From: Minisyncoccia bacterium
GTDB lineage: Bacteria > Patescibacteriota > Minisyncoccia > UBA6257 > 2-01-FULL-56-20
DNA length: 64,000 nucleotides
Direction of reading: 5' to 3'
NCBI GenBank assembly: GCA_049997875.1
Contig: JBEKRC010000001.1
Coordinates: 108,609 to 172,608, forward strand
Part shown: positions 1 through 64,000 of the stretch, in pieces
How positions within the stretch are numbered: the first letter of the stretch is position 1
How the letters are laid out: each line of letters starts with the position of its first letter
Translations under genes and position numbers: made by a program
Notes under the pieces: generated by a model
Databases searched by the model: none
What the model saw: only the letters and a program-made list of their open reading frames with translations
Told to the model about the DNA's origin: nothing

Positions 1-169
1 TGGCCACGAGGTATTCGTAATACTTCATAATTTTCACAAAAATGCCGGCACCATGATTTAGGATGTCGGGTTCTACGCGCGAGACGTAAACTTGGTAGAT
101 TGGACCGCTCGCGTATTTCTCCGCCCACGGAAACTGCTCCTTGAAGCCTGCCAACTTCGTCGGGGGCAT
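1..169 (-). CDS. Partial CDS (N-terminal 56 aa; gene continues beyond window start): hypothetical protein MPPTKLAGFKEQFPWAEKYASGPIYQVYVSRVEPDILNHGAGIFVKIMKYYEYLVA...
   Basis: Open frame on the minus strand from an ATG (complement of 167-169) running off the window edge with no stop. Family not recognised. Confidence 0.3.
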   Translation of the reverse strand, partial: MPPTKLAGFKEQFPWAEKYASGPIYQVYVSRVEPDILNHGAGIFVKIMKYYEYLVA

Positions 170-426
170 TAAGGTAGGACTTGGGCAATAACAATCAGTA
201 CCGAGTTTTGCGGCGAGTGCGTTTTGTGTAATCACTGAACTACCTCCTGTGGCGTCACGCCACCTCAGCAAGCGTCACGCTTGCCAGTTTGGATTTGTCG
301 AAGAACTAATCGACTAGTTATATATTGTCACATACAAATGGCATTGTCAATCGAATCGAACATGCTGCTCATAGGGAAAGGATCGTTCGATACAAATATC
401 ATTGCATGCTCTCCCGTACAAGCGAT

Positions 427-455
427 TTGCCTCCCTGCCGCGCGCGCGTTACAAT
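427..455 (+). promoter_or_regulatory. Candidate sigma70-like promoter for dcd (TTGCCT -17 nt- TACAAT)
   Basis: -35-like TTGCCT and -10-like TACAAT separated by 17 nt, about 10 nt upstream of the dcd start. Confidence 0.3.
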
Positions 456-465
456 TTTTCTACCA

Positions 466-1052
466 TGATCCTCTCGGACCGCGATATCAAGAAAGCACTC
501 AAGGCGGGACGCATCAAGATCACGCCGGCGCCGGATTTCAAAACCCAGCTTGGCTCGTGCTCGCTTGACCTGCGGCTCGGCAACGAGTTCCGCGTGTTCC
601 GCCGCACTCACGTGCCGCACATAGACACCCAGGATATGAAACAGGCGGCGGCCCTTATGGAGGATGTCGTGGTTCCGAAAGGCGGCTCTTTCGTGCTCCA
701 CCCCCAAGACCTCGTGCTTGCGACCACGCTTGAATGGCTTGAAATCGGGGACGATCTCGTGGGACGAATTGAAGGAAGAAGTTCTCTCGGACGCCTCGGC
801 GTCATCGTCCACGGCACGGCGTCCATTTTTGATCCCGGCTGGCGCGGGAAGCCCGTGATGGAACTCGGCAACCTTGGCGTTGTGCCGGTACTTCTCTATC
901 CCGGCATGCGGGTGTGCGCTTTCACGTTTGAAGAAGTGTCAAGCAAGGTGGAAGTTCCCTATTATATGAAGAAGGGCGGGAAATACGCCGGGCAGAAAAA
1001 ACCGCTCGCATCAAAGCTTTCGCAAGAAACAAGAGCAAAAAAGCGGAAATGA
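466..1052 (+). CDS. dcd: dCTP deaminase
   Basis: Protein MILSDRDIKKALKAGRIKITP...GRIEGRSSLGRLGVIVH matches the dCTP deaminase/dUTPase fold with the characteristic N-terminus. The internal Met of track ORF 402-1052 was chosen as the start. Confidence 0.85.
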
Positions 1053-1723
1053 GTAGCGGCGGGTATGAGATAGAAATTAAGTGCCTCCTTGGAAACCGCG
1101 AGAATGCGGAACGCCTTGAAGCGCAGATGAAAAAGCTGGATCCGAAGCTTCGGAAAATCGGCTCACACAAACAGCTCAATCATTACTTTGAAGGGAATGG
1201 CGACGCGAAGGCTGTCGCAAAGGTCATTGCCGACGAAAAAGACCGAAAAGATTTTCTTGATCTTGCAAAAAGAGCAAAAGATTTTTCCCTGCGCACGCGG
1301 GAAGCGGACGGGAAGGTGCTCTTGGTCCTCAAGGCGACCATTGACGACACGACGAGTGCGAATGGAACCGCGCGCCGCGAATTTGAATGCGAAGTGGCGA
1401 TGCCGCTTTCAAAACTTGACGAGGCTGTCCTCGGTGCCGGTTTTACCTACCAGGCCAAATGGTCACGCGAGCGGATGGAGTACAAATTTTTCGACGCCAA
1501 CGTGACGATAGATAAGAACGCCGGCTATGGCTACCTCGCCGAATTTGAAATCATAGCGAGCGATCCCTCCCACGCGGACGGCGCGAAGGCGAAACTTCGC
1601 GAAATAATAAAAAATGTAGGGCTTGAGGAACTCAACCAGGCGCGCCTGGAACGTATGTTCGCTCATTACAACGCGCACTGGCCGGAGTATTATGGCACCG
1701 AAAAAACCTTCGTGATAGAGTAG
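1049..1723 (+). CDS. CYTH-domain protein (triphosphate tunnel metalloenzyme-like)
   Basis: The N-terminal YEIEIKCLL resembles the CYTH EIERKFLV signature. It is about 220 aa and overlaps the dcd stop by 4 nt (ATGA), suggesting co-transcription. Confidence 0.5.
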   Translation: MSSGGYEIEIKCLLGNRENAERLEAQMKKLDPKLRKIGSHKQLNHYFEGNGDAKAVAKVIADEKDRKDFLDLAKRAKDFSLRTREADGKVLLVLKATIDDTTSANGTARREFECEVAMPLSKLDEAVLGAGFTYQAKWSRERMEYKFFDANVTIDKNAGYGYLAEFEIIASDPSHADGAKAKLREIIKNVGLEELNQARLERMFAHYNAHWPEYYGTEKTFVIE

Positions 1724-1735
1724 TGACATAGAACC

Positions 1736-2737
1736 ATGGCGAACGTTCCCGCAGGTGCGCGGCATCCCGAATATCAATATCTTGACCTTCTCCGCGACAT
1801 CCTTGACCATGGCGTGAAGCAGGTAGACAAGGGAATCGGCTCCGTCACCTGGAGCGTCTTCGGCCGCCAAATGCGGTTTGATCTTTCGGAAGGATTTCCG
1901 CTCCTCACCACAAAAAAAGTATTTTGGAAGGGAATCATCTATGAACTCGCGTGGTTCTTGTCCGGCCAGTCCAACATCAAATACCTCGTGGACGCGAATG
2001 TCCACATCTGGGACGATTACCCTTACAAAATTTATCGGGAAAAAATGGACAAGGGCGAGCTTCCGCCGCTTACGAAAGAAGAATTCATCGCTAAAATCGC
2101 AGGCGACGCGGTGTTCGCAAAGCAGCACGGGAATCTGAAACATATCTACGGAGAAATGTGGCGCCGTTGGCCCGCAAAGAACGGCCGGACGATTGACCAG
2201 GTGCAGTGGCTTGTAAACGAACTCAAAAAAGATCCGGATGCCCACAACGCACTCGTGAATTCCTGGAACCCGGAGTACCTCTATGAAATGGCGCTGCCCC
2301 AGGAAGCATGCCGCTTCCCCATTTGCCACAACATGTATCAATGCAACATAAAGAATGGCAAACTTTCGCTTCATCTTTACCAGCGCACGGCCGACATGTT
2401 CCTTGGCGTTCCATTCAACATCGCGAGCTATGCGCTCCTGACCATCATCCTTGCCCGGGTAACAGGCAATGAGCCGGGAGAATTCGTCCACACCTTCGGC
2501 GACGCTCATATTTATGAAAATCATTTTGATGCGGTCAAAGAACAGCTCGCGCGCGAACCGAGGCCGTTCCCTACGGTAATGCTCGCTCCCGCGGTAAAAA
2601 CAATTGACGACTTCAAGCCGGAGCACGTAACGCTCACGGGCTACGACCCTCACCCGCCGATCAAGGCGGAACTGGCACCCATCGGCGGCCTCGCCACGGA
2701 TTCCTGGCGGGAATACACCAAGAAAAAAGCCGACTAG
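1736..2737 (+). CDS. thyA: Thymidylate synthase ThyA (long form with an insertion of about 50 aa)
   Basis: Carries the HPEYQYLDLLRDILDHG motif, the catalytic-region CRFPICHNMYQ, and DMFLGVPFNIASYALLT. At 333 aa it has an insert, as in the Lactobacillus-type long ThyA. Confidence 0.9.
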   Translation: MANVPAGARHPEYQYLDLLRDILDHGVKQVDKGIGSVTWSVFGRQMRFDLSEGFPLLTTKKVFWKGIIYELAWFLSGQSNIKYLVDANVHIWDDYPYKIYREKMDKGELPPLTKEEFIAKIAGDAVFAKQHGNLKHIYGEMWRRWPAKNGRTIDQVQWLVNELKKDPDAHNALVNSWNPEYLYEMALPQEACRFPICHNMYQCNIKNGKLSLHLYQRTADMFLGVPFNIASYALLTIILARVTGNEPGEFVHTFGDAHIYENHFDAVKEQLAREPRPFPTVMLAPAVKTIDDFKPEHVTLTGYDPHPPIKAELAPIGGLATDSWREYTKKKAD

Positions 2738-2916
2738 TCCGTCAACACCCTTTCCACACTTTTCCCACACGCTTTCCCCACCCACACCTCTCGCGCTGGT
2801 TCCGTTCACGTTGCCCCTACTTTCAAGGGTTTCGTCTCTTGTGAACGTTGTCATAATCGTGCTAACGTAAGGCAGGTTTCCCTGCGGCAGTTACAACTCA
2901 ATTCACGGAGGTACGT

Positions 2917-3423
2917 ATGCGAAAGAAATTCAAAGCTATTCTTGCCTTGATTGCTCTCGGCATTCTCTTCGGACTCCAATACCACGCGCTACAGGCGCCG
3001 GGAGTCCAACAGAGGCTTTACGCCGACATCCACGATACGCCCGCCATCGTGTTCTATCCGATTGTCATCGCGCTTTTCCTCTCGTTCGTAGGCCCGACGA
3101 CGTACCTGCTCCTCAATGAGAAGCGATGGAGACAGAATGCTACCGAGCACAGCGTCATGAACGCAAAGATAGTGGCGAGCAGCCTGTGGTGCGTCGGCGG
3201 CAAGCCAATGATCACGGACGAAGGCACGACGGTGCGCTTCAACCACTTCTCGTGGCCCAGCAGGTCATTCATCCTACCGGTGCGGCCGGGGCATCCTGAC
3301 ATCACGCGATTCGGCAAACTCCACGAGGGCAATACCGTTGAGTTTGAGGCGCTCCCCGAAGTCATGGAGTGCTCCCTTGAACACGAGCTTTGCGGTTATC
3401 TCCGGATCAGGTCAGTGTCCTAG
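2917..3423 (+). CDS. Hypothetical membrane protein (2 predicted TM helices)
   Basis: 168-aa ORF with an N-terminal hydrophobic segment (ILALIALGILFGL) and a second TM segment (IVFYPIVIALFLSFVG). A purine-rich stretch (GGAGGTACGT) sits upstream of the ATG. Confidence 0.5.
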   Translation: MRKKFKAILALIALGILFGLQYHALQAPGVQQRLYADIHDTPAIVFYPIVIALFLSFVGPTTYLLLNEKRWRQNATEHSVMNAKIVASSLWCVGGKPMITDEGTTVRFNHFSWPSRSFILPVRPGHPDITRFGKLHEGNTVEFEALPEVMECSLEHELCGYLRIRSVS

Positions 3424-3462
3424 GTTTCCGCATTCGCCCAACGTCCACACAGGAGGTTTTTG

Positions 3463-3546
3463 ATGAATTCTGACTCGTTCTTTTTGCTGCTTGCGGTGCT
3501 CTGGTTTATCCTGCGCTTCCTCGGTGCAAGCGCCGTTCTGGCTTAG
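3463..3546 (+). CDS. Candidate 27-aa hydrophobic micropeptide MNSDSFFLLLAVLWFILRFLGASAVLA
   Basis: A perfect AGGAGG Shine-Dalgarno sits 7 nt upstream of the ATG, and the product is a single TM-like helix. It is too short for the ORF track. Confidence 0.3.
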   Translation: MNSDSFFLLLAVLWFILRFLGASAVLA

Positions 3547-3638
3547 CTCATTGCCATTCTTTCTAACGGCGTCCTACCTCTCGCGCCGCCACAGAAGATA
3601 GGTAATAAATTCCTCTTAGTCACCCCATACTACTTTAC

Positions 3639-3670
3639 GGCCCGGGACACGCAATACCCGGGCCCTTTTC
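3639..3670 (+). terminator. Rho-independent terminator-like hairpin (GGCCCGGG-loop-CCCGGGCC followed by TTTT)
   Basis: A GC-rich 8-bp stem plus a T-tract on the plus strand, downstream of the 2917-3546 genes. Confidence 0.5.
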
Positions 3671-3741
3671 ATATCCAAAATCTGCACGCATAGCGCAGCC
3701 ATCACTGGGGCTCGTCGGGGTGAGTACCCTATGCGAGAGGG

Positions 3742-4251
3742 CTATCTCCGTTCGTAGATATTAAAGGTATAGTCGTATTGATTCTCTGCGTCTTTTTTGT
3801 GAAACTCCGATTGGGCGAGCCGCCACTCGGCCCCGCCGAACTTGGGAAAAAACGCATCACCCTCAAAAATGCTGTGTATCTTCGTGAGGTAGATCGTGTC
3901 GGCTTTCGGAAGCGCTTCTTTGTAGGTGAGTGCTCCTCCTATGACGAAAATTTCTTCTCCTCCTCCTCCTTTTGCCTTTCCCGCAAGACGCAATGCCTCA
4001 TCAAGAGTCCCTGCCATGCGATACCCTTTTATTTCACGGTCCGGCTGCATCGTGATCACAATATTCGTCCGCCCGGAAAGCGGTTTACCGATGGACTCAA
4101 ACGTTTTCCATCCCATGATGACCGGGTGGCCCATGGTGATATCTCTGAAATGTGCGAAATCCGCGGGGAGATACCACGGGATTTTTCCGCGCGATCCGAT
4201 CACCCGGTTCTCGCTCATCGCTGCAATAAGGGATATTTTCGCGCGCGTCAT
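3742..4251 (-). CDS. folA: Dihydrofolate reductase
   Basis: ISLIAAMSENRVIGSRGKIPWYLPADFAHFRDITMGHPVIMGWKTFESIG is the classic DHFR N-terminal core. An internal Met (MTRAK) was chosen as the start, so the track ORF is N-terminally over-extended. Confidence 0.85.
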   Translation of the reverse strand: MTRAKISLIAAMSENRVIGSRGKIPWYLPADFAHFRDITMGHPVIMGWKTFESIGKPLSGRTNIVITMQPDREIKGYRMAGTLDEALRLAGKAKGGGGEEIFVIGGALTYKEALPKADTIYLTKIHSIFEGDAFFPKFGGAEWRLAQSEFHKKDAENQYDYTFNIYERR

Positions 4252-4297
4252 TCTTGAACTCATCTCAAAAGTATACTCCACCAAATAGCGTGATAGA

Positions 4298-5284
4298 ATG
4301 GATGCTATGGCGATACTCATTTCCGGCTCTCTTGCGTACGACTACATTATGGATTTTTCGGGCCGCTTCCGCGATTACATCATGCCCAAGAACATCCATC
4401 TTTTGAATGTCTGCTTTCCGATACGCGAACTTGTAAAAAGCCGCGGCGGGACGGCGGGCAACATCGCCTACACGCTGAAACTCCTCGGGAGCGAGCCCGT
4501 AATCGTTTCGGTGCTTGGCAAAGACGGCGGAGAATATCTTATTCATCTGCGGCGTTTGGGAATCGGCACCCGCTACATCGCGCAAGACAAAAGCCGCTTT
4601 ACGGCTTCGGCGCACATCGTGACCGACAGGGACGACAACCAGGTCGCCGCGTTTTTTAGCGGCGCAGATCCAAAACTCACGCCGCCCATTCCGCGCATCG
4701 CGCGCATCTTGCGCGTTCCGCATGCACACACGACGACGAACAAAAGCGGCGCGCTCGCCATCATCTCGCCTTCGCATCCGCACACCATGCGGCGGCATAT
4801 GCGCGAGTGCGCGGCGCACGGCATCCCCGCAATCTTTGACCCGGGCCAGTGGTCTTCATCCCTTACCGGCGCCGCGTTTAGGGAAATGGTACGGACTTCA
4901 GCCATTACCATCGGCAACGACTATGAGATAAAGCTGCTCATAGAACGGACCGGCTGGAGCATGCGCGACGTTTTGAAAAAAACCAGGGTGCTTATCACCA
5001 CGTTTGGCGAGAAGGGATCGGCTATCGCGACCGCGAAAGGAGTCATGCGGGTAGCGCCCGCAAAGCCGCGCCGCGTCACGGACCCTACCGGCGCGGGAGA
5101 CTCCTATCGCGCTGGATTTTTGGCAGGACTTGAGCGACAATATGACCTAACAACCTGCGGCCGGATGGGAAGCGTCGCCGCGAGTTTCTGCATTGAACAC
5201 GCGGGGACGCAGGCGCACCGTTTCACTAAAAATGAATTCCGCGCGCGGTTCAAAAAAACGTACGGCGCCGAAGTAAAAATATGA
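4298..5284 (+). CDS. PfkB-family carbohydrate/nucleoside kinase (likely adenosine kinase, given ahcY downstream)
   Basis: Glycine-rich region GGTAGNIAY and the C-terminal [17 protein letters not shown] anion-hole motif are typical of ribokinase/PfkB kinases. The stop overlaps the ahcY start (ATGA). Confidence 0.75.
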
Positions 5285-6687
5285 AACGCGATTACAAAAT
5301 AAAAAATAGTGCGCTCGCCGGCTGGGGGAGAAAAGAAATTGAAATGGCGGAAAAGGAAATGCCCGGACTCATGGCGCTCCGGAAGCGCTACGCCGCACGG
5401 AAGCCTCTCAAGGGCGTCCGGATCACGGGATCGCTCCATATGACGGTCCAAACAGCGGTGCTTATAGAAACGCTCGCAGCACTTGGCGCCAAGGTGCGCT
5501 GGTCAAGCTGCAACATTTTTTCCACGCAGGACCACGCGGCCGCGGCCATCGCAAAAACCGGTATCCCGGTCTTTGCTTGGAAAGGGGAAACGCTCGTGGA
5601 ATACTGGGAGTGCCTGGATCGCGCACTGGACTTCGGGAATGGCAAGGGACCGGACCTTATCGTGGACGATGGAGGCGACGCGACGCTTATGGTGCATCTG
5701 GGCGCGGAGGCGGAAAACGATCCCGCCATCCTCCGGGCACGGCGCGCAAACATGTCCGCCGACGAAATAGAACTCATAAAGCGGCTCAAAATAATTTATA
5801 AAAAGAATCCCACGCGCTGGACGAAAGCGGCGAAAAAGATACGGGGCGTTTCAGAAGAAACCACGACGGGCGTCCACCGCCTCTACGAGCGCCTCGCGCG
5901 GAACGAACTCCTATTCCCTGCGATCAACGTGAACGACTCCGTGACCAAGAGCAAGTTTGACAACATCTACGGCTGCCGCCATTCCCTGATTGACGGCCTG
6001 AACCGCGCGACCGACGTCATGATCGGCGGGAAAACCGCCGTCGTGTGCGGCTACGGGGACGTCGGCAAGGGATCGGCCCAATCGCTCCGCGGGCAGGGCT
6101 GCCGCGTGATCGTCACGGAAATTGATCCCATCTGCGCCCTGCAAGCGGCAATGGACGGCTATGAGGTCGCGGCCGTGGAAGACACATTGGGGAAAGCCGA
6201 CATCTACGTGACCGCTACCGGCGACAGGGATGTGATCACGCTGGAACACATGAAAAAAATGAAGGATCAGGCGATCGTGTGCAACATCGGCCACTTTGAG
6301 AACGAAGTACAGGTGGGCCGCCTCAATGCGGCGCGCGGCGTGAAAAAAGAAACCGTGAAACCGCAGGTGGATAAATATATTTTCTCCGACAAGCGCGAAA
6401 TATACGTTTTGGCCGAAGGGCGGCTCGTGAACCTCGGCTGCGCGACCGGCCATCCAAGCTTCGTCATGAGCAACAGTTTTTCAAACCAAGTGCTTGCACA
6501 GCTCGCCTTATGGAAAAATCGCTACGAGATCGGCGTGTACCGGCTACCGAAAGAAATTGACGAAGAAGTGGCCCGTCTTCATCTCGGGAAGATCGGCGCG
6601 AAACTTACCAAACTCACCAAGGCCCAAGCCGCCTATCTTAACGTCCCTCAAGGCGGCCCTTACAAGCCCGACTATTATCGTTATTAA
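5281..6687 (+). CDS. ahcY: S-adenosyl-L-homocysteine hydrolase (adenosylhomocysteinase)
   Basis: [28 protein letters not shown] and a [11 protein letters not shown]-binding motif; about 468 aa. Confidence 0.9.
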
Positions 6688-6694
6688 GACCGCG

Positions 6695-7372
6695 CTACAA
6701 AGACAAATTTGTCCCTACTTCAAGCAAATAAGGGTTGGATCCGCCGTCTTTCGTCGTCACATCGCCGCTCCCACCATTGGAAAATTTCCTGCTTTCCATG
6801 AACGCGCTAAGTTTAAAACTTGTGTTGCCCGGGATGTACCCGTAGAACAAGGCGCAGTTTGAGAGCGAAACCGACGAGCTTGCCGCATTGCAGTTGCCTG
6901 CTTGATTTATGGGATCGAGAGGCTCCTGCCCAAGAGGGGCTCCCGACGAGATGTTCGCAAGGTCGACTGGGACCCAGCCGCTCCCCGGATACGAAGGCGT
7001 TGACGTTGGAATGCCGATGGACCGAGTGGTGGTTGCCGTGGTACTCGCTGCCGTGCCGCCTGCCGTCAAGAACCAATCTTTGCAAAAAGTAGTGCCCGGA
7101 AACGTCCACATTCCCGTGCTGCTGACCGTGGAAAATGTAGAGGTGCCGATACTGATATAACAGGTGCCTGCCGAGCCGAGATTGGGAGTCGCCACGTCCG
7201 TGAGATAAAGCGCGACGGCGGTTCGCAGGGTCCCCATGTCGGAAATGCGATTGGAATCCCTTGCCTGACGCAATAATTCCGCGGGATTCAGGGCTAAAAT
7301 AATCACCACCGACAAGACCGCGATGATCGCGATGACAATTAAGAGTTCAATAAGGGTAAATCCTTTTTTCAT
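6695..7372 (-). CDS. Type IV pilin/pseudopilin with an N-terminal prepilin methylation motif
   Basis: MKKGFTLIELLIVIAIIAVLS is the canonical class III signal (G/FTLIE). The C-terminal part is rich in Thr, Ser and Gly. Confidence 0.8.
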   Translation of the reverse strand: MKKGFTLIELLIVIAIIAVLSVVIILALNPAELLRQARDSNRISDMGTLRTAVALYLTDVATPNLGSAGTCYISIGTSTFSTVSSTGMWTFPGTTFCKDWFLTAGGTAASTTATTTRSIGIPTSTPSYPGSGWVPVDLANISSGAPLGQEPLDPINQAGNCNAASSSVSLSNCALFYGYIPGNTSFKLSAFMESRKFSNGGSGDVTTKDGGSNPYLLEVGTNLSL

Positions 7373-8376
7373 AGTTTTTGATAAAAACGGCGGCCGGCAA
7401 ACAATCTGAAGGCAAGGTAAGAAACAAGAAGATCAAAGACAATGGCTGCGAGCGTTGCCGCGAGAAACCAAGGGAGCATACTGTCCCTTGCGGCGAACGC
7501 TTCGCCGTACGGCTGCTGCGTTACAATCCCCCAGTGAAATTGTGGCAACGGCTCATACGCCACAATGCTCTTTCCGGCGCGGTCCGAGTCATAGTCCACC
7601 CTCGTCCCCGCATTGCCCGCAAGCGCAGCTTGCACTTCCGGCATAAACGAATAATTGACCACTTCTCCGGTTTGCGAAGAAAACTTCGGATGCGCAATGA
7701 GGTCACCCTTAGTGTCAACAATATAGGCGAATCCATACGTCCCGAGGGAAAGATCTATCCCGAACTCCAAAAAGTTGTGCGCGGGGATCTGAAGAACCAA
7801 GAAGCCGCTGATCGCCCCTTGGTTCCTTACCGGCACCGCGATGCCTACGACATTGATCCGCGGCGAAGAAAGCCTCTGTACCACATTTGAAACATAAAAA
7901 CCTTCCCCGGCTCCGGTACGCAACGTTTTATACCAGTCGCTGCTTGTGGCGCTGGATCCCAAGCCGCCCACGAGCATCGGATATGCCGCCCGCTGAATCC
8001 CATCGGGGCCGTAAAGGGTAACCCTGTCAATAAATGTGTCATAAAATTCCGGCTCGTTTCCAAGATCGCTCACGGCCAGCGCCGCGTCCGCAAAGCGTCC
8101 GGCCGCGACATCGCCCGAAATCTGACTGGACGACGCCATTGCCTCTGCCACTGAAATAAGGCGATTGAGCTTTACCTCCAAGGCGCTCGCCGCGAGATTG
8201 GTGATCGTCTGCTGTTCGGCAAGTGTTTGTGCCGTCAGATTCTCATATGTGTGATACCACAACGTGCCGATCGCTACGGGCACCGAGAGAAGCACAACAA
8301 AAACGAGGATCGCGACCCAAAACGCTCGCTGCTCTGTGAGAGATAAACTAACCACAACTTTATTGTAGTCAATCAT
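7369..8376 (-). CDS. Membrane-anchored Cache-like (dCache_1-type) extracytoplasmic sensor domain protein with no cytoplasmic output domain
   Basis: An N-terminal TM helix (WVAILVFVVLLSVPVAIGTLW) is followed by a periplasmic domain of about 280 aa containing the Cache-like motif GFAYIVDTKGDLIAHP, then a C-terminal TM helix. The start was taken at the internal Met (MIDYNKVV), not the ORF-track start at 8724. The gene overlaps the pilin gene by 4 nt. Confidence 0.6.
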   Translation of the reverse strand: MIDYNKVVVSLSLTEQRAFWVAILVFVVLLSVPVAIGTLWYHTYENLTAQTLAEQQTITNLAASALEVKLNRLISVAEAMASSSQISGDVAAGRFADAALAVSDLGNEPEFYDTFIDRVTLYGPDGIQRAAYPMLVGGLGSSATSSDWYKTLRTGAGEGFYVSNVVQRLSSPRINVVGIAVPVRNQGAISGFLVLQIPAHNFLEFGIDLSLGTYGFAYIVDTKGDLIAHPKFSSQTGEVVNYSFMPEVQAALAGNAGTRVDYDSDRAGKSIVAYEPLPQFHWGIVTQQPYGEAFAARDSMLPWFLAATLAAIVFDLLVSYLAFRLFAGRRFYQKL

Positions 8377-8915
8377 GCCGCATAATCCAAAGGTATTGTG
8401 CACACCCTGGACATAGTTGCGGTTGATATGCTGTAATACAGGCAGTAAGAGTACGTACTGGTTCGCCGTCAAAAGGAGTGGGCTATGCGTATTGATATTG
8501 GTGGCATCGGGCGCCTCCTGAAGTCTTGGAGGGCCGCCCGAAAACGGGTGGGGATCGAGAATGAATTGTGGCTGGCTCGGCTTGAGCTTGTCGAATCTCA
8601 GGCAGCTCTCGCTTCCCAGGAAAAAAGAAAGATTGGGAGGCGATGGAATGATCGAAGAATCCTGGAAGAGTACGAGAGCAACGTCGATCAGGCGAGGAGG
8701 AAAATTGAGTCTCTCGAACGGCAACTCGAAATTAAAGACCTCCTCGCGGCCTAATTCCGGCGACGAGAAGATTGCGAAGGGGGCGCGCGGAAGATCAGCA
8801 ATGCTTATCTACCTACACGAACGCGCCCCATTCAATTTCCCATCCCCAAAAATCGCTCGCCGCGAGCGCTCGTGCGGCGCCGTCTTCGTCCGAATCCTTG
8901 CCCAGGGCGCCGTTC

Positions 8916-9434
8916 TTAAATAACCTTCGCGTAGAGAACGCCGTCTAAAAATGTTTTGCCCTTTTTACTATGTTTTCTCAGTAAACCTTCATAGATGAAT
9001 CCCGACTTCTCCAGAACTCTTATCGACGCGTTGTTGAACGGAAATGCAAATGCATAAATCCTTTTGAGGCCCAACGCGCGGAATCCGAACTTGGAGAAAA
9101 TTTTTACCGCTCGCGTCATGATGCCTTTGTTCCAATATTTTCTCGCGAGCCAGTAGCCGAGTTCGGCTTTGTGGTCTTCTATTTTATTAAACCCGAGGGA
9201 ACCGGCCACTTCGCCGTCTATGTCGATGACAAAACTGATCCTTTGTCGCTTCCTTTTTTTCGCTTCATTGAGATTCTTTTTGATCCATTGTTTTGCGTCT
9301 TCAAGGGTATAGGGATGCGGAATCAAAAGCGTCTTCCTCGCAATCATTTTGTCATTGATGTTCCGCGCCAAGGATACCTCGTCGCCCTTCCTGAACGGGC
9401 GCAGGGTAAACAATTTATCTTTGAGGATCGGCAT
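8916..9434 (-). CDS. GNAT-family N-acetyltransferase (RimJ/RimL-like)
   Basis: 172 aa with RPFRKGDEVSLARNIND...ELGYWLARKYWNKGIMTRAVK...AFAFPFNNASIRVLEKSGF, a typical GNAT acetyl-CoA binding core. Confidence 0.8.
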   Translation of the reverse strand: MPILKDKLFTLRPFRKGDEVSLARNINDKMIARKTLLIPHPYTLEDAKQWIKKNLNEAKKRKRQRISFVIDIDGEVAGSLGFNKIEDHKAELGYWLARKYWNKGIMTRAVKIFSKFGFRALGLKRIYAFAFPFNNASIRVLEKSGFIYEGLLRKHSKKGKTFLDGVLYAKVI

Positions 9435-9693
9435 GACCCAATTATATATCCGACAAGATAAAAATCGCAGGGTGCCTCAGTAGAAGCAGCGAAAGCCGTG
9501 AGGGGGCGATCGAAAATGCTGATTCCCATACCACTGGTCGCTTCACAAGGTGGCCACCCCACCGTGCTACTCACTATATGGCGGGTAATCTTATTGGATG
9601 CTAAATAACGCACTTTGGCCGCTGATCGCTCCGTTGAAGAATAGAACAATGCTATAGTAGCCACCGCCCGTGAGATTCAGGGGAACTTGCCAT

Positions 9694-9858
9694 TCATAGC
9701 TGCCAGTATTGTTGTCGCTCGTGTATATCGGAGCCGAGCCGATCTCTATGCCACAAGCGGGTATTTTTGTGCGCCTCATAATACCAAATCCCGCCGACAA
9801 TCAAAATGCCCACGACGATAAGGACGACAACAACCGGCGCAAAACCTTTTCGGTTCAT
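9694..9858 (-). CDS. Candidate small membrane protein MNRKGFAPVVVVLIVVGILIVGGIWYYEAHKNTRLWHRDRLGSDIHERQQYWQL (54 aa)
   Basis: An ATG followed by a strongly hydrophobic helix. The ORF is not in the track (<60 aa). An overlapping frame (9591-9800) continues downstream, so a frameshifted longer gene is possible. Confidence 0.3.
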   Translation of the reverse strand: MNRKGFAPVVVVLIVVGILIVGGIWYYEAHKNTRLWHRDRLGSDIHERQQYWQL

Positions 9859-10066
9859 TTATGTCAATTATATCAGATAAAGGTTTGGCCACCGTCAGGG
9901 GTATCTTGTACGCGCTCCATAAAATATGGATAAAAAATGCCGAATACCTGGGTTCTAATAACGCACGATCGGGTGCCTTGGTAGAGGACGTCAGAACTCT
10001 TTTTGAAGGAATGGCCAGCAAATGGTGAGCCCGGCAGGTTCGGTTCTACCAAGGAATCGTTGGAAT

Positions 10067-11911
10067 TTACCGAAAGCTGAAGCCGCTCAGCATCTCATCG
10101 TAGATGCTATTATATTTATTGAAATCACCCGTTCCAAATACCGTTATGTCAAAATCGTATAAATTTGCTCCATGTGACCATACAGTCCCGATGGAACGGC
10201 ATGGCACGAAATCCCCAGAGTTCATAATCGGACAGCCAGCGCCGCCAGAATAAACCATCTCGTCCTCGAACTGCATGGCGTTGTTCCCAGCAACGGTCGT
10301 AGTTGATTCCATAAAGGATCTTTTTAAGGCCGTGTACACTTTCTGTTTCGACGAAATGTAAGTCGCAAGCGAGACCTGATATACACTCATGGTAAATTGC
10401 GCTCCCGAACTAGCCATTTCATCATCTGTCATCCCGCTTTCTTTGAAATAGGCGCAATCTGAACACATGGTACTGCCTCCAACATATTCTATTCCGGCGG
10501 GTAACCGAATCGCATAGCCGTACTGAGAGTTCTGGTACACCATTGTTATCGATGAGACAACTTTATCCATAACCTGATTCTCCGCGCTTAGTACGTCCGG
10601 GGCTGAATTAGGGGCATTAGGGATCAGGGTCGTTGCATACGTGATGCCAATAAGAAAAACAGATCTATCGGCTTGAAAAGCGGTGAATTTTAGATTGTCT
10701 TGATTTGTAATTGATATGGCGCGGGCAGGGTACCCGGCAAAGGTCGTGGTAGTCACTTCAATAGAATTTCCGGCATTCACGTAGGACGTAAGAAGTTTTT
10801 TTACGTAGGCTACCGCATCGTCAAGATTGTTCGTTGCGGACAAGGCCTCAATCAAGAGTACGGGATCGGAAGATTTCGGGATTACTTCTGAAAAGATGTA
10901 ATTATTTTGTGAATATAGCGGGGGCAGTACCACGGAAACTGATCCCAAAGAAGACGTTGCCGAACCAAGAAAAGTGGTTTGTCCGTCCCAGATCGATTGG
11001 TCGCTAAGATCATTATCAAGTTGTTGGATAAGTGCCGCGTCAGTCTCGCGAGGACCCGACACGACTATGTGCGTATAATTTAACGTACTGACGCTCCCCT
11101 GGCCACTAATAAGTGCAGTGGATAACGGAGCGGAAAAGAAAATAATAATGATGGAAATCAGAATTGGCGCAATTAGTCCGACGATGCCACTCCCGATAAA
11201 TAGTCCTTTCCCTTTATTTGCTTGCGCGCTAGTAAGATTTGGTTTCGCTGCTCTAAGGTTTTGATAAAGCACGTAAGAATAAACAATAGCAAACGATTGA
11301 AAAAGTACATCCAACAGGGCCGTTGCCACTGAGTGTGCAACGTTTCCTACTAATATTGCGACAGGGATCTGGATCGCAACGCCCACAAGGATCGTAAATA
11401 ACATAAGGAGTACGAATCTGCCTAGAATGGCCCACCAGTACCCTTCAACATACCCACGACTTTGCACCATGGCATTCATGCCGCGCTTTCCTTCGAGTAA
11501 AAGTGCATAAGTTGAAAATGCAATCCATATCGAAAATAAAATGCCCGGGATAATGAAAACAACAAAGCCCCCCATTACGACGAAGAGTATGAGAATGCCA
11601 AGCCATACGATGGGCCACAGCAATGCCAGCGCTTTTTTATAAGATTCCCACACGCCACTTTTTTCGTGGACAGCAAAGATGATTGCCGAAGATGCGACCA
11701 ATACTAATACACATGCACAGAGGCTTATTATCAAACCTAGAACAAAACCCCCGCCGTTTAGGTTGAGGAACATGCCTCCGATGAAAATTAGCATCAGAGG
11801 CAAAACAACAATGCCCGCGATATCCCAAAAACGATCTTTGTAGATTTGCCACGACGCCCGAAATAGTGAGGAAATTGGGTCTAGGCGAGGCAAGTTTTCG
11901 GGGACATCCAT
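10067..11911 (-). CDS. Hypothetical polytopic membrane protein with a large C-terminal extracytoplasmic domain (614 aa)
   Basis: The N-terminal 250 aa or so contain about 6 hydrophobic helices. The C-terminal region is Ser/Thr/Asn-rich with paired Cys residues. GC is visibly lower than in flanking genes. Confidence 0.6.
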   Translation of the reverse strand: MDVPENLPRLDPISSLFRASWQIYKDRFWDIAGIVVLPLMLIFIGGMFLNLNGGGFVLGLIISLCACVLVLVASSAIIFAVHEKSGVWESYKKALALLWPIVWLGILILFVVMGGFVVFIIPGILFSIWIAFSTYALLLEGKRGMNAMVQSRGYVEGYWWAILGRFVLLMLFTILVGVAIQIPVAILVGNVAHSVATALLDVLFQSFAIVYSYVLYQNLRAAKPNLTSAQANKGKGLFIGSGIVGLIAPILISIIIIFFSAPLSTALISGQGSVSTLNYTHIVVSGPRETDAALIQQLDNDLSDQSIWDGQTTFLGSATSSLGSVSVVLPPLYSQNNYIFSEVIPKSSDPVLLIEALSATNNLDDAVAYVKKLLTSYVNAGNSIEVTTTTFAGYPARAISITNQDNLKFTAFQADRSVFLIGITYATTLIPNAPNSAPDVLSAENQVMDKVVSSITMVYQNSQYGYAIRLPAGIEYVGGSTMCSDCAYFKESGMTDDEMASSGAQFTMSVYQVSLATYISSKQKVYTALKRSFMESTTTVAGNNAMQFEDEMVYSGGAGCPIMNSGDFVPCRSIGTVWSHGANLYDFDITVFGTGDFNKYNSIYDEMLSGFSFR

Positions 11912-12021
11912 TGCTTCTAGTATAACAAAAAATCCGGTGTCTTTTCTTTTTATAGAAGGTTCAATTCCAGTTAGGGGCTATGCTCTGCAAGCCCCATAAA
12001 ATATGACTTGAAAAATCTCCG

Positions 12022-12093
12022 GGTGCCTAACCGGGATTGAACCGGTATCGTTCCGGCCACAGCGGAAAGCTTTACCATTAAGCTATAGGCACC
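12022..12093 (-). tRNA. tRNA-His (anticodon GUG) with an encoded G-1:C73 pair
   Basis: The reverse complement folds as a cloverleaf: an 8-bp acceptor stem (GGTGCCTA/TAGGCACC) consistent with the His-specific G-1, a D arm GCT/AGC, an anticodon stem TTCCG/CGGAA with loop CUGUGGC, and a T arm ACCGG-TTCAATC-CCGGT. No CCA is encoded. Confidence 0.85.
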
Positions 12094-12387
12094 ATCAACT
12101 TTCTACACTCCTCATCATAATGATGTATCAGAAAATGGCAATTATGGCAAAGCCACGCCAAATCGCTTAGATTGTTGTTCTGCTTATTTTTGTCCATGTG
12201 ATGTACGGCAAGGATCCTAAAATCTTTTGTCCCACACAACTTGCAGATCGCAGCAACGCCGCCTCGTTAAATAATATTTCGATAAGAATTTTCACCGTGA
12301 ACAAATTTTGCAATTCACATACGGCATCGGAAGGAATTTTACCAAACAATCATTAAAAAAATATAAAATTTGTTATAATTAGTAGGC

Positions 12388-13002
12388 GTGAGTACTCTTG
12401 TCGCCGATATAGGGCTTCTCGCAAGCCAAAACCTCTTTTTGGCTTATTTTATTATCTACATCGCGACGATCTTCCTTGGGAACATTTCCGCATTCGCAAG
12501 CTTCTGGATCGTCTTCCAGGGATATTTCGGCATGTGGGGCGTTCCATTCCTTATTCTCACGATTTTCCTTGCCGATGTAACCGGCGACCTCCTTTGGTAT
12601 GCCTTGGGACGCGCGACGCGCGACACGAAGTTCGGGCGCTGGATCAAGCACCGCCTGCCATCATGGCACGGGAGAGTAGAAAGGGCATTTGAACGCAACG
12701 GCAAGCGGTGGATCATTCTGTCAAAATTTTTCTATGCATCGGCGTTCCCCGTCATCTTTTCCGCAGGGTGGAGCAGGATGGAATTCAAGAAATTCTTCCA
12801 CAATTCGGTGCTCTCCGTCGTGATCTGGCTTCCCATCCTCCTCGGCCTTTCCTACGGCCTCATCTCCGGCCTCGCGCCGCTCCGCGCCGTCGCCATATTC
12901 CGCAACTTTGAACTCGCCTTCTTCATCGGCCTTGTTCTCTTCCTTCTCTTGGATTATTTCATCGCGAAGTTCATCGAGAAGGCGTTCCGCAGGGAGGATT
13001 GA
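12388..13002 (+). CDS. DedA/VTT (SNARE-associated) family membrane protein
   Basis: 204 aa with multiple TM helices and a DedA-like topology and motifs (GDLLWYALGR...WIILSKFF). A TATAAT -10 element lies just upstream (about 12376-12381). Confidence 0.65.
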   Translation: MSTLVADIGLLASQNLFLAYFIIYIATIFLGNISAFASFWIVFQGYFGMWGVPFLILTIFLADVTGDLLWYALGRATRDTKFGRWIKHRLPSWHGRVERAFERNGKRWIILSKFFYASAFPVIFSAGWSRMEFKKFFHNSVLSVVIWLPILLGLSYGLISGLAPLRAVAIFRNFELAFFIGLVLFLLLDYFIAKFIEKAFRRED

Positions 13003-13035
13003 TTCCCACGGCCCTTTCTTTTATAATTTTCACGC

Positions 13036-14865
13036 ATGTCCAATCTCACCAAAAACATCCTCTGGGCGATCCTCACGCTCGTCGTGATCGCACTACTCTT
13101 CTCGCTGTTTGCTGGTTCGGGAACATCGCCGCAAACTTTGAGTTTGAACCAACTCGTGGACAAGATCAACGCAGGGCAGGTCACGAAGGTCATCGTGAAC
13201 GGCAACGACCTTACGGTAACACTTAAAGACGGCAGCACCGCTGCCTCCAAGAAGGAAAGCGAATCCGGCATCTCGGAGACCCTGAAGAATCTTGGCGTTG
13301 CCCCGCAGGCGCTCCAAAACGTTGACCTTGAAGTGCAGGATCAGTCGGGCTGGCAGTTCTGGGCGGGTATTCTGATCCCCACCCTCCTGCCGCTGCTCGC
13401 CATCGGCTTTATTTTCTGGCTCATGTTCCGGCAGGCGCGTACGGGCGTGAATCAAGCGTTCAACTTCGGACGCTCCAACCTTCGTCTTTCCACCTTCAAA
13501 GACAAAGTCATGTTCAAAAATGTCGCGGGGCTCAAGGAGGCGAAAGAGGAACTTATTGAGGTGGTTGATTTCTTAAAAAATCCTAAAAAGTTTCTTGACT
13601 TGGGCGCGCGGATCCCCCGCGGCATATTGCTCATGGGGCTGCCGGGAACCGGAAAGACATTGGTGGCGCGTGCCGTCGCGGGCGAGAGCGGCGTGCCGTT
13701 TTTTTACATTTCCGCATCGGAATTCGTGGAGATGTTCGTGGGCGTGGGCGCCTCGCGCACCCGCGATGCCTTTATGACGGCCAAACGGGCGGCTCCCGCG
13801 ATTCTCTTTATTGATGAAATCGACGCGGTCGGCCGCCAGCGCGGTGCGGGCCTCGGCGGCGGCAACGACGAGCGGGAGCAGACGCTCAATCAAATTCTTG
13901 TTGAGATGGACGGGTTTGACCGCGATACGCGCGTGATCGTCCTTGCCGCCACGAACCGGCCGGACATTTTGGATCCGGCGCTCCTCCGTCCCGGCCGTTT
14001 TGACCGCCGCGTTATCCTCGATCTCCCCGATCTCAATGACCGCGAGGCGATCCTCAAGATCCACTCGGAAGGAAAAGTATTGGACAAGAACATTGACCTC
14101 CGCAAGGTCGCCATCCGCACGCCCGGCTTCTCCGGCGCGGACCTTGCGAACCTCATGAACGAGTCCGCGATTATAGCCGCGCGCACCAATAAAAAAGCTA
14201 TCGGACAGAACGATCTCTTTGAAGCAGGGGAAAAGGTAATCCTTGGCCCCGAACGGAGAAGCCGCGTGATCTCGCAAAAAGAAAAGGAGATCACTGCCTA
14301 CCATGAAGGTGGCCACGCGCTCGTCGCGGCCGCGATGAAGAACGCCGACCCGGTGCAAAAGGTTTCCATCATCAGCCGCGGATTTGCGGGCGGCTACACG
14401 ATGAAGCTCCCCATCGAGGACCAACACTTGAAGACGCGCAGCCAATTCCTTGCCGATCTCGCCATGATGATGGGCGGATACGCGTCGGAGAAGCTTACGT
14501 TCGGCGACGTCTCCACGGGCGCCTCCAATGACCTTAAAGAGGCCTCCGATCTCGCGCGGCGGCTCGTCACAAAATACGGCATGAGCGAGCTCGGACCCAT
14601 GACGTTCGGTAAAGCCGAAGAGCTCATCTTCCTTGGCCGCGAAATCGCCACCGAAAAAAATTATTCCGAAAAGGTGGCGGCCGAAATTGACGCGCAGGTG
14701 CACGGCTTCATCTCTCATGCATACGCAACGGCGGAGAAAATCCTCAAGGCACACAAGCCTGCGCTCAAAAAGATCGCGGATACGCTTATGCAAAAGGAAA
14801 CGCTGGAACAGGACGAATTCTATAACCTTTTGAAGCCATTCAAGATCAAGCCGATCAGTGCATAA
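13036..14865 (+). CDS. ftsH: ATP-dependent zinc metalloprotease FtsH
   Basis: An N-terminal TM helix, the AAA+ Walker [18 protein letters not shown], a second-region of homology, and the HEGGHAL zinc-binding motif; 609 aa. Confidence 0.95.
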
Positions 14866-14920
14866 CCCTATTTGGTATAATATTCATAAAGGCCGAAAAT
14901 AATCACTCTCCCTTATTATC

Positions 14921-15088
14921 ATGTGGAAGCAATGGGTTAATGTTGTGTTGGGAATTCTCGTCATCCTGTTCGCATATATGGGAACAGGCGGCACGTGGGT
15001 GGCCATTGCGGGACTTCTTGTGGCCGTCCTTGCGCTCTGGGCTGCGCTTGAAAAGAAAGGCGGTCCGGCTGGCGGAGCCAAGATGTAA
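14921..15088 (+). CDS. Candidate small two-helix membrane protein (55 aa) MWKQWVNVVLGILVILFAYMGTGGTWVAIAGLLVAVLALWAALEKKGGPAGGAKM
   Basis: ATG-initiated ORF with two hydrophobic helices, immediately downstream of ftsH and upstream of a strong hairpin. It is too short for the ORF track. Confidence 0.35.
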   Translation: MWKQWVNVVLGILVILFAYMGTGGTWVAIAGLLVAVLALWAALEKKGGPAGGAKM

Positions 15089-15098
15089 CGCTATTCGC

Positions 15099-15162
15099 AG
15101 AAATAGAAAGCTCCTTCCAGCTCGCGCGCAGACGAGTTCGCTGGAAGGAGCTTTCTATTTCT
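15099..15162. terminator. 23-bp perfect inverted repeat (AGAAATAGAAAGCTCCTTCCAGC ... GCTGGAAGGAGCTTTCTATTTCT) with an 18-nt loop; bidirectional terminator-like hairpin between convergent genes
   Basis: Exact reverse-complement arms are seen directly. The element lies between the plus-strand ftsH/small ORF and the minus-strand cobO-like gene. Confidence 0.55.
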
Positions 15163-15182
15163 ACTGCCCGTATTGATGGCGG

Positions 15183-15710
15183 TTAAAACTCCACCGTGAA
15201 CTTCGCGCGCTCGCCCTTCGCGAACGGGTGCTTTATTTCCTTCATCTCGGTCGCGAGGTCGGCGGCATCAATGAATTCTTTGGGAGCGCCGCGCCCGCTC
15301 AATATCAAAATTTTGTCTTCCGGAAAATCTTTTATTGCCGCGAGCACTTCTCCCGCCGCAAGAAGCCCGAGCGATGCCGCGACGTTCACCTCGTCCAGCG
15401 CGATAAGATGCCACCTGCCGGATTGTTTTTCTTCAATGAAAGTGTTGAGTGCGTTCCGCGCCGCCTCCTTGTGCTTTTCAATCGGCAGCTTGTCACCAGA
15501 GATCCCCACGAACCCCAGCCCCATTTTCCGTATTTCAAATTTCTCCTTCGGGATGCCGAGCAGCTTTGTAAATTCATCCTCGCCCGAAATCCACGGCCCC
15601 TTGATGAACTGGATCATAAGCGCCGGTTTCCCGCGCCCCGCGACGCGCACCATCTGGCCAAGCGACGCCGTCGTTTTCCCTTTCCCGTCCCCCGTGAAAA
15701 CGATGATCAT
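15183..15710 (-). CDS. cobO: Cob(I)alamin/corrinoid adenosyltransferase (CobO/CobA/BtuR family)
   Basis: MIIVFTGDGKGKTTASLG P-loop and a conserved FIKG motif; 175 aa. Confidence 0.75.
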   Translation of the reverse strand: MIIVFTGDGKGKTTASLGQMVRVAGRGKPALMIQFIKGPWISGEDEFTKLLGIPKEKFEIRKMGLGFVGISGDKLPIEKHKEAARNALNTFIEEKQSGRWHLIALDEVNVAASLGLLAAGEVLAAIKDFPEDKILILSGRGAPKEFIDAADLATEMKEIKHPFAKGERAKFTVEF

Positions 15711-15711
15711 G

Positions 15712-15783
15712 TGGGCATACCAGGATTCGAACCTGGAACCGGACGTGTATAAGACGTCTGCTCTGCCGTTGAGCTATATGCCC
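15712..15783 (-). tRNA. tRNA with anticodon UAU (formally tRNA-Ile reading AUA)
   Basis: The reverse complement GGGCATATAGCTCAACGGCAGAGCAGACGTCTTATACACGTCCGGTTCCAGGTTCGAATCCTGGTATGCCCA folds cleanly. It has a 7-bp acceptor stem, a D arm GCTC/GAGC, an anticodon stem GACGT/ACGTC with the 7-nt loop C-U-U-A-U-A-C (U33 present), and a T arm CCAGG-TTCGAAT-CCTGG. Confidence 0.7.
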
Positions 15784-16376
15784 TACTTCCCTACTATAGT
15801 ATCAAACCGATCCATCGCTTGCCCCGCCTGCGCGTTGAAATTATTGATCGCGTTCACGTCGGTGTTGATCTGGTTCACAAGCGCCTGCACCTCGACATTC
15901 GTGCCGCCTCTGCCCGTAAACCGATCCTGCAATATCTGGAGCAACCGGCCAAGATCGCCGCTGTAATTGATGAGTTGATTGATGAGCGCGAGGCGATTAG
16001 AGATTGACTCCAGCGCCGCCTGCCGCGCGTTGAAGTCGGAGATGTCGGAGAGTGCCTTCGTCATTTCCTCAATCTGCCCCGAAAGCTCCACCGCCTGGTC
16101 GCGGATCTCCTGACTTTGGGTAACAAGTCCCGTCGTAAGCGTGAGCGCGTTCGCATAGTCCTGTTTTTCGTCCATCGTGTTCACTTGTTCAAGGGTCGCG
16201 GTGGACTGGTTGGAAAGGTTCACGATGTTCTGCGCAATGATGGCGCCCTGTGTCCGCGCATTGACGAAATTCTGCGGTACGGCGCCGCTCCCCTGCACAA
16301 ACCTCGCGACGGCATACCCGATCGCCACGATGGCAACAAAACCTAAAACGATCTTGGTCTTGCGGGAGCTCCACAT
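15783..16376 (-). CDS. Hypothetical membrane-anchored coiled-coil protein
   Basis: An N-terminal TM helix (IVLGFVAIVAIGYAV) is followed by a Gln/Asn/Ala-rich region with heptad-like periodicity. The start was taken at the internal Met (MWSSRK). Confidence 0.5.
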   Translation of the reverse strand: MWSSRKTKIVLGFVAIVAIGYAVARFVQGSGAVPQNFVNARTQGAIIAQNIVNLSNQSTATLEQVNTMDEKQDYANALTLTTGLVTQSQEIRDQAVELSGQIEEMTKALSDISDFNARQAALESISNRLALINQLINYSGDLGRLLQILQDRFTGRGGTNVEVQALVNQINTDVNAINNFNAQAGQAMDRFDTIVGK

Positions 16377-16504
16377 TTTATTACAATGTATTCTACGGAA
16401 AAAGTTTGAAAAACGCAAGGTAGAATGCTACATTATTATTACGTTTCCGGCGCGTTATAGTTGCAACGAGTATTGTGACAAGGCACCCGGGAACAGCGCG
16501 CGGT

Positions 16505-16575
16505 GCGGGTATCGTATAATGGCATTACCTCAGCTTTCCAAGCTGATGACAGGGGTTCGATTCCCCTTACCCGCT
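16505..16575 (+). tRNA. tRNA-Gly (anticodon UCC)
   Basis: Acceptor stem GCGGGTA/TACCCGC, anticodon stem TCAGC/GCTGA with loop UUUCCAA, T arm AGGGG-TTCGATT-CCCCT, and discriminator U (typical for Gly). No CCA is encoded. Confidence 0.85.
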
Positions 16576-16789
16576 CAATTTCAAGGGCTATGCGGTGGAA
16601 AGATTTTTGAGCAAGATAGATTTTATCGAGTTTGTTTTTATCCGGGCGCATTCCACTTATGGTGACAGGGCAAGGGGATGACGATGGAAAGTATTATTTG
16701 AGTTACCCCCATCGTCCAGTCGCCGGAGTGATCCATTCATGGAAACGCCGGATTTGACGTTAAGGTTTAGTCCCTGCTAAATTGAACTT

Positions 16790-17374
16790 GTGCGCAAAAT
16801 TACCACAAGGAAATTCATCGTTTTCAAGAAGCCCAGTCTCCGCACACCGATTTTAAAGGAATTGAGAGAGCGTTTCAGCCCAAGATATTTTAGCGTGGGA
16901 CACATAAGCGACAAAACGCTCCGCTCGATTTTTGAGGCAGCTCGCTGGGCGCCATCAGGGTACAATCATCAACCTTGGTTTTTTTATTGGACGCGGAAGG
17001 GCAGCCTTGCGCATAAAAAAATAGTTTCCTGTTTGCCCGAACGCAATCATTGGGCGAAAACAGCTCCGGTATTTATAGTTTCATGCTATCTACCGAAATC
17101 CGAGCGTGGAACGAACCGATATGCGAGACACGACCTTGGAGGAGCAGTAATGTCGATGATCATTCAGGCGCAATCACGCGACATCTATGCACGACAAATA
17201 GGAATCTTTAACGAGCCGAAGCTCAGAAAATTACTTCGCATTCCCAAGGAACACCTCCCATTCGTAATTATCGCAATGGGAAAGTTGGGCAATTACTCAA
17301 CTATCGACAAGACACTACTGAAGCGAGAGCTACAGAAGAGAACTCGAAAGGCGGTTATTGCAAGAAAGATATAG
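16790..17374 (+). CDS. Nitroreductase-family protein
   Basis: SPRYFS...AARWAPSGYNHQPWFFY is the conserved nitroreductase N-terminal motif. The gene lies in a lower-GC segment next to tRNA-Gly. Confidence 0.75.
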   Translation: MRKITTRKFIVFKKPSLRTPILKELRERFSPRYFSVGHISDKTLRSIFEAARWAPSGYNHQPWFFYWTRKGSLAHKKIVSCLPERNHWAKTAPVFIVSCYLPKSERGTNRYARHDLGGAVMSMIIQAQSRDIYARQIGIFNEPKLRKLLRIPKEHLPFVIIAMGKLGNYSTIDKTLLKRELQKRTRKAVIARKI

Positions 17375-17545
17375 GTATGAGATTGGCAATGAAAGGTGAT
17401 GATTTTGGGCGAGACAAGAGATTTTAACATCGTCCAAGCCTGGGGAGTGAAAAGTGAGAGTTGCTTGACACAAAAACTTGTCGGTACTACCCTCTTCCTA
17501 GGATTCCAGTAACATTCAAAGTCCGTGCAGAGGAGGTGTAATCCA

Positions 17546-17767
17546 GTGGATATTCCAAAAGACAAAACGTACCCCATTGATAGTGTCCAATGCAATAAGT
17601 GTGGAGGGCTTGGCTGTGAGGCGTGCGAAGATCGTGGGTGGCTGACTCCCCGAAGCAATCCGGGAGGGCGGCGATGCGAAAATCAGAACTGCAGACAACC
17701 GCTCCCTCCGTCACACGTTGCCGTCTACTGCTCTAATGAATGTGCCTTCGCCGATGCCCTTAACTAA
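17546..17767 (+). CDS. Small Cys-rich (zinc-ribbon-like) protein
   Basis: A GAGGAGGTG Shine-Dalgarno precedes a GTG start. The product contains four CxxC/Cx4C pairs (CNKCGGLGCEAC ... CENQNC ... CSNEC). The ORF track gives an earlier alternative start at 17525. Confidence 0.4.
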   Translation: MDIPKDKTYPIDSVQCNKCGGLGCEACEDRGWLTPRSNPGGRRCENQNCRQPLPPSHVAVYCSNECAFADALN

Positions 17768-17793
17768 GACGGAGAAGAAGGAGGAATAATTGC

Positions 17794-18096
17794 ATGGAAC
17801 CAGGCACTGAAACCGGAAAAAGTATCACGCTCAGCCTTACTTTCTCCCCCGAGGGATACCGCGAGTTGCAAGAACTCCAGAACGTCACGGGGCTTCCCAC
17901 AAGGGCGTTGTTATTCAGGCACGCATTGCGATGGCTCCAATGGACTTGCGAGGAAGTCATAACCAAGGAAGGGAAAATCCTTCTCCAACGGGAAGGAGAA
18001 GAAGACCCAGTAGAGGTCGTGTTTCCCCCCTGGCTCAACATTGATCCTCAAGACCTCGAACGACTACTTGTCGATGAGCCGCCCTCTCCTCCGTAG
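17794..18096 (+). CDS. Hypothetical 100-aa protein
   Basis: A strong AGGAGGAATAATTGC-ATG ribosome-binding site. Product is MEPGTETGKSITLSLTFSPEGYRELQELQ...; no family recognised. It sits in a lower-GC region. Confidence 0.45.
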   Translation: MEPGTETGKSITLSLTFSPEGYRELQELQNVTGLPTRALLFRHALRWLQWTCEEVITKEGKILLQREGEEDPVEVVFPPWLNIDPQDLERLLVDEPPSPP

Positions 18097-18461
18097 AAGG
18101 CGGCTTTTCCATTAATCAAACAGGTTTTCATACTGTCCAGCCACCAGATCATTTTTATCCTCAACATTTCTCGGTCATTAAATCCGGGATCGCAAATTTG
18201 CTGCCTTTTTCTCCGAAAAAGGACCCTGATATCAGATACCAACCCGCTCCAATTGTATAAAAATAAAACAGCACCCGACACAAAGTGGGGTGCATGTTCT
18301 AATTTCGCTCGATATGCCCGAGCATGAGCAAGTTGGCGCTATGCCAACGGTTCCGGCGGAAGCCGGAGAAAAAAACCTTTCGTACATGCCAAACTACCGC
18401 ATTTAGTTTAGCACGCTACGCCGTCCCGCCGGCTTATATTGTGGACAATCTCTGGACAACG

Positions 18462-19643
18462 TCAGATCTTGATGCGAATAAAGTGCCGTTTTCCTACCCT
18501 AACCGCTTCCCCACCCTTTAACGTGAGTTCCTCTTGTGGGTTCTTGATAACTTTTCCGCCAACCTCAAATCCCCCTTGTTCAATCAACCGCCGCGCCTCG
18601 CCTTTACTTTTCATCACCCCGGAAGCAACCACAAGATCAAGCGCCAAAATTTTTGCTCTTTTTATTTTCAACTCCGGGACGTCGTCCGGGATCTCTTTTT
18701 TGGAGAATGTCCTGTCAAAATATTCTTGCGCCGCCGCCGCCTGTTTTTCTCCGTGGTAGAGTTTCACGATCTCAAGCGCGAGCCGCTCCTTGAGTGCTTT
18801 TGGTTTTAGCGTTTTCTTTAGTTTTCCAATTTCATCTTCCGAAAGTCCGGTACAAAACATAAAATATTTCGTAACGAGCGAATCGGGCAATGACATTGTC
18901 TTCCCAAACATGTCCGCTGGCACGTCATCCAGGCCAATGTAATTCCCATAGGTTTTTGACATTTTCTTCTTTCCGTCAAGCCCCTCAAGCAGCGGCACGG
19001 TCAGAATATCCTGCTCGGGCATGCCGAAGCGCTTCTGCACCTGCCGCCCCATAAGCAGATTGAAAAGCTGGTCCACTCCGCCGAGCTCAACGTCCGCCTT
19101 CACCTGCACGGAATCGTACCCCTGGAGAAGCGGGTAGAGCATTTCCAACATGGTTACGTCAATATTCTCCGCGAGGCGCTTTTTGAAATCGGCGCGGCGG
19201 AGAACCTGCTGGATGCTTGCGATGGCCGCAAGCTGCATGATCTCCGGAAGCCCCATATGGCCGAACCATTCGTTATTATGAAAAATTTCCGCTTTTTTCA
19301 TATTAATCACTTTTCCCGCATGGCGGAGATATTCTTTTTCGTTATGTTTCACCTCTGCGGACGAAAGCATCTTTCGCGTCTCTGAACGGCCCGAAGGGTC
19401 GCCGACTTGCGCGGTGAAATCACCGATGATAAGCACCACCGTGTGCCCCAAATCCTGGAACGCGCGAAGTTTTCGCAAGACGACCGCGTGGCCCAAGTGT
19501 AGGTCGGGCGAGGTCGGATCAATACCAAGCTTCACGCGCAGCTTTTTTCCAGACGCGAGCGCGGCGCGAAGGTGATTTTTTTTAATCACATCTTCCACAT
19601 CGCGCGAAAGGAGTTCTTTGATTTTCTCATCCGTGCCGCTCAT
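18462..19643 (-). CDS. tyrS: Tyrosine--tRNA ligase
   Basis: The HIGH-class motif PTSPDLHLGHAV, the KMSKT (KMSKS) motif and a C-terminal S4-like domain; 393 aa. Confidence 0.9.
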   Translation of the reverse strand: MSGTDEKIKELLSRDVEDVIKKNHLRAALASGKKLRVKLGIDPTSPDLHLGHAVVLRKLRAFQDLGHTVVLIIGDFTAQVGDPSGRSETRKMLSSAEVKHNEKEYLRHAGKVINMKKAEIFHNNEWFGHMGLPEIMQLAAIASIQQVLRRADFKKRLAENIDVTMLEMLYPLLQGYDSVQVKADVELGGVDQLFNLLMGRQVQKRFGMPEQDILTVPLLEGLDGKKKMSKTYGNYIGLDDVPADMFGKTMSLPDSLVTKYFMFCTGLSEDEIGKLKKTLKPKALKERLALEIVKLYHGEKQAAAAQEYFDRTFSKKEIPDDVPELKIKRAKILALDLVVASGVMKSKGEARRLIEQGGFEVGGKVIKNPQEELTLKGGEAVRVGKRHFIRIKI

Positions 19644-19687
19644 TACAAAAACTTTACCACGAAAACGCTTCTGTTAAAATCTAACGT

Positions 19688-20545
19688 ATGGGAGTACTCC
19701 TCGCTATTACCGCCTTGCTCTCGTGGGGCCTCGGCGATTTTCTGATCCAGCGAAGCACGAGGAGGTTCGGTGATTGGGTAGCGCTATTTTACATTACCGC
19801 ATTCGGGGCCATCATTTTATTCCCCTTTGCCTATCCAGGCCTTAGGGCTGCCATTCACAACCACCCGCTTTTGCTGTTGATTGCCTGCCTCGTCCTTTTG
19901 TTCGCCGCGCTGTTTGATTTTGAAGCGATGCGCATCGGCAAACTCTCCGTGGTAGAGCCGATTTTCGCTTTTGAGATACCGGTTACCGCATTCCTGGCGG
20001 CATATTTTATCAAAGAGCTGCTTACACCAGGGCAGGTTTTTTTCACGGCAACTTTAATAGCGGGAATCTTCCTCGTTTCTGCCCGCTCGCCTTCTTACCT
20101 TAAAAACATCCGCCTTGAAAAGGGTACGTGGTATGCCGTGCTCGGCACTATTGGCTTGGGAGCATCCAGTTTTCTTTTCGGCTTGGGAGCGCGAGAGACA
20201 AATCCTCTTGTGATCAATTGGATCACAGACGCCTTTATCGCGATAGTATCCATACTTTACTTGGCATTGACCTCTCGGCTCGGAGGGATTTGGTCCGATT
20301 TTAGAAATAATAAGCGGCTGATCCTGAATGTCAGTTTCTTTGACAAGCTCGCGTGGGTTACATTTTCTTATGCGACGCTTTTTATCCCCATCGCGGTTGC
20401 GACCGGCATCAGCGAGGGGTATATCGCGTTCGCGGCGGGGCTGGGACTTATGTTCAATAAAGAAAAACTCAGGCTCCACCAATGGATCGGCCTTCTCCTC
20501 GCGATAGCATCCGTGATCGTCCTCGCGCTTACGACCGCCGGATAA
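19688..20545 (+). CDS. EamA/DMT-superfamily transporter
   Basis: About ten hydrophobic helices and EamA-like repeats (LSWGLGDFLIQR...); 285 aa. Confidence 0.75.
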   Translation: MGVLLAITALLSWGLGDFLIQRSTRRFGDWVALFYITAFGAIILFPFAYPGLRAAIHNHPLLLLIACLVLLFAALFDFEAMRIGKLSVVEPIFAFEIPVTAFLAAYFIKELLTPGQVFFTATLIAGIFLVSARSPSYLKNIRLEKGTWYAVLGTIGLGASSFLFGLGARETNPLVINWITDAFIAIVSILYLALTSRLGGIWSDFRNNKRLILNVSFFDKLAWVTFSYATLFIPIAVATGISEGYIAFAAGLGLMFNKEKLRLHQWIGLLLAIASVIVLALTTAG

Positions 20546-20556
20546 CTAGAACCCGG

Positions 20557-21156
20557 TTATTTTGAATTCTTGATGATCTCGTCAATCACGCCGTAAGCTT
20601 TCGCTTCGTCTGCAGAAAGCCAGAAGTCGCGGTCAGTGTCCTTCTCGATTTTCGCGAGCGGCTGCCCGGTGTGCTTGGAAAGCAGTTCATTGAGCCGCTG
20701 TTTTGTTTTTACGATTTGTTTCGCCGCAATCTCAATCTCAATCGCCTGGCCTTCCGCGCCGCCCATCACCTGGTGAAGCAAGATCTGCGAATTCGGCAGC
20801 GCAAGCCGCTTGCCCTTCTGGCCTGCCGCGAGCAAAAACGCGCCCATGGACGCCGCGATCCCCACGCACATGGTGGAAACATCGGACTTTACAAATTGCA
20901 TCGTATCATAGACCGCCATCCCTGCCGTGACCGAGCCGCCGGGGCTGTTGATATAAAGCTTGATGTCTTTTTTCTGATCCTCATGGTCCAAAAAAAGCAG
21001 CTGTGCGATCACCGTGTTCGCCACGGCGTCGCTGATTGGCCCGCCAAGGAAAATGATGCGCTCTTTAAGAAGGCGCGAGTAGATATCGTAGGCACGTTCG
21101 CCAAACTGCGACTTTTCGATAACCGTCGGGATGAGATATTGGTTCTCTGGTTCCAT
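20557..21156 (-). CDS. clpP: ATP-dependent Clp protease proteolytic subunit
   Basis: [20 protein letters not shown] and a [17 protein letters not shown] catalytic Ser region; 199 aa. Confidence 0.9.
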
Positions 21157-21211
21157 GGATTTGTAAATATTATACGCTTGTTCTTGTTACATTACTTATT
21201 TAGGGCGGGAG

Positions 21212-21266
21212 CCCTGTGTGGTTCGGCGGCAGCCCTTCTTAGTACTGACGCCGAACCACACAGGGT
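21212..21266. terminator. 17-bp inverted repeat (CCCTGTGTGGTTCGGCG ... CGCCGAACCACACAGGG) between the H+-PPase gene stop and the clpP start
   Basis: Exact reverse-complement arms with a 21-nt loop; a candidate transcript 3' structure. Confidence 0.4.
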
Positions 21267-21276
21267 GACCATCTTA

Positions 21277-23283
21277 TTATAAGAATGGTACGAGCAACAA
21301 AGCAATAATGTTGATGATCTTGATGACGGGATTGATTGCCGGCCCTGCGGTGTCCTTATACGGATCGCCCACGGTGTCGCCGGTGACCGCGGCCTTGTGC
21401 GTTTCCGAACCCTTGCCGCCCAAGTTGCCCTCCTCAATATACTTCTTCGCGTTGTCCCACGCCGCGCCGCCGGAGGTCATGGAAACCGCGACGAAAAGTC
21501 CGGTGACGATGGAGCCCACGAGCAGTCCGCCGAGCGCGAGCGGCCCGAGAAGGAACGCCACCGCAATCGGCACGAGCACGGGCAGAAGCGCGGGCACGAT
21601 CATTTCTCTGATTGCGGCCGCCGTAACAATATCAACGCTCTTTGCGTAATCTGGCTTCGCGCTTCCCTCCATGATCCCCGGAATTTCCCTGAACTGCCGA
21701 CGCACTTCGTTCACGATACCGCCCGCCGCTTTGCCAACCGCGCGCATAGAGAGGGATGCAAAGAGGTACGGGATCATGCCGCCGAGCAAGAGCCCCACTA
21801 TAATTTTCGGATTGGAGAGATCAAATTGTATGGCGGCACCGCCATGTTTGTTTTGCAAATCTTGAACGTATGCCGAGAAGAGAACGACCGCCGCAAGCCC
21901 TGCCGAACCGATCGCGTAGCCCTTTGTAACTGCCTTCGTCGTGTTCCCTACCGCATCAAGCGCATCGGTCACCTTGCGCACTTCGTCCGGCAATCCGGCC
22001 ATCTCCGCGATGCCGCCGGCGTTGTCCGTGATCGGACCGAAGGCATCAATCGCAACCACAATGCCCGCCATGGAAAGCATGCTCATCGTGGCGAGCGCGA
22101 TGCCGTACAAGCCGGTGGTTGCATACGCCGTGAGGATTCCCGCGACGATCACGATGACCGGCAGCGCGGTTGATTCCATTCCCACCGAAAGCCCGGTGAT
22201 GATATTTGTGCCGTGCCCCGTCGTTGATGCTTCGGCGATAGAGCGTACCGGCCGGAATTTCTTTGAAGTGTAATATTCTGTGATCAAAACGATGAGTCCC
22301 GTCACCAAGATCCCCACGAGCATTGGGTAGAAAAGCTGCGCGAAGTTCAAACCGTTCCCCGCGCCGCTCGTCGCCGCCGCGTAACCGTCCGACAAGAACC
22401 AGAAGCCGATGAGAGAAATCACGCTCGCGGCGATAAGTCCTTTATAGAGCGCACCCATGATTGACTGGCTCTTGCCGAGCCGTACGAAGAAGATGCCGAG
22501 GATGGAACTCACGACGGAGATGCCGCCGATCACAAGTGGCAAAAGCACTGCACTCTCCGACCCAGGGAACATCAAACTTCCTAGAATCATCACGGCGACC
22601 GCCGTGACGGCGTACGTTTCAAAAAGGTCCGCAGCCATGCCGGCGCAGTCGCCGACATTGTCGCCGACGTTGTCCGCAATCACCGCCGGATTCCGGGGGT
22701 CATCTTCCGGAATTCCCGCTTCAACTTTGCCGACAAGATCCGCGCCGACATCGGCGCCTTTCGTAAAGATGCCGCCGCCCAGTCGCGCGAAGACCGATAT
22801 CAAACTTCCGCCGAATCCCAATCCGATGAGCGCCCGCACATCGTGCGTAATCGCATAGAAACCGGAAACGGAAATAAGCGCGAGTCCGACGACGAGGAGT
22901 CCCGTTACCGTCCCGCCCTCGAACGCAATGCCGAGCGCCTGTTTGAGCCCCGACCTTGCCGCCTCCGCGGTCTTCACGTTCGCGCGCACCGACATGTTCA
23001 TGCCGATATACCCCGCGAGCGCCGAGGCAAAGGCGCCAATGATGAACCCCGCCATCGTCGTCACATTCAAGAACACGCCGATCAAAATCGCAACGACGAC
23101 CGCCACGATTGCAACGGTTTTGTACTGACGATTCAAGTATGCCTTCGCGCCTGTTTGGATCGCGCGCGCGATCTCCTGCATTTTTTCGTTGCCCGCAGGC
23201 GCCTTCCCAATTTTCCAGATCAACGCCGCTGCGCACACGACCGCGAGCACCCCAGCCCCTAATGCAAACGTTATCGCCGACAT
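21277..23283 (-). CDS. hppA: Membrane-bound proton/sodium-translocating pyrophosphatase (V-PPase)
   Basis: 668 aa with about 16 TM helices. Conserved PPase motifs include [19 protein letters not shown] and [19 protein letters not shown]. Confidence 0.9.
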
Positions 23284-23287
23284 ATTT

Positions 23288-24559
23288 TTATATTATAGCG
23301 TCCTTTTCATCGTCGTCCTCCTCGGGAGCCGCGATCTGGTCCGTTTCCATCGTTCCCGCCACGCCGCCCTCCTGCGTTTCCTCGGGCCGCGACTGCGACC
23401 GCACGTCAATCTTCCATCCGGTAAGCTTCGCCGCGAGCCGCACATTCTGCCCGCCCTTTCCGATTGCCAAGCTCAGCTGGTTCTCCGGCACGTACGCGCG
23501 CGCTTCGCGCCGTGGAAGGATCTCCACTCTTTCCACTTTTGCCGGCGAGAGGGCGTTTGCAATAAACCTTTCCGGATCTTCCGACCATTCCGCGATGTCA
23601 ATTTTTTCGTTGCCCAACTCGTTGTTCACTGCCATCACGCGCGTCCCCCGCTGGCCAACCAGCGCGCCAACCGGATCAATCCCTTCTGCACTGGAAAACG
23701 CTGCCACTTTCGTGCGATTCCCCGGCTCACGCGCAATGGCTTTGATTTCAATCGCGCCTTCCGCAAGTTCCGGCACCTCCATGCGGAAAAGCTCGGTCAC
23801 GAACTTCGGATGCGAACGCGAAAGAATGATTCCCGGAAGCCGCGTGTCTTCCTGCACCGCAAGCACGAGGAAACGCAAGCGTTCACCGGAACGGTAATGC
23901 TCCGTAGGAATTGATTCGTTTGCAAACATCACGCCGACCGTCCGCCCAAGATCAATGAACACATTTCCCCGCTCAAACCGCTGCACAACGCCGCTCACGA
24001 TCTGGCCTTCCTTGCCGCGCCATTCGCTCAAGATTGAATCGCGCTCCGACTCGCGCAGCTTTTGCAGAATTACCTGCTTCGCCGTCTGAGCCGCAATTCT
24101 CCCGAAATCATCGTGCGTTTCAAGTTCAAACGTGATTTCGTCCCCAACCTGCGCTCCCTTCTTTATCTTCCGTGCCTCTTCTAAAGTAATGTGTCGCTCC
24201 GGATTGAACCGCGGGAGTTTTTCCTCTTCGGTCGTGGCTTCCTGGCCCGCGCGTCCTTTTTTCTCCTCCTTCTTTTCCTCTACTTTCTTCTCCTCCACTT
24301 TTTCTCCACCCTCTGCTTCTTCCGCGTCAGACACAAAACGCACGGTGTTTTCGTCAACCACCGTTTTCGTCTGCCAAAATTTCAGCTCGCCGGTCGCTTG
24401 ATCCAGCTTGCATTTTACGACCTCGCCGCGCTGGCCATACTCCCTTTTGTACGCTGCCGCAATGGACGCTTCAATAACCTCAAGAACATCCTCGGGCTTC
24501 AGTCCTTTTTCTTCCGCTACCTGCTTCAACGCTTTTGATAACTCCTTTATGTTAAGCAT
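23288..24559 (-). CDS. nusA: Transcription termination/antitermination factor NusA, with a K/E-rich insertion and an acidic C-terminus
   Basis: N-terminal NusA domain, an S1-like region and two KH regions ([21 protein letters not shown]; [20 protein letters not shown]); 423 aa. Confidence 0.85.
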
Positions 24560-24629
24560 TTCTTTAAAAAAGCCCGCTCACAAGCGGACCACGAATACCT
24601 CTCCATAGTATTCCCGCTCTTGCCGCCCG

Positions 24630-25028
24630 TCAAGGGCTAATATTCTCATAATGCCGGACGTCCGATACCTTGCCGTTGGAACTTATATCAATAGCAATAA
24701 GATCAATCCGCCATCCTTTTTCCTCGTCAATCAGCTCCGGATGCTGCCTTGCAAAAAATTCGCAGGTCCGGCTTATTTTCCTGAACTTTGCCGCCGTCAA
24801 ATTATCTTCTGGTGTAAGTGCAAACTGGTTAAACTCGCCGTAAACTTCTCCTGTCGCAAAAGATTTTACTTCGCAAAATACCAGAGTCCCATCCGGCGAC
24901 ATGGCGATAATATCAATTTCATCCGCCTTCCTACGATAATTTCGTTCTAATATTTCCCACTGGTTTTGAACAAGATATCCGCAAGCTATTTCCTCACCTG
25001 ATTTCCCAACTTCGCTTTTGTTTTTCAT
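24630..25028 (-). CDS. yraN: YraN-family (UPF0102) endonuclease-fold protein
   Basis: GEEIACGYL...GEIDIIA...LVFCEVK matches the UPF0102/YraN pattern; 132 aa. Confidence 0.75.
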   Translation of the reverse strand: MKNKSEVGKSGEEIACGYLVQNQWEILERNYRRKADEIDIIAMSPDGTLVFCEVKSFATGEVYGEFNQFALTPEDNLTAAKFRKISRTCEFFARQHPELIDEEKGWRIDLIAIDISSNGKVSDVRHYENISP

Positions 25029-25095
25029 AAATTTTTTAGAATTTTTTAATGGTAAATATGTTATGTTTTACCCACAAACATTAATAATTGGTTTT

Positions 25096-25551
25096 ATGAC
25101 AAACATCGAAGAAAATAGGCTAAGCTATGAATTTATCCGTGGCCTCATTGTCGGAGAGGGCTGTTTCACATTTTGCGGCGCAGGGATTGGTCCACAAAAA
25201 TCTAAGATTCCAACATTCGCTCTTGCTATGTCTGAAGTAGATAGTAATCTCATAACCTTAGTCAGAGACAGGCTTACGCTAAAAAATAAAGTCTATAATT
25301 ACGGCCCTAGGAAAAGCAAAGATCAGTATTCACGCATGGGAAGAGCCGTCTTAATGGTTAGAGATTTTGGACAACTAAAGAATGTGATTGTTCCACTTTG
25401 CTATAAAAAACTTCATGGAAATAAGGCGAAGCAATTTGAGGAATGGATGGAAAAAATTGGAAGCGAACCATATGTTCAGGAAAGCTACAGATTTATTTAT
25501 AAAATTTATAAAGCTGGATTTTATGAAAATATTCACAAATATGATTTTTAA
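25096..25551 (+). CDS. LAGLIDADG-family homing endonuclease (single-motif type), free-standing
   Basis: LSYEFIRGLIVGEGCF matches the LAGLIDADG consensus (LAGFIDGDGSF) at the expected distance from the N-terminus. A downstream basic helix region (VIVPLCYKKLHGNKAKQFEEW) resembles I-CreI-like enzymes. GC is about 30%, against about 57% in the flanks. The start was chosen at the internal ATG (MTNIEEN); the track ORF begins at 25018. Confidence 0.6.
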   Translation: MTNIEENRLSYEFIRGLIVGEGCFTFCGAGIGPQKSKIPTFALAMSEVDSNLITLVRDRLTLKNKVYNYGPRKSKDQYSRMGRAVLMVRDFGQLKNVIVPLCYKKLHGNKAKQFEEWMEKIGSEPYVQESYRFIYKIYKAGFYENIHKYDF

Positions 25552-25642
25552 TTTGTTCTCCGCGAAACAAGATTGTTAAACATTTTTGTTTGTCATGAGG
25601 AAAATTAAGCTTATCGGGTTATTTGATTAAATAATAATTAAT

Positions 25643-25790
25643 CTGGCAATGCGGCAAAATGCAATCCGGCAAGTAATCCGGCAAAAACCGGCAAAGATTC
25701 CGGCAAACAAAGATTAAATTTTTAATAATTGCCGGAAACAGGATTTGCACAGCATAGTAACATCGTTGAATTGCCGGATTAAAAGCCTGC
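25643..25790. repeat. Array of short CCGGCAA direct repeats (four full copies spaced 10-12 bp, plus degenerate copies) and two inverted TTGCCGG copies, immediately upstream of the DksA/TraR-like gene
   Basis: Read directly: ...TGGCAATGCGGCAAAATGCAATCCGGCAAGTAATCCGGCAAAAACCGGCAAAGATTCCGGCAAACAAAG...TTGCCGGAAACAGG...TTGCCGGATTAAAAG, followed by a TAGAAT -10-like element. Confidence 0.5.
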
Positions 25791-25799
25791 TAGAATGTT

Positions 25800-26138
25800 A
25801 TGACCATGGAAGCTAACCAACTTGAGAAGTATAAGAGGGAACTTGAGAAAGAGCGACTGCTCCTTCTCGCCGAGATCAAGCAAAACGAGCGGCCCGTTGA
25901 TTTTGGCAACGAAACGAATCGCCCCGAGGAAGAAACTGACGAGGTAGAGGAGATCGGCAATCAGATGGCGGTTGCCCAGGATCTGAAGAACCGCCTGGCA
26001 GAGATTGATGCCGCGCTTGCGAAAATCTACAACGGGAAATATGGTGCCTGCGAGCAGTGCGGTAGAACAATTGAGACTGCCGTGCTTGACGTAGACCCGG
26101 AATCCCGCTTCTGCAAGCATTGCAAATCAGGAAAATAA
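25800..26138 (+). CDS. DksA/TraR-family C4-type zinc-finger protein
   Basis: A coiled-coil N-terminal part and a C-terminal CEQCGRTIE...CKHC four-Cys zinc finger; 112 aa. Confidence 0.7.
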   Translation: MTMEANQLEKYKRELEKERLLLLAEIKQNERPVDFGNETNRPEEETDEVEEIGNQMAVAQDLKNRLAEIDAALAKIYNGKYGACEQCGRTIETAVLDVDPESRFCKHCKSGK

Positions 26139-26168
26139 TGCAAGGAACCTTTTATAAGTTTTTAATCG

Positions 26169-27728
26169 GTGGCATGGTATGAGTGGGGGGTGACCACCAA
26201 AAATCTTGCGAAGATTTATTCCGCGGAACTTGAGGGTATCAACGCCAAACTCATAGAAGTGGAGATTGACCTCAACGTCGGCCTTCATTCTTTCAATATC
26301 GTCGGCCTTGCCGACAAGGCACTCAATGAAGCGAAGGAGAGGGTCAACTCTGCGATCAAAAACTGTGGCGCGAAACCGCCGAACCGAGAGAACAGAAGGA
26401 TCACCATTAATCTCGCCCCTGCCGACATACAAAAAACGGGCTCGCACTATGATCTTGCGATCGCGCTCGGTTATTTGCTCGCAACAAAACAGATACAGAG
26501 AATTGAGACCGGTGATAAAGTTTTCGTCGGCGAGCTTGCGCTTGACGGCAGGCTGCGCCCCGTGAATGGCGCGCTCAACATTGCGCAAATGGCGCGCAAC
26601 ATGGGTTTCAAATATTTTTTTCTCCCGAAACAAAATGCGAATGAAGCATCGGCAATATGCGGGATAGAAATAGTTCCGCTGGAAAATCTCGGGGAGGCCA
26701 TCGCCATACTTGAAGGGCGGCAAACGAGCGGCGCGCAAAGTCCCGCCCCTTCCGATCCGCACAAAGAGAGAATTGAAACATTCCCCGATTTTTCAGAGGT
26801 CATAGGCCAAGAAAACGCAAAACGCGCGCTCGCGATCGCCGCGGCAGGCAATCACAACCTGCTTATGATCGGACCGCCCGGCGTAGGGAAAAGCATGCTC
26901 GCGCAAGCGCTCGCCGGCATTTTGCCGAAACTCACGGTCCCGGAAGCAATAGAGATCACGAAAATCTGGAGCGCGGCGGGACTGAGCCGCGGCCAGCTTA
27001 TCCGCCACCGACCGTTCCGCGCGCCGCACCAAACCGCATCAATCGCTGCGCTCATCGGCGGCGGCCAGGATCCGAAACCGGGCGAGATAAGCCTCGCGCA
27101 TCGCGGGGTGCTTTTCCTGGACGAACTTCCGGAGTTTCAGAAAAATCTTCTTGAAGCGTTGCGCGAACCAATGGAGGCGGGATCAATCCATGTCATGCGC
27201 GCAAAGCAAAGCTTCCTTTTCCCGGCGCGGTTCGCGCTCGTGGCCGCGATGAATCCGTGTCCCTGCGGCTATTACGGCGACGCGGAAAAAGAATGCAAAT
27301 GCGCCGCATACGAGGTGATTAAGTATCGGAAAAAAATTTCAGGCCCCCTCTTAGATCGCATCGATCTGCAAATCACGGTAGGGCGCATAAAGATAGGAGA
27401 ACTGCGGAAAGGGGACCGTGAGGGGCCCGCAAGCCCCGCGATCCGAGAGCGCATTGAAACGGCGCGGGACGTGCAGCGAGAACGGTTCAAGCGGCTCAAC
27501 ATCGCGACGAACGCCGAGATGAGTTCGCGGGAAACACGGCTGCTCATCCGCCTTGGGCCGCCCGCGGAAAAGTTTCTCACAACGCTTGAGAGAAGCCGCA
27601 TCTCCCCGCGCGGCTATTACCGCATCCTCAAGGTCGCACGGACGATTGCCGACCTTGAAGGAAGCGGCTGCGTCTCCGCAGAGCACGTCGCCGAAGCGTT
27701 CAGTTACCGCCTGCGGGAGGAAGTTTAA
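26169..27728 (+). CDS. comM: YifB/ComM-family Mg-chelatase-like AAA+ ATPase (competence-associated)
   Basis: N-terminal Lon-protease-like domain, Walker A IGPPGVGKSM, Walker B VLFLDELPEF, and C-terminal ChlI-like motifs; 519 aa. Confidence 0.85.
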   Translation: MAWYEWGVTTKNLAKIYSAELEGINAKLIEVEIDLNVGLHSFNIVGLADKALNEAKERVNSAIKNCGAKPPNRENRRITINLAPADIQKTGSHYDLAIALGYLLATKQIQRIETGDKVFVGELALDGRLRPVNGALNIAQMARNMGFKYFFLPKQNANEASAICGIEIVPLENLGEAIAILEGRQTSGAQSPAPSDPHKERIETFPDFSEVIGQENAKRALAIAAAGNHNLLMIGPPGVGKSMLAQALAGILPKLTVPEAIEITKIWSAAGLSRGQLIRHRPFRAPHQTASIAALIGGGQDPKPGEISLAHRGVLFLDELPEFQKNLLEALREPMEAGSIHVMRAKQSFLFPARFALVAAMNPCPCGYYGDAEKECKCAAYEVIKYRKKISGPLLDRIDLQITVGRIKIGELRKGDREGPASPAIRERIETARDVQRERFKRLNIATNAEMSSRETRLLIRLGPPAEKFLTTLERSRISPRGYYRILKVARTIADLEGSGCVSAEHVAEAFSYRLREEV

Positions 27729-27764
27729 AACTCCCCCTTCTGCACACTGGTATAATAGAAGACA

Positions 27765-29387
27765 ATGATCGCAAAAGCTCTCCGACGGATTGAAGATGTC
27801 ACTGCGCCGTTTTGGCAATGGTGTGCCGGCTTCCTCGGCATTCTTTTCGTCAGGTTTTTTCTAGAAAACCTTTCAAGCCCCGCGCCCAGTTTCCCGGGAA
27901 CGCCTGACGCCGCAACGCTCGTCCATTATTTTCTCTTCTACGTGACGATTTTCATCTCCTTCTCTCTTGTTCTTTACCTATTCATTCCGGACCTCACAAA
28001 GATCACAAAATTCTTATTCTTCGGTTTGCCGATTATTTGGCTTCCTCCCATTGTTGACCTCATCGTTTCGCACGGCGGGGGATACCACATAGCCTACATA
28101 TTCCCGGAAAACATAGGGGCGCTTTGGAATGACTTTCTGCGAATGGGAGGCTCCTCACCGCTCGGGGGGGTAACCCCCGGACTCCGTGCGGAACTTATTG
28201 CAATTCTCGCCGGTTCCCTGGCGTACGCGTTCGTAAAAACGAAGAGTGTTATCAAATCGATTGGTGCCGCTTTCTCCATGTATCTTGTGTGGTTTTTCCT
28301 ATTTGTCTTTCCTGCCCTCATCGCCGCGGCAGCCCGCTTGTGGGCCGGAGGATCGCCCGTGGCGCCATTGCTCTCTTCTCTCACGTCGGGATTCCTGTCT
28401 TCGCATCTTCTCCCAAATTTCATCAAGCCAAATCTTCTCCCTTCCTATGTGCACGCAACAGAAATCGGGTTTAACATCGGAACAGCCGCCATCTTTTACC
28501 TTTTTGATTTCATTCTTATCGCATACTGGGCATTCCTTTGTAACCCCAGGACGGTCGCGGCGCTCGTTCACAACGTGCGCCCCGGAAGAACCGCGTATTA
28601 CCTCGGCATGATCGTGCTCGGCGTAATCATAGCGGAGAAACTGGGGCCTGCCTCGGCCTTCACGAGTTGGGTTGACTTCGTACTTTTCCTCGTTCTCCTT
28701 CTCGCGTATTTCTCCGCATTCCTCTTTGCCGTTGGCATGAACGACCTTGCCGACGTGAAAATCGATCGGATAAGCAACAGCCATCGGCCACTTCCGTCCG
28801 GCATACTTAGAGAAGCAGACATTGCGAACAGCAACGTCTTCTTTCTTACCTCCTCGCTCATAGGCGGATTTATCTCGGGTTACTGGACGCTCTTCGCCAT
28901 CGCGGTTTTCACTGCGGCGTATTATATCTACTCGGCCCCCCCGCTGCGCCTGAAGCGCATTCCTTTTATCTCCACTTTCCTTATCGCAATCGCAACGCTC
29001 GGAACGCTCATGGCGGGTTTTTATTTTGCCGACGCGAACAAGTTGGTGTCCGATTTTCCGATCCGGCTTGTCGCACTCATTCTCATTTGCATTACGCTCG
29101 CCGTGAATTTCAAGGACATCAAGGACGTTGCGGGGGATCGCGCGGACAATGTTTGGACGATTCCCGTCATCTTTGGCGAGGAGCGCGGAAAACAGATCGT
29201 GGGTATTCTCCTCGCGGCGGCGTTCCTCGCCGTTCCCGTGATCCTCGCGAACTGGCTTCTCTTTCTGCCGTCGCTTGCGGCCGCAATCCTCGGCTACATA
29301 TTCAGCATCGCGAAAAACTACCGCGAGTGGAAAATTTTCGTGCTCTATTTCTTATATCTCGCAGTTGTCGGCGCAATCCTTCTTTAA
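27765..29387 (+). CDS. UbiA-family prenyltransferase with an extra N-terminal polytopic membrane domain of about 260 aa
   Basis: Two Asp-rich UbiA motifs: NDLADVKIDRISNSHRPLPSG at about aa 325, and DIKDVAGDRADNVWTIPV later. In ordinary UbiA enzymes the first motif lies at about aa 60-70. The full 540 aa are hydrophobic throughout. Confidence 0.7.
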   Translation: MIAKALRRIEDVTAPFWQWCAGFLGILFVRFFLENLSSPAPSFPGTPDAATLVHYFLFYVTIFISFSLVLYLFIPDLTKITKFLFFGLPIIWLPPIVDLIVSHGGGYHIAYIFPENIGALWNDFLRMGGSSPLGGVTPGLRAELIAILAGSLAYAFVKTKSVIKSIGAAFSMYLVWFFLFVFPALIAAAARLWAGGSPVAPLLSSLTSGFLSSHLLPNFIKPNLLPSYVHATEIGFNIGTAAIFYLFDFILIAYWAFLCNPRTVAALVHNVRPGRTAYYLGMIVLGVIIAEKLGPASAFTSWVDFVLFLVLLLAYFSAFLFAVGMNDLADVKIDRISNSHRPLPSGILREADIANSNVFFLTSSLIGGFISGYWTLFAIAVFTAAYYIYSAPPLRLKRIPFISTFLIAIATLGTLMAGFYFADANKLVSDFPIRLVALILICITLAVNFKDIKDVAGDRADNVWTIPVIFGEERGKQIVGILLAAAFLAVPVILANWLLFLPSLAAAILGYIFSIAKNYREWKIFVLYFLYLAVVGAILL

Positions 29388-29399
29388 TAGCGCGATCTG

Positions 29400-30515
29400 T
29401 TATGTCTTCGCGAACGGATTCTGCGCTCCGTATACCTCAAAGTGCACGTGGCAGCCGGTTGCATCGCCGGTCTCGCCCATAAGCCCGATGACCTGTCCTT
29501 GCTTCACGTAATCTCCGATCTGCACCAGTATTTTTTCCAAGTGAGCATAGCGCGTGCGTACGCCGTCGCCGAAGGGATGCTCTATAAAAACAAAATTGCC
29601 GTAGCCCTCGTTCCAGCCGCCGATAGTGTCCGGGATGGCATCGTCGGGAACGACGAGCCCCTCGGCCGCGGCAACCACCGGAGTCCCGCACGAATTTGCA
29701 ATATCAACCGCGTTGTAGTGATGGAGGATCCCCCAATCGTAGCCGTTGGTAGGCATGATGAAATCCCCGTTGAGGTCCGGGAGCACGGAAGCGCTCGCGA
29801 GAATGGCAGCGTCCGTGCCGCCAGGTATGATAACCGGCGTTCCTGCATCAAGCGAACCGAAATTCACGCCCTGATTAAACTGCACTATTTTATCTTGAGG
29901 GATCCCGAACGAATCGGAGATTGACTCAAGCGTATCTCCGCTCTTTGTCTGGTACACCACGCCGGAGGTCGGCAATATTTTCAATTTCGTGCCGACCGCA
30001 AGCGCGGCAGCTCTCACGTCGGGGTTCGCGCTCACAATGGTATCAACCGAGATGCCGAAATTGGAGGCGATCTGTGAAAGCGTGTCTCCTTTTTGAACCA
30101 CATACGAGATCATGCCCGACCGGTCAAACGCGGGGCCGATCGGTGTTCCCGTGTCCTTTATCGCAGCATTATCGGAACTTTCGGAGGGAGCGATTTCTGC
30201 AGCTGCCGAGACAGAGCCAGAGCCGGGATCCCCGGGAAAAGTGGCACTGCCTGAATCTGTAGGAGCTACCCCGTCATTCGCGAGAAGCGCCGCGGCCGTC
30301 CCCTCAAACCCCGCGCCTTCGGCATTTGCGACGAAAGACGGAGAAGAGGCAGGGCCTCCGAGAACCCCCCGTTCCTCCGCGGGTCCGGTCTTCCCCGAAA
30401 ACCAGGCGCTTGCAAGAAGACACCCCATAACCAAAAAAGCAGCCACGGTTAATGGCTTATCTTTCCCATATAATTGTTTTACTATCGTACTAATAGAGAT
30501 AAGCATAGCATACAT
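29400..30515 (-). CDS. LysM-domain M23-family peptidoglycan metalloendopeptidase
   Basis: Two LysM repeats (YVVQKGDTLSQIASNFGISVDTIVSANP; YQTKSGDTLESISDSFGIPQDKIVQFN) and a C-terminal M23 domain (GNFVFIEH...HLE...TGCHVHFEV). An N-terminal signal anchor is present. The start is uncertain because it overlaps the pcrA start. Confidence 0.8.
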   Translation of the reverse strand: MYAMLISISTIVKQLYGKDKPLTVAAFLVMGCLLASAWFSGKTGPAEERGVLGGPASSPSFVANAEGAGFEGTAAALLANDGVAPTDSGSATFPGDPGSGSVSAAAEIAPSESSDNAAIKDTGTPIGPAFDRSGMISYVVQKGDTLSQIASNFGISVDTIVSANPDVRAAALAVGTKLKILPTSGVVYQTKSGDTLESISDSFGIPQDKIVQFNQGVNFGSLDAGTPVIIPGGTDAAILASASVLPDLNGDFIMPTNGYDWGILHHYNAVDIANSCGTPVVAAAEGLVVPDDAIPDTIGGWNEGYGNFVFIEHPFGDGVRTRYAHLEKILVQIGDYVKQGQVIGLMGETGDATGCHVHFEVYGAQNPFAKT

Positions 30516-32448
30516 GGCAGCTCAAAATCAACCAAACAAGGTTTTCTCCCTAAATCCCGCCCAGAAAGCGGCTGCCGAAGCGCCCATTTCCCCTTTATTA
30601 ATAGTGGCCGGGGCCGGAACCGGGAAAACTAGGACATTAACGAGCCGCATCGTGCACCTTGTGGAAACCGGGGTTCCGCCGGAGAGGATATGCGCGATCA
30701 CCTTCACCAACAAGGCGGCGCAAGAGATGAGGGAACGGGCGACGAAGAGCTCCGCGGGCGGCCGCGGCGAGCCATTCATCGGCACGTTCCACTCGCTCGG
30801 AGCTCGGATACTGCGGAAGGAATGCCGGGCGGTCGGCCGGACGCCGAACTTTGTGATCTTTGACGACCACGACTCTTTTGATCTTGTAAAAAAGATCGTG
30901 AAGGGGTTTGCGAAAAGCGAAGCGGGCAAAAAGGACACGCCGGCATTTTTCGCGGGGAAAATCTCCCTAATCAAAAACCTTGACGATGCGCTTCGGTCCC
31001 TTAAGGAAACGGCTGAGCGAAAGAAGCTCATTGAAAATGTTTTTGAAAGATACGAGGCAGCGCTCCGCGCAAACAACGCGTTTGACTTTGACGACCTCAT
31101 TGAAAAGCCGGTTGCGCTTTTTAGGCAACGGCCAGAAATTCTTGAAACATATCAGATGAAATTTGACGCAGTTCTCGTTGACGAGTACCAAGACATCAAT
31201 CCGAAGCAATACGAACTTGTGAAGCTCCTTGTCGGCCGACACAACAATTTGAGCGTAGTGGGGGACGACGAACAGACCATCTATAGCTGGCGATACGCGG
31301 ATATAAAAATGTTTCTTGATTTTGAGAAGGAGTGGCCCGCCGCGAAAATATTCTTCCTTGAAGAAAATTATCGCTCCACGGGGAATATTATCCGCGCCGC
31401 GCAAGCGGTCGCGGAGAACAACCGCTGGCGCGCACCGAAAAAATTGTGGACGCAGAAGCCGGAAGGGGAGCGCGTTGCGCTTTTTGAGGCATGGGGCGAG
31501 AACGACGAAGCGGAGTGGATCGCAGAAGAGATCCGAAAAATAAAACGGCGCGACGCGCTGGCAGAAGTCGCGATCCTGTACCGGACAAACGCGCAGTCGC
31601 GCGCGATAGAACAGGCGCTTATCCGCCACGATATGCCGTATCAAATTTTCGGCGGACTGAAATTCTACGAACGGCGCGAGGTAAAAGACGTGCTCGCCGC
31701 GCTCCGTGTAGCCGCGAATGACCGCGACTCGCTCGCGCGCGAGCGCTTGGAAAAAAATCTTTCCAAGAAAAAGTTTGCCGCGTTCAAAGAAAGGATCGCG
31801 CCCATGGAGCGTCGCAAGCCCCTGGACATCATCAATATTTTCCTTGAAACCTTCGGCTATTTTGACTACTTAGAAGAGGGTTTTATGAACGCCGACGAGC
31901 GGGAGGAGAACATCGCAGAGCTTATACGTTTTGCCTCGGAATTTGAAAATCTGCCGGATTTCCTTGAAAAAACAAGCCTTTTGCAGGCAACCGACGTTGA
32001 AGCGGCAACTGCGGGCGGGACGGCAGCCATGGGCGGAGCGGTGACGAGCGGAACCGCGGCGGGCAGGGCGGGAAGGGCGCGCGCGAAACGAAGCCGTGGT
32101 AATGACGACAAAAAAGAAAAGGTAAATCTGATGACGATCCACCTTGCGAAGGGACTTGAGTTTGAAAACGTGTTCGTCGCTGGCGTGGCTGAAGGGCTGC
32201 TGCCACATGTCCGGTCAATGGACGACGAACTTTCGCTTGAGGAAGAACGCCGGCTGATGTATGTCGCGATGACCCGTGCGAAAGAAAAATTACATCTTAG
32301 TTTTTATGGCATGCCGTCGCGGTTCATCGCGGAGATTCCAGAGGAGTGTCTCGCGCTTACCGATATCACCAATGGCACCGATGGCACGGGTGCAACGATT
32401 GTTGTGGACGACGAAGATGAGCTTGAAGAAAAAATAATAGAAATTTGA
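30514..32448 (+). CDS. pcrA: ATP-dependent DNA helicase, UvrD/PcrA family
   Basis: Walker A AGAGTGKT, helicase motifs (FDAVLVDEYQD; VGDDEQTIYSWRYAD), and the C-terminal LMTIHLAKGLEF and YVAMTRAKEKL motifs. It contains an Ala/Gly/Thr/Arg-rich low-complexity insertion. Confidence 0.9.
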   Translation: MAAQNQPNKVFSLNPAQKAAAEAPISPLLIVAGAGTGKTRTLTSRIVHLVETGVPPERICAITFTNKAAQEMRERATKSSAGGRGEPFIGTFHSLGARILRKECRAVGRTPNFVIFDDHDSFDLVKKIVKGFAKSEAGKKDTPAFFAGKISLIKNLDDALRSLKETAERKKLIENVFERYEAALRANNAFDFDDLIEKPVALFRQRPEILETYQMKFDAVLVDEYQDINPKQYELVKLLVGRHNNLSVVGDDEQTIYSWRYADIKMFLDFEKEWPAAKIFFLEENYRSTGNIIRAAQAVAENNRWRAPKKLWTQKPEGERVALFEAWGENDEAEWIAEEIRKIKRRDALAEVAILYRTNAQSRAIEQALIRHDMPYQIFGGLKFYERREVKDVLAALRVAANDRDSLARERLEKNLSKKKFAAFKERIAPMERRKPLDIINIFLETFGYFDYLEEGFMNADEREENIAELIRFASEFENLPDFLEKTSLLQATDVEAATAGGTAAMGGAVTSGTAAGRAGRARAKRSRGNDDKKEKVNLMTIHLAKGLEFENVFVAGVAEGLLPHVRSMDDELSLEEERRLMYVAMTRAKEKLHLSFYGMPSRFIAEIPEECLALTDITNGTDGTGATIVVDDEDELEEKIIEI

Positions 32449-33338
32449 TGACGTCAAAAAAATCGCTCGGCCAACATTTTCTAAGAACCCGACTGGTCGC
32501 GAACAAAATCACCGACACGATCCGGCCGGAACGCGGTGAAATTATTTTTGAGATTGGCCCGGGGCATGGAGAGCTCACCCGACCGCTCGCGGAGATCTGT
32601 CGCGCTCGCGGGTGCGCGCTTATTGCCATAGAAAAGGACCGGCAGCTTGCGTTAAAACTCCAAGCGCAATCTTGGACAAAAGAAATAGAAATCATCACGG
32701 GTGACGTGCTCACGGTTTTCGCGTCCGGGCGCGCAAGTGAAATCTTCCGCGGCAAGCCATACAAAATTGTCGGCAACATCCCATACTATCTCACCGGACA
32801 TCTCCTACGGATCATAGGCGAACTCACGCCAAGACCCGCGCGCTGCATCCTCATGCTTCAGAAAGAAGTCGCGGAGCGGCTTGCGGCGAAGCCACCGATG
32901 ATGAACCGGCTGGCCGCAAGCGTGCAATTCTGGGCAAAACCGGAAATCCTCGGCATTGTCCCGAAGGAAAACTTTGCGCCGGCGCCAAAGGTGGACTCGG
33001 CGATACTATCGCTTGACGCGAAAGATGCAAAAAGGAAGCAGAATGTTTCCGACGGCGCGACCGAAGCGGCGACTGAGGGAGCGGCCGAAGCCACGGCGGA
33101 AGCCATTGCCGAAACCGCCGCGGAAGCAAGCCGCTATTACGCGGTCGTCCGCACGCTTTTCGCACAACCGAGGAAAACCGTCCTCAACAACCTCGCGGCA
33201 AAGAACCCATTGGTACAAAAAGGCGAGATAGCAAGCGCCCTGCGCGCGATCGGTATAATGCCCGACTTGCGCCCTCAAGATCTCTCCGTGGAAAAAATCG
33301 CGGCAATCGCCGAAATCACGGAAATCGCGTTTTCTTGA
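32445..33338 (+). CDS. rsmA: 16S rRNA (adenine1518/1519-N6)-dimethyltransferase RsmA/KsgA
   Basis: LGQHFL... and a FEIGPGHGELT SAM-binding motif. It carries an Ala/Glu/Thr-rich insertion (EAATEGAAEATAEAIAETAAEAS). Overlaps the pcrA stop by 4 nt. Confidence 0.85.
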   Translation: MMTSKKSLGQHFLRTRLVANKITDTIRPERGEIIFEIGPGHGELTRPLAEICRARGCALIAIEKDRQLALKLQAQSWTKEIEIITGDVLTVFASGRASEIFRGKPYKIVGNIPYYLTGHLLRIIGELTPRPARCILMLQKEVAERLAAKPPMMNRLAASVQFWAKPEILGIVPKENFAPAPKVDSAILSLDAKDAKRKQNVSDGATEAATEGAAEATAEAIAETAAEASRYYAVVRTLFAQPRKTVLNNLAAKNPLVQKGEIASALRAIGIMPDLRPQDLSVEKIAAIAEITEIAFS

Positions 33339-33368
33339 CAACGCCATTGCGCTATAATTGGAATATCA

Positions 33369-35552
33369 ATGAACATCAAGAAGTTGATCACTTCTTTTCT
33401 TATCCTAGCTGCGCTTGCCGCTTCGTCGGCGCTGCTCCTGTCAAACGAAAATTGGTTCTCCTCTTCTCGCAGTCCCGCGGCGCAGGTCTCGTTAGGTAAC
33501 GACGAAAGCGCGCCGCCGATCGCGAGCAATAATGCCTTTCTACCAACGACCCCGCAAGGTGCGGGCATCACGCAAGACGAAAACGACGATTCCGCCGCCG
33601 TAGACGACCCCAACAATCTCACCGGCGTGGTCGTCAATTCTTTCATGAACAACATTCTTGCCTCAAACCCTTCGGGACCGCAGCAAAACGCCAATGGCGA
33701 TGACACGCTCACCTTCAACCCCAACGAGGACCAGATGACGGGCGCGCTTGCCCAGAGCGCCACGCTTCAGCACTTATACATCCCGAATTGGGATCTTGAC
33801 GCGCTTGAACAAAAACTCAATATCGCGACCACCTCTTCCCCCGATGATATCGCGAACTACAGCGATGCCCTCAACGGCATTTTTAATAAAAATTTCGTGA
33901 GTTCCGGCGTTCTTACCATTGCGAACGGGGATAACGCCGATATAGGCAGCGCTCCTCTCATGGCATCCTCAACCGACGCCGCCCTCGCGGCCACTGCCCA
34001 GCTTCGAACGCCCGCGAATCTCGTGGACTTCCAAAAAAGTCTGGTAAAGGTACTTGTGTATCAGAAAAACGCCCTCGCTCTTATTGAAGGCACAAGTGGC
34101 GACCCCGTCAGGGCATCGCTCATCTTCCAAGCCCAGGAACCGAGGTACAACGCCGCCCTGCAGGATTTTGAGAATGAACTGCAAAAGGCGCAATCCAGTG
34201 GAACATTTTCGTTCGGTAATGTTCCCGCGCGCAGCGGCACCGGATGGTCCGCCGCGGTTCTGGGCCTCATTGGGATACGAACCGCGTATGCCCAATGGCC
34301 GACGTTTGACTTTAGTGTTTTCGCGAACCAAATAGAGCAGTTCATTAAAACCATCCTTCTTCAGATCGTGAAGAACTCTCTGATCAGCTTCATTCAGCAT
34401 AAAATAGTAAGTTGGATATCCAATCCCAAAAATCCAAAGTTCATCCAGCAGTGGGGAGGGGAGTTATCAAACGCGTTCGTGGCAGCGGCCAACAGTACGC
34501 TTTCACAAATAAGCCCGAACCTTTCCCCGTCGTTCGGACCCTTAGTAGGCTCTGCGCTTAAACCCCAAAAGAGTGCGGTATCCGGCATCCAATCAACTTT
34601 AGATAACGACTTAGCGAACCTCGGGACAAACCAACAAAATTTCTACAACAACTTCAGCCAGGGAGGCTTTGATGCATATTTTGACCTTTTTAAACCGGAC
34701 AACAACTTCTTCACTGCATTTATGGATACGCAGGATGCCATGCTTGCCGCCGGCGGCAAGTCGGCGCAAACCGCACAAACGAAGGCGGTTGCCGGCCAAG
34801 CCAGCCGCGGCAACCAACTTTGCAGCGACGGTAGCAATCCTTACGCAACCCACATGGGTTGCGACGAAGGATCTCTCGCAACCACCACCTACGGCAATGA
34901 GTGTATGTCCATCGGCGGCACCCCGCTCGGCCCCCCGGACAAAGTTAACAACGGGGGACTTTGCGCCAACGGTGACGATCCTACCGTCACGTCCCCGGAC
35001 CAAGTAACAAAGGCGATTCAAAGCGCAGGCCTCAAAAGTCCCATTGACCTTATCGTGAACGGCGACGACGTTACAGGACTCGTGATCGCGATGACAGAAT
35101 CGGTTCTGACGAACCTTGTGAACCAAGGCCTCAATGCTGTGGAAACTGGCCTTTCCGGCGCACAGAACCCGTCGCCCGCGACCGTCGCCGCAGATAACGC
35201 AGCGGTGAACGGCACCGTAGCCAGCAGCACGCCGCCGGCACAACCCGTCACCTGCATGCCGAAATCGCAATCGGCCACGATCGCGCTCGGAAGCAGCAAT
35301 CAGGCCTATGTTACGTTCGAGGTCACCGGCGGCGTCATGACGGCAACCAGCACAAACCCAACGTATACCTGGACCGCAAACTGGCCAGTTGGAGGAGCGT
35401 GGGGAGTGTGGGGAAGCACGGGGACGGGAACCGGAAGCACCTTCTCGGTGACTTTCACCGCGAATACCGCGGGGACGTACAACTATACCGCTACCGTGAC
35501 CGCTTCGCCGGGCGGCAGCGACTTCTGCCAGGTCCAAATTACGGCATACTAG
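33369..35552 (+). CDS. Large secreted or membrane-anchored hypothetical protein (727 aa); first gene of the T4SS-like operon
   Basis: An N-terminal signal/TM segment (ITSFLILAALAASSALLL), a long Asn/Gln/Ser-rich body, several Cys pairs, and a C-terminal Thr/Gly-rich beta-rich region. No family recognised. Confidence 0.6.
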   Translation: MNIKKLITSFLILAALAASSALLLSNENWFSSSRSPAAQVSLGNDESAPPIASNNAFLPTTPQGAGITQDENDDSAAVDDPNNLTGVVVNSFMNNILASNPSGPQQNANGDDTLTFNPNEDQMTGALAQSATLQHLYIPNWDLDALEQKLNIATTSSPDDIANYSDALNGIFNKNFVSSGVLTIANGDNADIGSAPLMASSTDAALAATAQLRTPANLVDFQKSLVKVLVYQKNALALIEGTSGDPVRASLIFQAQEPRYNAALQDFENELQKAQSSGTFSFGNVPARSGTGWSAAVLGLIGIRTAYAQWPTFDFSVFANQIEQFIKTILLQIVKNSLISFIQHKIVSWISNPKNPKFIQQWGGELSNAFVAAANSTLSQISPNLSPSFGPLVGSALKPQKSAVSGIQSTLDNDLANLGTNQQNFYNNFSQGGFDAYFDLFKPDNNFFTAFMDTQDAMLAAGGKSAQTAQTKAVAGQASRGNQLCSDGSNPYATHMGCDEGSLATTTYGNECMSIGGTPLGPPDKVNNGGLCANGDDPTVTSPDQVTKAIQSAGLKSPIDLIVNGDDVTGLVIAMTESVLTNLVNQGLNAVETGLSGAQNPSPATVAADNAAVNGTVASSTPPAQPVTCMPKSQSATIALGSSNQAYVTFEVTGGVMTATSTNPTYTWTANWPVGGAWGVWGSTGTGTGSTFSVTFTANTAGTYNYTATVTASPGGSDFCQVQITAY

Positions 35553-35555
35553 CGC

Positions 35556-38183
35556 ATGAAAAAGGAAACCTCTGTGCGGAAAAACTTGCTAAGAATTGTC
35601 GCTGTCTCGTCCCTATTGATCCTTTTTGCATCCCTCGTGCCGATCCATCTCGCGCGCGCCAATTGGCTCACGGAAGGCCTCGGTCAAATCATAGACTTCA
35701 CCTACACGGTCATTGGGAAGATTGTTTTTATAATTGGCTTCTTGTTTGCCTTCATTGTTGGCATAGTCATAGCCATTGAGGCATGGATTGTCGGAGTCAT
35801 CCTCAACATGAACAATGGCGTCTTTGATGCGGCGGTGGTACAAACCGGCTTCCAGGTCAGTCTCTCTATCGCCAACATGGGGTTCGTGCTGGGAATCATC
35901 ATCATCGCAATCGCGACCATATTAAAAAGGGAAACCTACGGCATAAAGCAACTGCTGTGGAAACTGGTGGTCGCGGCAATCCTCGTGAACTTCAGCTTAG
36001 TCATCATGGCCCCCATTTTTGGATTCGCTAACAACCTCACGTTATATTTCCTAAACTGCGTTAACCCGGGCGGAGGAGGGTGTGGCGGGAATGGAAGCGC
36101 CCTTACGAGTGATGCTGATTTCGCAAAGGCAATCGCAGGCGCATTCAACCCCCAAAAGAGCTTCTTGTCCCTCAACACCCTTAACGCTACTTCAAGTACG
36201 CAAGTCCAGCCCGGGCCGGCCGTTACGGGCTTCTTTGGGACTGTTGGAGGAGATATCAGCAAAATTCTCGTTCCCATCTTCTCGGTCCTCTTCATAGCAG
36301 CCACGCTTGTGGTAATGGCTATTGTGCTCGCCGTTTTTGCATTCATGCTACTTGTTCGTTATGTGTATATCGCGATACTCGCGGTACTTGCGCCGTTCGC
36401 ATGGCTCATGTGGGTTTTCCCCAAAACAAAGCATCTTTGGGACCAGTGGTGGGACACCTTTATTAAATGGACTATGTTCGCGCCCATTGTCGTTTTCTTC
36501 ATGTATCTCGCGGTGGCAACGGCGACCCAGATGAGTTCCGGGAATACCACCGGCACCCAAACTTTCGCGGTCTATACCGCCGCTAACAGCAACACGCTTT
36601 GGGCAACAATTTCCCAATTCTTTGGCAATCTGCTTACCCCCATCATCCAAAACGCCCTAAATGAATTCGTCCTTGTCGGTCTCATGGTTGGCGGCATGAT
36701 CGCGGCGGAGAAGATGAGCATCATGGGCGCGAGCGCCGCGGTAGGTGCGGCGAAGTCGGTGGGCAACGCCGCGAAGGGCTACGTAGGAAAACAAACCAAG
36801 AAGGGTGCGCGGTATACATACCAGCATGCTAGAATCCCATTCACCCAGGTTACTGGCACAAGAGTAAGCGAAGCGTTGCAAAGAAGCAGAATCCCACTCG
36901 TTTCGGCAGCCGGAAGAAAGGTGGCAGGTCTTACGGAAGCAGGAGGGAAAGATCTCGTGGCTAAGGCCGCAAAAGATCTTGATGTGGACGGCATGAGTAA
37001 AGAAAAATTGGTTCGGGCGACAGAAGGAGCGAGAGGAAATGACAACACGCTCGCGCTCATTCAGCGAGCTCAGAAGGAAGGGTGGCTGGGTTCGCTTAGA
37101 AGGGTGGGCGGAGAAAAGGACCTCAGCACCTGGATGCAAAAGAATCAGCAAACCTTTAAGGACTACGATCACGGGAAGCTTCAGGGCGATGTTAACGATT
37201 CTCTTATGTCGAACGAGATCATGAGGAAGATTGCCGCAGCGCAGGGGAAGGCTGAGGGCACCGCGCGAGTGGCCGATACACAGGGAATTCTAGGAACGGC
37301 AGGGGCCGACGTCTCCGCGCGAACATTGCAAGAGACCAGCAATACCTTAGAAAAGGATATAGCAACGGCCAAGGGAAATGCACAGGCTTCTGCCCAGATT
37401 ACCGACGCCCACGGAATTTTGGGAACCATGAATGCCACGGTATCAGCCCAAGAATTGAAAAAGGCGAGCGAGGCTTTCCTGGAAGACATTGGGAAGGTAA
37501 ATCTTAATGCTCTCGACGACAGGGATATAATCAACTTCAGGGGACTGCATATGAGCGTTGCCGGCCTTAAACAGGAAAAGAAGGATGCGCAGGCCGATAT
37601 AGTTATGGCAGATTTGGCGATGGATGGCGCCGCAAGAACCGGGACGATGAACTTCCAAGGAAATAACGTCGCAATAGCAGACGTTGAAAGGAAGGTGGCT
37701 GATGCAAAAACGGCCGCAAACGATGCAATGCGTCATGCCGCAGACACTACAACGGTTGATGGGATGGCGGGCACAGCTGGAGACCTTATGCGCAGAGAAG
37801 CGGAAAAATTCTTCGCTGGTAAAGATAGAGCCAATTTCGCAAGGGCGCATCCCGAGGACATCTTTGGTGGGGTGCCCAAATTCGGCCTTTCCGAGCAGGC
37901 GATTGGCGCCCTGAGCCAGGCGGTTGCGCACGGTATCGCCATAAAAAATCCGCAGCTGACGCCCTCCGTGGTGAGTAAGCTTGACAACAAAGAAGCCCTT
38001 GACCGTTTCGACAACCGCTATAGAGCTGCCATTAATAGTGCCCCAATAAGCCAAGCCGACAAAGATATTTTGCTCAGGCGCCACGAACAGACTATGATTA
38101 GGCGCTACTATGTAGATGTCGGCGGTGGAGGCGGAACGAGCTCTACGCCCGCACCTGCCCCAGGTCCCTCGGGAACACCCTAG
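35556..38183 (+). CDS. VirB6/TrbL-like polytopic membrane protein with a C-terminal hydrophilic repeat-containing extension of about 500 aa
   Basis: The N-terminal 380 aa or so contain about 8 hydrophobic helices, with an architecture like VirB6/TrbL. The C-terminal half is Ala/Gly/Lys/Asp-rich and carries internal 40-aa repeats (...DTQGILGTAGADVSARTLQE... / ...DAHGILGTMNATVSAQELKK...). The call rests on topology and operon context; no diagnostic motif was seen. Confidence 0.5.
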   Translation: MKKETSVRKNLLRIVAVSSLLILFASLVPIHLARANWLTEGLGQIIDFTYTVIGKIVFIIGFLFAFIVGIVIAIEAWIVGVILNMNNGVFDAAVVQTGFQVSLSIANMGFVLGIIIIAIATILKRETYGIKQLLWKLVVAAILVNFSLVIMAPIFGFANNLTLYFLNCVNPGGGGCGGNGSALTSDADFAKAIAGAFNPQKSFLSLNTLNATSSTQVQPGPAVTGFFGTVGGDISKILVPIFSVLFIAATLVVMAIVLAVFAFMLLVRYVYIAILAVLAPFAWLMWVFPKTKHLWDQWWDTFIKWTMFAPIVVFFMYLAVATATQMSSGNTTGTQTFAVYTAANSNTLWATISQFFGNLLTPIIQNALNEFVLVGLMVGGMIAAEKMSIMGASAAVGAAKSVGNAAKGYVGKQTKKGARYTYQHARIPFTQVTGTRVSEALQRSRIPLVSAAGRKVAGLTEAGGKDLVAKAAKDLDVDGMSKEKLVRATEGARGNDNTLALIQRAQKEGWLGSLRRVGGEKDLSTWMQKNQQTFKDYDHGKLQGDVNDSLMSNEIMRKIAAAQGKAEGTARVADTQGILGTAGADVSARTLQETSNTLEKDIATAKGNAQASAQITDAHGILGTMNATVSAQELKKASEAFLEDIGKVNLNALDDRDIINFRGLHMSVAGLKQEKKDAQADIVMADLAMDGAARTGTMNFQGNNVAIADVERKVADAKTAANDAMRHAADTTTVDGMAGTAGDLMRREAEKFFAGKDRANFARAHPEDIFGGVPKFGLSEQAIGALSQAVAHGIAIKNPQLTPSVVSKLDNKEALDRFDNRYRAAINSAPISQADKDILLRRHEQTMIRRYYVDVGGGGGTSSTPAPAPGPSGTP

Positions 38184-38204
38184 CCAGTTCCCTCCACAGA
38201 AACC

Positions 38205-39389
38205 ATGATTACTATCACAACACAACAGGCACGGAACCGATGGGATTATCTTACTGAAGCCCTCCGCTTCGCTCTATTTTCCGATGTGAACGCTGACTTC
38301 ATTATGAAAACCTGCGAGCAGGAACATCTCCCCTTAGAGAAAGGACTGGACGTCCTTGCGATTTCTGGCTATGTGCTTCTTGGTTTCCTTCATCCGGAAG
38401 ACCTCGCCGGCGAACTAAAAGATGAATTGAATCTGGACATCAAGATCTGCACCCCTATCGCGGCCGCGATAAACTCAAGGGTTTTTTCACCTTTGAGGCA
38501 AGACATAGACAAAGTTTACGAACCCCTAAGTAAGTTGGCTGCAGGTCCGAAAATAATCCGAGATGTCGGTCCCGTACCCATGGCGGCGAAACCAGCAGCG
38601 CCCATTGCGCCCGCGCCAAAGGCGGAACCTGTGCCCACACCAAAAATGTCCGACGTAGGATGGTCGCAAGCGATGCCGAAACAGCCGGCGGTGAAATTGG
38701 GCCAAGCCGCAACGCCGCCGCCAGTGGTGCCAAGAGCACCAGCGGCGCCCGCGCCTCTCACCCCAACTACAATACCACCTACGCGGGGACCCATTGGTGA
38801 GTTTGAGCGACTCGCAGTGAAGCGCAGCGAGGGAATTGTGCCTCCTGCTCCACTTTCCGGTACTCCGAAGCCATCTGTTCCGCCCATCCCGCCTGCGCCA
38901 TCACGGCCCGCAACTCCTGTCGCGCCACCTCCGGGACCCGCGCCGTTGATCCTCCATGAAGACACATCAGCCAAGCCGCAACAGCGGGCGCCGGATTTCC
39001 ATTTTGATCTTCCCTCGGAAAAATTTACTGCGCAAAAGGGGTCCGCGTCGTTACCGATAAGGCCAGCAGTGGTTGAATTCGGCAAGGTGCCTCCGCCGCC
39101 CGCACCAAAAACGGTCGTCTCAACGCCGCGCGTTGTCCACTACACGGAATACAAATCTCCTTCGCCAGAAAATCCCACGCCTTCAGGTCCCGCAGCGCAA
39201 AGAAAAATAACCGAGCTTACCGCAACGCCATCGACGCAACCATCAACCTCGTTAAAGACGCCGGTGCTGCCCACGCCGTTGAAGGCGCTTCCCTCCGAAC
39301 CGACTGCGCCGGAGCTCCCCATGCCGCCGAAATTTCCGACCACGCCAACTCCGCCGGTACCACCGCCTCCACCATCAAAAAATAATTGA
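38205..39389 (+). CDS. Proline-rich hypothetical protein (394 aa)
   Basis: An N-terminal region of about 100 aa is followed by an extended Pro/Ala/Thr-rich low-complexity region (PAAPAPLTPTTIPPT...PPVPPPPPSKNN). No signal peptide is evident. Confidence 0.5.
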   Translation: MITITTQQARNRWDYLTEALRFALFSDVNADFIMKTCEQEHLPLEKGLDVLAISGYVLLGFLHPEDLAGELKDELNLDIKICTPIAAAINSRVFSPLRQDIDKVYEPLSKLAAGPKIIRDVGPVPMAAKPAAPIAPAPKAEPVPTPKMSDVGWSQAMPKQPAVKLGQAATPPPVVPRAPAAPAPLTPTTIPPTRGPIGEFERLAVKRSEGIVPPAPLSGTPKPSVPPIPPAPSRPATPVAPPPGPAPLILHEDTSAKPQQRAPDFHFDLPSEKFTAQKGSASLPIRPAVVEFGKVPPPPAPKTVVSTPRVVHYTEYKSPSPENPTPSGPAAQRKITELTATPSTQPSTSLKTPVLPTPLKALPSEPTAPELPMPPKFPTTPTPPVPPPPPSKNN

Positions 39390-39479
39390 CGGGATGGCGG
39401 ACGGCGGACAAAAACGGACGAAGGAATCCTCCGGTTCCTGCCGGGGCTTTGGCGGCAAACTTGGGCTATAATATAGTGA

Positions 39480-40010
39480 ATGCAATTCCAGGTCCCGCAA
39501 TTTATAGATACGGAGGATAAGATCGTGGGGCCCTTGTCGCTCCGGCAATTCATTTACATCGGCATCGGCGCGGGCATCTCCGCCTTGCTTTATTTCATAC
39601 TCCAGACGTGGCTGTGGGCTATTCTTTCATTCTTCCTTGTGGGCGGCGCCATTGCGATCTCATTCGTAAAAATTGAAGGGAGGCCGCTTCCCAAAATCAT
39701 CCTCTCGGCATTCTCCTTCTATTGGAACCCGCAAACGTACGTGTGGCAGCCGGAACATCCGGCGGTCCAAAAGCATAAGACGCCCCCGGAAGCGAAGCCG
39801 ATCAAAAGCAGCGTTCTTGAGAAGATCGCCATGGGCATGGCGCTCCACAAGAGCTGGGAAAAGGTCCAGGTGGGGGTAAAACCGAAGGCAAAGGAGCCCC
39901 AGAAGAAGCCCCAGAAGAAGCTCAAAGAACAAAAAGTGAGCGGCCATTACGAGATCTTCCGAAAGCTCGCCGGCGACCGCGAAGCGGCGCGGAGAGTGGA
40001 CTACCGCTGA
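39480..40010 (+). CDS. PrgI/VirB3-like small membrane protein
   Basis: MQFQVPQFIDTEDKIVGPLSLRQFIYIGIGAGISALLYFIL plus a second TM helix fits the two-helix PrgI/VirB3-like architecture. It sits immediately upstream of the VirB4 homologue. Assignment is by architecture and position. Confidence 0.5.
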   Translation: MQFQVPQFIDTEDKIVGPLSLRQFIYIGIGAGISALLYFILQTWLWAILSFFLVGGAIAISFVKIEGRPLPKIILSAFSFYWNPQTYVWQPEHPAVQKHKTPPEAKPIKSSVLEKIAMGMALHKSWEKVQVGVKPKAKEPQKKPQKKLKEQKVSGHYEIFRKLAGDREAARRVDYR

Positions 40011-40032
40011 TAATGATGAGAAAATACAAACG

Positions 40033-40710
40033 ATGGCGTCAAAACAGGATCTTGGCAATTCCCTTGACCTTGTAAGCATCAAGGAGATCAGGAACAACAC
40101 GGCCATTCTTAAGGACGGCAGTATGCGGCAGGTCGTCCTTGTGGGCGGCGTGAACTTCGCGCTCAAATCGGAATCGGAACAAAATCTCCTCACGGGAGGG
40201 TACCAAAATTTTTTGAATGGCATTGAGTTCCCGCTGCAGATCGTGGTGCACTCGCGGAAGGTGAATATTGACAAATACGTGCAAGGGCTCCTCGCGCGGA
40301 AAGAGGCGGAACAAACCGCGCTGCTCCGGAGCCAGATTGACGAATACGTTGAATTCATAAAGGGATTTGTGGAAAAGAACGCGATTATGGAAAAGACGTT
40401 TCTTGTGGTCGTTCCTTTTTATCCACTGAGCATTGTGTCAACAAAAAAAGCCGTGGGCTTTCTCCCGTTCTTTAAAAAGAAACAGGACAAGGAGACGGAA
40501 ACAAAGGACGCAGCCGAGACCGAGCGCATCTTCCAGGAAAATCTGGCGCAGCTCATCCAGCGCACGAGCCAGATCACAACCGGGCTTCTCGGCATGGGGC
40601 TTGAGGCAACCGTCTTGAACGACGAAGCGCTCGCGGAACTTTTCTACAACTTCTACAATCCGCAGACCATTGAACGAAAGGATATGGCCCTGCCGAAAGA
40701 AGAAAAATGA
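40033..40710 (+). CDS. VirB4-family N-terminal domain (5' part of a split or frameshifted VirB4 gene)
   Basis: The 225-aa product ends 4 nt into the next ORF (ATGA overlap, different frame). The downstream ORF lacks roughly 200 aa N-terminal to its Walker A compared with full-length VirB4/TrbE proteins of about 800 aa. Confidence 0.45.
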   Translation: MASKQDLGNSLDLVSIKEIRNNTAILKDGSMRQVVLVGGVNFALKSESEQNLLTGGYQNFLNGIEFPLQIVVHSRKVNIDKYVQGLLARKEAEQTALLRSQIDEYVEFIKGFVEKNAIMEKTFLVVVPFYPLSIVSTKKAVGFLPFFKKKQDKETETKDAAETERIFQENLAQLIQRTSQITTGLLGMGLEATVLNDEALAELFYNFYNPQTIERKDMALPKEEK

Positions 40711-42446
40711 ACAATATGCCCGAGAATCACAATCAACTCAAAGATATAAAACAAATCATCGCGCCAGCGGGAGCGCAGGTGTTCCCCAACTACCTCAAAA
40801 TCGGCGACAAGGTTGCGAAGACCTTTTTTATACTTTCTTACCCCCGCTACCTTGCGACTGGCTGGTTTGAGCCGCTTATCAACCTCCCCAACCTTTTTGA
40901 CGTTTCCATTTTTGTAAATCCGATTGATACGGGCACGGCGCTCAAAAATCTCCGCAAGAAGGCCGGCCAGCTGGAGTCGCAGCTGAATGACGAGGAGGAC
41001 AAGGGTCTCGTGCGCAATCCGATGCTGGAGACCGCCATCAAAGACGTGGAGGGGTTGCGCGATTCCCTCCAGGAATCGCAGGAGAAACTTTTTGACACCG
41101 GCGTCTACATCACGATCTACGCGGACACCCAGGACGACCTCGTGCGGTTGGAGAGCAAGCTCGTGAGCATGATGGAAGCGAAGCTCATTTATCTGAAACC
41201 GGCGCTTTTTGAACAGCTGGAAGGGCTTTTCTCGGTCCTTCCGCTCAACGAGGACAAATTGCAGATATATACGCCGATGAACACAAGCCCGATTTCCTCT
41301 TTTTTCCCGTTCGTTTCGGAGGACCTCTCCTCAAATCAGGGAATTATGTACGGCATTAATTTGCACAACAGCAACCTCGTGATCTTTGACCGCTTTTCGC
41401 TGGAGAACGCGAACCAAGTGGTGTTCGCAAAATCCGGCTCCGGCAAGTCGTACACTACAAAACTGGAGATCATCCGCTCGCTCATGGCGGGCGTGGACAT
41501 GGTGATCGTGATTGACCCGGAGAACGAATATCAGCGACTCGCCGAAACCTTCGGCGGCAGCATGTTCAACATCTCGCTTTCGGCGCACGAGCACATCAAC
41601 CCGTTTGACCTCCCGCTCGTCCCCGAGGGTGAAACGCCGTCCGACGTCCTCCGGTCGCACATTGTGACGCTCGCGAGTTTGATCAAGCTTATGTTGGGGA
41701 AAATCACCCCCGAAGAGGACGCTATCCTTGACCGCGCGATCACGGAAACCTACGCCTCGCGCGAAATCGTCGTTGGATTGGATTTCGCGGGAAAAGAACC
41801 GCCACTTCTGGGAGACCTCGCCACCGTTCTTCGCAACCTTGAGGGGGGCAGGGGCATGTCGGAGAAACTCTACAAATACACCGAAGGAAGCTTCGCGGGG
41901 CTCCTGAACCAGCCGACCAACATTGACGTCAATAACCGCCTCATCGTCTTCTCCATCCGCGACCTTGAGGAAGAGCTGCGTCCCATCGGGATGTTCGTCG
42001 TCCTCAACTTCATCTGGAGCCTGATCCGCGCGAAACTCGCAAAGCGGCTGCTCTTCATTGACGAGGCGTGGATCATGATGAAGAATGACGACTCGGCCAC
42101 GTTCCTTTTCGGCCTCGTGAAACGCGCACGGAAATATTTTCTCGGCGTTTCCACGATCACGCAGGACGTGGAGGACTTCCTGCGCTCTCCCTACGGGCGT
42201 CCCATCATCACGAATTCATCTCTGCAAATGCTTTTGAAGCAGGCACCGGCGACGATTGACATCGTGGCGAAAGCGTTCGACCTTACGGATGCGGAAAAGA
42301 ACTTCCTTTTGAGCGCGGAGGTGGGTACCGGAATCTTCTTTGCCGGCAAGCGCCATGTCGCGATCCAGATCGTGCCGTCTTATTTTGAAGACCAGATTAT
42401 CACCACGAATCCGGAGCAGCTATTGGAGGAGAAAAAAGACCTGTAA
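40707..42446 (+). CDS. VirB4/TrbE/CagE-family type IV secretion ATPase (C-terminal ATPase part)
   Basis: Walker A VVFAKSGSGKSYTTK, Walker B RLLFIDEAWIMM, and flanking VirB4-like conserved blocks (NSNLVIFDRF; HINPFDL; GVSTITQDVEDF). Confidence 0.8.
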   Translation: MNNMPENHNQLKDIKQIIAPAGAQVFPNYLKIGDKVAKTFFILSYPRYLATGWFEPLINLPNLFDVSIFVNPIDTGTALKNLRKKAGQLESQLNDEEDKGLVRNPMLETAIKDVEGLRDSLQESQEKLFDTGVYITIYADTQDDLVRLESKLVSMMEAKLIYLKPALFEQLEGLFSVLPLNEDKLQIYTPMNTSPISSFFPFVSEDLSSNQGIMYGINLHNSNLVIFDRFSLENANQVVFAKSGSGKSYTTKLEIIRSLMAGVDMVIVIDPENEYQRLAETFGGSMFNISLSAHEHINPFDLPLVPEGETPSDVLRSHIVTLASLIKLMLGKITPEEDAILDRAITETYASREIVVGLDFAGKEPPLLGDLATVLRNLEGGRGMSEKLYKYTEGSFAGLLNQPTNIDVNNRLIVFSIRDLEEELRPIGMFVVLNFIWSLIRAKLAKRLLFIDEAWIMMKNDDSATFLFGLVKRARKYFLGVSTITQDVEDFLRSPYGRPIITNSSLQMLLKQAPATIDIVAKAFDLTDAEKNFLLSAEVGTGIFFAGKRHVAIQIVPSYFEDQIITTNPEQLLEEKKDL

Positions 42447-43318
42447 TGGCCGAGGCGGCGACACAACCAAAATCAGAATCTGCGCCTCCCGCGGGCGGAG
42501 GTGCGGCGCGATCCCAGCCGAAAATCACGCTTACCGAGGGACTTCTCATCGGAGGCGGTCTTACTGTGGTGTGTGTCATCAATCTCATACCGATTGCTGG
42601 TGACATAACGGCGCCCGTCGCCGGCGGATTGATGTTTTTTTACCTTTATATGAAAGGATTAAGGGGAACTAATGTCGTCGCTACCAATATAGTCGGTTAT
42701 GCCGCCGGGATGTTCCCGATTGTCCAGGCACTTCCAACCCCACTCGTTGCCTGGGTTGTCGTGATAATTATTGACCGGATGCCCGTGGTTGAAAAAATCG
42801 CCGAGAAGGCAGAAGTGGTAACGGGAGGAGGCGAGGCGGGTGCCCTCGGCGGAGCCGCAGCGGAGGGTGCGGCAGTAGAAGGTGCAGCGGTTGAGGGAGC
42901 GGCCGCGGGAGGGGCGGCGGGAGCTACCGCCGCTGCAGAAGGAGTGCCAGCCGGAGCCGCAGGTGGCGCGCCCTCGGCGCAAACTGGCATCTCCGAAGGC
43001 GGTGCCACAGGACCACCGCCCGGCACGGAAGGACCCACGACGCCGGAAGCGGGAGGCCCCTCGCCGATAGCCGGCGAAGAAATGCCCCCGGGAGAAGCAG
43101 GAGCAACAGAAGAAGGGGCCGGCAAAGAAGCGGAAGCGGAAAAAGAATATCGAGAAATCGAGGCGGCGGCGGCACCTGCAATGGTCCCACCGGTGGAAGC
43201 GGCTATAAAGGAAGAATTCCCATCGGAGGCGGCGGGGATCCAGGCCCTTACTGAAAAGGCGAAGGAAACACAAGCAACTGAGGATAAGGCAGAGGACGAA
43301 GAAGAACCTGCGAGCTAG
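42446..43318 (+). CDS. Membrane protein with an Ala/Gly/Glu-rich low-complexity C-terminal half
   Basis: 2-3 N-terminal hydrophobic helices, then GGGEAGALGGAAAEGAAVEGAAVEGAAAGGAAGATAAAEG... and an acidic tail. Its start codon overlaps the VirB4 stop. Confidence 0.5.
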   Translation: MAEAATQPKSESAPPAGGGAARSQPKITLTEGLLIGGGLTVVCVINLIPIAGDITAPVAGGLMFFYLYMKGLRGTNVVATNIVGYAAGMFPIVQALPTPLVAWVVVIIIDRMPVVEKIAEKAEVVTGGGEAGALGGAAAEGAAVEGAAVEGAAAGGAAGATAAAEGVPAGAAGGAPSAQTGISEGGATGPPPGTEGPTTPEAGGPSPIAGEEMPPGEAGATEEGAGKEAEAEKEYREIEAAAAPAMVPPVEAAIKEEFPSEAAGIQALTEKAKETQATEDKAEDEEEPAS

Positions 43319-43346
43319 GTCGCATGCCGCGTGTGATACAATATAA

Positions 43347-44048
43347 GTGAAGGCTGCTATGAAAAAAGAATTATTTGGTGTTCTTTGCGTCGCCACGCTT
43401 TTCGCTCTCCTCGGATGGGTCCGCGGGGTAGCGGATGCCCAAACCTCCGGTTCGCAGGTCTTCATCACGTGGCAAGCCGTTGGCAGCTATGTGCCAGCTT
43501 CTTATAAAGACAAAGCTCTGCCGGGACCTACCTCCTTAATCCTCGCGTCCGTTCAGGTCGTTTCACAGGGGAAGCTCGTTGATCTTAAAAACCAGCTTGT
43601 GTACTGGTACCAAGACGGCACTTATTTGAGCGGCGGGACGGGGGCGCAAAGCATCACGTTCACGCCGGGCGTTTCTCCGCCCGACACCACGGAATTGAAA
43701 GTGGAAATCCCGAATTACAGCGGCGGGACGCTCCTGCACGCAGTGGACATCCCCATTGTACAGCCCGTCATTGTAATCAAAACCCCGTATTTGAACAATC
43801 AATTCTCCGATAACCCGCTCACGCTCACGGCGTTGCCATACTTCTTCAATGTGCCTTCTCCTTCAGCACTTGTACTCTCATGGTCGGTAAACGGACAGAC
43901 AGGAGCCAGTGCGGAAAACCCGTACGAAGCGCAAATTACTCTTCCGCAGGGCACTTCCGCGGGGACGACGCTCAGTGTCGCGCTTACCGCACAAAATCCT
44001 CTTGATGCCACCTCGGCAACCGCTTCAAAAGTCCTTACGTATGAATAA
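43347..44048 (+). CDS. Secreted hypothetical protein (signal peptide; 233 aa)
   Basis: MKKELFGVLCVATLFALLGWVRGVADAQ is a signal peptide. The body is Thr/Ser/Gly-rich and beta-rich. Confidence 0.5.
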   Translation: MKAAMKKELFGVLCVATLFALLGWVRGVADAQTSGSQVFITWQAVGSYVPASYKDKALPGPTSLILASVQVVSQGKLVDLKNQLVYWYQDGTYLSGGTGAQSITFTPGVSPPDTTELKVEIPNYSGGTLLHAVDIPIVQPVIVIKTPYLNNQFSDNPLTLTALPYFFNVPSPSALVLSWSVNGQTGASAENPYEAQITLPQGTSAGTTLSVALTAQNPLDATSATASKVLTYE

Positions 44049-44376
44049 AATGAATAGCTTAGCGGTACAATTCACCGTTTCTTCAAATCTCCCGGGTAAC
44101 TATGCCACCTCAACCGGCTTTGGGGGCTTTGTCGCCAATTTCTATTCCCTTGCGCTCCTTTTCGCGGGAATCCTTGCCTTCGGCGCGATCGTCTACGGCG
44201 GCATTAAGTATGCGGTGAGTCGCGGCAACCCCTCGGCCGAGAGCGAGGGAAAAAGCTGGGTCACGAACGCGCTCCTCGGGCTCCTGCTCCTGGCCGGCGC
44301 GTACATCATCCTCTATACCATTAATCCGCAGCTCGTTACCCTTAAAATCGCGACACCGGCACAATCACAACCATGA
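44041..44376 (+). CDS. VirB2/TrbC-like two-helix pilin candidate (111 aa)
   Basis: Starts at ATGAATAAAATGAATAGC. It has two hydrophobic helices (FYSLALLFAGILAFGAIVYGGI and WVTNALLGLLLLAGAYIILYTI) separated by a short polar loop, which is the VirB2-like hairpin topology. The track ORF 43909-44376 is N-terminally over-extended. Confidence 0.45.
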   Translation: MNKMNSLAVQFTVSSNLPGNYATSTGFGGFVANFYSLALLFAGILAFGAIVYGGIKYAVSRGNPSAESEGKSWVTNALLGLLLLAGAYIILYTINPQLVTLKIATPAQSQP

Positions 44377-45653
44377 GAAGGCGTATTCTTATCGTTATTG
44401 TCGTTCTTGTTATCGCAGGGGCCGCGGCAATACTCTATCTTCTTCTTTCCAAACAATCTTCCGTTTCTACGACGCCGTCCGGTACGTCGGGCGCTTTGCC
44501 TCAAACAGGAACCCAGTCGGGAACCCCGGGAAACGCCGCCGGGGGTACTGTGGTAACCTTTCCCGGCACCGGGATAACCGGCGCAGGTGCTGCCGTAAAA
44601 TTCGGGGTGGTATCAAACGAGCCGGTTTTTGACTATTTCGTGGACGCAAAAAATAACGCACTAGCCATTGAACCTGACGGGAAAATCGCGTACATCACGA
44701 ACGGCGAGGTGAGCTACCTCAATTCCAACACGATCCAAAACCTAATCAGCGCCGATTTCTCCTATGATGGCGCGAAGGTAGTAGTGAACTTCGGTGATAC
44801 AACAAACCCACAAACCAGTGTTTTTGACGTCGCCGCAAAGGCGTGGGCGCCCCTTCCCTCGGGAATTATTTCGCCCGTCTGGTCTCCGATTGATTACCAT
44901 CTCGCGTACCTGGAGGCCGCGACCGGGACCACCACCTTATTCCTGATTGACGGATCAAAGGCGGGCAGCAAGCCGACGCAGCTTGCGACATTCAGCGCCG
45001 TTGATCTCTCCCTTAGATGGATTGATAAAAACCGGCTCATGGTCTACGGCAAGCCCAGCGCCTACGCGGACCCCTCGGCGTGGATTTTTAATCTCACCTC
45101 AAAGGCTGTCACGCCGATCATAAGCGAAACGCCGGGGCTTGAAATAACGTGGATGAAGGCGCCCACCACCACCACTGGTATCTCCTTCTTTAGCGGCCAA
45201 GGAGGAAGGGGAGGAAGTGTGCACCTTATAAACATAACGGGCGCCGTGACTAAGGACCTTAGCTTCTTCACGCTCGCCTCAAAATGCGTTTTCAACTTTG
45301 AGGCTGTGGCGGCCGTTCCTTCTGCTGTTTTAGCCACGACGACCGCCACTTCCACTGCCGCAACCCCCGTTTCGCCTGCGCCCGTCCTCGCGCTCTACTG
45401 CGCCGTGCCCCGTGCCGGGCAGGACCTTCTCGCCTTTAGTCATCTCCCCGACGATTATGAACAGATGGCATTGTTCACCCTGGACGACATTTATCGCATT
45501 GACACCACAAACGGCGCGCTTGTTGACGCGCTCGCCGGGCAGAATATAGATGTCTCGGACCCAAAGGTGTTTGGCGCAGCCCTCTTCTTCGTCAACCGCT
45601 ATGATCAAAAACTCTACGGGCTCTCGCTCGGCACTTCCACCGCCGCGCAATAG
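44373..45653 (+). CDS. N-terminally membrane-anchored extracytoplasmic protein (426 aa), possibly a beta-propeller
   Basis: A TM helix (ILIVIVVLVIAGAAAILYLLL), then a Thr/Gly-rich linker, then repeats with weak TolB-like character (IEPDGKIAYI; PVWSPIDYHLAYL). It is the last gene of the co-directional operon. Confidence 0.5.
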   Translation: MRRRILIVIVVLVIAGAAAILYLLLSKQSSVSTTPSGTSGALPQTGTQSGTPGNAAGGTVVTFPGTGITGAGAAVKFGVVSNEPVFDYFVDAKNNALAIEPDGKIAYITNGEVSYLNSNTIQNLISADFSYDGAKVVVNFGDTTNPQTSVFDVAAKAWAPLPSGIISPVWSPIDYHLAYLEAATGTTTLFLIDGSKAGSKPTQLATFSAVDLSLRWIDKNRLMVYGKPSAYADPSAWIFNLTSKAVTPIISETPGLEITWMKAPTTTTGISFFSGQGGRGGSVHLINITGAVTKDLSFFTLASKCVFNFEAVAAVPSAVLATTTATSTAATPVSPAPVLALYCAVPRAGQDLLAFSHLPDDYEQMALFTLDDIYRIDTTNGALVDALAGQNIDVSDPKVFGAALFFVNRYDQKLYGLSLGTSTAAQ

Positions 45654-45658
45654 GACTG

Positions 45659-46093
45659 CTACGAAAGCGGCTTTATAACCACATAACGCTCTTTGCCCTC
45701 TCCCGAACTCTCGGTCGTCACCTCGGGATGCAACGCGAGCTCCGTATGCACAATTCTCCGCTCATATGAGTTCATCGCGGGAAGCGGCACCGCATTTTTC
45801 GTCGTGACCGCTTTCTTCGCCGCCGCGCGCGCAAGCTCGGCGATCAGGTTCTCGCGCTCCTGCCGGTAATTGTTCACGTCAAGAAAAAAGAGGTCAATTT
45901 GATTCTTCTTCGCAATCATTTGGAAAAGATGGTTCACGCTCTCTACGATGGCGGCGAGGTTTTCTTTAAGAAGATTCCCGCCGTCGTAGATGAAGAGCGA
46001 ACCACGTTTTTCCTCCGGCTTCATTTCCAACCGATAATCGCGGAATCCCATTGCCTCCACGATATTTTTGGCAATCGCTTCCCAGCTCTCCAT
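45659..46093 (-). CDS. jag: Jag/KhpB-like R3H-domain RNA-binding protein
   Basis: A C-terminal R3H motif (ERRIVHTELA), a KH-like N-terminus, and the conserved position downstream of yidC. Confidence 0.75.
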   Translation of the reverse strand: MESWEAIAKNIVEAMGFRDYRLEMKPEEKRGSLFIYDGGNLLKENLAAIVESVNHLFQMIAKKNQIDLFFLDVNNYRQERENLIAELARAAAKKAVTTKNAVPLPAMNSYERRIVHTELALHPEVTTESSGEGKERYVVIKPLS

Positions 46094-46134
46094 TTCAAGG
46101 TACTATTCCATACTCCCGCGCCGAAATCAAGCCT

Positions 46135-46183
46135 GACCAGCACCACTTTTGCGTTTGCAGAAAATGCAAAAGTGGTGCTGGTC
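46135..46183. terminator. 18-bp perfect inverted repeat (GACCAGCACCACTTTTGC ... GCAAAAGTGGTGCTGGTC) between yidC and jag
   Basis: Exact reverse-complement arms with a 13-nt loop, in the intergenic spacer of the yidC-jag operon. Confidence 0.4.
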
Positions 46184-46195
46184 GGGCCTCTCCCG

Positions 46196-46915
46196 CTACA
46201 CCGCCGCGGTCTCCCCTTTTTTGAAATGCTTGTTGATGATCAGTTGTTGCCCTACGGAGAAGAGTGACGTGACAAGCCAGTAGAGACCGACGGCGGCGGG
46301 CAAGCTGTAAAAAATAAAAATGGTGACGAGAGGCCCGATGAAGACCATCTGCCGCGCCATCTTTTCCGCGGGGGAAAGCGGCGCATTGCTCTTGGGGTCC
46401 CGATAGATGGCAAGGCGCGCCTGCAGGTACTGGGCGAGTGCGGCGAGCAGGATGAGGATAATGCTCGGGGCCGCGAGATTGATGGCGCCGAGGAAAAGAG
46501 GGTTGATGGCCTGCGGCACCGCTACAAAGGAATACAGCCCCGCGAGTTCCCCTGGCGCGAGCGCAGAACGCACCACCCAGTAGAGAGCGATCATGATCGG
46601 CAGTTGGATGACGAGAAGGATGATGCTTGAGAAGGGACTTACTCCGTGCTCCTTATAAAGTTCCATCAGCGCCTGCGCCTGCTTTTCTCTGTCGTTTTTG
46701 TGCAACTCCTGAATCTTTTTAATTTTCGGCTGGATGCGTTGCATCAGCATCTGCTGTTTGGCGCCTTTGTGGAATAATGGATACAGCACCAAGCGGATAA
46801 GAATGGTGACAAATATTATGGCAATCCCAAGATCGCGGAACGAGATCGTCTCGTAAAAATAAACGAGAAGATTAAGAATGGGTCGGTAAAGGATGGCTTG
46901 ATAGAGATAGCTCAT
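46196..46915 (-). CDS. yidC: Membrane protein insertase YidC/Oxa1 (short Gram-positive-type form)
   Basis: 239 aa with 5 TM helices and the conserved YidC core (ILIRLVLYPL...QKMQRIQPKIKKIQE...). It sits in the conserved rnpA-yidC-jag order. Confidence 0.85.
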   Translation of the reverse strand: MSYLYQAILYRPILNLLVYFYETISFRDLGIAIIFVTILIRLVLYPLFHKGAKQQMLMQRIQPKIKKIQELHKNDREKQAQALMELYKEHGVSPFSSIILLVIQLPIMIALYWVVRSALAPGELAGLYSFVAVPQAINPLFLGAINLAAPSIILILLAALAQYLQARLAIYRDPKSNAPLSPAEKMARQMVFIGPLVTIFIFYSLPAAVGLYWLVTSLFSVGQQLIINKHFKKGETAAV

Positions 46916-47244
46916 GGTCGGTGATTGGCTGTTGCGCGAGGAGGGAGGGCCCGACGCAAAAGTTCCTTAAATTGCTGTTTGGTGAGGGTATTGATTTTGG
47001 GAGTGAGGATGACAAGGAAATCGGTGCCCGCGCCGCCGGCCGCGAGGAGCGTTGCTTTCGTCTGCCGCTTCCAAAAATTCCTCTTCGCGGCGTTCTTGTG
47101 CACGGAGGCGTTTGCGATGACTCCAATCCTAATTTTCTCTTGTATGTTCGGCTTTGTTTTTAATACAAAGTATGGCGTTGACGCCGTTCCCCATCGCCCC
47201 GCCCTAAAATCCCGGCTCGGCAACCGTGATGGTTTAGAAAGCAT
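46912..47244 (-). CDS. rnpA: Ribonuclease P protein component
   Basis: RIGVIANASVHKNAAKRNFWKRQ matches the RnpA motif. Position between rpmH and yidC. Confidence 0.8.
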   Translation of the reverse strand: MLSKPSRLPSRDFRAGRWGTASTPYFVLKTKPNIQEKIRIGVIANASVHKNAAKRNFWKRQTKATLLAAGGAGTDFLVILTPKINTLTKQQFKELLRRALPPRATANHRP

Positions 47245-47249
47245 CGCTG

Positions 47250-47384
47250 TTAGACGCTGATTCGCCGCCTCCTTTTTGCCCTGCGCCGTGCGAGAACGCG
47301 CCGCCCGCCTGGCACCCGTTGCCGCCGCAAAAATCCGTGCGTCCTTTTCCTTTTTTTCTTTTTCGGGCTGTAGGTAAACGACAT
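47250..47384 (-). CDS. rpmH: 50S ribosomal protein L34
   Basis: [44 protein letters not shown] (44 aa). The start was taken at the internal Met of the over-extended track ORF 47250-47555. Confidence 0.85.
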
Positions 47385-47506
47385 CTTGAAGAGTTTATCA
47401 CGGGATTTAAAAATGTGCCAGCGAGCTGTGGGGCCCTTAGAACAGGTTGTGCACATCCCATCCACAAACGGCGCGGTTTGACTTTTTGACGGGAGGGGCG
47501 TAAGGG
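47385..47506. promoter_or_regulatory. rpmH-dnaA divergent intergenic region: candidate oriC/dnaA promoter region with degenerate DnaA-box-like 9-mers
   Basis: Contains CCATCCACA (7/9 to TTATCCACA) and GTTTATCAC. Conserved rpmH | dnaA synteny. Confidence 0.35.
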
Positions 47507-48877
47507 TTGATAATGAACAACAATATGGATCTCGAAAAACTTTGGCAATCAACATTGGGAGAGATGGAGATCCAGCTCACAAAGGCGAACTTCTCGATGT
47601 GGCTCAGGGGCAGCAAGCCTATAGAACGCGAAGAGGGCACTTTGTACGTCACCCTGCCGAATAATTTCGCCAAATCCTGGGTTGAGGACAAGTACCGAAA
47701 AAATATCCTTGGGATATTGCGCAATATGGACAGCTCAATCAAAAAAGTGGAGTTCGTCATAGGCCAGCAGGCGCCCGTACCCCAAAAGAGCATGGCGGGC
47801 ACAAACGACCTTGCTACGCTTGTTCCGGCAGAATTGGATTTCAATAAGGCAGACCCTGAAACCAATTTAAACCCCCGCTATACCTTCTCCACGTTTGTGG
47901 TGGGGCCCTCCAACGAACTTGCGTGCACCGCGGGGAAGTCCATCGCGGAGCATATCGGAAAATATAATCCGTTTTTTGTGTACGGCGGCGTGGGAATCGG
48001 GAAAACGCACCTCATCCAGGCGATCGGCAACGAGATCGTCGCGAGGAACGGGAAGAGGGTGAAGCCGAAATATGTCCCCTCTGAGCAGTACACCCGCGAA
48101 GTGGTGTGGGGATTGCGCAACGACCGGATCGAAAGTGTGAAGAAAAAATACCGCGACGTTGACGTGCTCATCATAGACGATATCCAATTTATTGGCGGGA
48201 AGGAAAAAACCGAAGAGGAGTTCTTCCACACCTTCAACGCGCTGTACGAAGGAGGTAAACAAATTATCATCTCTTCCGATCGGCCCCCGCAGTCCCTCCC
48301 TACGCTTGAGGAGCGCCTGCGGTCCCGTTTTGAGGGTGGTTTCGTCGCGGACATCGGCTACCCGGAATACGAGATGCGAGTGGCCATCGTCCGGAGCAAG
48401 CTTTCGGAGGCGAACCGCAGCCTTGACGAAGACATCATTGACCTCCTCGCGCGCCGCCTCAGGAAAAATATCCGCGAGCTTGAGGGAATATTAAAAAAGT
48501 TGCTTTTCCTTCAGGAACAAAAAGGGGTTGAAATCACAAAAACGTTTGTAGAGGAAATCATAGAAAAATCGACCAAGAACGTTTCGAAGCGGGTGAGCGA
48601 TGCCCAAATACTGAAGGCGGTCGCCGAATTCTTCGGCGTTTCCCTTGAGGACATCATAAGCCACAACCGCAGAAAGGAGGTGGTAGAGCCGCGCCAGATC
48701 GCCATGTACCTACTTCGGGAAATCTCGGAGCTTTCCTACCCATATATTGGGGAGAAAATGGGGAGAGACCACACCACCGCCATCCACTCCTATGAAAAAA
48801 TCAACCAGGAAATCAACAGAAGCGCCATACTTAACCAAAAGATATTAACAATCAAAGATATGATTTATAAAGGCTGA
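47507..48877 (+). CDS. dnaA: Chromosomal replication initiator protein DnaA
   Basis: N-terminal domain, AAA+ Walker [11 protein letters not shown], Walker [10 protein letters not shown], and the C-terminal DNA-binding helix-turn-helix ([27 protein letters not shown]). An alternative start at 47525 (MDLEKLW) is possible. Confidence 0.9.
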
Positions 48878-48967
48878 TACTAAGTAAAGTTCCGCTATCC
48901 ACAAAAATTAAAAATACATTAATAATAGAATCTTAATGTTTTAATAATGTCTTAATATAATTACCCT
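48878..48967. promoter_or_regulatory. dnaA-dnaN intergenic AT-rich region with a near-consensus DnaA box (CTATCCACA at 48895-48903): candidate oriC/DNA-unwinding element
   Basis: About 80% AT over 70 bp (AAAAATTAAAAATACATTAATAATAGAATCTTAATG...) adjacent to an 8/9 DnaA box. Confidence 0.45.
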
Positions 48968-50080
48968 ATGAAATTTATCGCAATACGATCAAACATCAAA
49001 GAAGCCGTTTCCACAATCGAGCGCGCCGCCGGCGAGAACGCAAACCTTCCTATTTTAAAAAACGCGCTTATCACGGTTGGAAGCGACGGGATTGTTTTTG
49101 CCGCGACAAACCTTGAGATCGCGATTACCTGTCGCGTGTCCGGAAAGGTGATTGAGGGCGGAAGCGTTTCCGTACCGCTCGCACCCTTCGCGAGCCTCAT
49201 CACCAATCTCCAAAGCGACCGTTTGAATTTCAGCAAGAAGGGCAACGCGCTTGAGGTAAAAACGGACAACTACAGCGCCGTGCTGCAGGGATTACCCAGT
49301 GAAGATTTCCCCATAACCCCCCAGATAAAAACCTCTGACGAGTACTTTGCTATAACGGGTGCGCTTTTTAAGGAGGCGATTCAGCAAGTCGCCGTAGCGG
49401 CGCAACCGTCCGATTTCCGGCCGGAGCTTAATGCCGCCCTTTTTGACTTTTCCTTGGACAACCTCAAACTTACGGTAACCGACGGTTTCCGGCTTGCCGA
49501 AAAGACAATCCCGCAGAACCTTTTTACCGCAAAATTTAAGGAAGCGTTTAGAATGCTCATTCCTCTTAAGACCAGCCAAGAGGTGCTTCGGATGGTGAGC
49601 GATACCGAAACCGTGCGGGTGTTTCGTGACGAGAACCAGATTCTTGTGAAGACCGAGCGCGCCGAACTTATCTCGCGGCTCGGCGAAGGGAACTTCCCGG
49701 ATTATTCGCAACTTGTGCCCAAAAAATTCGCTACCGAAGCAGTTGTGTCGCGCGAGGAACTTGCGAACGCGGTGAAGCTTGCTGCGATATTCGGGCAAAA
49801 AAACAGCGAAGTGAAACTGGCGATGCACCCGGGGAAGAAAGCGGTGGAGATAAGTTCGGCGGACCAATCGCTCGGTGAGAACGCCTATCTTCTCCCCGCG
49901 AAAATAAAGGGGGCGGCGGCCGAGGCGTTCTTTAACTGGCGTTACCTCGTGGACCCCGTCAAAGCGATGAAAACGGAAGAAATTTTTATAGGGCTCCAAG
50001 AAGAGACCAACCCGGCCCTTCTCCGGCCGGTGGGCGACAGTTCTTATTTCTATATTTTAAAGCCCATCCTAAAGTCTTAG
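48968..50080 (+). CDS. dnaN: DNA polymerase III beta subunit (sliding clamp)
   Basis: 370 aa. The three-domain clamp pattern begins MKFIAIRSNIKEAVSTIERAAGEN...LPILKNALI. Confidence 0.9.
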   Translation: MKFIAIRSNIKEAVSTIERAAGENANLPILKNALITVGSDGIVFAATNLEIAITCRVSGKVIEGGSVSVPLAPFASLITNLQSDRLNFSKKGNALEVKTDNYSAVLQGLPSEDFPITPQIKTSDEYFAITGALFKEAIQQVAVAAQPSDFRPELNAALFDFSLDNLKLTVTDGFRLAEKTIPQNLFTAKFKEAFRMLIPLKTSQEVLRMVSDTETVRVFRDENQILVKTERAELISRLGEGNFPDYSQLVPKKFATEAVVSREELANAVKLAAIFGQKNSEVKLAMHPGKKAVEISSADQSLGENAYLLPAKIKGAAAEAFFNWRYLVDPVKAMKTEEIFIGLQEETNPALLRPVGDSSYFYILKPILKS

Positions 50081-52542
50081 TGGTAAACGATTGTGTCGGC
50101 CTTCCCTGAGCTGCCCGAAGAATCTACGGCTTGCACTTCAAGCAGGTTTTGCCCGCCAATGACTTGCGGAGTGAATGACCAGTTGAACATGTAGTTGGTT
50201 CCAAAAGAGCCAGAGAAATCGCGGGCCAGAAGCCCGTTCCAGAGTACGGAGATTTTCGTGATCGCCTCGGCGGCCGTTATTTCCGCAGAAACTGCGATTT
50301 CGTTCGCCACGAAACTTCCCGCCGACGGGGTGACGATGGAAACGCGGGGAGGATTGCTCGTGAGCGGGGAGTTCGCGGGTACGACACCGGACGGCGCGGT
50401 TGACACCGGATGATTGTAACTCCCGAAGTTGGGAAGGTTTTCTGCGGCCCACGTAAGAAGGGCGGTTTCCCAGTTGTGGAACTGGGGATCCGCGGCAGGA
50501 TTCGTGGGAGGCGGTCCGGCCGGGTCGTCCCTGTCGACGTAATACAGAATAGTGTGGAGTTGGTCGTTCGCGAGATAGTTTCCTGCGAGGATCGGCTTCG
50601 CCGCGTTTACAGGGTCAGGTTTTGCGAAAGTTTCAATAGGTTGGCTTTGGAGCGCCTGCGCCATGAACGCATGCCACATAGGGACCGCGGCGAGGATGCT
50701 TGATCCGTTCCGCTGCATGGGCGTGTTGTCGTTGTTCCCCGCCCAGACGCCGACGACGAGGGACGGCGTGTAGCCGACCGTCCACGCGTCGCGGTAGTCG
50801 TTGGAAGTGCCGGTCTTCATGGCTACGTCGTATCCCGGGAACACCGTAAGGTTCAAGCTGTTTTGGAAAAGACCGCTCCGCGCCTCTGCGTCCGAAAGAA
50901 TGTCGTTTACCAGGCGGACGGACTGTGGGTCGGCGACTCGGGTAGATTGGTCAACGTATGATTCAAGCAAGTTTCCATTAGGATCTTGCACTCGGAGAAT
51001 CATCGCTTGGTTATGTTTGATCCCATCTTGCGCAAGTGCGGAGTAGGCCTCGGTGAGGTCGGCAAGACGCACTGCGCCGCCCCCTAAAACAAGAGAGAGG
51101 CCGTAGGAATCGGGGCTTGTGAGCGTGGCGAGCCCGAAGTTATATGCGTTCTGGACCGCATTTTTTATGCCGACAAGATAAAGGGCTTCCACCGCGGGCA
51201 CGTTCACGGACTGTGCGAGCGCGTCGCGCATTGAAATCGGGCCCTGGAATGTTGTCTCAAAATCCTGCGGGTGAAAGCACCGCGGGTCATTGTTCGTGAA
51301 GTCAGGGATCGCGGGACACGCGGGGTTGGTGCTGAATTCCGTGGGGACATCAAAGAGTGTTGTCGAGGGCGTGTACCCCTTTTGGAATGCCGTGAGATAC
51401 ACAAAGGGTTTGAGCGACGAGCCGGGCTGGCGGAGCCCCTGGGTGGCGACGTTGAAGTTTGGCTCGAATTTGCAATTTACCCCCGGCGTGCAGCCCAAGG
51501 GGAGCGACGAGGTCGCAAAATAATCGCGCGACCCCACCATTGCGAGTACCTGCCCCGTTTTTGGGTCCTGCGCGACGAGCGCGGCGTTGTAGCCCTGATA
51601 GAGCGCCTGGTTTTGTGCCGCACCCTGTTCCACGGCTGTTTCTGCTTTCTGTTGCAGATTCCAGTCAAGCGTGGTTATTACCTTAAGCCCGCCCTGGCTT
51701 ACAAGATTCTCCCCATATTTTTGGACGAGATAATCCTCTACCGCCATTACAAAGTGCGGCGCCTTGATGGTGCCCGTGGACTGCGGTTCAAAAGTTATCT
51801 TGTAGGCGAGCGCCGCGGTGAACTCTGGTTTCGTGATTTTCCCCAGTTCGTACATTTTCTGGAGTACGAGTTGCTCACGCTTTATAAGATCACTCACGTG
51901 GCTTCCCCAAGGCGAGTAGTACGTTGGCGCCTGGGGGATTGCGGCGAGGAGGGCGCTCTGCGCGAGGTTGGTGTTTTGCACCGGTTCGCCGAAATACGCC
52001 TCGCTCGCCTCCTCCACGCCGGAAATTGTGGCACCGTACGGGACCTCGTTCAGGTAAAGACCGAGGATTTCGTCCTTTGAGTAATATTCATTGAGTTTTA
52101 TCGCGAGGATGAGCTCTTTTATTTTTCGCGTGACAGTTTGGTCCAAAGTGAGGAACGCGGTCCGCGCGAGCTGTTGGGTAATGGTGGAGCCGCCCTGTGC
52201 GAAGGAGCCCGAAGTGATATCCACGAGGAATGCGCGCGCGATGCCTTTCCAGTCAAACGCGGGCTCGTTGTAGAAATTTTCATCCTCTATCGCGATCGTC
52301 GCGTCTTTGAGGGTTTGCGGGATTTGGTCAAAGGGCACCACCGTCCTCCGCTCGCCGGAGTTGATCTCGTAGAGCAGCACGGTGCCGGTGCGGTCATAGA
52401 TTTTTGTGGACTGGCTGATCTGCCGGCTTGAAATCTCCTCTATGGAGGGGAGCGTTTTCGCGAAATAAATAACTATGAGGGAAAGGACAATAATCCCCGC
52501 GGATACCGCGATGCCCACAGTCACGAGCCAGCGCCGCAGCAT
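50077..52542 (-). CDS. ponA: Bifunctional class A penicillin-binding protein (transglycosylase/transpeptidase, PBP1A-like) with a C-terminal beta-rich extension
   Basis: GT51 motifs (IAIEDENFYNEPAFDWKGIARA; GGSTITQQLAR), transpeptidase SxxK (SSLKP), SxN and KTGT motifs, and an N-terminal TM anchor (start taken at MLRRWLV). About 150 extra C-terminal residues. Confidence 0.85.
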   Translation of the reverse strand: MLRRWLVTVGIAVSAGIIVLSLIVIYFAKTLPSIEEISSRQISQSTKIYDRTGTVLLYEINSGERRTVVPFDQIPQTLKDATIAIEDENFYNEPAFDWKGIARAFLVDITSGSFAQGGSTITQQLARTAFLTLDQTVTRKIKELILAIKLNEYYSKDEILGLYLNEVPYGATISGVEEASEAYFGEPVQNTNLAQSALLAAIPQAPTYYSPWGSHVSDLIKREQLVLQKMYELGKITKPEFTAALAYKITFEPQSTGTIKAPHFVMAVEDYLVQKYGENLVSQGGLKVITTLDWNLQQKAETAVEQGAAQNQALYQGYNAALVAQDPKTGQVLAMVGSRDYFATSSLPLGCTPGVNCKFEPNFNVATQGLRQPGSSLKPFVYLTAFQKGYTPSTTLFDVPTEFSTNPACPAIPDFTNNDPRCFHPQDFETTFQGPISMRDALAQSVNVPAVEALYLVGIKNAVQNAYNFGLATLTSPDSYGLSLVLGGGAVRLADLTEAYSALAQDGIKHNQAMILRVQDPNGNLLESYVDQSTRVADPQSVRLVNDILSDAEARSGLFQNSLNLTVFPGYDVAMKTGTSNDYRDAWTVGYTPSLVVGVWAGNNDNTPMQRNGSSILAAVPMWHAFMAQALQSQPIETFAKPDPVNAAKPILAGNYLANDQLHTILYYVDRDDPAGPPPTNPAADPQFHNWETALLTWAAENLPNFGSYNHPVSTAPSGVVPANSPLTSNPPRVSIVTPSAGSFVANEIAVSAEITAAEAITKISVLWNGLLARDFSGSFGTNYMFNWSFTPQVIGGQNLLEVQAVDSSGSSGKADTIVYH

Positions 52543-52938
52543 CGTCACCCCTTTTCGTCGGTGCATGACCTCTATTATCAAACGAAAACGGCCTTCTCCG
52601 CAATGTTTTCGCGGAGAAGGCCGTTTTTCGCTCACTCATCAAGCCCGCCGTGGCCTTCCTCTTTGCTGGCATCTTCCGTTTCTTCCTCCGGCGCTTCTTC
52701 GATGTCTACTTCCGGCTCGTCGTTGTTGTCTACGTCTGATTCGCTGGCATCTTCGTCGCTCAACGGGCGGAACGCACAACTAAAAGTTTTTAGTTCAATT
52801 GCCATCGCGGCTATAATTCAACGACCTTTCTTTTTTTGTTCCCATCAGTATAGGGGAGCTCTTCTTCGTGTCAATCCCAGTAATCCCCAGGCATTCTAAC
52901 AAAAAAGGCATTAAAACCTTATTAAGCCAGACGGTGCA

Positions 52939-53400
52939 CTAGCGGCCGCACGCCATAATGGCGAGCGCAAGCGCGTCGCTCGCGTCGTCAATGACCGCGA
53001 GGCCCGGTTTTTTAAGGATAAGGCGGACCATTTTAAGTACGGCCGTTTTGTCGGCGAAACCGTAGCCAGTGATCCCCAGTTTTACTTCGTTTGGTGCATA
53101 TTCCTTTATGGGGAGGCCGGCCTCCTGGGCGACAAGAAGGATCGCGCCGCGCGCCTGGGCCACCGCCATCGCGGTTTTCTGGTTCTTCGCGAAAAAAAGC
53201 TTTTCAATGCCGAGCGTGGTGGGCTGATATTTTTTGATCAGAGCATTCACTTCCTTTTTTGCCTCCGCAAGTGCCGGCGCGTCGTCATCACTTTTGATTT
53301 TCAAAATTCCCGCTGCGAGATAAATGAGTTCGCTGCCCTTGTGCTCTACAAGACCGTAGCCGATCCTCCGTGTCCCCGGGTCAATGCCAAGCGCGATCAT
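52939..53400 (-). CDS. ruvC: Crossover junction endodeoxyribonuclease RuvC
   Basis: MIALGIDPGTRRIGYGLVE, with catalytic Asp/Glu positions conserved. Immediately downstream of yebC. Confidence 0.85.
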   Translation of the reverse strand: MIALGIDPGTRRIGYGLVEHKGSELIYLAAGILKIKSDDDAPALAEAKKEVNALIKKYQPTTLGIEKLFFAKNQKTAMAVAQARGAILLVAQEAGLPIKEYAPNEVKLGITGYGFADKTAVLKMVRLILKKPGLAVIDDASDALALAIMACGR

Positions 53401-53411
53401 GCTGCGCACCG

Positions 53412-53966
53412 TCATGCGGCGTTCGTGAAAACATTCTGCACGTCGTCGTTGTCTTCAAGCGCTTCCACCAGCGCGAGCAATTTCTTGGCATCGTCCTCGG
53501 AAATTTCCTGTGGGAACTTTGCTTTCCATTCGCGTTCGGCGCCCTTAGTCTCGCTGCCGCCCACGGGTGGGTCAAATGCCCAACGGACACTGCCGGCCTC
53601 CGCCCACTTCCCGCCGTGTTCTTTCAATATGGTTTTGATCTCCTGTACGATGCGGTTTTTGTTGTCGCCGATCGCTTCAATTATGATCGCGATGCCGCCG
53701 GGGCCGTAGGCCTCAAAAACAAGTTCCTCAAGGTTCACGCCCGATTCGGCCGCACGCTTGATTGCGCGCTCAATATTCTCCTGCGGTACGCTTGCTTCTT
53801 TCGCTTTTGTAACCGCGGTCCGGAGCCGCGGATTGAAATCCGGGTTCGGCTCCGATTTGGCCGCCGCCGAGATCGCCGCGAGGAGCTTCCCAAAAACCCT
53901 TCCCCGTTTCTCGTCGGTGATTTCTTTTTTATGCTTTATGCCCGCCCAGTGAGAATGTCCCGACAT
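53412..53966 (-). CDS. yebC: YebC/PmpR-family probable transcriptional regulator
   Basis: MSGHSHWAGIKHKK...RGRVFGKL is the hallmark YebC N-terminus (internal Met chosen as start). In the conserved yebC-ruvC arrangement. Confidence 0.85.
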   Translation of the reverse strand: MSGHSHWAGIKHKKEITDEKRGRVFGKLLAAISAAAKSEPNPDFNPRLRTAVTKAKEASVPQENIERAIKRAAESGVNLEELVFEAYGPGGIAIIIEAIGDNKNRIVQEIKTILKEHGGKWAEAGSVRWAFDPPVGGSETKGAEREWKAKFPQEISEDDAKKLLALVEALEDNDDVQNVFTNAA

Positions 53967-54003
53967 TGCATTACCATCATAGCGCTTGTTAAAATCAATG
54001 GGA

Positions 54004-55686
54004 ATGGCTGACCTCACGCAAGACAACCTTCAAACGAGACTGACGAAGCTCCGGCGCGAGGGCGAAGAACGCGCCGCGGAGCGGCTCGCGAAAAAGCTCG
54101 GCCTCCCTTACGTGGACGTCGCCAAGATGCCGGTTTCGCTTGACGCGGTGAAGATTATCCCGGAGGACAAGGCGCGAAAGGCCCGGGTGGCGAGCATTGA
54201 GTTGAGATCAAAAAAGCTAGCCGTGGCGGTAGTGGACCCCGAGTTTTCCGCGGCGAAGGTGCTTATTGCGGAATTGAAGGCGGAGCAATACGAGGTGAAA
54301 ATGTTTGTGGCGTCCCCTTCCGGTTTGGAAGTGGCATGGCAGTTGTATAAATTCGTAAAACCGGCGTCCGCGGGGATTACTGGCAAAGTGGTCATTACCG
54401 AAAAGAGGATCAAAGAGCTCACGGAGCGCCTTGCGAACCTGGATGCCATTCGCAAAGAATTTGCCGGGCTGGATTTTGAAAACGTATCGCCGGTCGCGAT
54501 AATTGAAATTATACTCGGGGGGGCGCTTACGATGCGCACGTCGGACATTCACACAGAAGCGGGGGAAAAAGCGGCGAAGATCCGTTTCCGGATAGACGGC
54601 ATCCTCCATGATGTCTTTGATGGCATACCGTTCCGCGCCTACCACGCGCTCGTATCGCGCATTAAACTTCTTTCGGAAATGAAGCTTAATGTCCGCGACG
54701 AAGCACAGGATGGAAGGTTCACGATTGTCATCGCGGGGAAGGAGGTGGAGATGCGTGTGGCGTTGATGCCCGCCGAATTCGGCGAAGCCATCGTTATGAG
54801 GATCCTCGATCCATCCGCGACGAAGGTCGGGCTTCCGGACCTCGGGCTTCGTGAAGATAACCTGACGCTCGTCACGCGCGAACTCGCCCGTCCGAACGGG
54901 CTCATCCTGAACACCGGGCCCACGGGCTCCGGGAAAACGACGACGCTCTATGCGTTCCTCCGCACGCTGAACAGCCCCGACATCAAGATCATCACGCTGG
55001 AAGACCCCATTGAGTACCGCATTGAAGGGATTGAGCAGACGCAGGTGAACGACGAATCGGGATATACCTTCGCAAGCGGTCTCCGCGCCATTGTCCGGCA
55101 GGACCCCGACGTGATCCTCGTGGGGGAGGTGCGTGACCTTGAGACGGCAGACATCGCTATGCAGGCGGCGCTTACGGGCCACATGGTGCTTTCCACGCTC
55201 CACACAAACGATGCGGTGGGCGCCGTGCCGCGGCTCATCAATCTTGGCGTGAAGGCAGTAAGCATCGGACCGGCGCTCACGCTCGCGATTGCGCAGCGCT
55301 TGGTGCGCGTGCTCTGTCCTGACTGTAAAAAACGCGCGGAGCCGGACGATGCGCTCAAGGCGAGGATTAAAAAATTCCTTGACGGATTGCCGGCCAAGGT
55401 GGATAAATCAAAATACCAGAATTATTCGGTGTACGAGGCCGCGGGCTGTACAAAGTGCAACGGCATCGGGTATAAAGGTCGGGTAGGGATCTTTGAATTT
55501 TTGGAAGGAGGGCCGGACCTTGAGACGACGATCCTTAAGGAAGCGTCGGAGGTCGCGCTTCGCGCGGTGGCCGAACGGCAGGAAATGGTCACCATGCAGC
55601 AAGATGGCATTCTGAAGGTACTTGAAGGGAAGACGACGTGGAGCGAGGTCACAAGTGTGACCGGTCAAATAGAATGGGCGGGGTAG
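54004..55686 (+). CDS. pilB: Type IV pilus assembly / type II secretion ATPase, GspE/PilB family
   Basis: N-terminal GspE_N-like domain, Walker A NTGPTGSGKTTTL, Asp/His boxes, and a tetracysteine motif (CPDC...CTKC). The start is uncertain (54004 chosen rather than 53986, which collides with the yebC start). Confidence 0.8.
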   Translation: MADLTQDNLQTRLTKLRREGEERAAERLAKKLGLPYVDVAKMPVSLDAVKIIPEDKARKARVASIELRSKKLAVAVVDPEFSAAKVLIAELKAEQYEVKMFVASPSGLEVAWQLYKFVKPASAGITGKVVITEKRIKELTERLANLDAIRKEFAGLDFENVSPVAIIEIILGGALTMRTSDIHTEAGEKAAKIRFRIDGILHDVFDGIPFRAYHALVSRIKLLSEMKLNVRDEAQDGRFTIVIAGKEVEMRVALMPAEFGEAIVMRILDPSATKVGLPDLGLREDNLTLVTRELARPNGLILNTGPTGSGKTTTLYAFLRTLNSPDIKIITLEDPIEYRIEGIEQTQVNDESGYTFASGLRAIVRQDPDVILVGEVRDLETADIAMQAALTGHMVLSTLHTNDAVGAVPRLINLGVKAVSIGPALTLAIAQRLVRVLCPDCKKRAEPDDALKARIKKFLDGLPAKVDKSKYQNYSVYEAAGCTKCNGIGYKGRVGIFEFLEGGPDLETTILKEASEVALRAVAERQEMVTMQQDGILKVLEGKTTWSEVTSVTGQIEWAG

Positions 55687-55910
55687 CTGACTCAAACCTG
55701 GGGGCAAATTCCTCGTGAAAGGACTTGAAACCCTTCTATCCGGAGATAAAAGGGACTAGAATTACTCAAAGGAGAGAACCAGCCGGAACCGGTTCATCCT
55801 GAAATTTTAGAAATAATTCCCGCCCCCAGATTTGAATCAGTTACAGAGCGCTGGTGATATGTTAGCATATAACCATTTCTTTGTCAAGTACCCCTACATT
55901 GCGAACTTTT

Positions 55911-56912
55911 ATGAAGAAAACAAACGGCAATTTCGGCAAGGACGACCTTACCATTGACCTCACGCTCCGTCCCAAAAGCTGGGACGAGTACGTTGGGCAG
56001 GAAAAAATTAAAAGGAACCTGCGCGTGATTCTTGAAGCCGCGAAGAAGCGCAACGAGGCCGCCGACCATCTTTTGTTCTCCGGTCCTGCGGGGCTCGGGA
56101 AGACCACGCTCGCATATCTCGTTGCCAGCGAGCTCGGCGGCACGGTGAAAACCACTTCCGGCCCGGCGCTTGAAAAGACGGGCGACCTTGCAGCGATTCT
56201 CACCAATCTTAATCCCGGCGAAGTGCTCTTTATTGACGAAGCACATCGGGTGAATCCGATGATAGAGGAGGTACTCTATCCGGCGATGGAGTCGCGGAAA
56301 TTGCACCTCGTGGTAGGGAAGGGCCCCTCCGCACGGACGCTTTCACTTGATCTGCCGCCGTTCACGCTGATTGCCGCAACGACGCGCGAAAATCTCCTTT
56401 CCCAGCCGCTCCGGTCGCGGTTCGGCGCAACCCTGCGCCTTGGGTATTACAACGTAGATGACATCAAAAAGATACTGAACCGCTCGGCGAAAATTTTAAA
56501 TATTGCCGCAACGCCGGAAGCGATTGAGATTCTCGCAAACGCCTCCCGCGGCACGCCGCGGGTGGCGAATCGGCTCCTCCGGCGCGCCCGCGACTTCGCC
56601 GAAGTGCATGGAGAGAAAACGATTGACGGCGCAGCGGCCAGGAAGACGCTTGAGATGCTTGAAATCGACGAGGTAGGGCTTGAGCCCAATGACCGCCGCC
56701 TTTTGATGACGATCATTGAAAAATTCAGTGGTGGGCCGGTGGGGATCAACACGCTCTCCGCTGCGCTTTCTGAGGAAAAGGGTGTGATTGAAGATATTTA
56801 TGAACCGTTTTTGATGACGCTCGGCTTCCTTCAGCGCTCTTCCGCGGGCCGCATCGTGCTCCCCGCCGCTTACAAACACCTGAAGATTCGGGGCAAGGAG
56901 GAGCTGCTGTAG
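55911..56912 (+). CDS. ruvB: Holliday junction branch-migration ATPase RuvB
   Basis: LRPKSWDEYVGQEKIK..., Walker A GPAGLGKTTLA, Walker B VLFIDEAHR, and a C-terminal winged helix. The ATG at 55911 was preferred over the TTG at 55881. Confidence 0.9.
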   Translation: MKKTNGNFGKDDLTIDLTLRPKSWDEYVGQEKIKRNLRVILEAAKKRNEAADHLLFSGPAGLGKTTLAYLVASELGGTVKTTSGPALEKTGDLAAILTNLNPGEVLFIDEAHRVNPMIEEVLYPAMESRKLHLVVGKGPSARTLSLDLPPFTLIAATTRENLLSQPLRSRFGATLRLGYYNVDDIKKILNRSAKILNIAATPEAIEILANASRGTPRVANRLLRRARDFAEVHGEKTIDGAAARKTLEMLEIDEVGLEPNDRRLLMTIIEKFSGGPVGINTLSAALSEEKGVIEDIYEPFLMTLGFLQRSSAGRIVLPAAYKHLKIRGKEELL

Positions 56913-57087
56913 CCACACGCAGGTCTGCTTTGCGGAACCCTCTCCGGGCTCGCAAAAATCCGGCTCGCTCATGTACGAAAAAATGCCGCCCTGGTCACTA
57001 CTCCCGGGCACCCGGCATTTTTTCTATTCGCTCGCGGATTTTTTACTCGTCCTCCGCGCGGTTCCGCAAAGCAGACCTGCGTGTGGC
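56912..57087. repeat. Long imperfect palindrome of about 176 bp: 28-bp perfect outer arms (GCCACACGCAGGTCTGCTTTGCGGAACC ... GGTTCCGCAAAGCAGACCTGCGTGTGGC) with partially complementary inner segments (for example GAAAAAATGCCG ... CGGCATTTTTTC)
   Basis: Exact outer arms were read directly at 56912-56939 and 57060-57087. The interior is a degenerate palindrome. It sits between the ruvB stop and the LTD gene. Confidence 0.6.
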
Positions 57088-57222
57088 TGCCGTCTTTTTT
57101 AGGGTCACAAATCGCGACATAATTTTCTTCCTCAAAGAGCTTTCCCCTTCTTCAGGCGGCTCAATAATGAGTCGTCCTTATTTAACTTCTTTTTAATCTC
57201 TGGGTAGTAGGATTGTTTCTAA

Positions 57223-57795
57223 ATGGTCCTCATCAACGAATGGCTGCCGAATCCGGTAGGCGCGGACGCGGCAGGAGAGTGGGTTGAACTTTGGAACGGC
57301 GGCGGCACGGCGGTGGATTTGAAGGGGTGGGTTTTGAAAACCGAGAACGGCAAAAAATTTTCGCTCACAGGGCAGCGCATCTCCGCGCACGGCTATCTGG
57401 TGCTAAAAAGAACCGTAACGAAGCTGTCCCTGCGGAACACGGATGGGGGACTTGCGCTCTATGATGCGGGCGGCGCATTGGCGGACCGGGGGAATTTTGA
57501 CGGCAGCGCGCCGGAAGGGCAAAGCTTTTCCCGCGCCGATTACGCAATGGGACCAGCGCAGCATTTCGCATTCGCGGATCCAACGCCGGCCGCGCCGAAT
57601 GCGACCGCGCGCAGCGCGGTTGTGGTCCGCGGCTATCCCGCCGCCGTCCCGCTGAACCGCGGGTTCACAAACGCCGCATTTTCCACGATAATGGTGGGAA
57701 CTGCGGTGTTGCTCGCAGGACTCATCATTTATGCCATTAAGGCGAACGAGGACCTATCAAAGCTTTTCTTCGGAAGGGACAAAAACGCTCGGTGA
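57223..57795 (+). CDS. Lamin-tail-domain (LTD) protein with a C-terminal TM anchor
   Basis: LINEWLPNPVGADAAGEWVELWNGGGTAVDLKGWVL matches the LTD signature. A C-terminal hydrophobic helix (IMVGTAVLLAGLIIYAI) is present. Confidence 0.7.
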   Translation: MVLINEWLPNPVGADAAGEWVELWNGGGTAVDLKGWVLKTENGKKFSLTGQRISAHGYLVLKRTVTKLSLRNTDGGLALYDAGGALADRGNFDGSAPEGQSFSRADYAMGPAQHFAFADPTPAAPNATARSAVVVRGYPAAVPLNRGFTNAAFSTIMVGTAVLLAGLIIYAIKANEDLSKLFFGRDKNAR

Positions 57796-58216
57796 AGAAC
57801 TTGCGAAGAAGATATTAAAAAAAGCAGGGCGCAGGAAGAGTGCCGCAATCTTTGCGCTCAAAGGAGACCTCGGCGCCGGGAAGACAACTTTCGTGCAGGG
57901 ATTTTTTAAAGGGCTCGGCATGAAGAAGCGCGCATCAAGCCCGACCTTTGTTATTATGCGGCGCTATGCGTTGCCGCGCGTGTGTGCGCATAAAGGACTT
58001 GCAAATGTATTTCATGCGGATGCCTACCGGTTGAAAGGCGCAAAGCATTTTGCGGCGATCGGCTTTAAAGAAATTCTCGCGGACCCGCGCAACGTCGCGC
58101 TCATTGAATGGGCGGAACGCATAAAAAATATTTTGCCGAAAGACGCTGTTTGGCTCGCGTTCCGGCACGGGAAGCACGAAAACGAAAGGCATATTATGAT
58201 AAATGGTAACGCATGA
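57731..58216 (+). CDS. tsaE: tRNA threonylcarbamoyladenosine biosynthesis protein TsaE (YjeE ATPase)
   Basis: Walker A LKGDLGAGKTTFVQG and the conserved ...SPTF... and HADAYRL motifs. The annotated start overlaps the LTD gene by 65 nt, so the true start may be a downstream non-ATG codon. Confidence 0.75.
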   Translation: MPLRRTRTYQSFSSEGTKTLGEELAKKILKKAGRRKSAAIFALKGDLGAGKTTFVQGFFKGLGMKKRASSPTFVIMRRYALPRVCAHKGLANVFHADAYRLKGAKHFAAIGFKEILADPRNVALIEWAERIKNILPKDAVWLAFRHGKHENERHIMINGNA

Positions 58217-59151
58217 AAAAGCTTCTTCTTGTTGACGCGAATTCCCTTATCCACCGCTCGTTCCACGCGCTGCCGCCGTTCACGGGGCCCAAGGGCGAAC
58301 CGACCGGCGCGATCTACGGCGTCGCGAGCATCTTATTGAAGTTGTGGCGCGAGGAGAGGCCGGATTACGCAGCGGCGCTGTTTGATCGGCCGGAGCCGAC
58401 CTTTCGCGACAAAATGTATGCGGAATACAAAGCGCAACGTCCGCCCGCGCCCGATGCCCTTATCTCCCAAATTATTGAAGCGCACAAACTTTTCAGCGCG
58501 TTCGGAATACCGACGTTTGAGGTGCCGGGGTTTGAGGCGGACGATCTTATCGCCACCTTTGCCGAACATTTTAAGAAAGAGAACGACGTGCAAATTGTGA
58601 TCCTGACCGGCGATCGCGACACACTCCAACTTGTGGAGGAGGAAAAGATCGTAGTGAGGACGTTCAATAAAGGCATAAGCGACACGACGGTCTACGACGA
58701 AAAAGCGGTGCGTGAGAAGTATGGCCTCGCGCCCACACAGCTTATTGATTACAAGGCGCTTGTGGGTGATCCATCGGACAACGTGAAGGGCGTGCCGGGC
58801 GTGGGGCCGAAGACGGCCACGGAACTCCTTCAAAAGTTTGGGAGCGTGAAGGATGTATATGCACGCCTCGCGAGTGATTCAACATTGGGGAGCAAGTTAA
58901 ACACGCACAAAAAAGATATGGAGCTTTCGGAAAAGCTCGTCACGCTTGAACGTCATGTGCCGATGCAAGCGCCCGCGCTTGAATCGCTCGCCACAAAAAA
59001 AGAGCCGCCCGATGCGAGAACGTACTTTGCGGCAATGAAATTTGCGACGCTTCTCGCGCGGCTCGGCGGTACGGAGACGCCGACCGCTCTCACGGCGGCA
59101 AGAACTGCGAAACGGACGAGGGGCAATCAAGGGACGATTTTTGATATATAG
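58213..59151 (+). CDS. Stand-alone 5'-3' exonuclease (Pol I N-terminal FEN-like domain)
   Basis: LLLVDANSLIHRSFHA..., the acidic-cluster motifs (EADDLIAT; TGDRDTLQLV), and an H3TH motif (GVPGVGPKTATELL). At 312 aa there is no polymerase domain. Confidence 0.8.
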   Translation: MKKLLLVDANSLIHRSFHALPPFTGPKGEPTGAIYGVASILLKLWREERPDYAAALFDRPEPTFRDKMYAEYKAQRPPAPDALISQIIEAHKLFSAFGIPTFEVPGFEADDLIATFAEHFKKENDVQIVILTGDRDTLQLVEEEKIVVRTFNKGISDTTVYDEKAVREKYGLAPTQLIDYKALVGDPSDNVKGVPGVGPKTATELLQKFGSVKDVYARLASDSTLGSKLNTHKKDMELSEKLVTLERHVPMQAPALESLATKKEPPDARTYFAAMKFATLLARLGGTETPTALTAARTAKRTRGNQGTIFDI

Positions 59152-60507
59152 ATGTATAATAGAAAAGACTTGGACAAAGGGCTTTCAAAACTCAAAAGCA
59201 TCATAGCGCGGCAGGAGTTCCAGGTAGTTTGGATTTTGTTCGCGGTCGTCGCCGCGGCGTTCGTGCTTGATGTTGTTACCATGCCGAGCGGCTTTTTTGT
59301 GTACATGAAAGGCGGGTTGTTGCTTGTGGTCCTTACGCTCGCGGGCGCCACGGCGTACCAGGCGGCATCGGTCAGCCGGGACGCGGAAGTTGAGCGGGGC
59401 GAGCTTAAAAGCATGCTCGCAAGCATAGACGATGCCCTCATAGTTTATGACAAGGGCTTCAGGGTGAATTTTTTCAACCCGGCCGCCGAGCGCCTTTTTG
59501 AAATTCCCGCAGGCACCATCTTAGGGCACGTGCTTACGCCGCAGGACGTTGAGCGGCCCGCGTGGCGCACGTTTGTTCAGATTGTCTTTCCTTCACTCGC
59601 CCCGCGCGTCGTCGTGCGTTCGGCCGAGGGGGAGTATCCGCAGGTGGTTGATGTGTCGTTTGCGAATCCGCAGCTTGAGTTCCGCGTGACGACGGCGCCG
59701 ATCAACGGCGAGAACGGGCTGCCGTTCGGGTTTATGAAAATTGTCCGCGACCGCACCGCGCAAACTGCGGTCATGCGCTCGCAGGGCGAGTTTGTGACGG
59801 TTGCGTCCCATCAGCTCCGCGGCCCCGTCACCGACATCAATTGGGCGCTCCAATCCCTTGTCCATGCGACGGAACTTACCGAGACCAATAAGCTTATTGT
59901 GGACAACGCCCTTGCTGCGAGCCAAGGGCTCTTGCGCAGAATAGAAAACCTGCTCAACATCGCAAAGATGGAGGGAGGGCGGTTCGGCTATACGTTTCGC
60001 GAGGCGGACATTGCGGAGTTCCTCGGAAAAATTTTGGCGGATGTTTTGCCTGCTGCCCGGAAGGCAGGCGTGAAGCTGTATTTTGATCGTCCGTCGGGGA
60101 GCTTGCCCCGCGTCATGGTAGATGAGGAGCACCTTTCGCTCGCTATCGTGAACATTTTGGAAAATGCCATCCGGTACAACGTGGAAAATGGCGAGGTGAC
60201 TATAAAGGTGGATGCCATACCCGGCAGGCCGTTCCTTGAGGTTAGCGTGAAGGATACCGGCATCGGTATTCCTCCCGAGGCGGTGGGGAAGCTGTTCACC
60301 AAGTTCTATCGGGCGGACAATGCCGTAAAATTGCAAACGGAGGGATCCGGCCTCGGCCTTTGTATCACAAAGAGCATCGTGATGGCGCACGGCGGCGAAA
60401 TTTGGGTTGAATCGGAGCTCAACCGCGGCACGACGGTGCGTTTTACGCTGCCCACCGACCCGAGTTTGGTACCCCAGCACGAGGCGGGCATGGAAGAATT
60501 TTCCTGA
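59152..60507 (+). CDS. Sensor histidine kinase (2 TM, PAS-like, HisKA, HATPase_c); no response regulator adjacent
   Basis: Two N-terminal TM helices, a PAS-like region, the H-box VASHQLRGPVTDI, and N/G boxes (NILENAIRYN; DTGIGIP; GSGLGLCITKSIV). Confidence 0.8.
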   Translation: MYNRKDLDKGLSKLKSIIARQEFQVVWILFAVVAAAFVLDVVTMPSGFFVYMKGGLLLVVLTLAGATAYQAASVSRDAEVERGELKSMLASIDDALIVYDKGFRVNFFNPAAERLFEIPAGTILGHVLTPQDVERPAWRTFVQIVFPSLAPRVVVRSAEGEYPQVVDVSFANPQLEFRVTTAPINGENGLPFGFMKIVRDRTAQTAVMRSQGEFVTVASHQLRGPVTDINWALQSLVHATELTETNKLIVDNALAASQGLLRRIENLLNIAKMEGGRFGYTFREADIAEFLGKILADVLPAARKAGVKLYFDRPSGSLPRVMVDEEHLSLAIVNILENAIRYNVENGEVTIKVDAIPGRPFLEVSVKDTGIGIPPEAVGKLFTKFYRADNAVKLQTEGSGLGLCITKSIVMAHGGEIWVESELNRGTTVRFTLPTDPSLVPQHEAGMEEFS

Positions 60508-60556
60508 CACCGCTCACACACTTGCGCGGCGGCTGGAAAGCGTGCACAATCAAGAC

Positions 60557-62209
60557 ATGAAGGACGCAAAATATATTTTTGTGGTAGGCGGCGTGATGTC
60601 GGGGGTTGGCAAGGGCGTCGCTTCGGCATCCATCGGAAAGATCTTGCAGTCGCGCGGCCTTGAGGTGACCTCCGTGAAGATTGACCCTTATGTGAACGTT
60701 GACGCAGGCACCATGAACCCCACCGAGCACGGTGAGGTTTTTGTTTTGGACGACGGCACCGAGTGCGACCAGGACATGGGGAATTATGAAAGATTCCTTA
60801 ACCGCGACTTGACAGGCGCGAGCTATATGACGACAGGGAGCGTGTACCAGGCAGTGATTAACCGCGAACGGAGCATGGGGTATGGAGGGAAGTGCGTGAG
60901 CGTGGTGCCCCACATCCCGCTTGAGGTGATCGATCGGATTGAGCGCGCCGGGCATCGCGCGAAGGCGGACCTGGTTATTGTTGAAGTGGGCGGCAGCGCC
61001 GGCGAGTACGAGAACATCCTTTTCCTTGAGGCCGTCCGGATGCTTCGGATAAAAAAGCCGAAGGACGTGCTCCTTGTCCTTGTGAGTTATCTGCCTATCA
61101 TGAACGACGAGAACGAGCTCAAAACGAAGCCTACCCAGCATGCCGTGCGTGCTTTGAACTCCGTAGGGTTGCAGCCGGACATCATCCTCGCGCGCGCAAA
61201 GTATCCGCTTGACGAAAAAAGAAAGGAGAAGATCGCATTCAATTGCAGCGTCCGCAAACAGGACGTTATTTCGGCGCCGGATGCCGCGAGCTTGTACGAC
61301 GTGCCGGTAAATTTTGAAAAAGATCACCTTGGCGACCTTGTCCTTGAGAAACTTGGGTTGCGGATGCGCAAAAGGGACCTTCATGAATGGCGGCGGCTCG
61401 CGGCGCGCATCCATAATGCAAAACAGGTCGTGAAGGTCGGCATTGTGGGAAAATATTTTTCAAGCGGGAAGTTCGTCCTCGCTGATTCGTATATTTCCGT
61501 CATTGAAGCAATCAAGCATTCCGCAGCACATTGGAAGGTGAAGCCGGTCATTGAATGGTTGGAGTCGGAGCAATTTGAGAAAGGGAAGCGGGCGCTCCAG
61601 AAGCTTGATGGATACGGCGGCATCATTGTCCCCGGCGGTTTCGGAAGGCGTGGCATTGAAGGAAAGCTCGCCGCCATCCGTTATTGCCGCGAGAACAAGA
61701 TCCCGTACCTTGGGCTCTGTTACGGCATGCAGCTTGCAGTTGTGGAATTCGCACGCGACGTTCTGAAGCTCCACGGCGCGAATACGACGGAGATTGATCC
61801 GCGCACGAAATATCCCGTGATTGATATTCTGCCGGAACAAAAGAGGCTTATGGAAGAAAAAAGGTACGGGGGTACGATGCGGCTCGGCGCGTATCCGGCG
61901 GTCCTCACAAAAGGCACGATCGCGGAGGCGGCCTACGGCCGGGCAAAGATCTCCGAGCGGCACCGCCACCGCTACGAAGTGAATCCCGTCTTTATCAAAC
62001 GGTTGGAACACAAAGGGATGGTGTTTTCGGGCCAGTCGCCCGACCGGCGCCTGATGGAGGTGATGGAGCTGCCTCGCGAGAAACATCCGTTCTTTATGGG
62101 CTCGCAATTCCATCCCGAACTCAAATCACGGCCGCTTGACCCGCATCCCTTATTCCGCGAGTTCATGAAGGCCGCCGCAAAACGAAGGATCAAAGAAGGA
62201 AAATCTTGA
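60557..62209 (+). CDS. pyrG: CTP synthase
   Basis: MKDAKYIFVVGGVMSGVGKGVASASIG..., the glutamine amidotransferase motif GLCYGMQ, and the GHRHRYE motif. The internal ATG was chosen as the start over the track ORF at 60407. Confidence 0.9.
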   Translation: MKDAKYIFVVGGVMSGVGKGVASASIGKILQSRGLEVTSVKIDPYVNVDAGTMNPTEHGEVFVLDDGTECDQDMGNYERFLNRDLTGASYMTTGSVYQAVINRERSMGYGGKCVSVVPHIPLEVIDRIERAGHRAKADLVIVEVGGSAGEYENILFLEAVRMLRIKKPKDVLLVLVSYLPIMNDENELKTKPTQHAVRALNSVGLQPDIILARAKYPLDEKRKEKIAFNCSVRKQDVISAPDAASLYDVPVNFEKDHLGDLVLEKLGLRMRKRDLHEWRRLAARIHNAKQVVKVGIVGKYFSSGKFVLADSYISVIEAIKHSAAHWKVKPVIEWLESEQFEKGKRALQKLDGYGGIIVPGGFGRRGIEGKLAAIRYCRENKIPYLGLCYGMQLAVVEFARDVLKLHGANTTEIDPRTKYPVIDILPEQKRLMEEKRYGGTMRLGAYPAVLTKGTIAEAAYGRAKISERHRHRYEVNPVFIKRLEHKGMVFSGQSPDRRLMEVMELPREKHPFFMGSQFHPELKSRPLDPHPLFREFMKAAAKRRIKEGKS

Positions 62210-62210
62210 T

Positions 62211-63020
62211 TTGGCGCCGACCATGATCATATTTCTCTACGGGCCCGACGACTATCGCCGGTTCCAAAAGAAAAAAGAGATCATTGCGGAGTTCAGGAAA
62301 AAACATTCCGCGCTCGGGCTCGGTTTTTTTGATCTTGCGGCGGACGGAGCCCTTGATGACCTTTCTGAATTCGTGCGGAGCCGATCCATCTTTGCGGATG
62401 CCAAGCTCGCCGTTTTGGAAAATGTTTTTGAACTTGGCGCGGACGCGGCCGAAACATTGCTGAAGCCGCTCGCCGCGGAGAAAAGCGTTACCGCCCTCGT
62501 TTCGGGAAAAGATAAGCCCGTAAAAGCATTCGCGTTTTTGCTCGCAAAGCCGTCGCTCGCGCAGAAATTTGAAAATCTTTCGGGGGCCGCGTGGCATACC
62601 TTCGTAAGGTCAGAAGCGGAGAAGATGGGCTTGAACATAAGCGACGCCGCCGCGGCGTTTCTCGGAACAATTTACGAAGGGAACTCGTGGGCGCTTGTCA
62701 CCGAACTTCAAAAACTGTGCGCTCTCAGAGCGCTTTCCCGGCGCGAGGCTATCATTGAGAAGAAGGACCTGGACGCGCTAGACCTTGAAGCCGCGCCGAA
62801 TTATTGGGCGCTCATAAATGGCATGAAGAGCTACGATGCGCGGACCCGCCTCTCGGCGCTTGAAAATTTGTTTGCCATGAATGATCCGCCGCCGAAGATA
62901 TTCAATATCCTTGCCGCGCAGGCCGGTGAAAAGATCCCGCGCATGGCGGCGTACGATCTGGCGGTAAAATCCGGGAAGCTGGACTACGAAGAGGCCCTTC
63001 TGGATTTAATCCTCGCTTAA
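62211..63020 (+). CDS. holA: Probable DNA polymerase III delta subunit (HolA-like)
   Basis: The N-terminus IIFLYGPDDYRR resembles HolA (LYGEE). The rest is alpha-helical, at 269 aa. Weak similarity only. Confidence 0.45.
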   Translation: MAPTMIIFLYGPDDYRRFQKKKEIIAEFRKKHSALGLGFFDLAADGALDDLSEFVRSRSIFADAKLAVLENVFELGADAAETLLKPLAAEKSVTALVSGKDKPVKAFAFLLAKPSLAQKFENLSGAAWHTFVRSEAEKMGLNISDAAAAFLGTIYEGNSWALVTELQKLCALRALSRREAIIEKKDLDALDLEAAPNYWALINGMKSYDARTRLSALENLFAMNDPPPKIFNILAAQAGEKIPRMAAYDLAVKSGKLDYEEALLDLILA

Positions 63021-63043
63021 TAAGAGGTTGCTAGGATTGGGGA

Positions 63044-63577
63044 ATGCCTCTTCCTCCCGCCGGAATTCCGGCTGAAATCGTTGAGCGCCGGATTTTACTC
63101 ATCCGTGGGCGTAAGGTTATGTTAGATCGCGATTTGGCCGAACTCTACGGAGTACCCACCTTCCGGCTCAATGAAGCAGTAAAACGCAATACGCGCCGTT
63201 TTCCAGAAGATTTTATGTTCCAGCTTGTGGAAGGGGAAGTTAAATCTTTGACATCGCAATTTGCGATGTCAAAGCCGGGCCGTGGCGGTCGTCGCACGCT
63301 GCCGTATGTTTTTACGGAGCAAGGGATAGCGATGCTTTCCTCCGTTTTAAATAGCGAGAGGGCAATTGCGGTAAATATCCTTATCATGCGTGTATTTGTG
63401 AAATTGCGAGAATTAATGGCGTCGCATCAGGAACTCGCGCGCAGGGTGGAGGAACTTGAACGAAAATATAGAGCGCACGGCGAGACGATTAACGATATTT
63501 TTAGAGCGATCAAAGATCTTCTCGCGCCACCAGAGGATAAAAAAGGCGAAAAACCGATGGGATTTTTGCCGGAATAG
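63044..63577 (+). CDS. ORF6N-domain (KilA-N-related) protein, phage-associated DNA-binding family
   Basis: IRGRKVMLDRDLAELYGVPTFRLNEAVKRNTRRFPEDFMFQLVEGE closely matches the ORF6N domain consensus. The C-terminal part is coiled-coil. Confidence 0.7.
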   Translation: MPLPPAGIPAEIVERRILLIRGRKVMLDRDLAELYGVPTFRLNEAVKRNTRRFPEDFMFQLVEGEVKSLTSQFAMSKPGRGGRRTLPYVFTEQGIAMLSSVLNSERAIAVNILIMRVFVKLRELMASHQELARRVEELERKYRAHGETINDIFRAIKDLLAPPEDKKGEKPMGFLPE

Positions 63578-63589
63578 GACACAAGATCC

Positions 63590-63610
63590 AAGGTCGCGAT
63601 TTGCGACCTT
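63590..63610. terminator. Perfect 21-bp palindrome AAGGTCGCGATTTGCGACCTT between convergent genes (ORF6N plus-strand, rpsT minus-strand)
   Basis: Self-complementary sequence read directly. A second small palindrome, TCACAATTTGTGA, lies at 63632-63644. Confidence 0.4.
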
Positions 63611-63654
63611 GTTCGCCATTACAATTGGAAGTCACAATTTGTGATATCCAATTC

Positions 63655-63912
63655 CTACCGCGCGATCAATTTGGTGAGGCGGGATTTCAAACGGTCCGCC
63701 TTGTTTTTTTCAATTACCTTTGTCTTTGCCGCCTTATCAAGCGCCTTAAAGACCGCGGGCAGCATTTTTTGCGCCTCTTCAATTTTCTTCCCGAGGACCA
63801 GCTTTCGGTAGCCGGTCACCGCTTTCTTGTAATTTTCCTTTTTGATAACATTCCTCGCGCGCCGCGTCCGGTTCTGCCGCAGCGCCTTTTTTGCGGATGA
63901 TGTGATGGGCAT
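63655..63912 (-). CDS. rpsT: 30S ribosomal protein S20
   Basis: MPITSSAKKALRQNRTRRARN...KNKADRLKSRLTKLIAR is typical of S20 in basic composition and N-terminus; 85 aa. Confidence 0.85.
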   Translation of the reverse strand: MPITSSAKKALRQNRTRRARNVIKKENYKKAVTGYRKLVLGKKIEEAQKMLPAVFKALDKAAKTKVIEKNKADRLKSRLTKLIAR

Positions 63913-64000
63913 TGGTGGTTAGTATAACGAGAAACCCAGATTTCACAAGGGGCTTGACAGATAATGATAGCTAGAGTATAATTTTGTTGTAGTTCTTTAA

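What the first reader, a model, noticed from the sequence alone, without database searches (positions are those of the whole stretch)
40033..42446. VirB4 homologue encoded as two overlapping ORFs (N-domain 225 aa + ATPase 579 aa) joined by an ATGA overlap
In the 579-aa ATPase ORF the Walker A lies at about residue 245, whereas in full-length VirB4/TrbE it lies at about residue 450. The upstream 225-aa ORF ends 4 nt inside the ATPase ORF in a different frame. This is either a genuine split VirB4 (translationally coupled; such splits are known in some T4SSs), a programmed frameshift, or a sequencing or assembly indel.
Basis: partly seen in the sequence, partly recalled or inferred. Interest (0 to 1): 0.55.

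Follow-up and report, generated by a model that had tools for sequence, protein, structure and literature searches.

The report
Naturally split VirB4 secretion ATPase
The motor ATPase of a type IV secretion system in this ultra-small (Patescibacteria) bacterium is really encoded as two adjacent genes, a conserved arrangement already described in the literature and not a frameshift or a sequencing error.

Summary
ORF1 (40033-40710, 225 aa) ends in a TGA that overlaps the first ATG of ORF2 (40707-42446, 579 aa). Walker A sits at ORF2 residues 241-248.

The two ORFs together equal one complete VirB4. They align contiguously to a fused 790-aa relative in a syntenic locus (ORF1 to residues 11-210, ORF2 to 222-785). 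A model of that relative matches R388 TrwK/VirB4 end to end.

The split is real and old.
- The identical junction occurs in 8 contigs from separate samples and assemblers.
- Forty-two species-level relatives keep two genes, with spacers of -8 to +163 nt (median 9.5) in all three relative frames.

This excludes an assembly indel and a conserved programmed frameshift.

The break lies inside the VirB4 N-terminal domain, not between the N-domain and the ATPase. The ATGA overlap is lineage-specific. The conserved ORF2 start ('MP...') is the ATG at 40716.

ORF1 is the TrsD-like ('TraC-like', PF26593) protein. Quinonero-Coronel et al. 2025 already report it as the most abundant T4SS component next to virB4 in Patescibacteria. 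Monoderm plasmids have the same PrgI-TrsD-VirB4 layout. The cluster is chromosomal and lies beside dnaA.

Verdict: already known, low interest. The one modest addition is that fused and split forms coexist within the group.

The parts
39480..40010 (+). PrgI-family (VirB3-like) small membrane protein, 176 aa, directly upstream of ORF1
   Evidence: Pfam PF12666 PrgI, E 7.6e-11, 42.9 bits against a cut-off of 27. The same gene precedes the homologues in L046, L052-L059 and the Miltoncostaea plasmid.
40033..40710 (+). ORF1, 225 aa: TrsD-like / 'TraC-like' (PF26593) protein, equal to the first half of the VirB4 N-terminal domain encoded as a separate gene
   Evidence: NCBIfam weak hits to VirB4_plasma positions 103-219/894, TIGR00929 positions 20-192/792 and TrsD/TraD positions 21-142/201. 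BLASTP to fused L046 residues 11-210, 47% identity, E 8e-58. hhalign of A1 against the fused family: probability 100%, E 7.6e-70. Foldseek top 13 hits are all TrwK/VirB4 chains. PF26593 is assigned in precomputed annotation.
40707..40710 (+). ATGA stop/start overlap (first possible ORF2 start codon plus the ORF1 stop)
   Evidence: Read directly from the sequence. Present only in the window lineage and L002; absent in L001, which is 94% identical.
40716..40718 (+). Second in-frame ATG of ORF2 (MPEN...), the start codon position conserved in orthologues, 5 nt after the ORF1 stop
   Evidence: Nearly all of the 42 intact orthologues start ORF2 with 'MP...'. L001 has only this ATG.
40707..42446 (+). 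ORF2, 579 aa: second half of the VirB4 N-terminal domain plus the VirB4 ATPase C-terminal domain
   Evidence: NF045971 conju_CD1110, 386.6 bits (cut-off 325), profile positions 184-734/752. Pfam P-loop_TraG, AAA_10, DUF87, and TraC_F_IV at residues 83-180. PDB 4ag5 VirB4 C-terminal domain, E 1.2e-39, over residues 212-566. 62% identity to fused L046 residues 222-785.
41427..41450 (+). Walker A motif AKSGSGKS (ORF2 residues 241-248)
   Evidence: Pattern search.
42048..42065 (+). Walker B-like motif LLFIDE (ORF2 residues 448-453)
   Evidence: Pattern search.
35556..38183 (+). 875-aa polytopic membrane protein of the same operon, putative VirB6-like channel component (inferred)
   Evidence: No Pfam or NCBIfam family. 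The translation has many hydrophobic segments. A 735-aa counterpart sits in the same position in L046 and the gene is also present in L052 and L056.
43909..44376 (+). T4SS pilin (VirB2-like) gene of the same operon; the true start is probably near 44041-44050
   Evidence: Pfam PF18895 T4SS_pilin, 27.0 bits against a cut-off of 26.6. The listed GTG start overlaps the upstream gene by 140 nt.

Best explanation
This is a naturally split virB4. ORF1 (a TrsD-like, 'TraC-like' protein) carries the first ~210 residues of the VirB4 N-terminal domain. ORF2 carries the rest of that domain plus the Walker A/B ATPase domain. Both are translated as separate polypeptides from one tightly packed operon, in the order PrgI/VirB3-like, ORF1, ORF2. 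ORF2 initiation occurs within a few nucleotides of the ORF1 stop, which favours roughly matched production of the two proteins. Inferred, not shown: the two polypeptides associate non-covalently to rebuild a VirB4-like protomer. Within it, the ORF1 module would serve as the membrane-proximal piece that docks on PrgI/VirB3 and mediates N-domain contacts, and ORF2 would form the hexameric motor. The system is the chromosomal, origin-proximal MPF-FATA-like T4SS of Patescibacteria. It is not a plasmid conjugation module.
For: Shown by tool results:
- Both ORFs exist as described.
- ORF1 and ORF2 map contiguously onto one fused 790-aa protein in a syntenic locus, at residues 11-210 and 222-785. Only about 11 linker residues lie between them.
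- The ORF1 family matches the N-terminus of the fused family with probability 100%, E 7.6e-70.
- The fused protein's AlphaFold model aligns end to end with R388 TrwK/VirB4: 8rtd_O, E 2e-28, 805 columns, TM 0.55.
- The ORF1 model's top 13 PDB hits are all TrwK/VirB4.
- Pfam TraC_F_IV spans residues 169-394 of the fused P0130, crossing the break point. The break also falls in a predicted coil with lower pLDDT.
- The two-gene state is identical in 8 independently sampled contigs and conserved in 42 species, with a median spacer of 9.5 nt and 34/42 spacers at or below 30 nt.
- Of 150 representatives of the ORF1 family at the 50%-identity level, the median length is 226.5 aa and only one is longer than 700 aa.
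- The same PrgI - TrsD-like - 'DUF87' ATPase order occurs on Miltoncostaea and Peribacillus plasmids.

From the literature:
- TrsD is remotely homologous to the VirB4 N-terminus. It is the most abundant T4SS component in Patescibacteria, with 1,664 homologues next to virB4, and it is essential in Ca. Southlakia epibionticum (PMC12102498).
- In R388, VirB3 wraps around the VirB4 N-terminal domain (residues 15-400), and VirB4 dimerises through its N-domains (PMC9259494).
Against: No experiment or complex prediction here shows that ORF1 and ORF2 bind each other or PrgI. Both AlphaFold models have only moderate confidence (pLDDT 66 and 71, pTM 0.56 and 0.50), and the ORF1 fold matches are individually weak (E about 1e-2). 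ORF1 scores far below the curated NCBIfam TrsD cut-off (25 against 200 bits). It had no hit in the local Pfam copy or by sequence against the PDB. Translational coupling is inferred from spacing alone. Eight of 42 orthologous spacers exceed 30 nt, so tight coupling is not universal.
Confidence: 0.88

Rival explanations
1. Programmed -1 ribosomal frameshift or transcriptional slippage. The ribosome slips back one base on the A-run (A AAA TGA) at the end of ORF1 and continues into ORF2, making a fused full-length VirB4 (...KEEK-MNNMPEN...) as the main or a regulated product.
For: ORF2 is in the -1 frame. A run of five A's (40703-40707) directly precedes the TGA, so a -1 slip of the Lys tRNA would read ATG and continue into ORF2. 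Fused proteins with this architecture exist in related lineages.
Against: The site is not conserved. L001 (94% identical) has GCA ACA TAG at this point. Across 42 orthologues the relative frame is 0, 1 or 2 (11/15/16 loci), spacers range from -8 to +163 nt, and most ORF1 stops are TAA followed by non-slippery sequence. ORF2 has its own conserved ATG ('MP...') in nearly every species. Five A's are fewer than the runs usually associated with transcriptional slippage (general knowledge).
Confidence: 0.03
2. Sequencing or assembly indel: the organism has one intact ~800-aa virB4, and a 1-nt error split it in this assembly.
For: The frames differ by one base and the break follows a short homopolymer. 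Some related long-read MAG loci (L042, L045, L048) do show extra frame breaks that look like such errors.
Against: The identical 225-aa protein is on 18 contigs. The identical 80-nt junction is in all 8 retrieved contigs, which come from different samples and pipelines: ENA, JGI and Logan. The 120 best ORF1 homologues are all 215-257 aa. Forty-two other species keep two genes with different junctions.
Confidence: 0.01
3. ORF1 is an independent accessory protein (TrsD) that shares ancestry with the VirB4 N-terminus but has evolved its own role, such as assembly chaperone or regulator. On this view it is not a stoichiometric structural half of the ATPase protomer.
For: TrsD has no assigned function, and in Gracilibacteria TrsD homologues are mostly not next to virB4 (PMC12102498). 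Thirty-eight of 150 family representatives are longer than 260 aa and carry extra N- or C-terminal extensions. Some spacers exceed 100 nt.
Against: Closely related fused proteins retain both parts collinearly at 47% and 62% identity, with only a short linker. A single Pfam domain (TraC_F_IV) crosses the break. ORF2 alone lacks the first ~210 residues present in every full-length VirB4 profile.
Confidence: 0.08

Closest known systems
TrsD + VirB4 pair of the Patescibacteria T4SS (Quinonero-Coronel et al. 2025, Microb Genom, PMC12102498)
   Same: The phylum is the same: homologues are named Minisyncoccia or Paceibacterota. The gene order is the same (PrgI/VirB3-like, TrsD-like, VirB4), with a VirB2-like pilin nearby. 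The location is chromosomal, next to dnaA/dnaN. The paper reports 2,272 TrsD homologues, 1,664 of them associated with virB4.
   Different: Nothing essential differs; this window is one instance. The paper does not discuss fission versus fusion: 'split' and 'fission' do not occur in its text, and its single use of 'fusion' and of 'fused' concerns VirB3-VirB4. Two points are added here. TrsD plus the short VirB4 align contiguously to fused ~790-aa proteins of sister lineages. The split forms sampled make one clade.
TrsD/TraD + TrsE/TraE-type ATPase of pGO1/pSK41-type monoderm conjugative plasmids (MPF-FATA, NCBIfam NF041427)
   Same: A small TrsD protein sits immediately upstream of a ~656-661-aa 'DUF87' VirB4 ATPase. 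This is seen on Peribacillus pSHB26, where it is annotated trsD, and on a Miltoncostaea plasmid, where PrgI precedes it. ORF1 hits the TrsD/TraD profile at E 1.1e-5.
   Different: ORF1 scores 25 bits against a curated cut-off of 200, so it is not a member of that NCBIfam subfamily. Identity to the plasmid proteins is only 19-28%. The Patescibacteria system is chromosomal. According to PMC12102498 most such clusters lack a relaxase; the window was not searched for one.
Full-length VirB4/TrwK (R388) and CD1110-family VirB4 of monoderm ICEs
   Same: ORF2 passes the CD1110-family cut-off (386.6 bits). The fused relative's model superposes on TrwK over about 800 columns. Walker A and B motifs are present.
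   Different: Here the first ~210 residues are a separate polypeptide. ORF2 covers only profile positions 184-734 of 752.
VirB3-VirB4 fusion proteins of some T4SSs (mentioned in PMC12102498)
   Same: Both show that the gene boundaries around the VirB3 / VirB4-N-domain module are evolutionarily plastic.
   Different: The direction is opposite (fusion rather than fission). No PrgI-ORF1 fusions were found among 150 family representatives.

Membership tests
VirB4/TraC/CagE T4SS ATPase (MPF-FATA-like, CD1110 family) | Score above the curated family cut-off | tested here: met
   ORF2 scores 386.6 bits on NF045971 against a cut-off of 325, but it covers only profile positions 184-734/752.
VirB4/TraC/CagE T4SS ATPase (MPF-FATA-like, CD1110 family) | Walker A and Walker B nucleotide-binding motifs in a RecA-like C-terminal domain | tested here: met
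   AKSGSGKS at residues 241-248 and LLFIDE at 448-453. PDB 4ag5 VirB4 C-terminal domain matches at E 1.2e-39.
VirB4/TraC/CagE T4SS ATPase (MPF-FATA-like, CD1110 family) | Complete N-terminal domain on the same polypeptide | tested here: not met
   The first ~210 residues are encoded by ORF1. ORF1 and ORF2 align to residues 11-210 and 222-785 of a fused relative. The pair, not ORF2 alone, equals a VirB4.
VirB4/TraC/CagE T4SS ATPase (MPF-FATA-like, CD1110 family) | Encoded together with other T4SS membrane components (VirB3-like, VirB6-like, pilin) | tested here: met
   PrgI passes its Pfam cut-off (42.9 against 27 bits). T4SS_pilin just passes (27.0 against 26.6 bits). The VirB6-like assignment of the 875-aa ORF rests only on topology and synteny.
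VirB4/TraC/CagE T4SS ATPase (MPF-FATA-like, CD1110 family) | ATP hydrolysis and hexamer formation | not testable with these tools
   Requires biochemistry.
TrsD/TraD family (NCBIfam NF041427; pGO1 prototype) | Score above the curated cut-off (200 bits) | tested here: not met
   ORF1 scores 25.4 bits, E 1.1e-5, over residues 16-127. It is a remote homologue, not a subfamily member.
TrsD/TraD family (NCBIfam NF041427; pGO1 prototype) | Small protein encoded between a PrgI/VirB3-like gene and the VirB4 ATPase gene | tested here: met
   The window order is 39480-40010, then 40033-40710, then 40707-42446. In the Miltoncostaea plasmid a PrgI-family gene precedes the TrsD-like gene and the DUF87 ATPase. 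In Peribacillus pSHB26 the gene before trsD is annotated only as a hypothetical protein.
Pfam PF26593 'TraC-like' | Match to the Pfam model | tested here: inconclusive
   Precomputed annotation assigns PF26593 to the identical protein and to all listed homologues, both stand-alone and fused. The local Pfam copy returned no hit, even at E up to 10, presumably because it lacks that model.
Programmed -1 ribosomal frameshift site | Slippery sequence and fixed frame relationship conserved among orthologues | tested here: not met
   The relative frames 0/1/2 occur in 11/15/16 loci, spacers range from -8 to +163 nt, and the junction sequences are unrelated.

The most novel reading that the evidence does not exclude
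The fission is functionally meaningful and not neutral. Encoding the VirB3-binding first half of the VirB4 N-domain as a separate polypeptide would let these cells build VirB4 assemblies in which that module is sub-stoichiometric or exchangeable, for example present only on 'central' and not on 'outside' VirB4 subunits. The coexistence of fused and split forms in sister Paceibacteria lineages would then be a natural experiment on T4SS inner-membrane-complex architecture. The split forms make one clade nested among fused ones in a rough NJ tree.
Probability: 0.12. Interest if true: 0.4.

Novelty: already known. Interest (0 to 1): 0.13.

Why it matters
For annotation, the 225-aa 'hypothetical protein' and the 579-aa 'ATP-binding protein' should be read together as one VirB4 equivalent. 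They should not be flagged as a pseudogene or 'repaired' as a frameshift. For biology, the T4SS of Patescibacteria, including its TrsD homologue, is reported as essential for the epibiotic lifestyle (PMC12102498). Knowing that TrsD is literally the detached first half of the VirB4 N-domain gives it a concrete structural role to test. Beyond that, this is an ordinary instance of a described arrangement.

Tried and rejected
- The local Pfam scan of ORF1 gave no family, even at E up to 10.
- PDB sequence searches with ORF1 alone and with the ORF1 family profile gave nothing meaningful: one chance polyhedrin hit at E 0.93, then zero hits.
- I looked for PrgI(VirB3)-ORF1 fusion proteins among the longer family representatives, as 'Rosetta-stone' evidence for an interaction. 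None showed PrgI similarity by Pfam or BLASTP.
- A frameshift at the A5-TGA site was considered and rejected because it is not conserved.
- An assembly indel was rejected on the basis of independent contigs.
- The nomenclature review PMC12857230 and a further full-text search for split VirB4 added nothing beyond PMC12102498.
- The NJ tree has no support values. Its sequences were gathered by similarity to two queries, so the fission-versus-fusion polarity is only suggestive.
Full report
OBSERVATION. The window contains an ATG-initiated ORF at 40033..40710 (+, 225 aa) and another at 40707..42446 (+, 579 aa). The sequence reads ...CCG AAA GAA GAA AAA TGA ACA ATA TGC CCG... The ORF1 stop (TGA, 40708-40710) therefore overlaps an ATG at 40707-40709, and ORF2 lies in the -1 frame. 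Walker A (AKSGSGKS) is at ORF2 residues 241-248 and a Walker B-like LLFIDE at 448-453. In a fused relative, Walker A is at 449-456.

WHAT THE TWO ORFS ARE. ORF2 passes the curated cut-off of the CD1110 family of VirB4-like conjugal ATPases (386.6 against 325 bits), but it covers only profile positions 184-734 of 752. It also matches VirB4_plasma positions 289-893/894 and TIGR00929 positions 247-726/792. Its Pfam hits are P-loop_TraG, AAA_10, DUF87 and the end of TraC_F_IV. Residues 212-566 match the solved VirB4 C-terminal domain 4ag5 at E 1.2e-39.

ORF1 has weak hits to the missing N-terminal profile positions: VirB4_plasma 103-219, TIGR00929 20-192. It also hits the stand-alone TrsD/TraD family at positions 21-142/201 (E 1.1e-5, far below the 200-bit cut-off). 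ORF1 has no hit in the local Pfam copy. Precomputed annotation assigns PF26593 'TraC-like' to it and to all its homologues.

THE JOIN IS CONTIGUOUS. One related locus, L046, has the same gene order: polytopic membrane protein, Pro-rich protein, 176-aa PrgI, VirB4, small TM protein. Its VirB4 is a single 790-aa ORF. ORF1 residues 12-215 align to its residues 11-210 (47% identity, E 8e-58). ORF2 residues 14-578 align to its residues 222-785 (62% identity). Only a short variable linker separates the two parts.

A profile of 34 ORF1 homologues aligns to columns 14-233 of a profile of 44 fused proteins with probability 100%, E 7.6e-70. An AlphaFold model of the fused protein (pLDDT 70.6) superposes on R388 TrwK/VirB4 over its whole length: 8rtd_O, E 2e-28, 805 alignment columns, TM 0.55. 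The ORF1 model alone (pLDDT 66) gives TrwK/VirB4 chains as its top 13 PDB matches, each individually weak at E about 1e-2.

The TrwK N-terminal domain is residues 15-400 (PMC9259494). Pfam TraC_F_IV spans residues 169-394 of the fused P0130. The break at about residue 215 therefore lies inside the N-terminal domain, in a predicted coil. It does not lie between the N-domain and the ATPase domain.

NOT AN ARTEFACT, NOT A FRAMESHIFT. The identical 225-aa protein is on 18 contigs. The 8 places shown have ORF1 overlapping the downstream gene by the same 4 nt; that gene is the complete 579-aa ORF where the contig reaches far enough. They come from different ENA, JGI and Logan samples, and all 8 carry the identical 80-nt junction.

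The 120 best homologues of ORF1 are all 215-257 aa, down to about 60% identity. Among the best 150 cluster representatives at 50% identity, the median length is 226.5 aa and only one exceeds 700 aa.

I fetched 49 species-level genomic loci, all Patescibacteria MAGs. Forty-two have intact separate ORF1 and ORF2 homologues. In these:
- the spacer between the ORF1 stop and the ORF2 ATG ranges from -8 to +163 nt, with median 9.5 and 34/42 at or below 30 nt;
- the relative frames 0/1/2 occur in 11/15/16 loci;
- the stop is usually TAA;
- the junction sequences are unrelated.

L001, at 94% identity, reads GCA ACA TAG ACA ATA TGC: no A-run and no overlapping ATG. A conserved slippery site or a fixed frame relation is therefore absent. 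ORF2 begins 'MP(D/E)...' in nearly all species, which in the window corresponds to the ATG at 40716, 5 nt after the ORF1 stop. The ATGA overlap is lineage-specific and may not even contain the start codon that is used. Overlapping stops and starts are in any case routine in this operon: TAATG at 42446 and ATGA at 44373.

FUSED AND SPLIT FORMS COEXIST. A search with the fused L046 protein returned 120 listed proteins. All but one (670 aa) are 775-804 aa, at 59-100% identity. Where a source names them they are Colwellbacteria, Harrisonbacteria, Parcubacteria or 'Patescibacteria group', and they carry PF26593 plus the ATPase domains. In a neighbour-joining tree of the ATPase part, all 43 split sequences form one clade nested among fused sequences. 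The tree is rooted on two plasmid homologues, has no support values and rests on similarity-biased sampling. This is compatible with a single old fission in this sublineage, but the polarity is not settled, because the plasmid outgroups are themselves split.

CONTEXT. The genes sit in a + strand operon: a 727-aa ORF, an 875-aa polytopic ORF, a Pro-rich ORF, PrgI, ORF1, ORF2, a 290-aa ORF, a 233-aa ORF, a T4SS pilin and a 426-aa ORF. The operon ends about 0.5 kb before yidC (46196-46915, -), which is followed by dnaA (47507-48877) and dnaN (48968-50080). The cumulative GC-skew minimum is at about 44-46 kb. This is the chromosomal, origin-proximal T4SS described for Patescibacteria.

COMPARISON WITH WHAT IS KNOWN. 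Quinonero-Coronel et al. 2025 (PMC12102498) make the following points:
- It was the most abundant T4SS component in Patescibacteria: 2,272 homologues, 1,664 of them associated with virB4.
- It is listed as essential in Ca. Southlakia epibionticum ML1.
- These clusters often lie near dnaA/dnaN.

Monoderm plasmids show a comparable layout. The Miltoncostaea plasmid has a PrgI-family gene, a 337-aa TrsD-like protein and a 661-aa DUF87 ATPase in that order. Peribacillus pSHB26 has an annotated trsD (219 aa) directly upstream of a 656-aa DUF87 ATPase. The arrangement is therefore already known. Two modest points are added here. TrsD plus the short VirB4 is an exact, collinear partition of a full-length VirB4, with the break inside the N-domain. 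Fused and split versions both exist within Paceibacteria.

MECHANISM (inferred). The two polypeptides are made from adjacent, mostly closely spaced cistrons and probably reassemble into a VirB4-like protomer. In R388, VirB3 wraps around the VirB4 N-domain and VirB4 dimerises via its N-domains (PMC9259494). On that basis the ORF1 module is the likely docking piece for the PrgI/VirB3-like protein encoded just upstream. No interaction was tested here.

VERDICT. The arrangement is already described, so interest is low.

Noticed in passing
window 33369-50080: The whole T4SS operon (+ strand, 33369-45653) ends about 0.5 kb before yidC (46196-46915, -), followed by dnaA (47507-48877) and dnaN (48968-50080). 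The cumulative GC-skew minimum is at about 44-46 kb. The operon therefore points toward the putative origin, which would be head-on to the leftward replication fork (inference). L046 has the same T4SS-then-yidC(-) layout.
   Followed up: partly
window 38205-39389 and 42446-43318: Two low-complexity ORFs lie inside the operon: a Pro-rich 394-aa ORF and an Ala/Gly/Glu-rich 290-aa ORF with an N-terminal hydrophobic region. Neither has a Pfam family. L046 has shorter counterparts (255 aa and 163 aa) at the same positions.
   Followed up: no
window 33369-35552: A 727-aa ORF with no Pfam family sits 3 nt upstream of the 875-aa VirB6-like ORF. It may be a further T4SS component.
   Followed up: no
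L042 6001-6886; L045 6001-6743; L048 6001-7202: In three related MAG loci the ORF1 or ORF2 homologue is interrupted by additional frame breaks (for example ORF2 cut to 63, 15 or 202 aa). These look like indel errors or pseudogenes. They contrast with the clean, reproducible split in the window.
   Followed up: partly
proteins P0270, P0210, P0227, P0224, P0228 and others: Thirty-eight of 150 representatives of the ORF1 family are longer than 260 aa. Excluding the one fused 797-aa protein (P0130), they carry N-terminal (up to ~225 aa) or C-terminal (up to ~220 aa) extensions. These show no similarity to the window's PrgI or ORF2, and the nine of them scanned against Pfam gave no confident family. 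Their nature is unknown: mis-called starts, contig-end fragments or real extra domains.
   Followed up: partly
window 43909-44376: The T4SS pilin ORF as listed starts at GTG 43909 and overlaps the upstream gene by 140 nt. The real start is probably one of the ATGs around 44041-44050 (MNKMNS...), next to the upstream TAA.
   Followed up: partly
window 42444-42448 and 44373-44376: Two further stop/start overlaps occur in the same operon: TAATG between ORF2 and the next gene, and ATGA between the pilin gene and the 426-aa ORF.
   Followed up: yes
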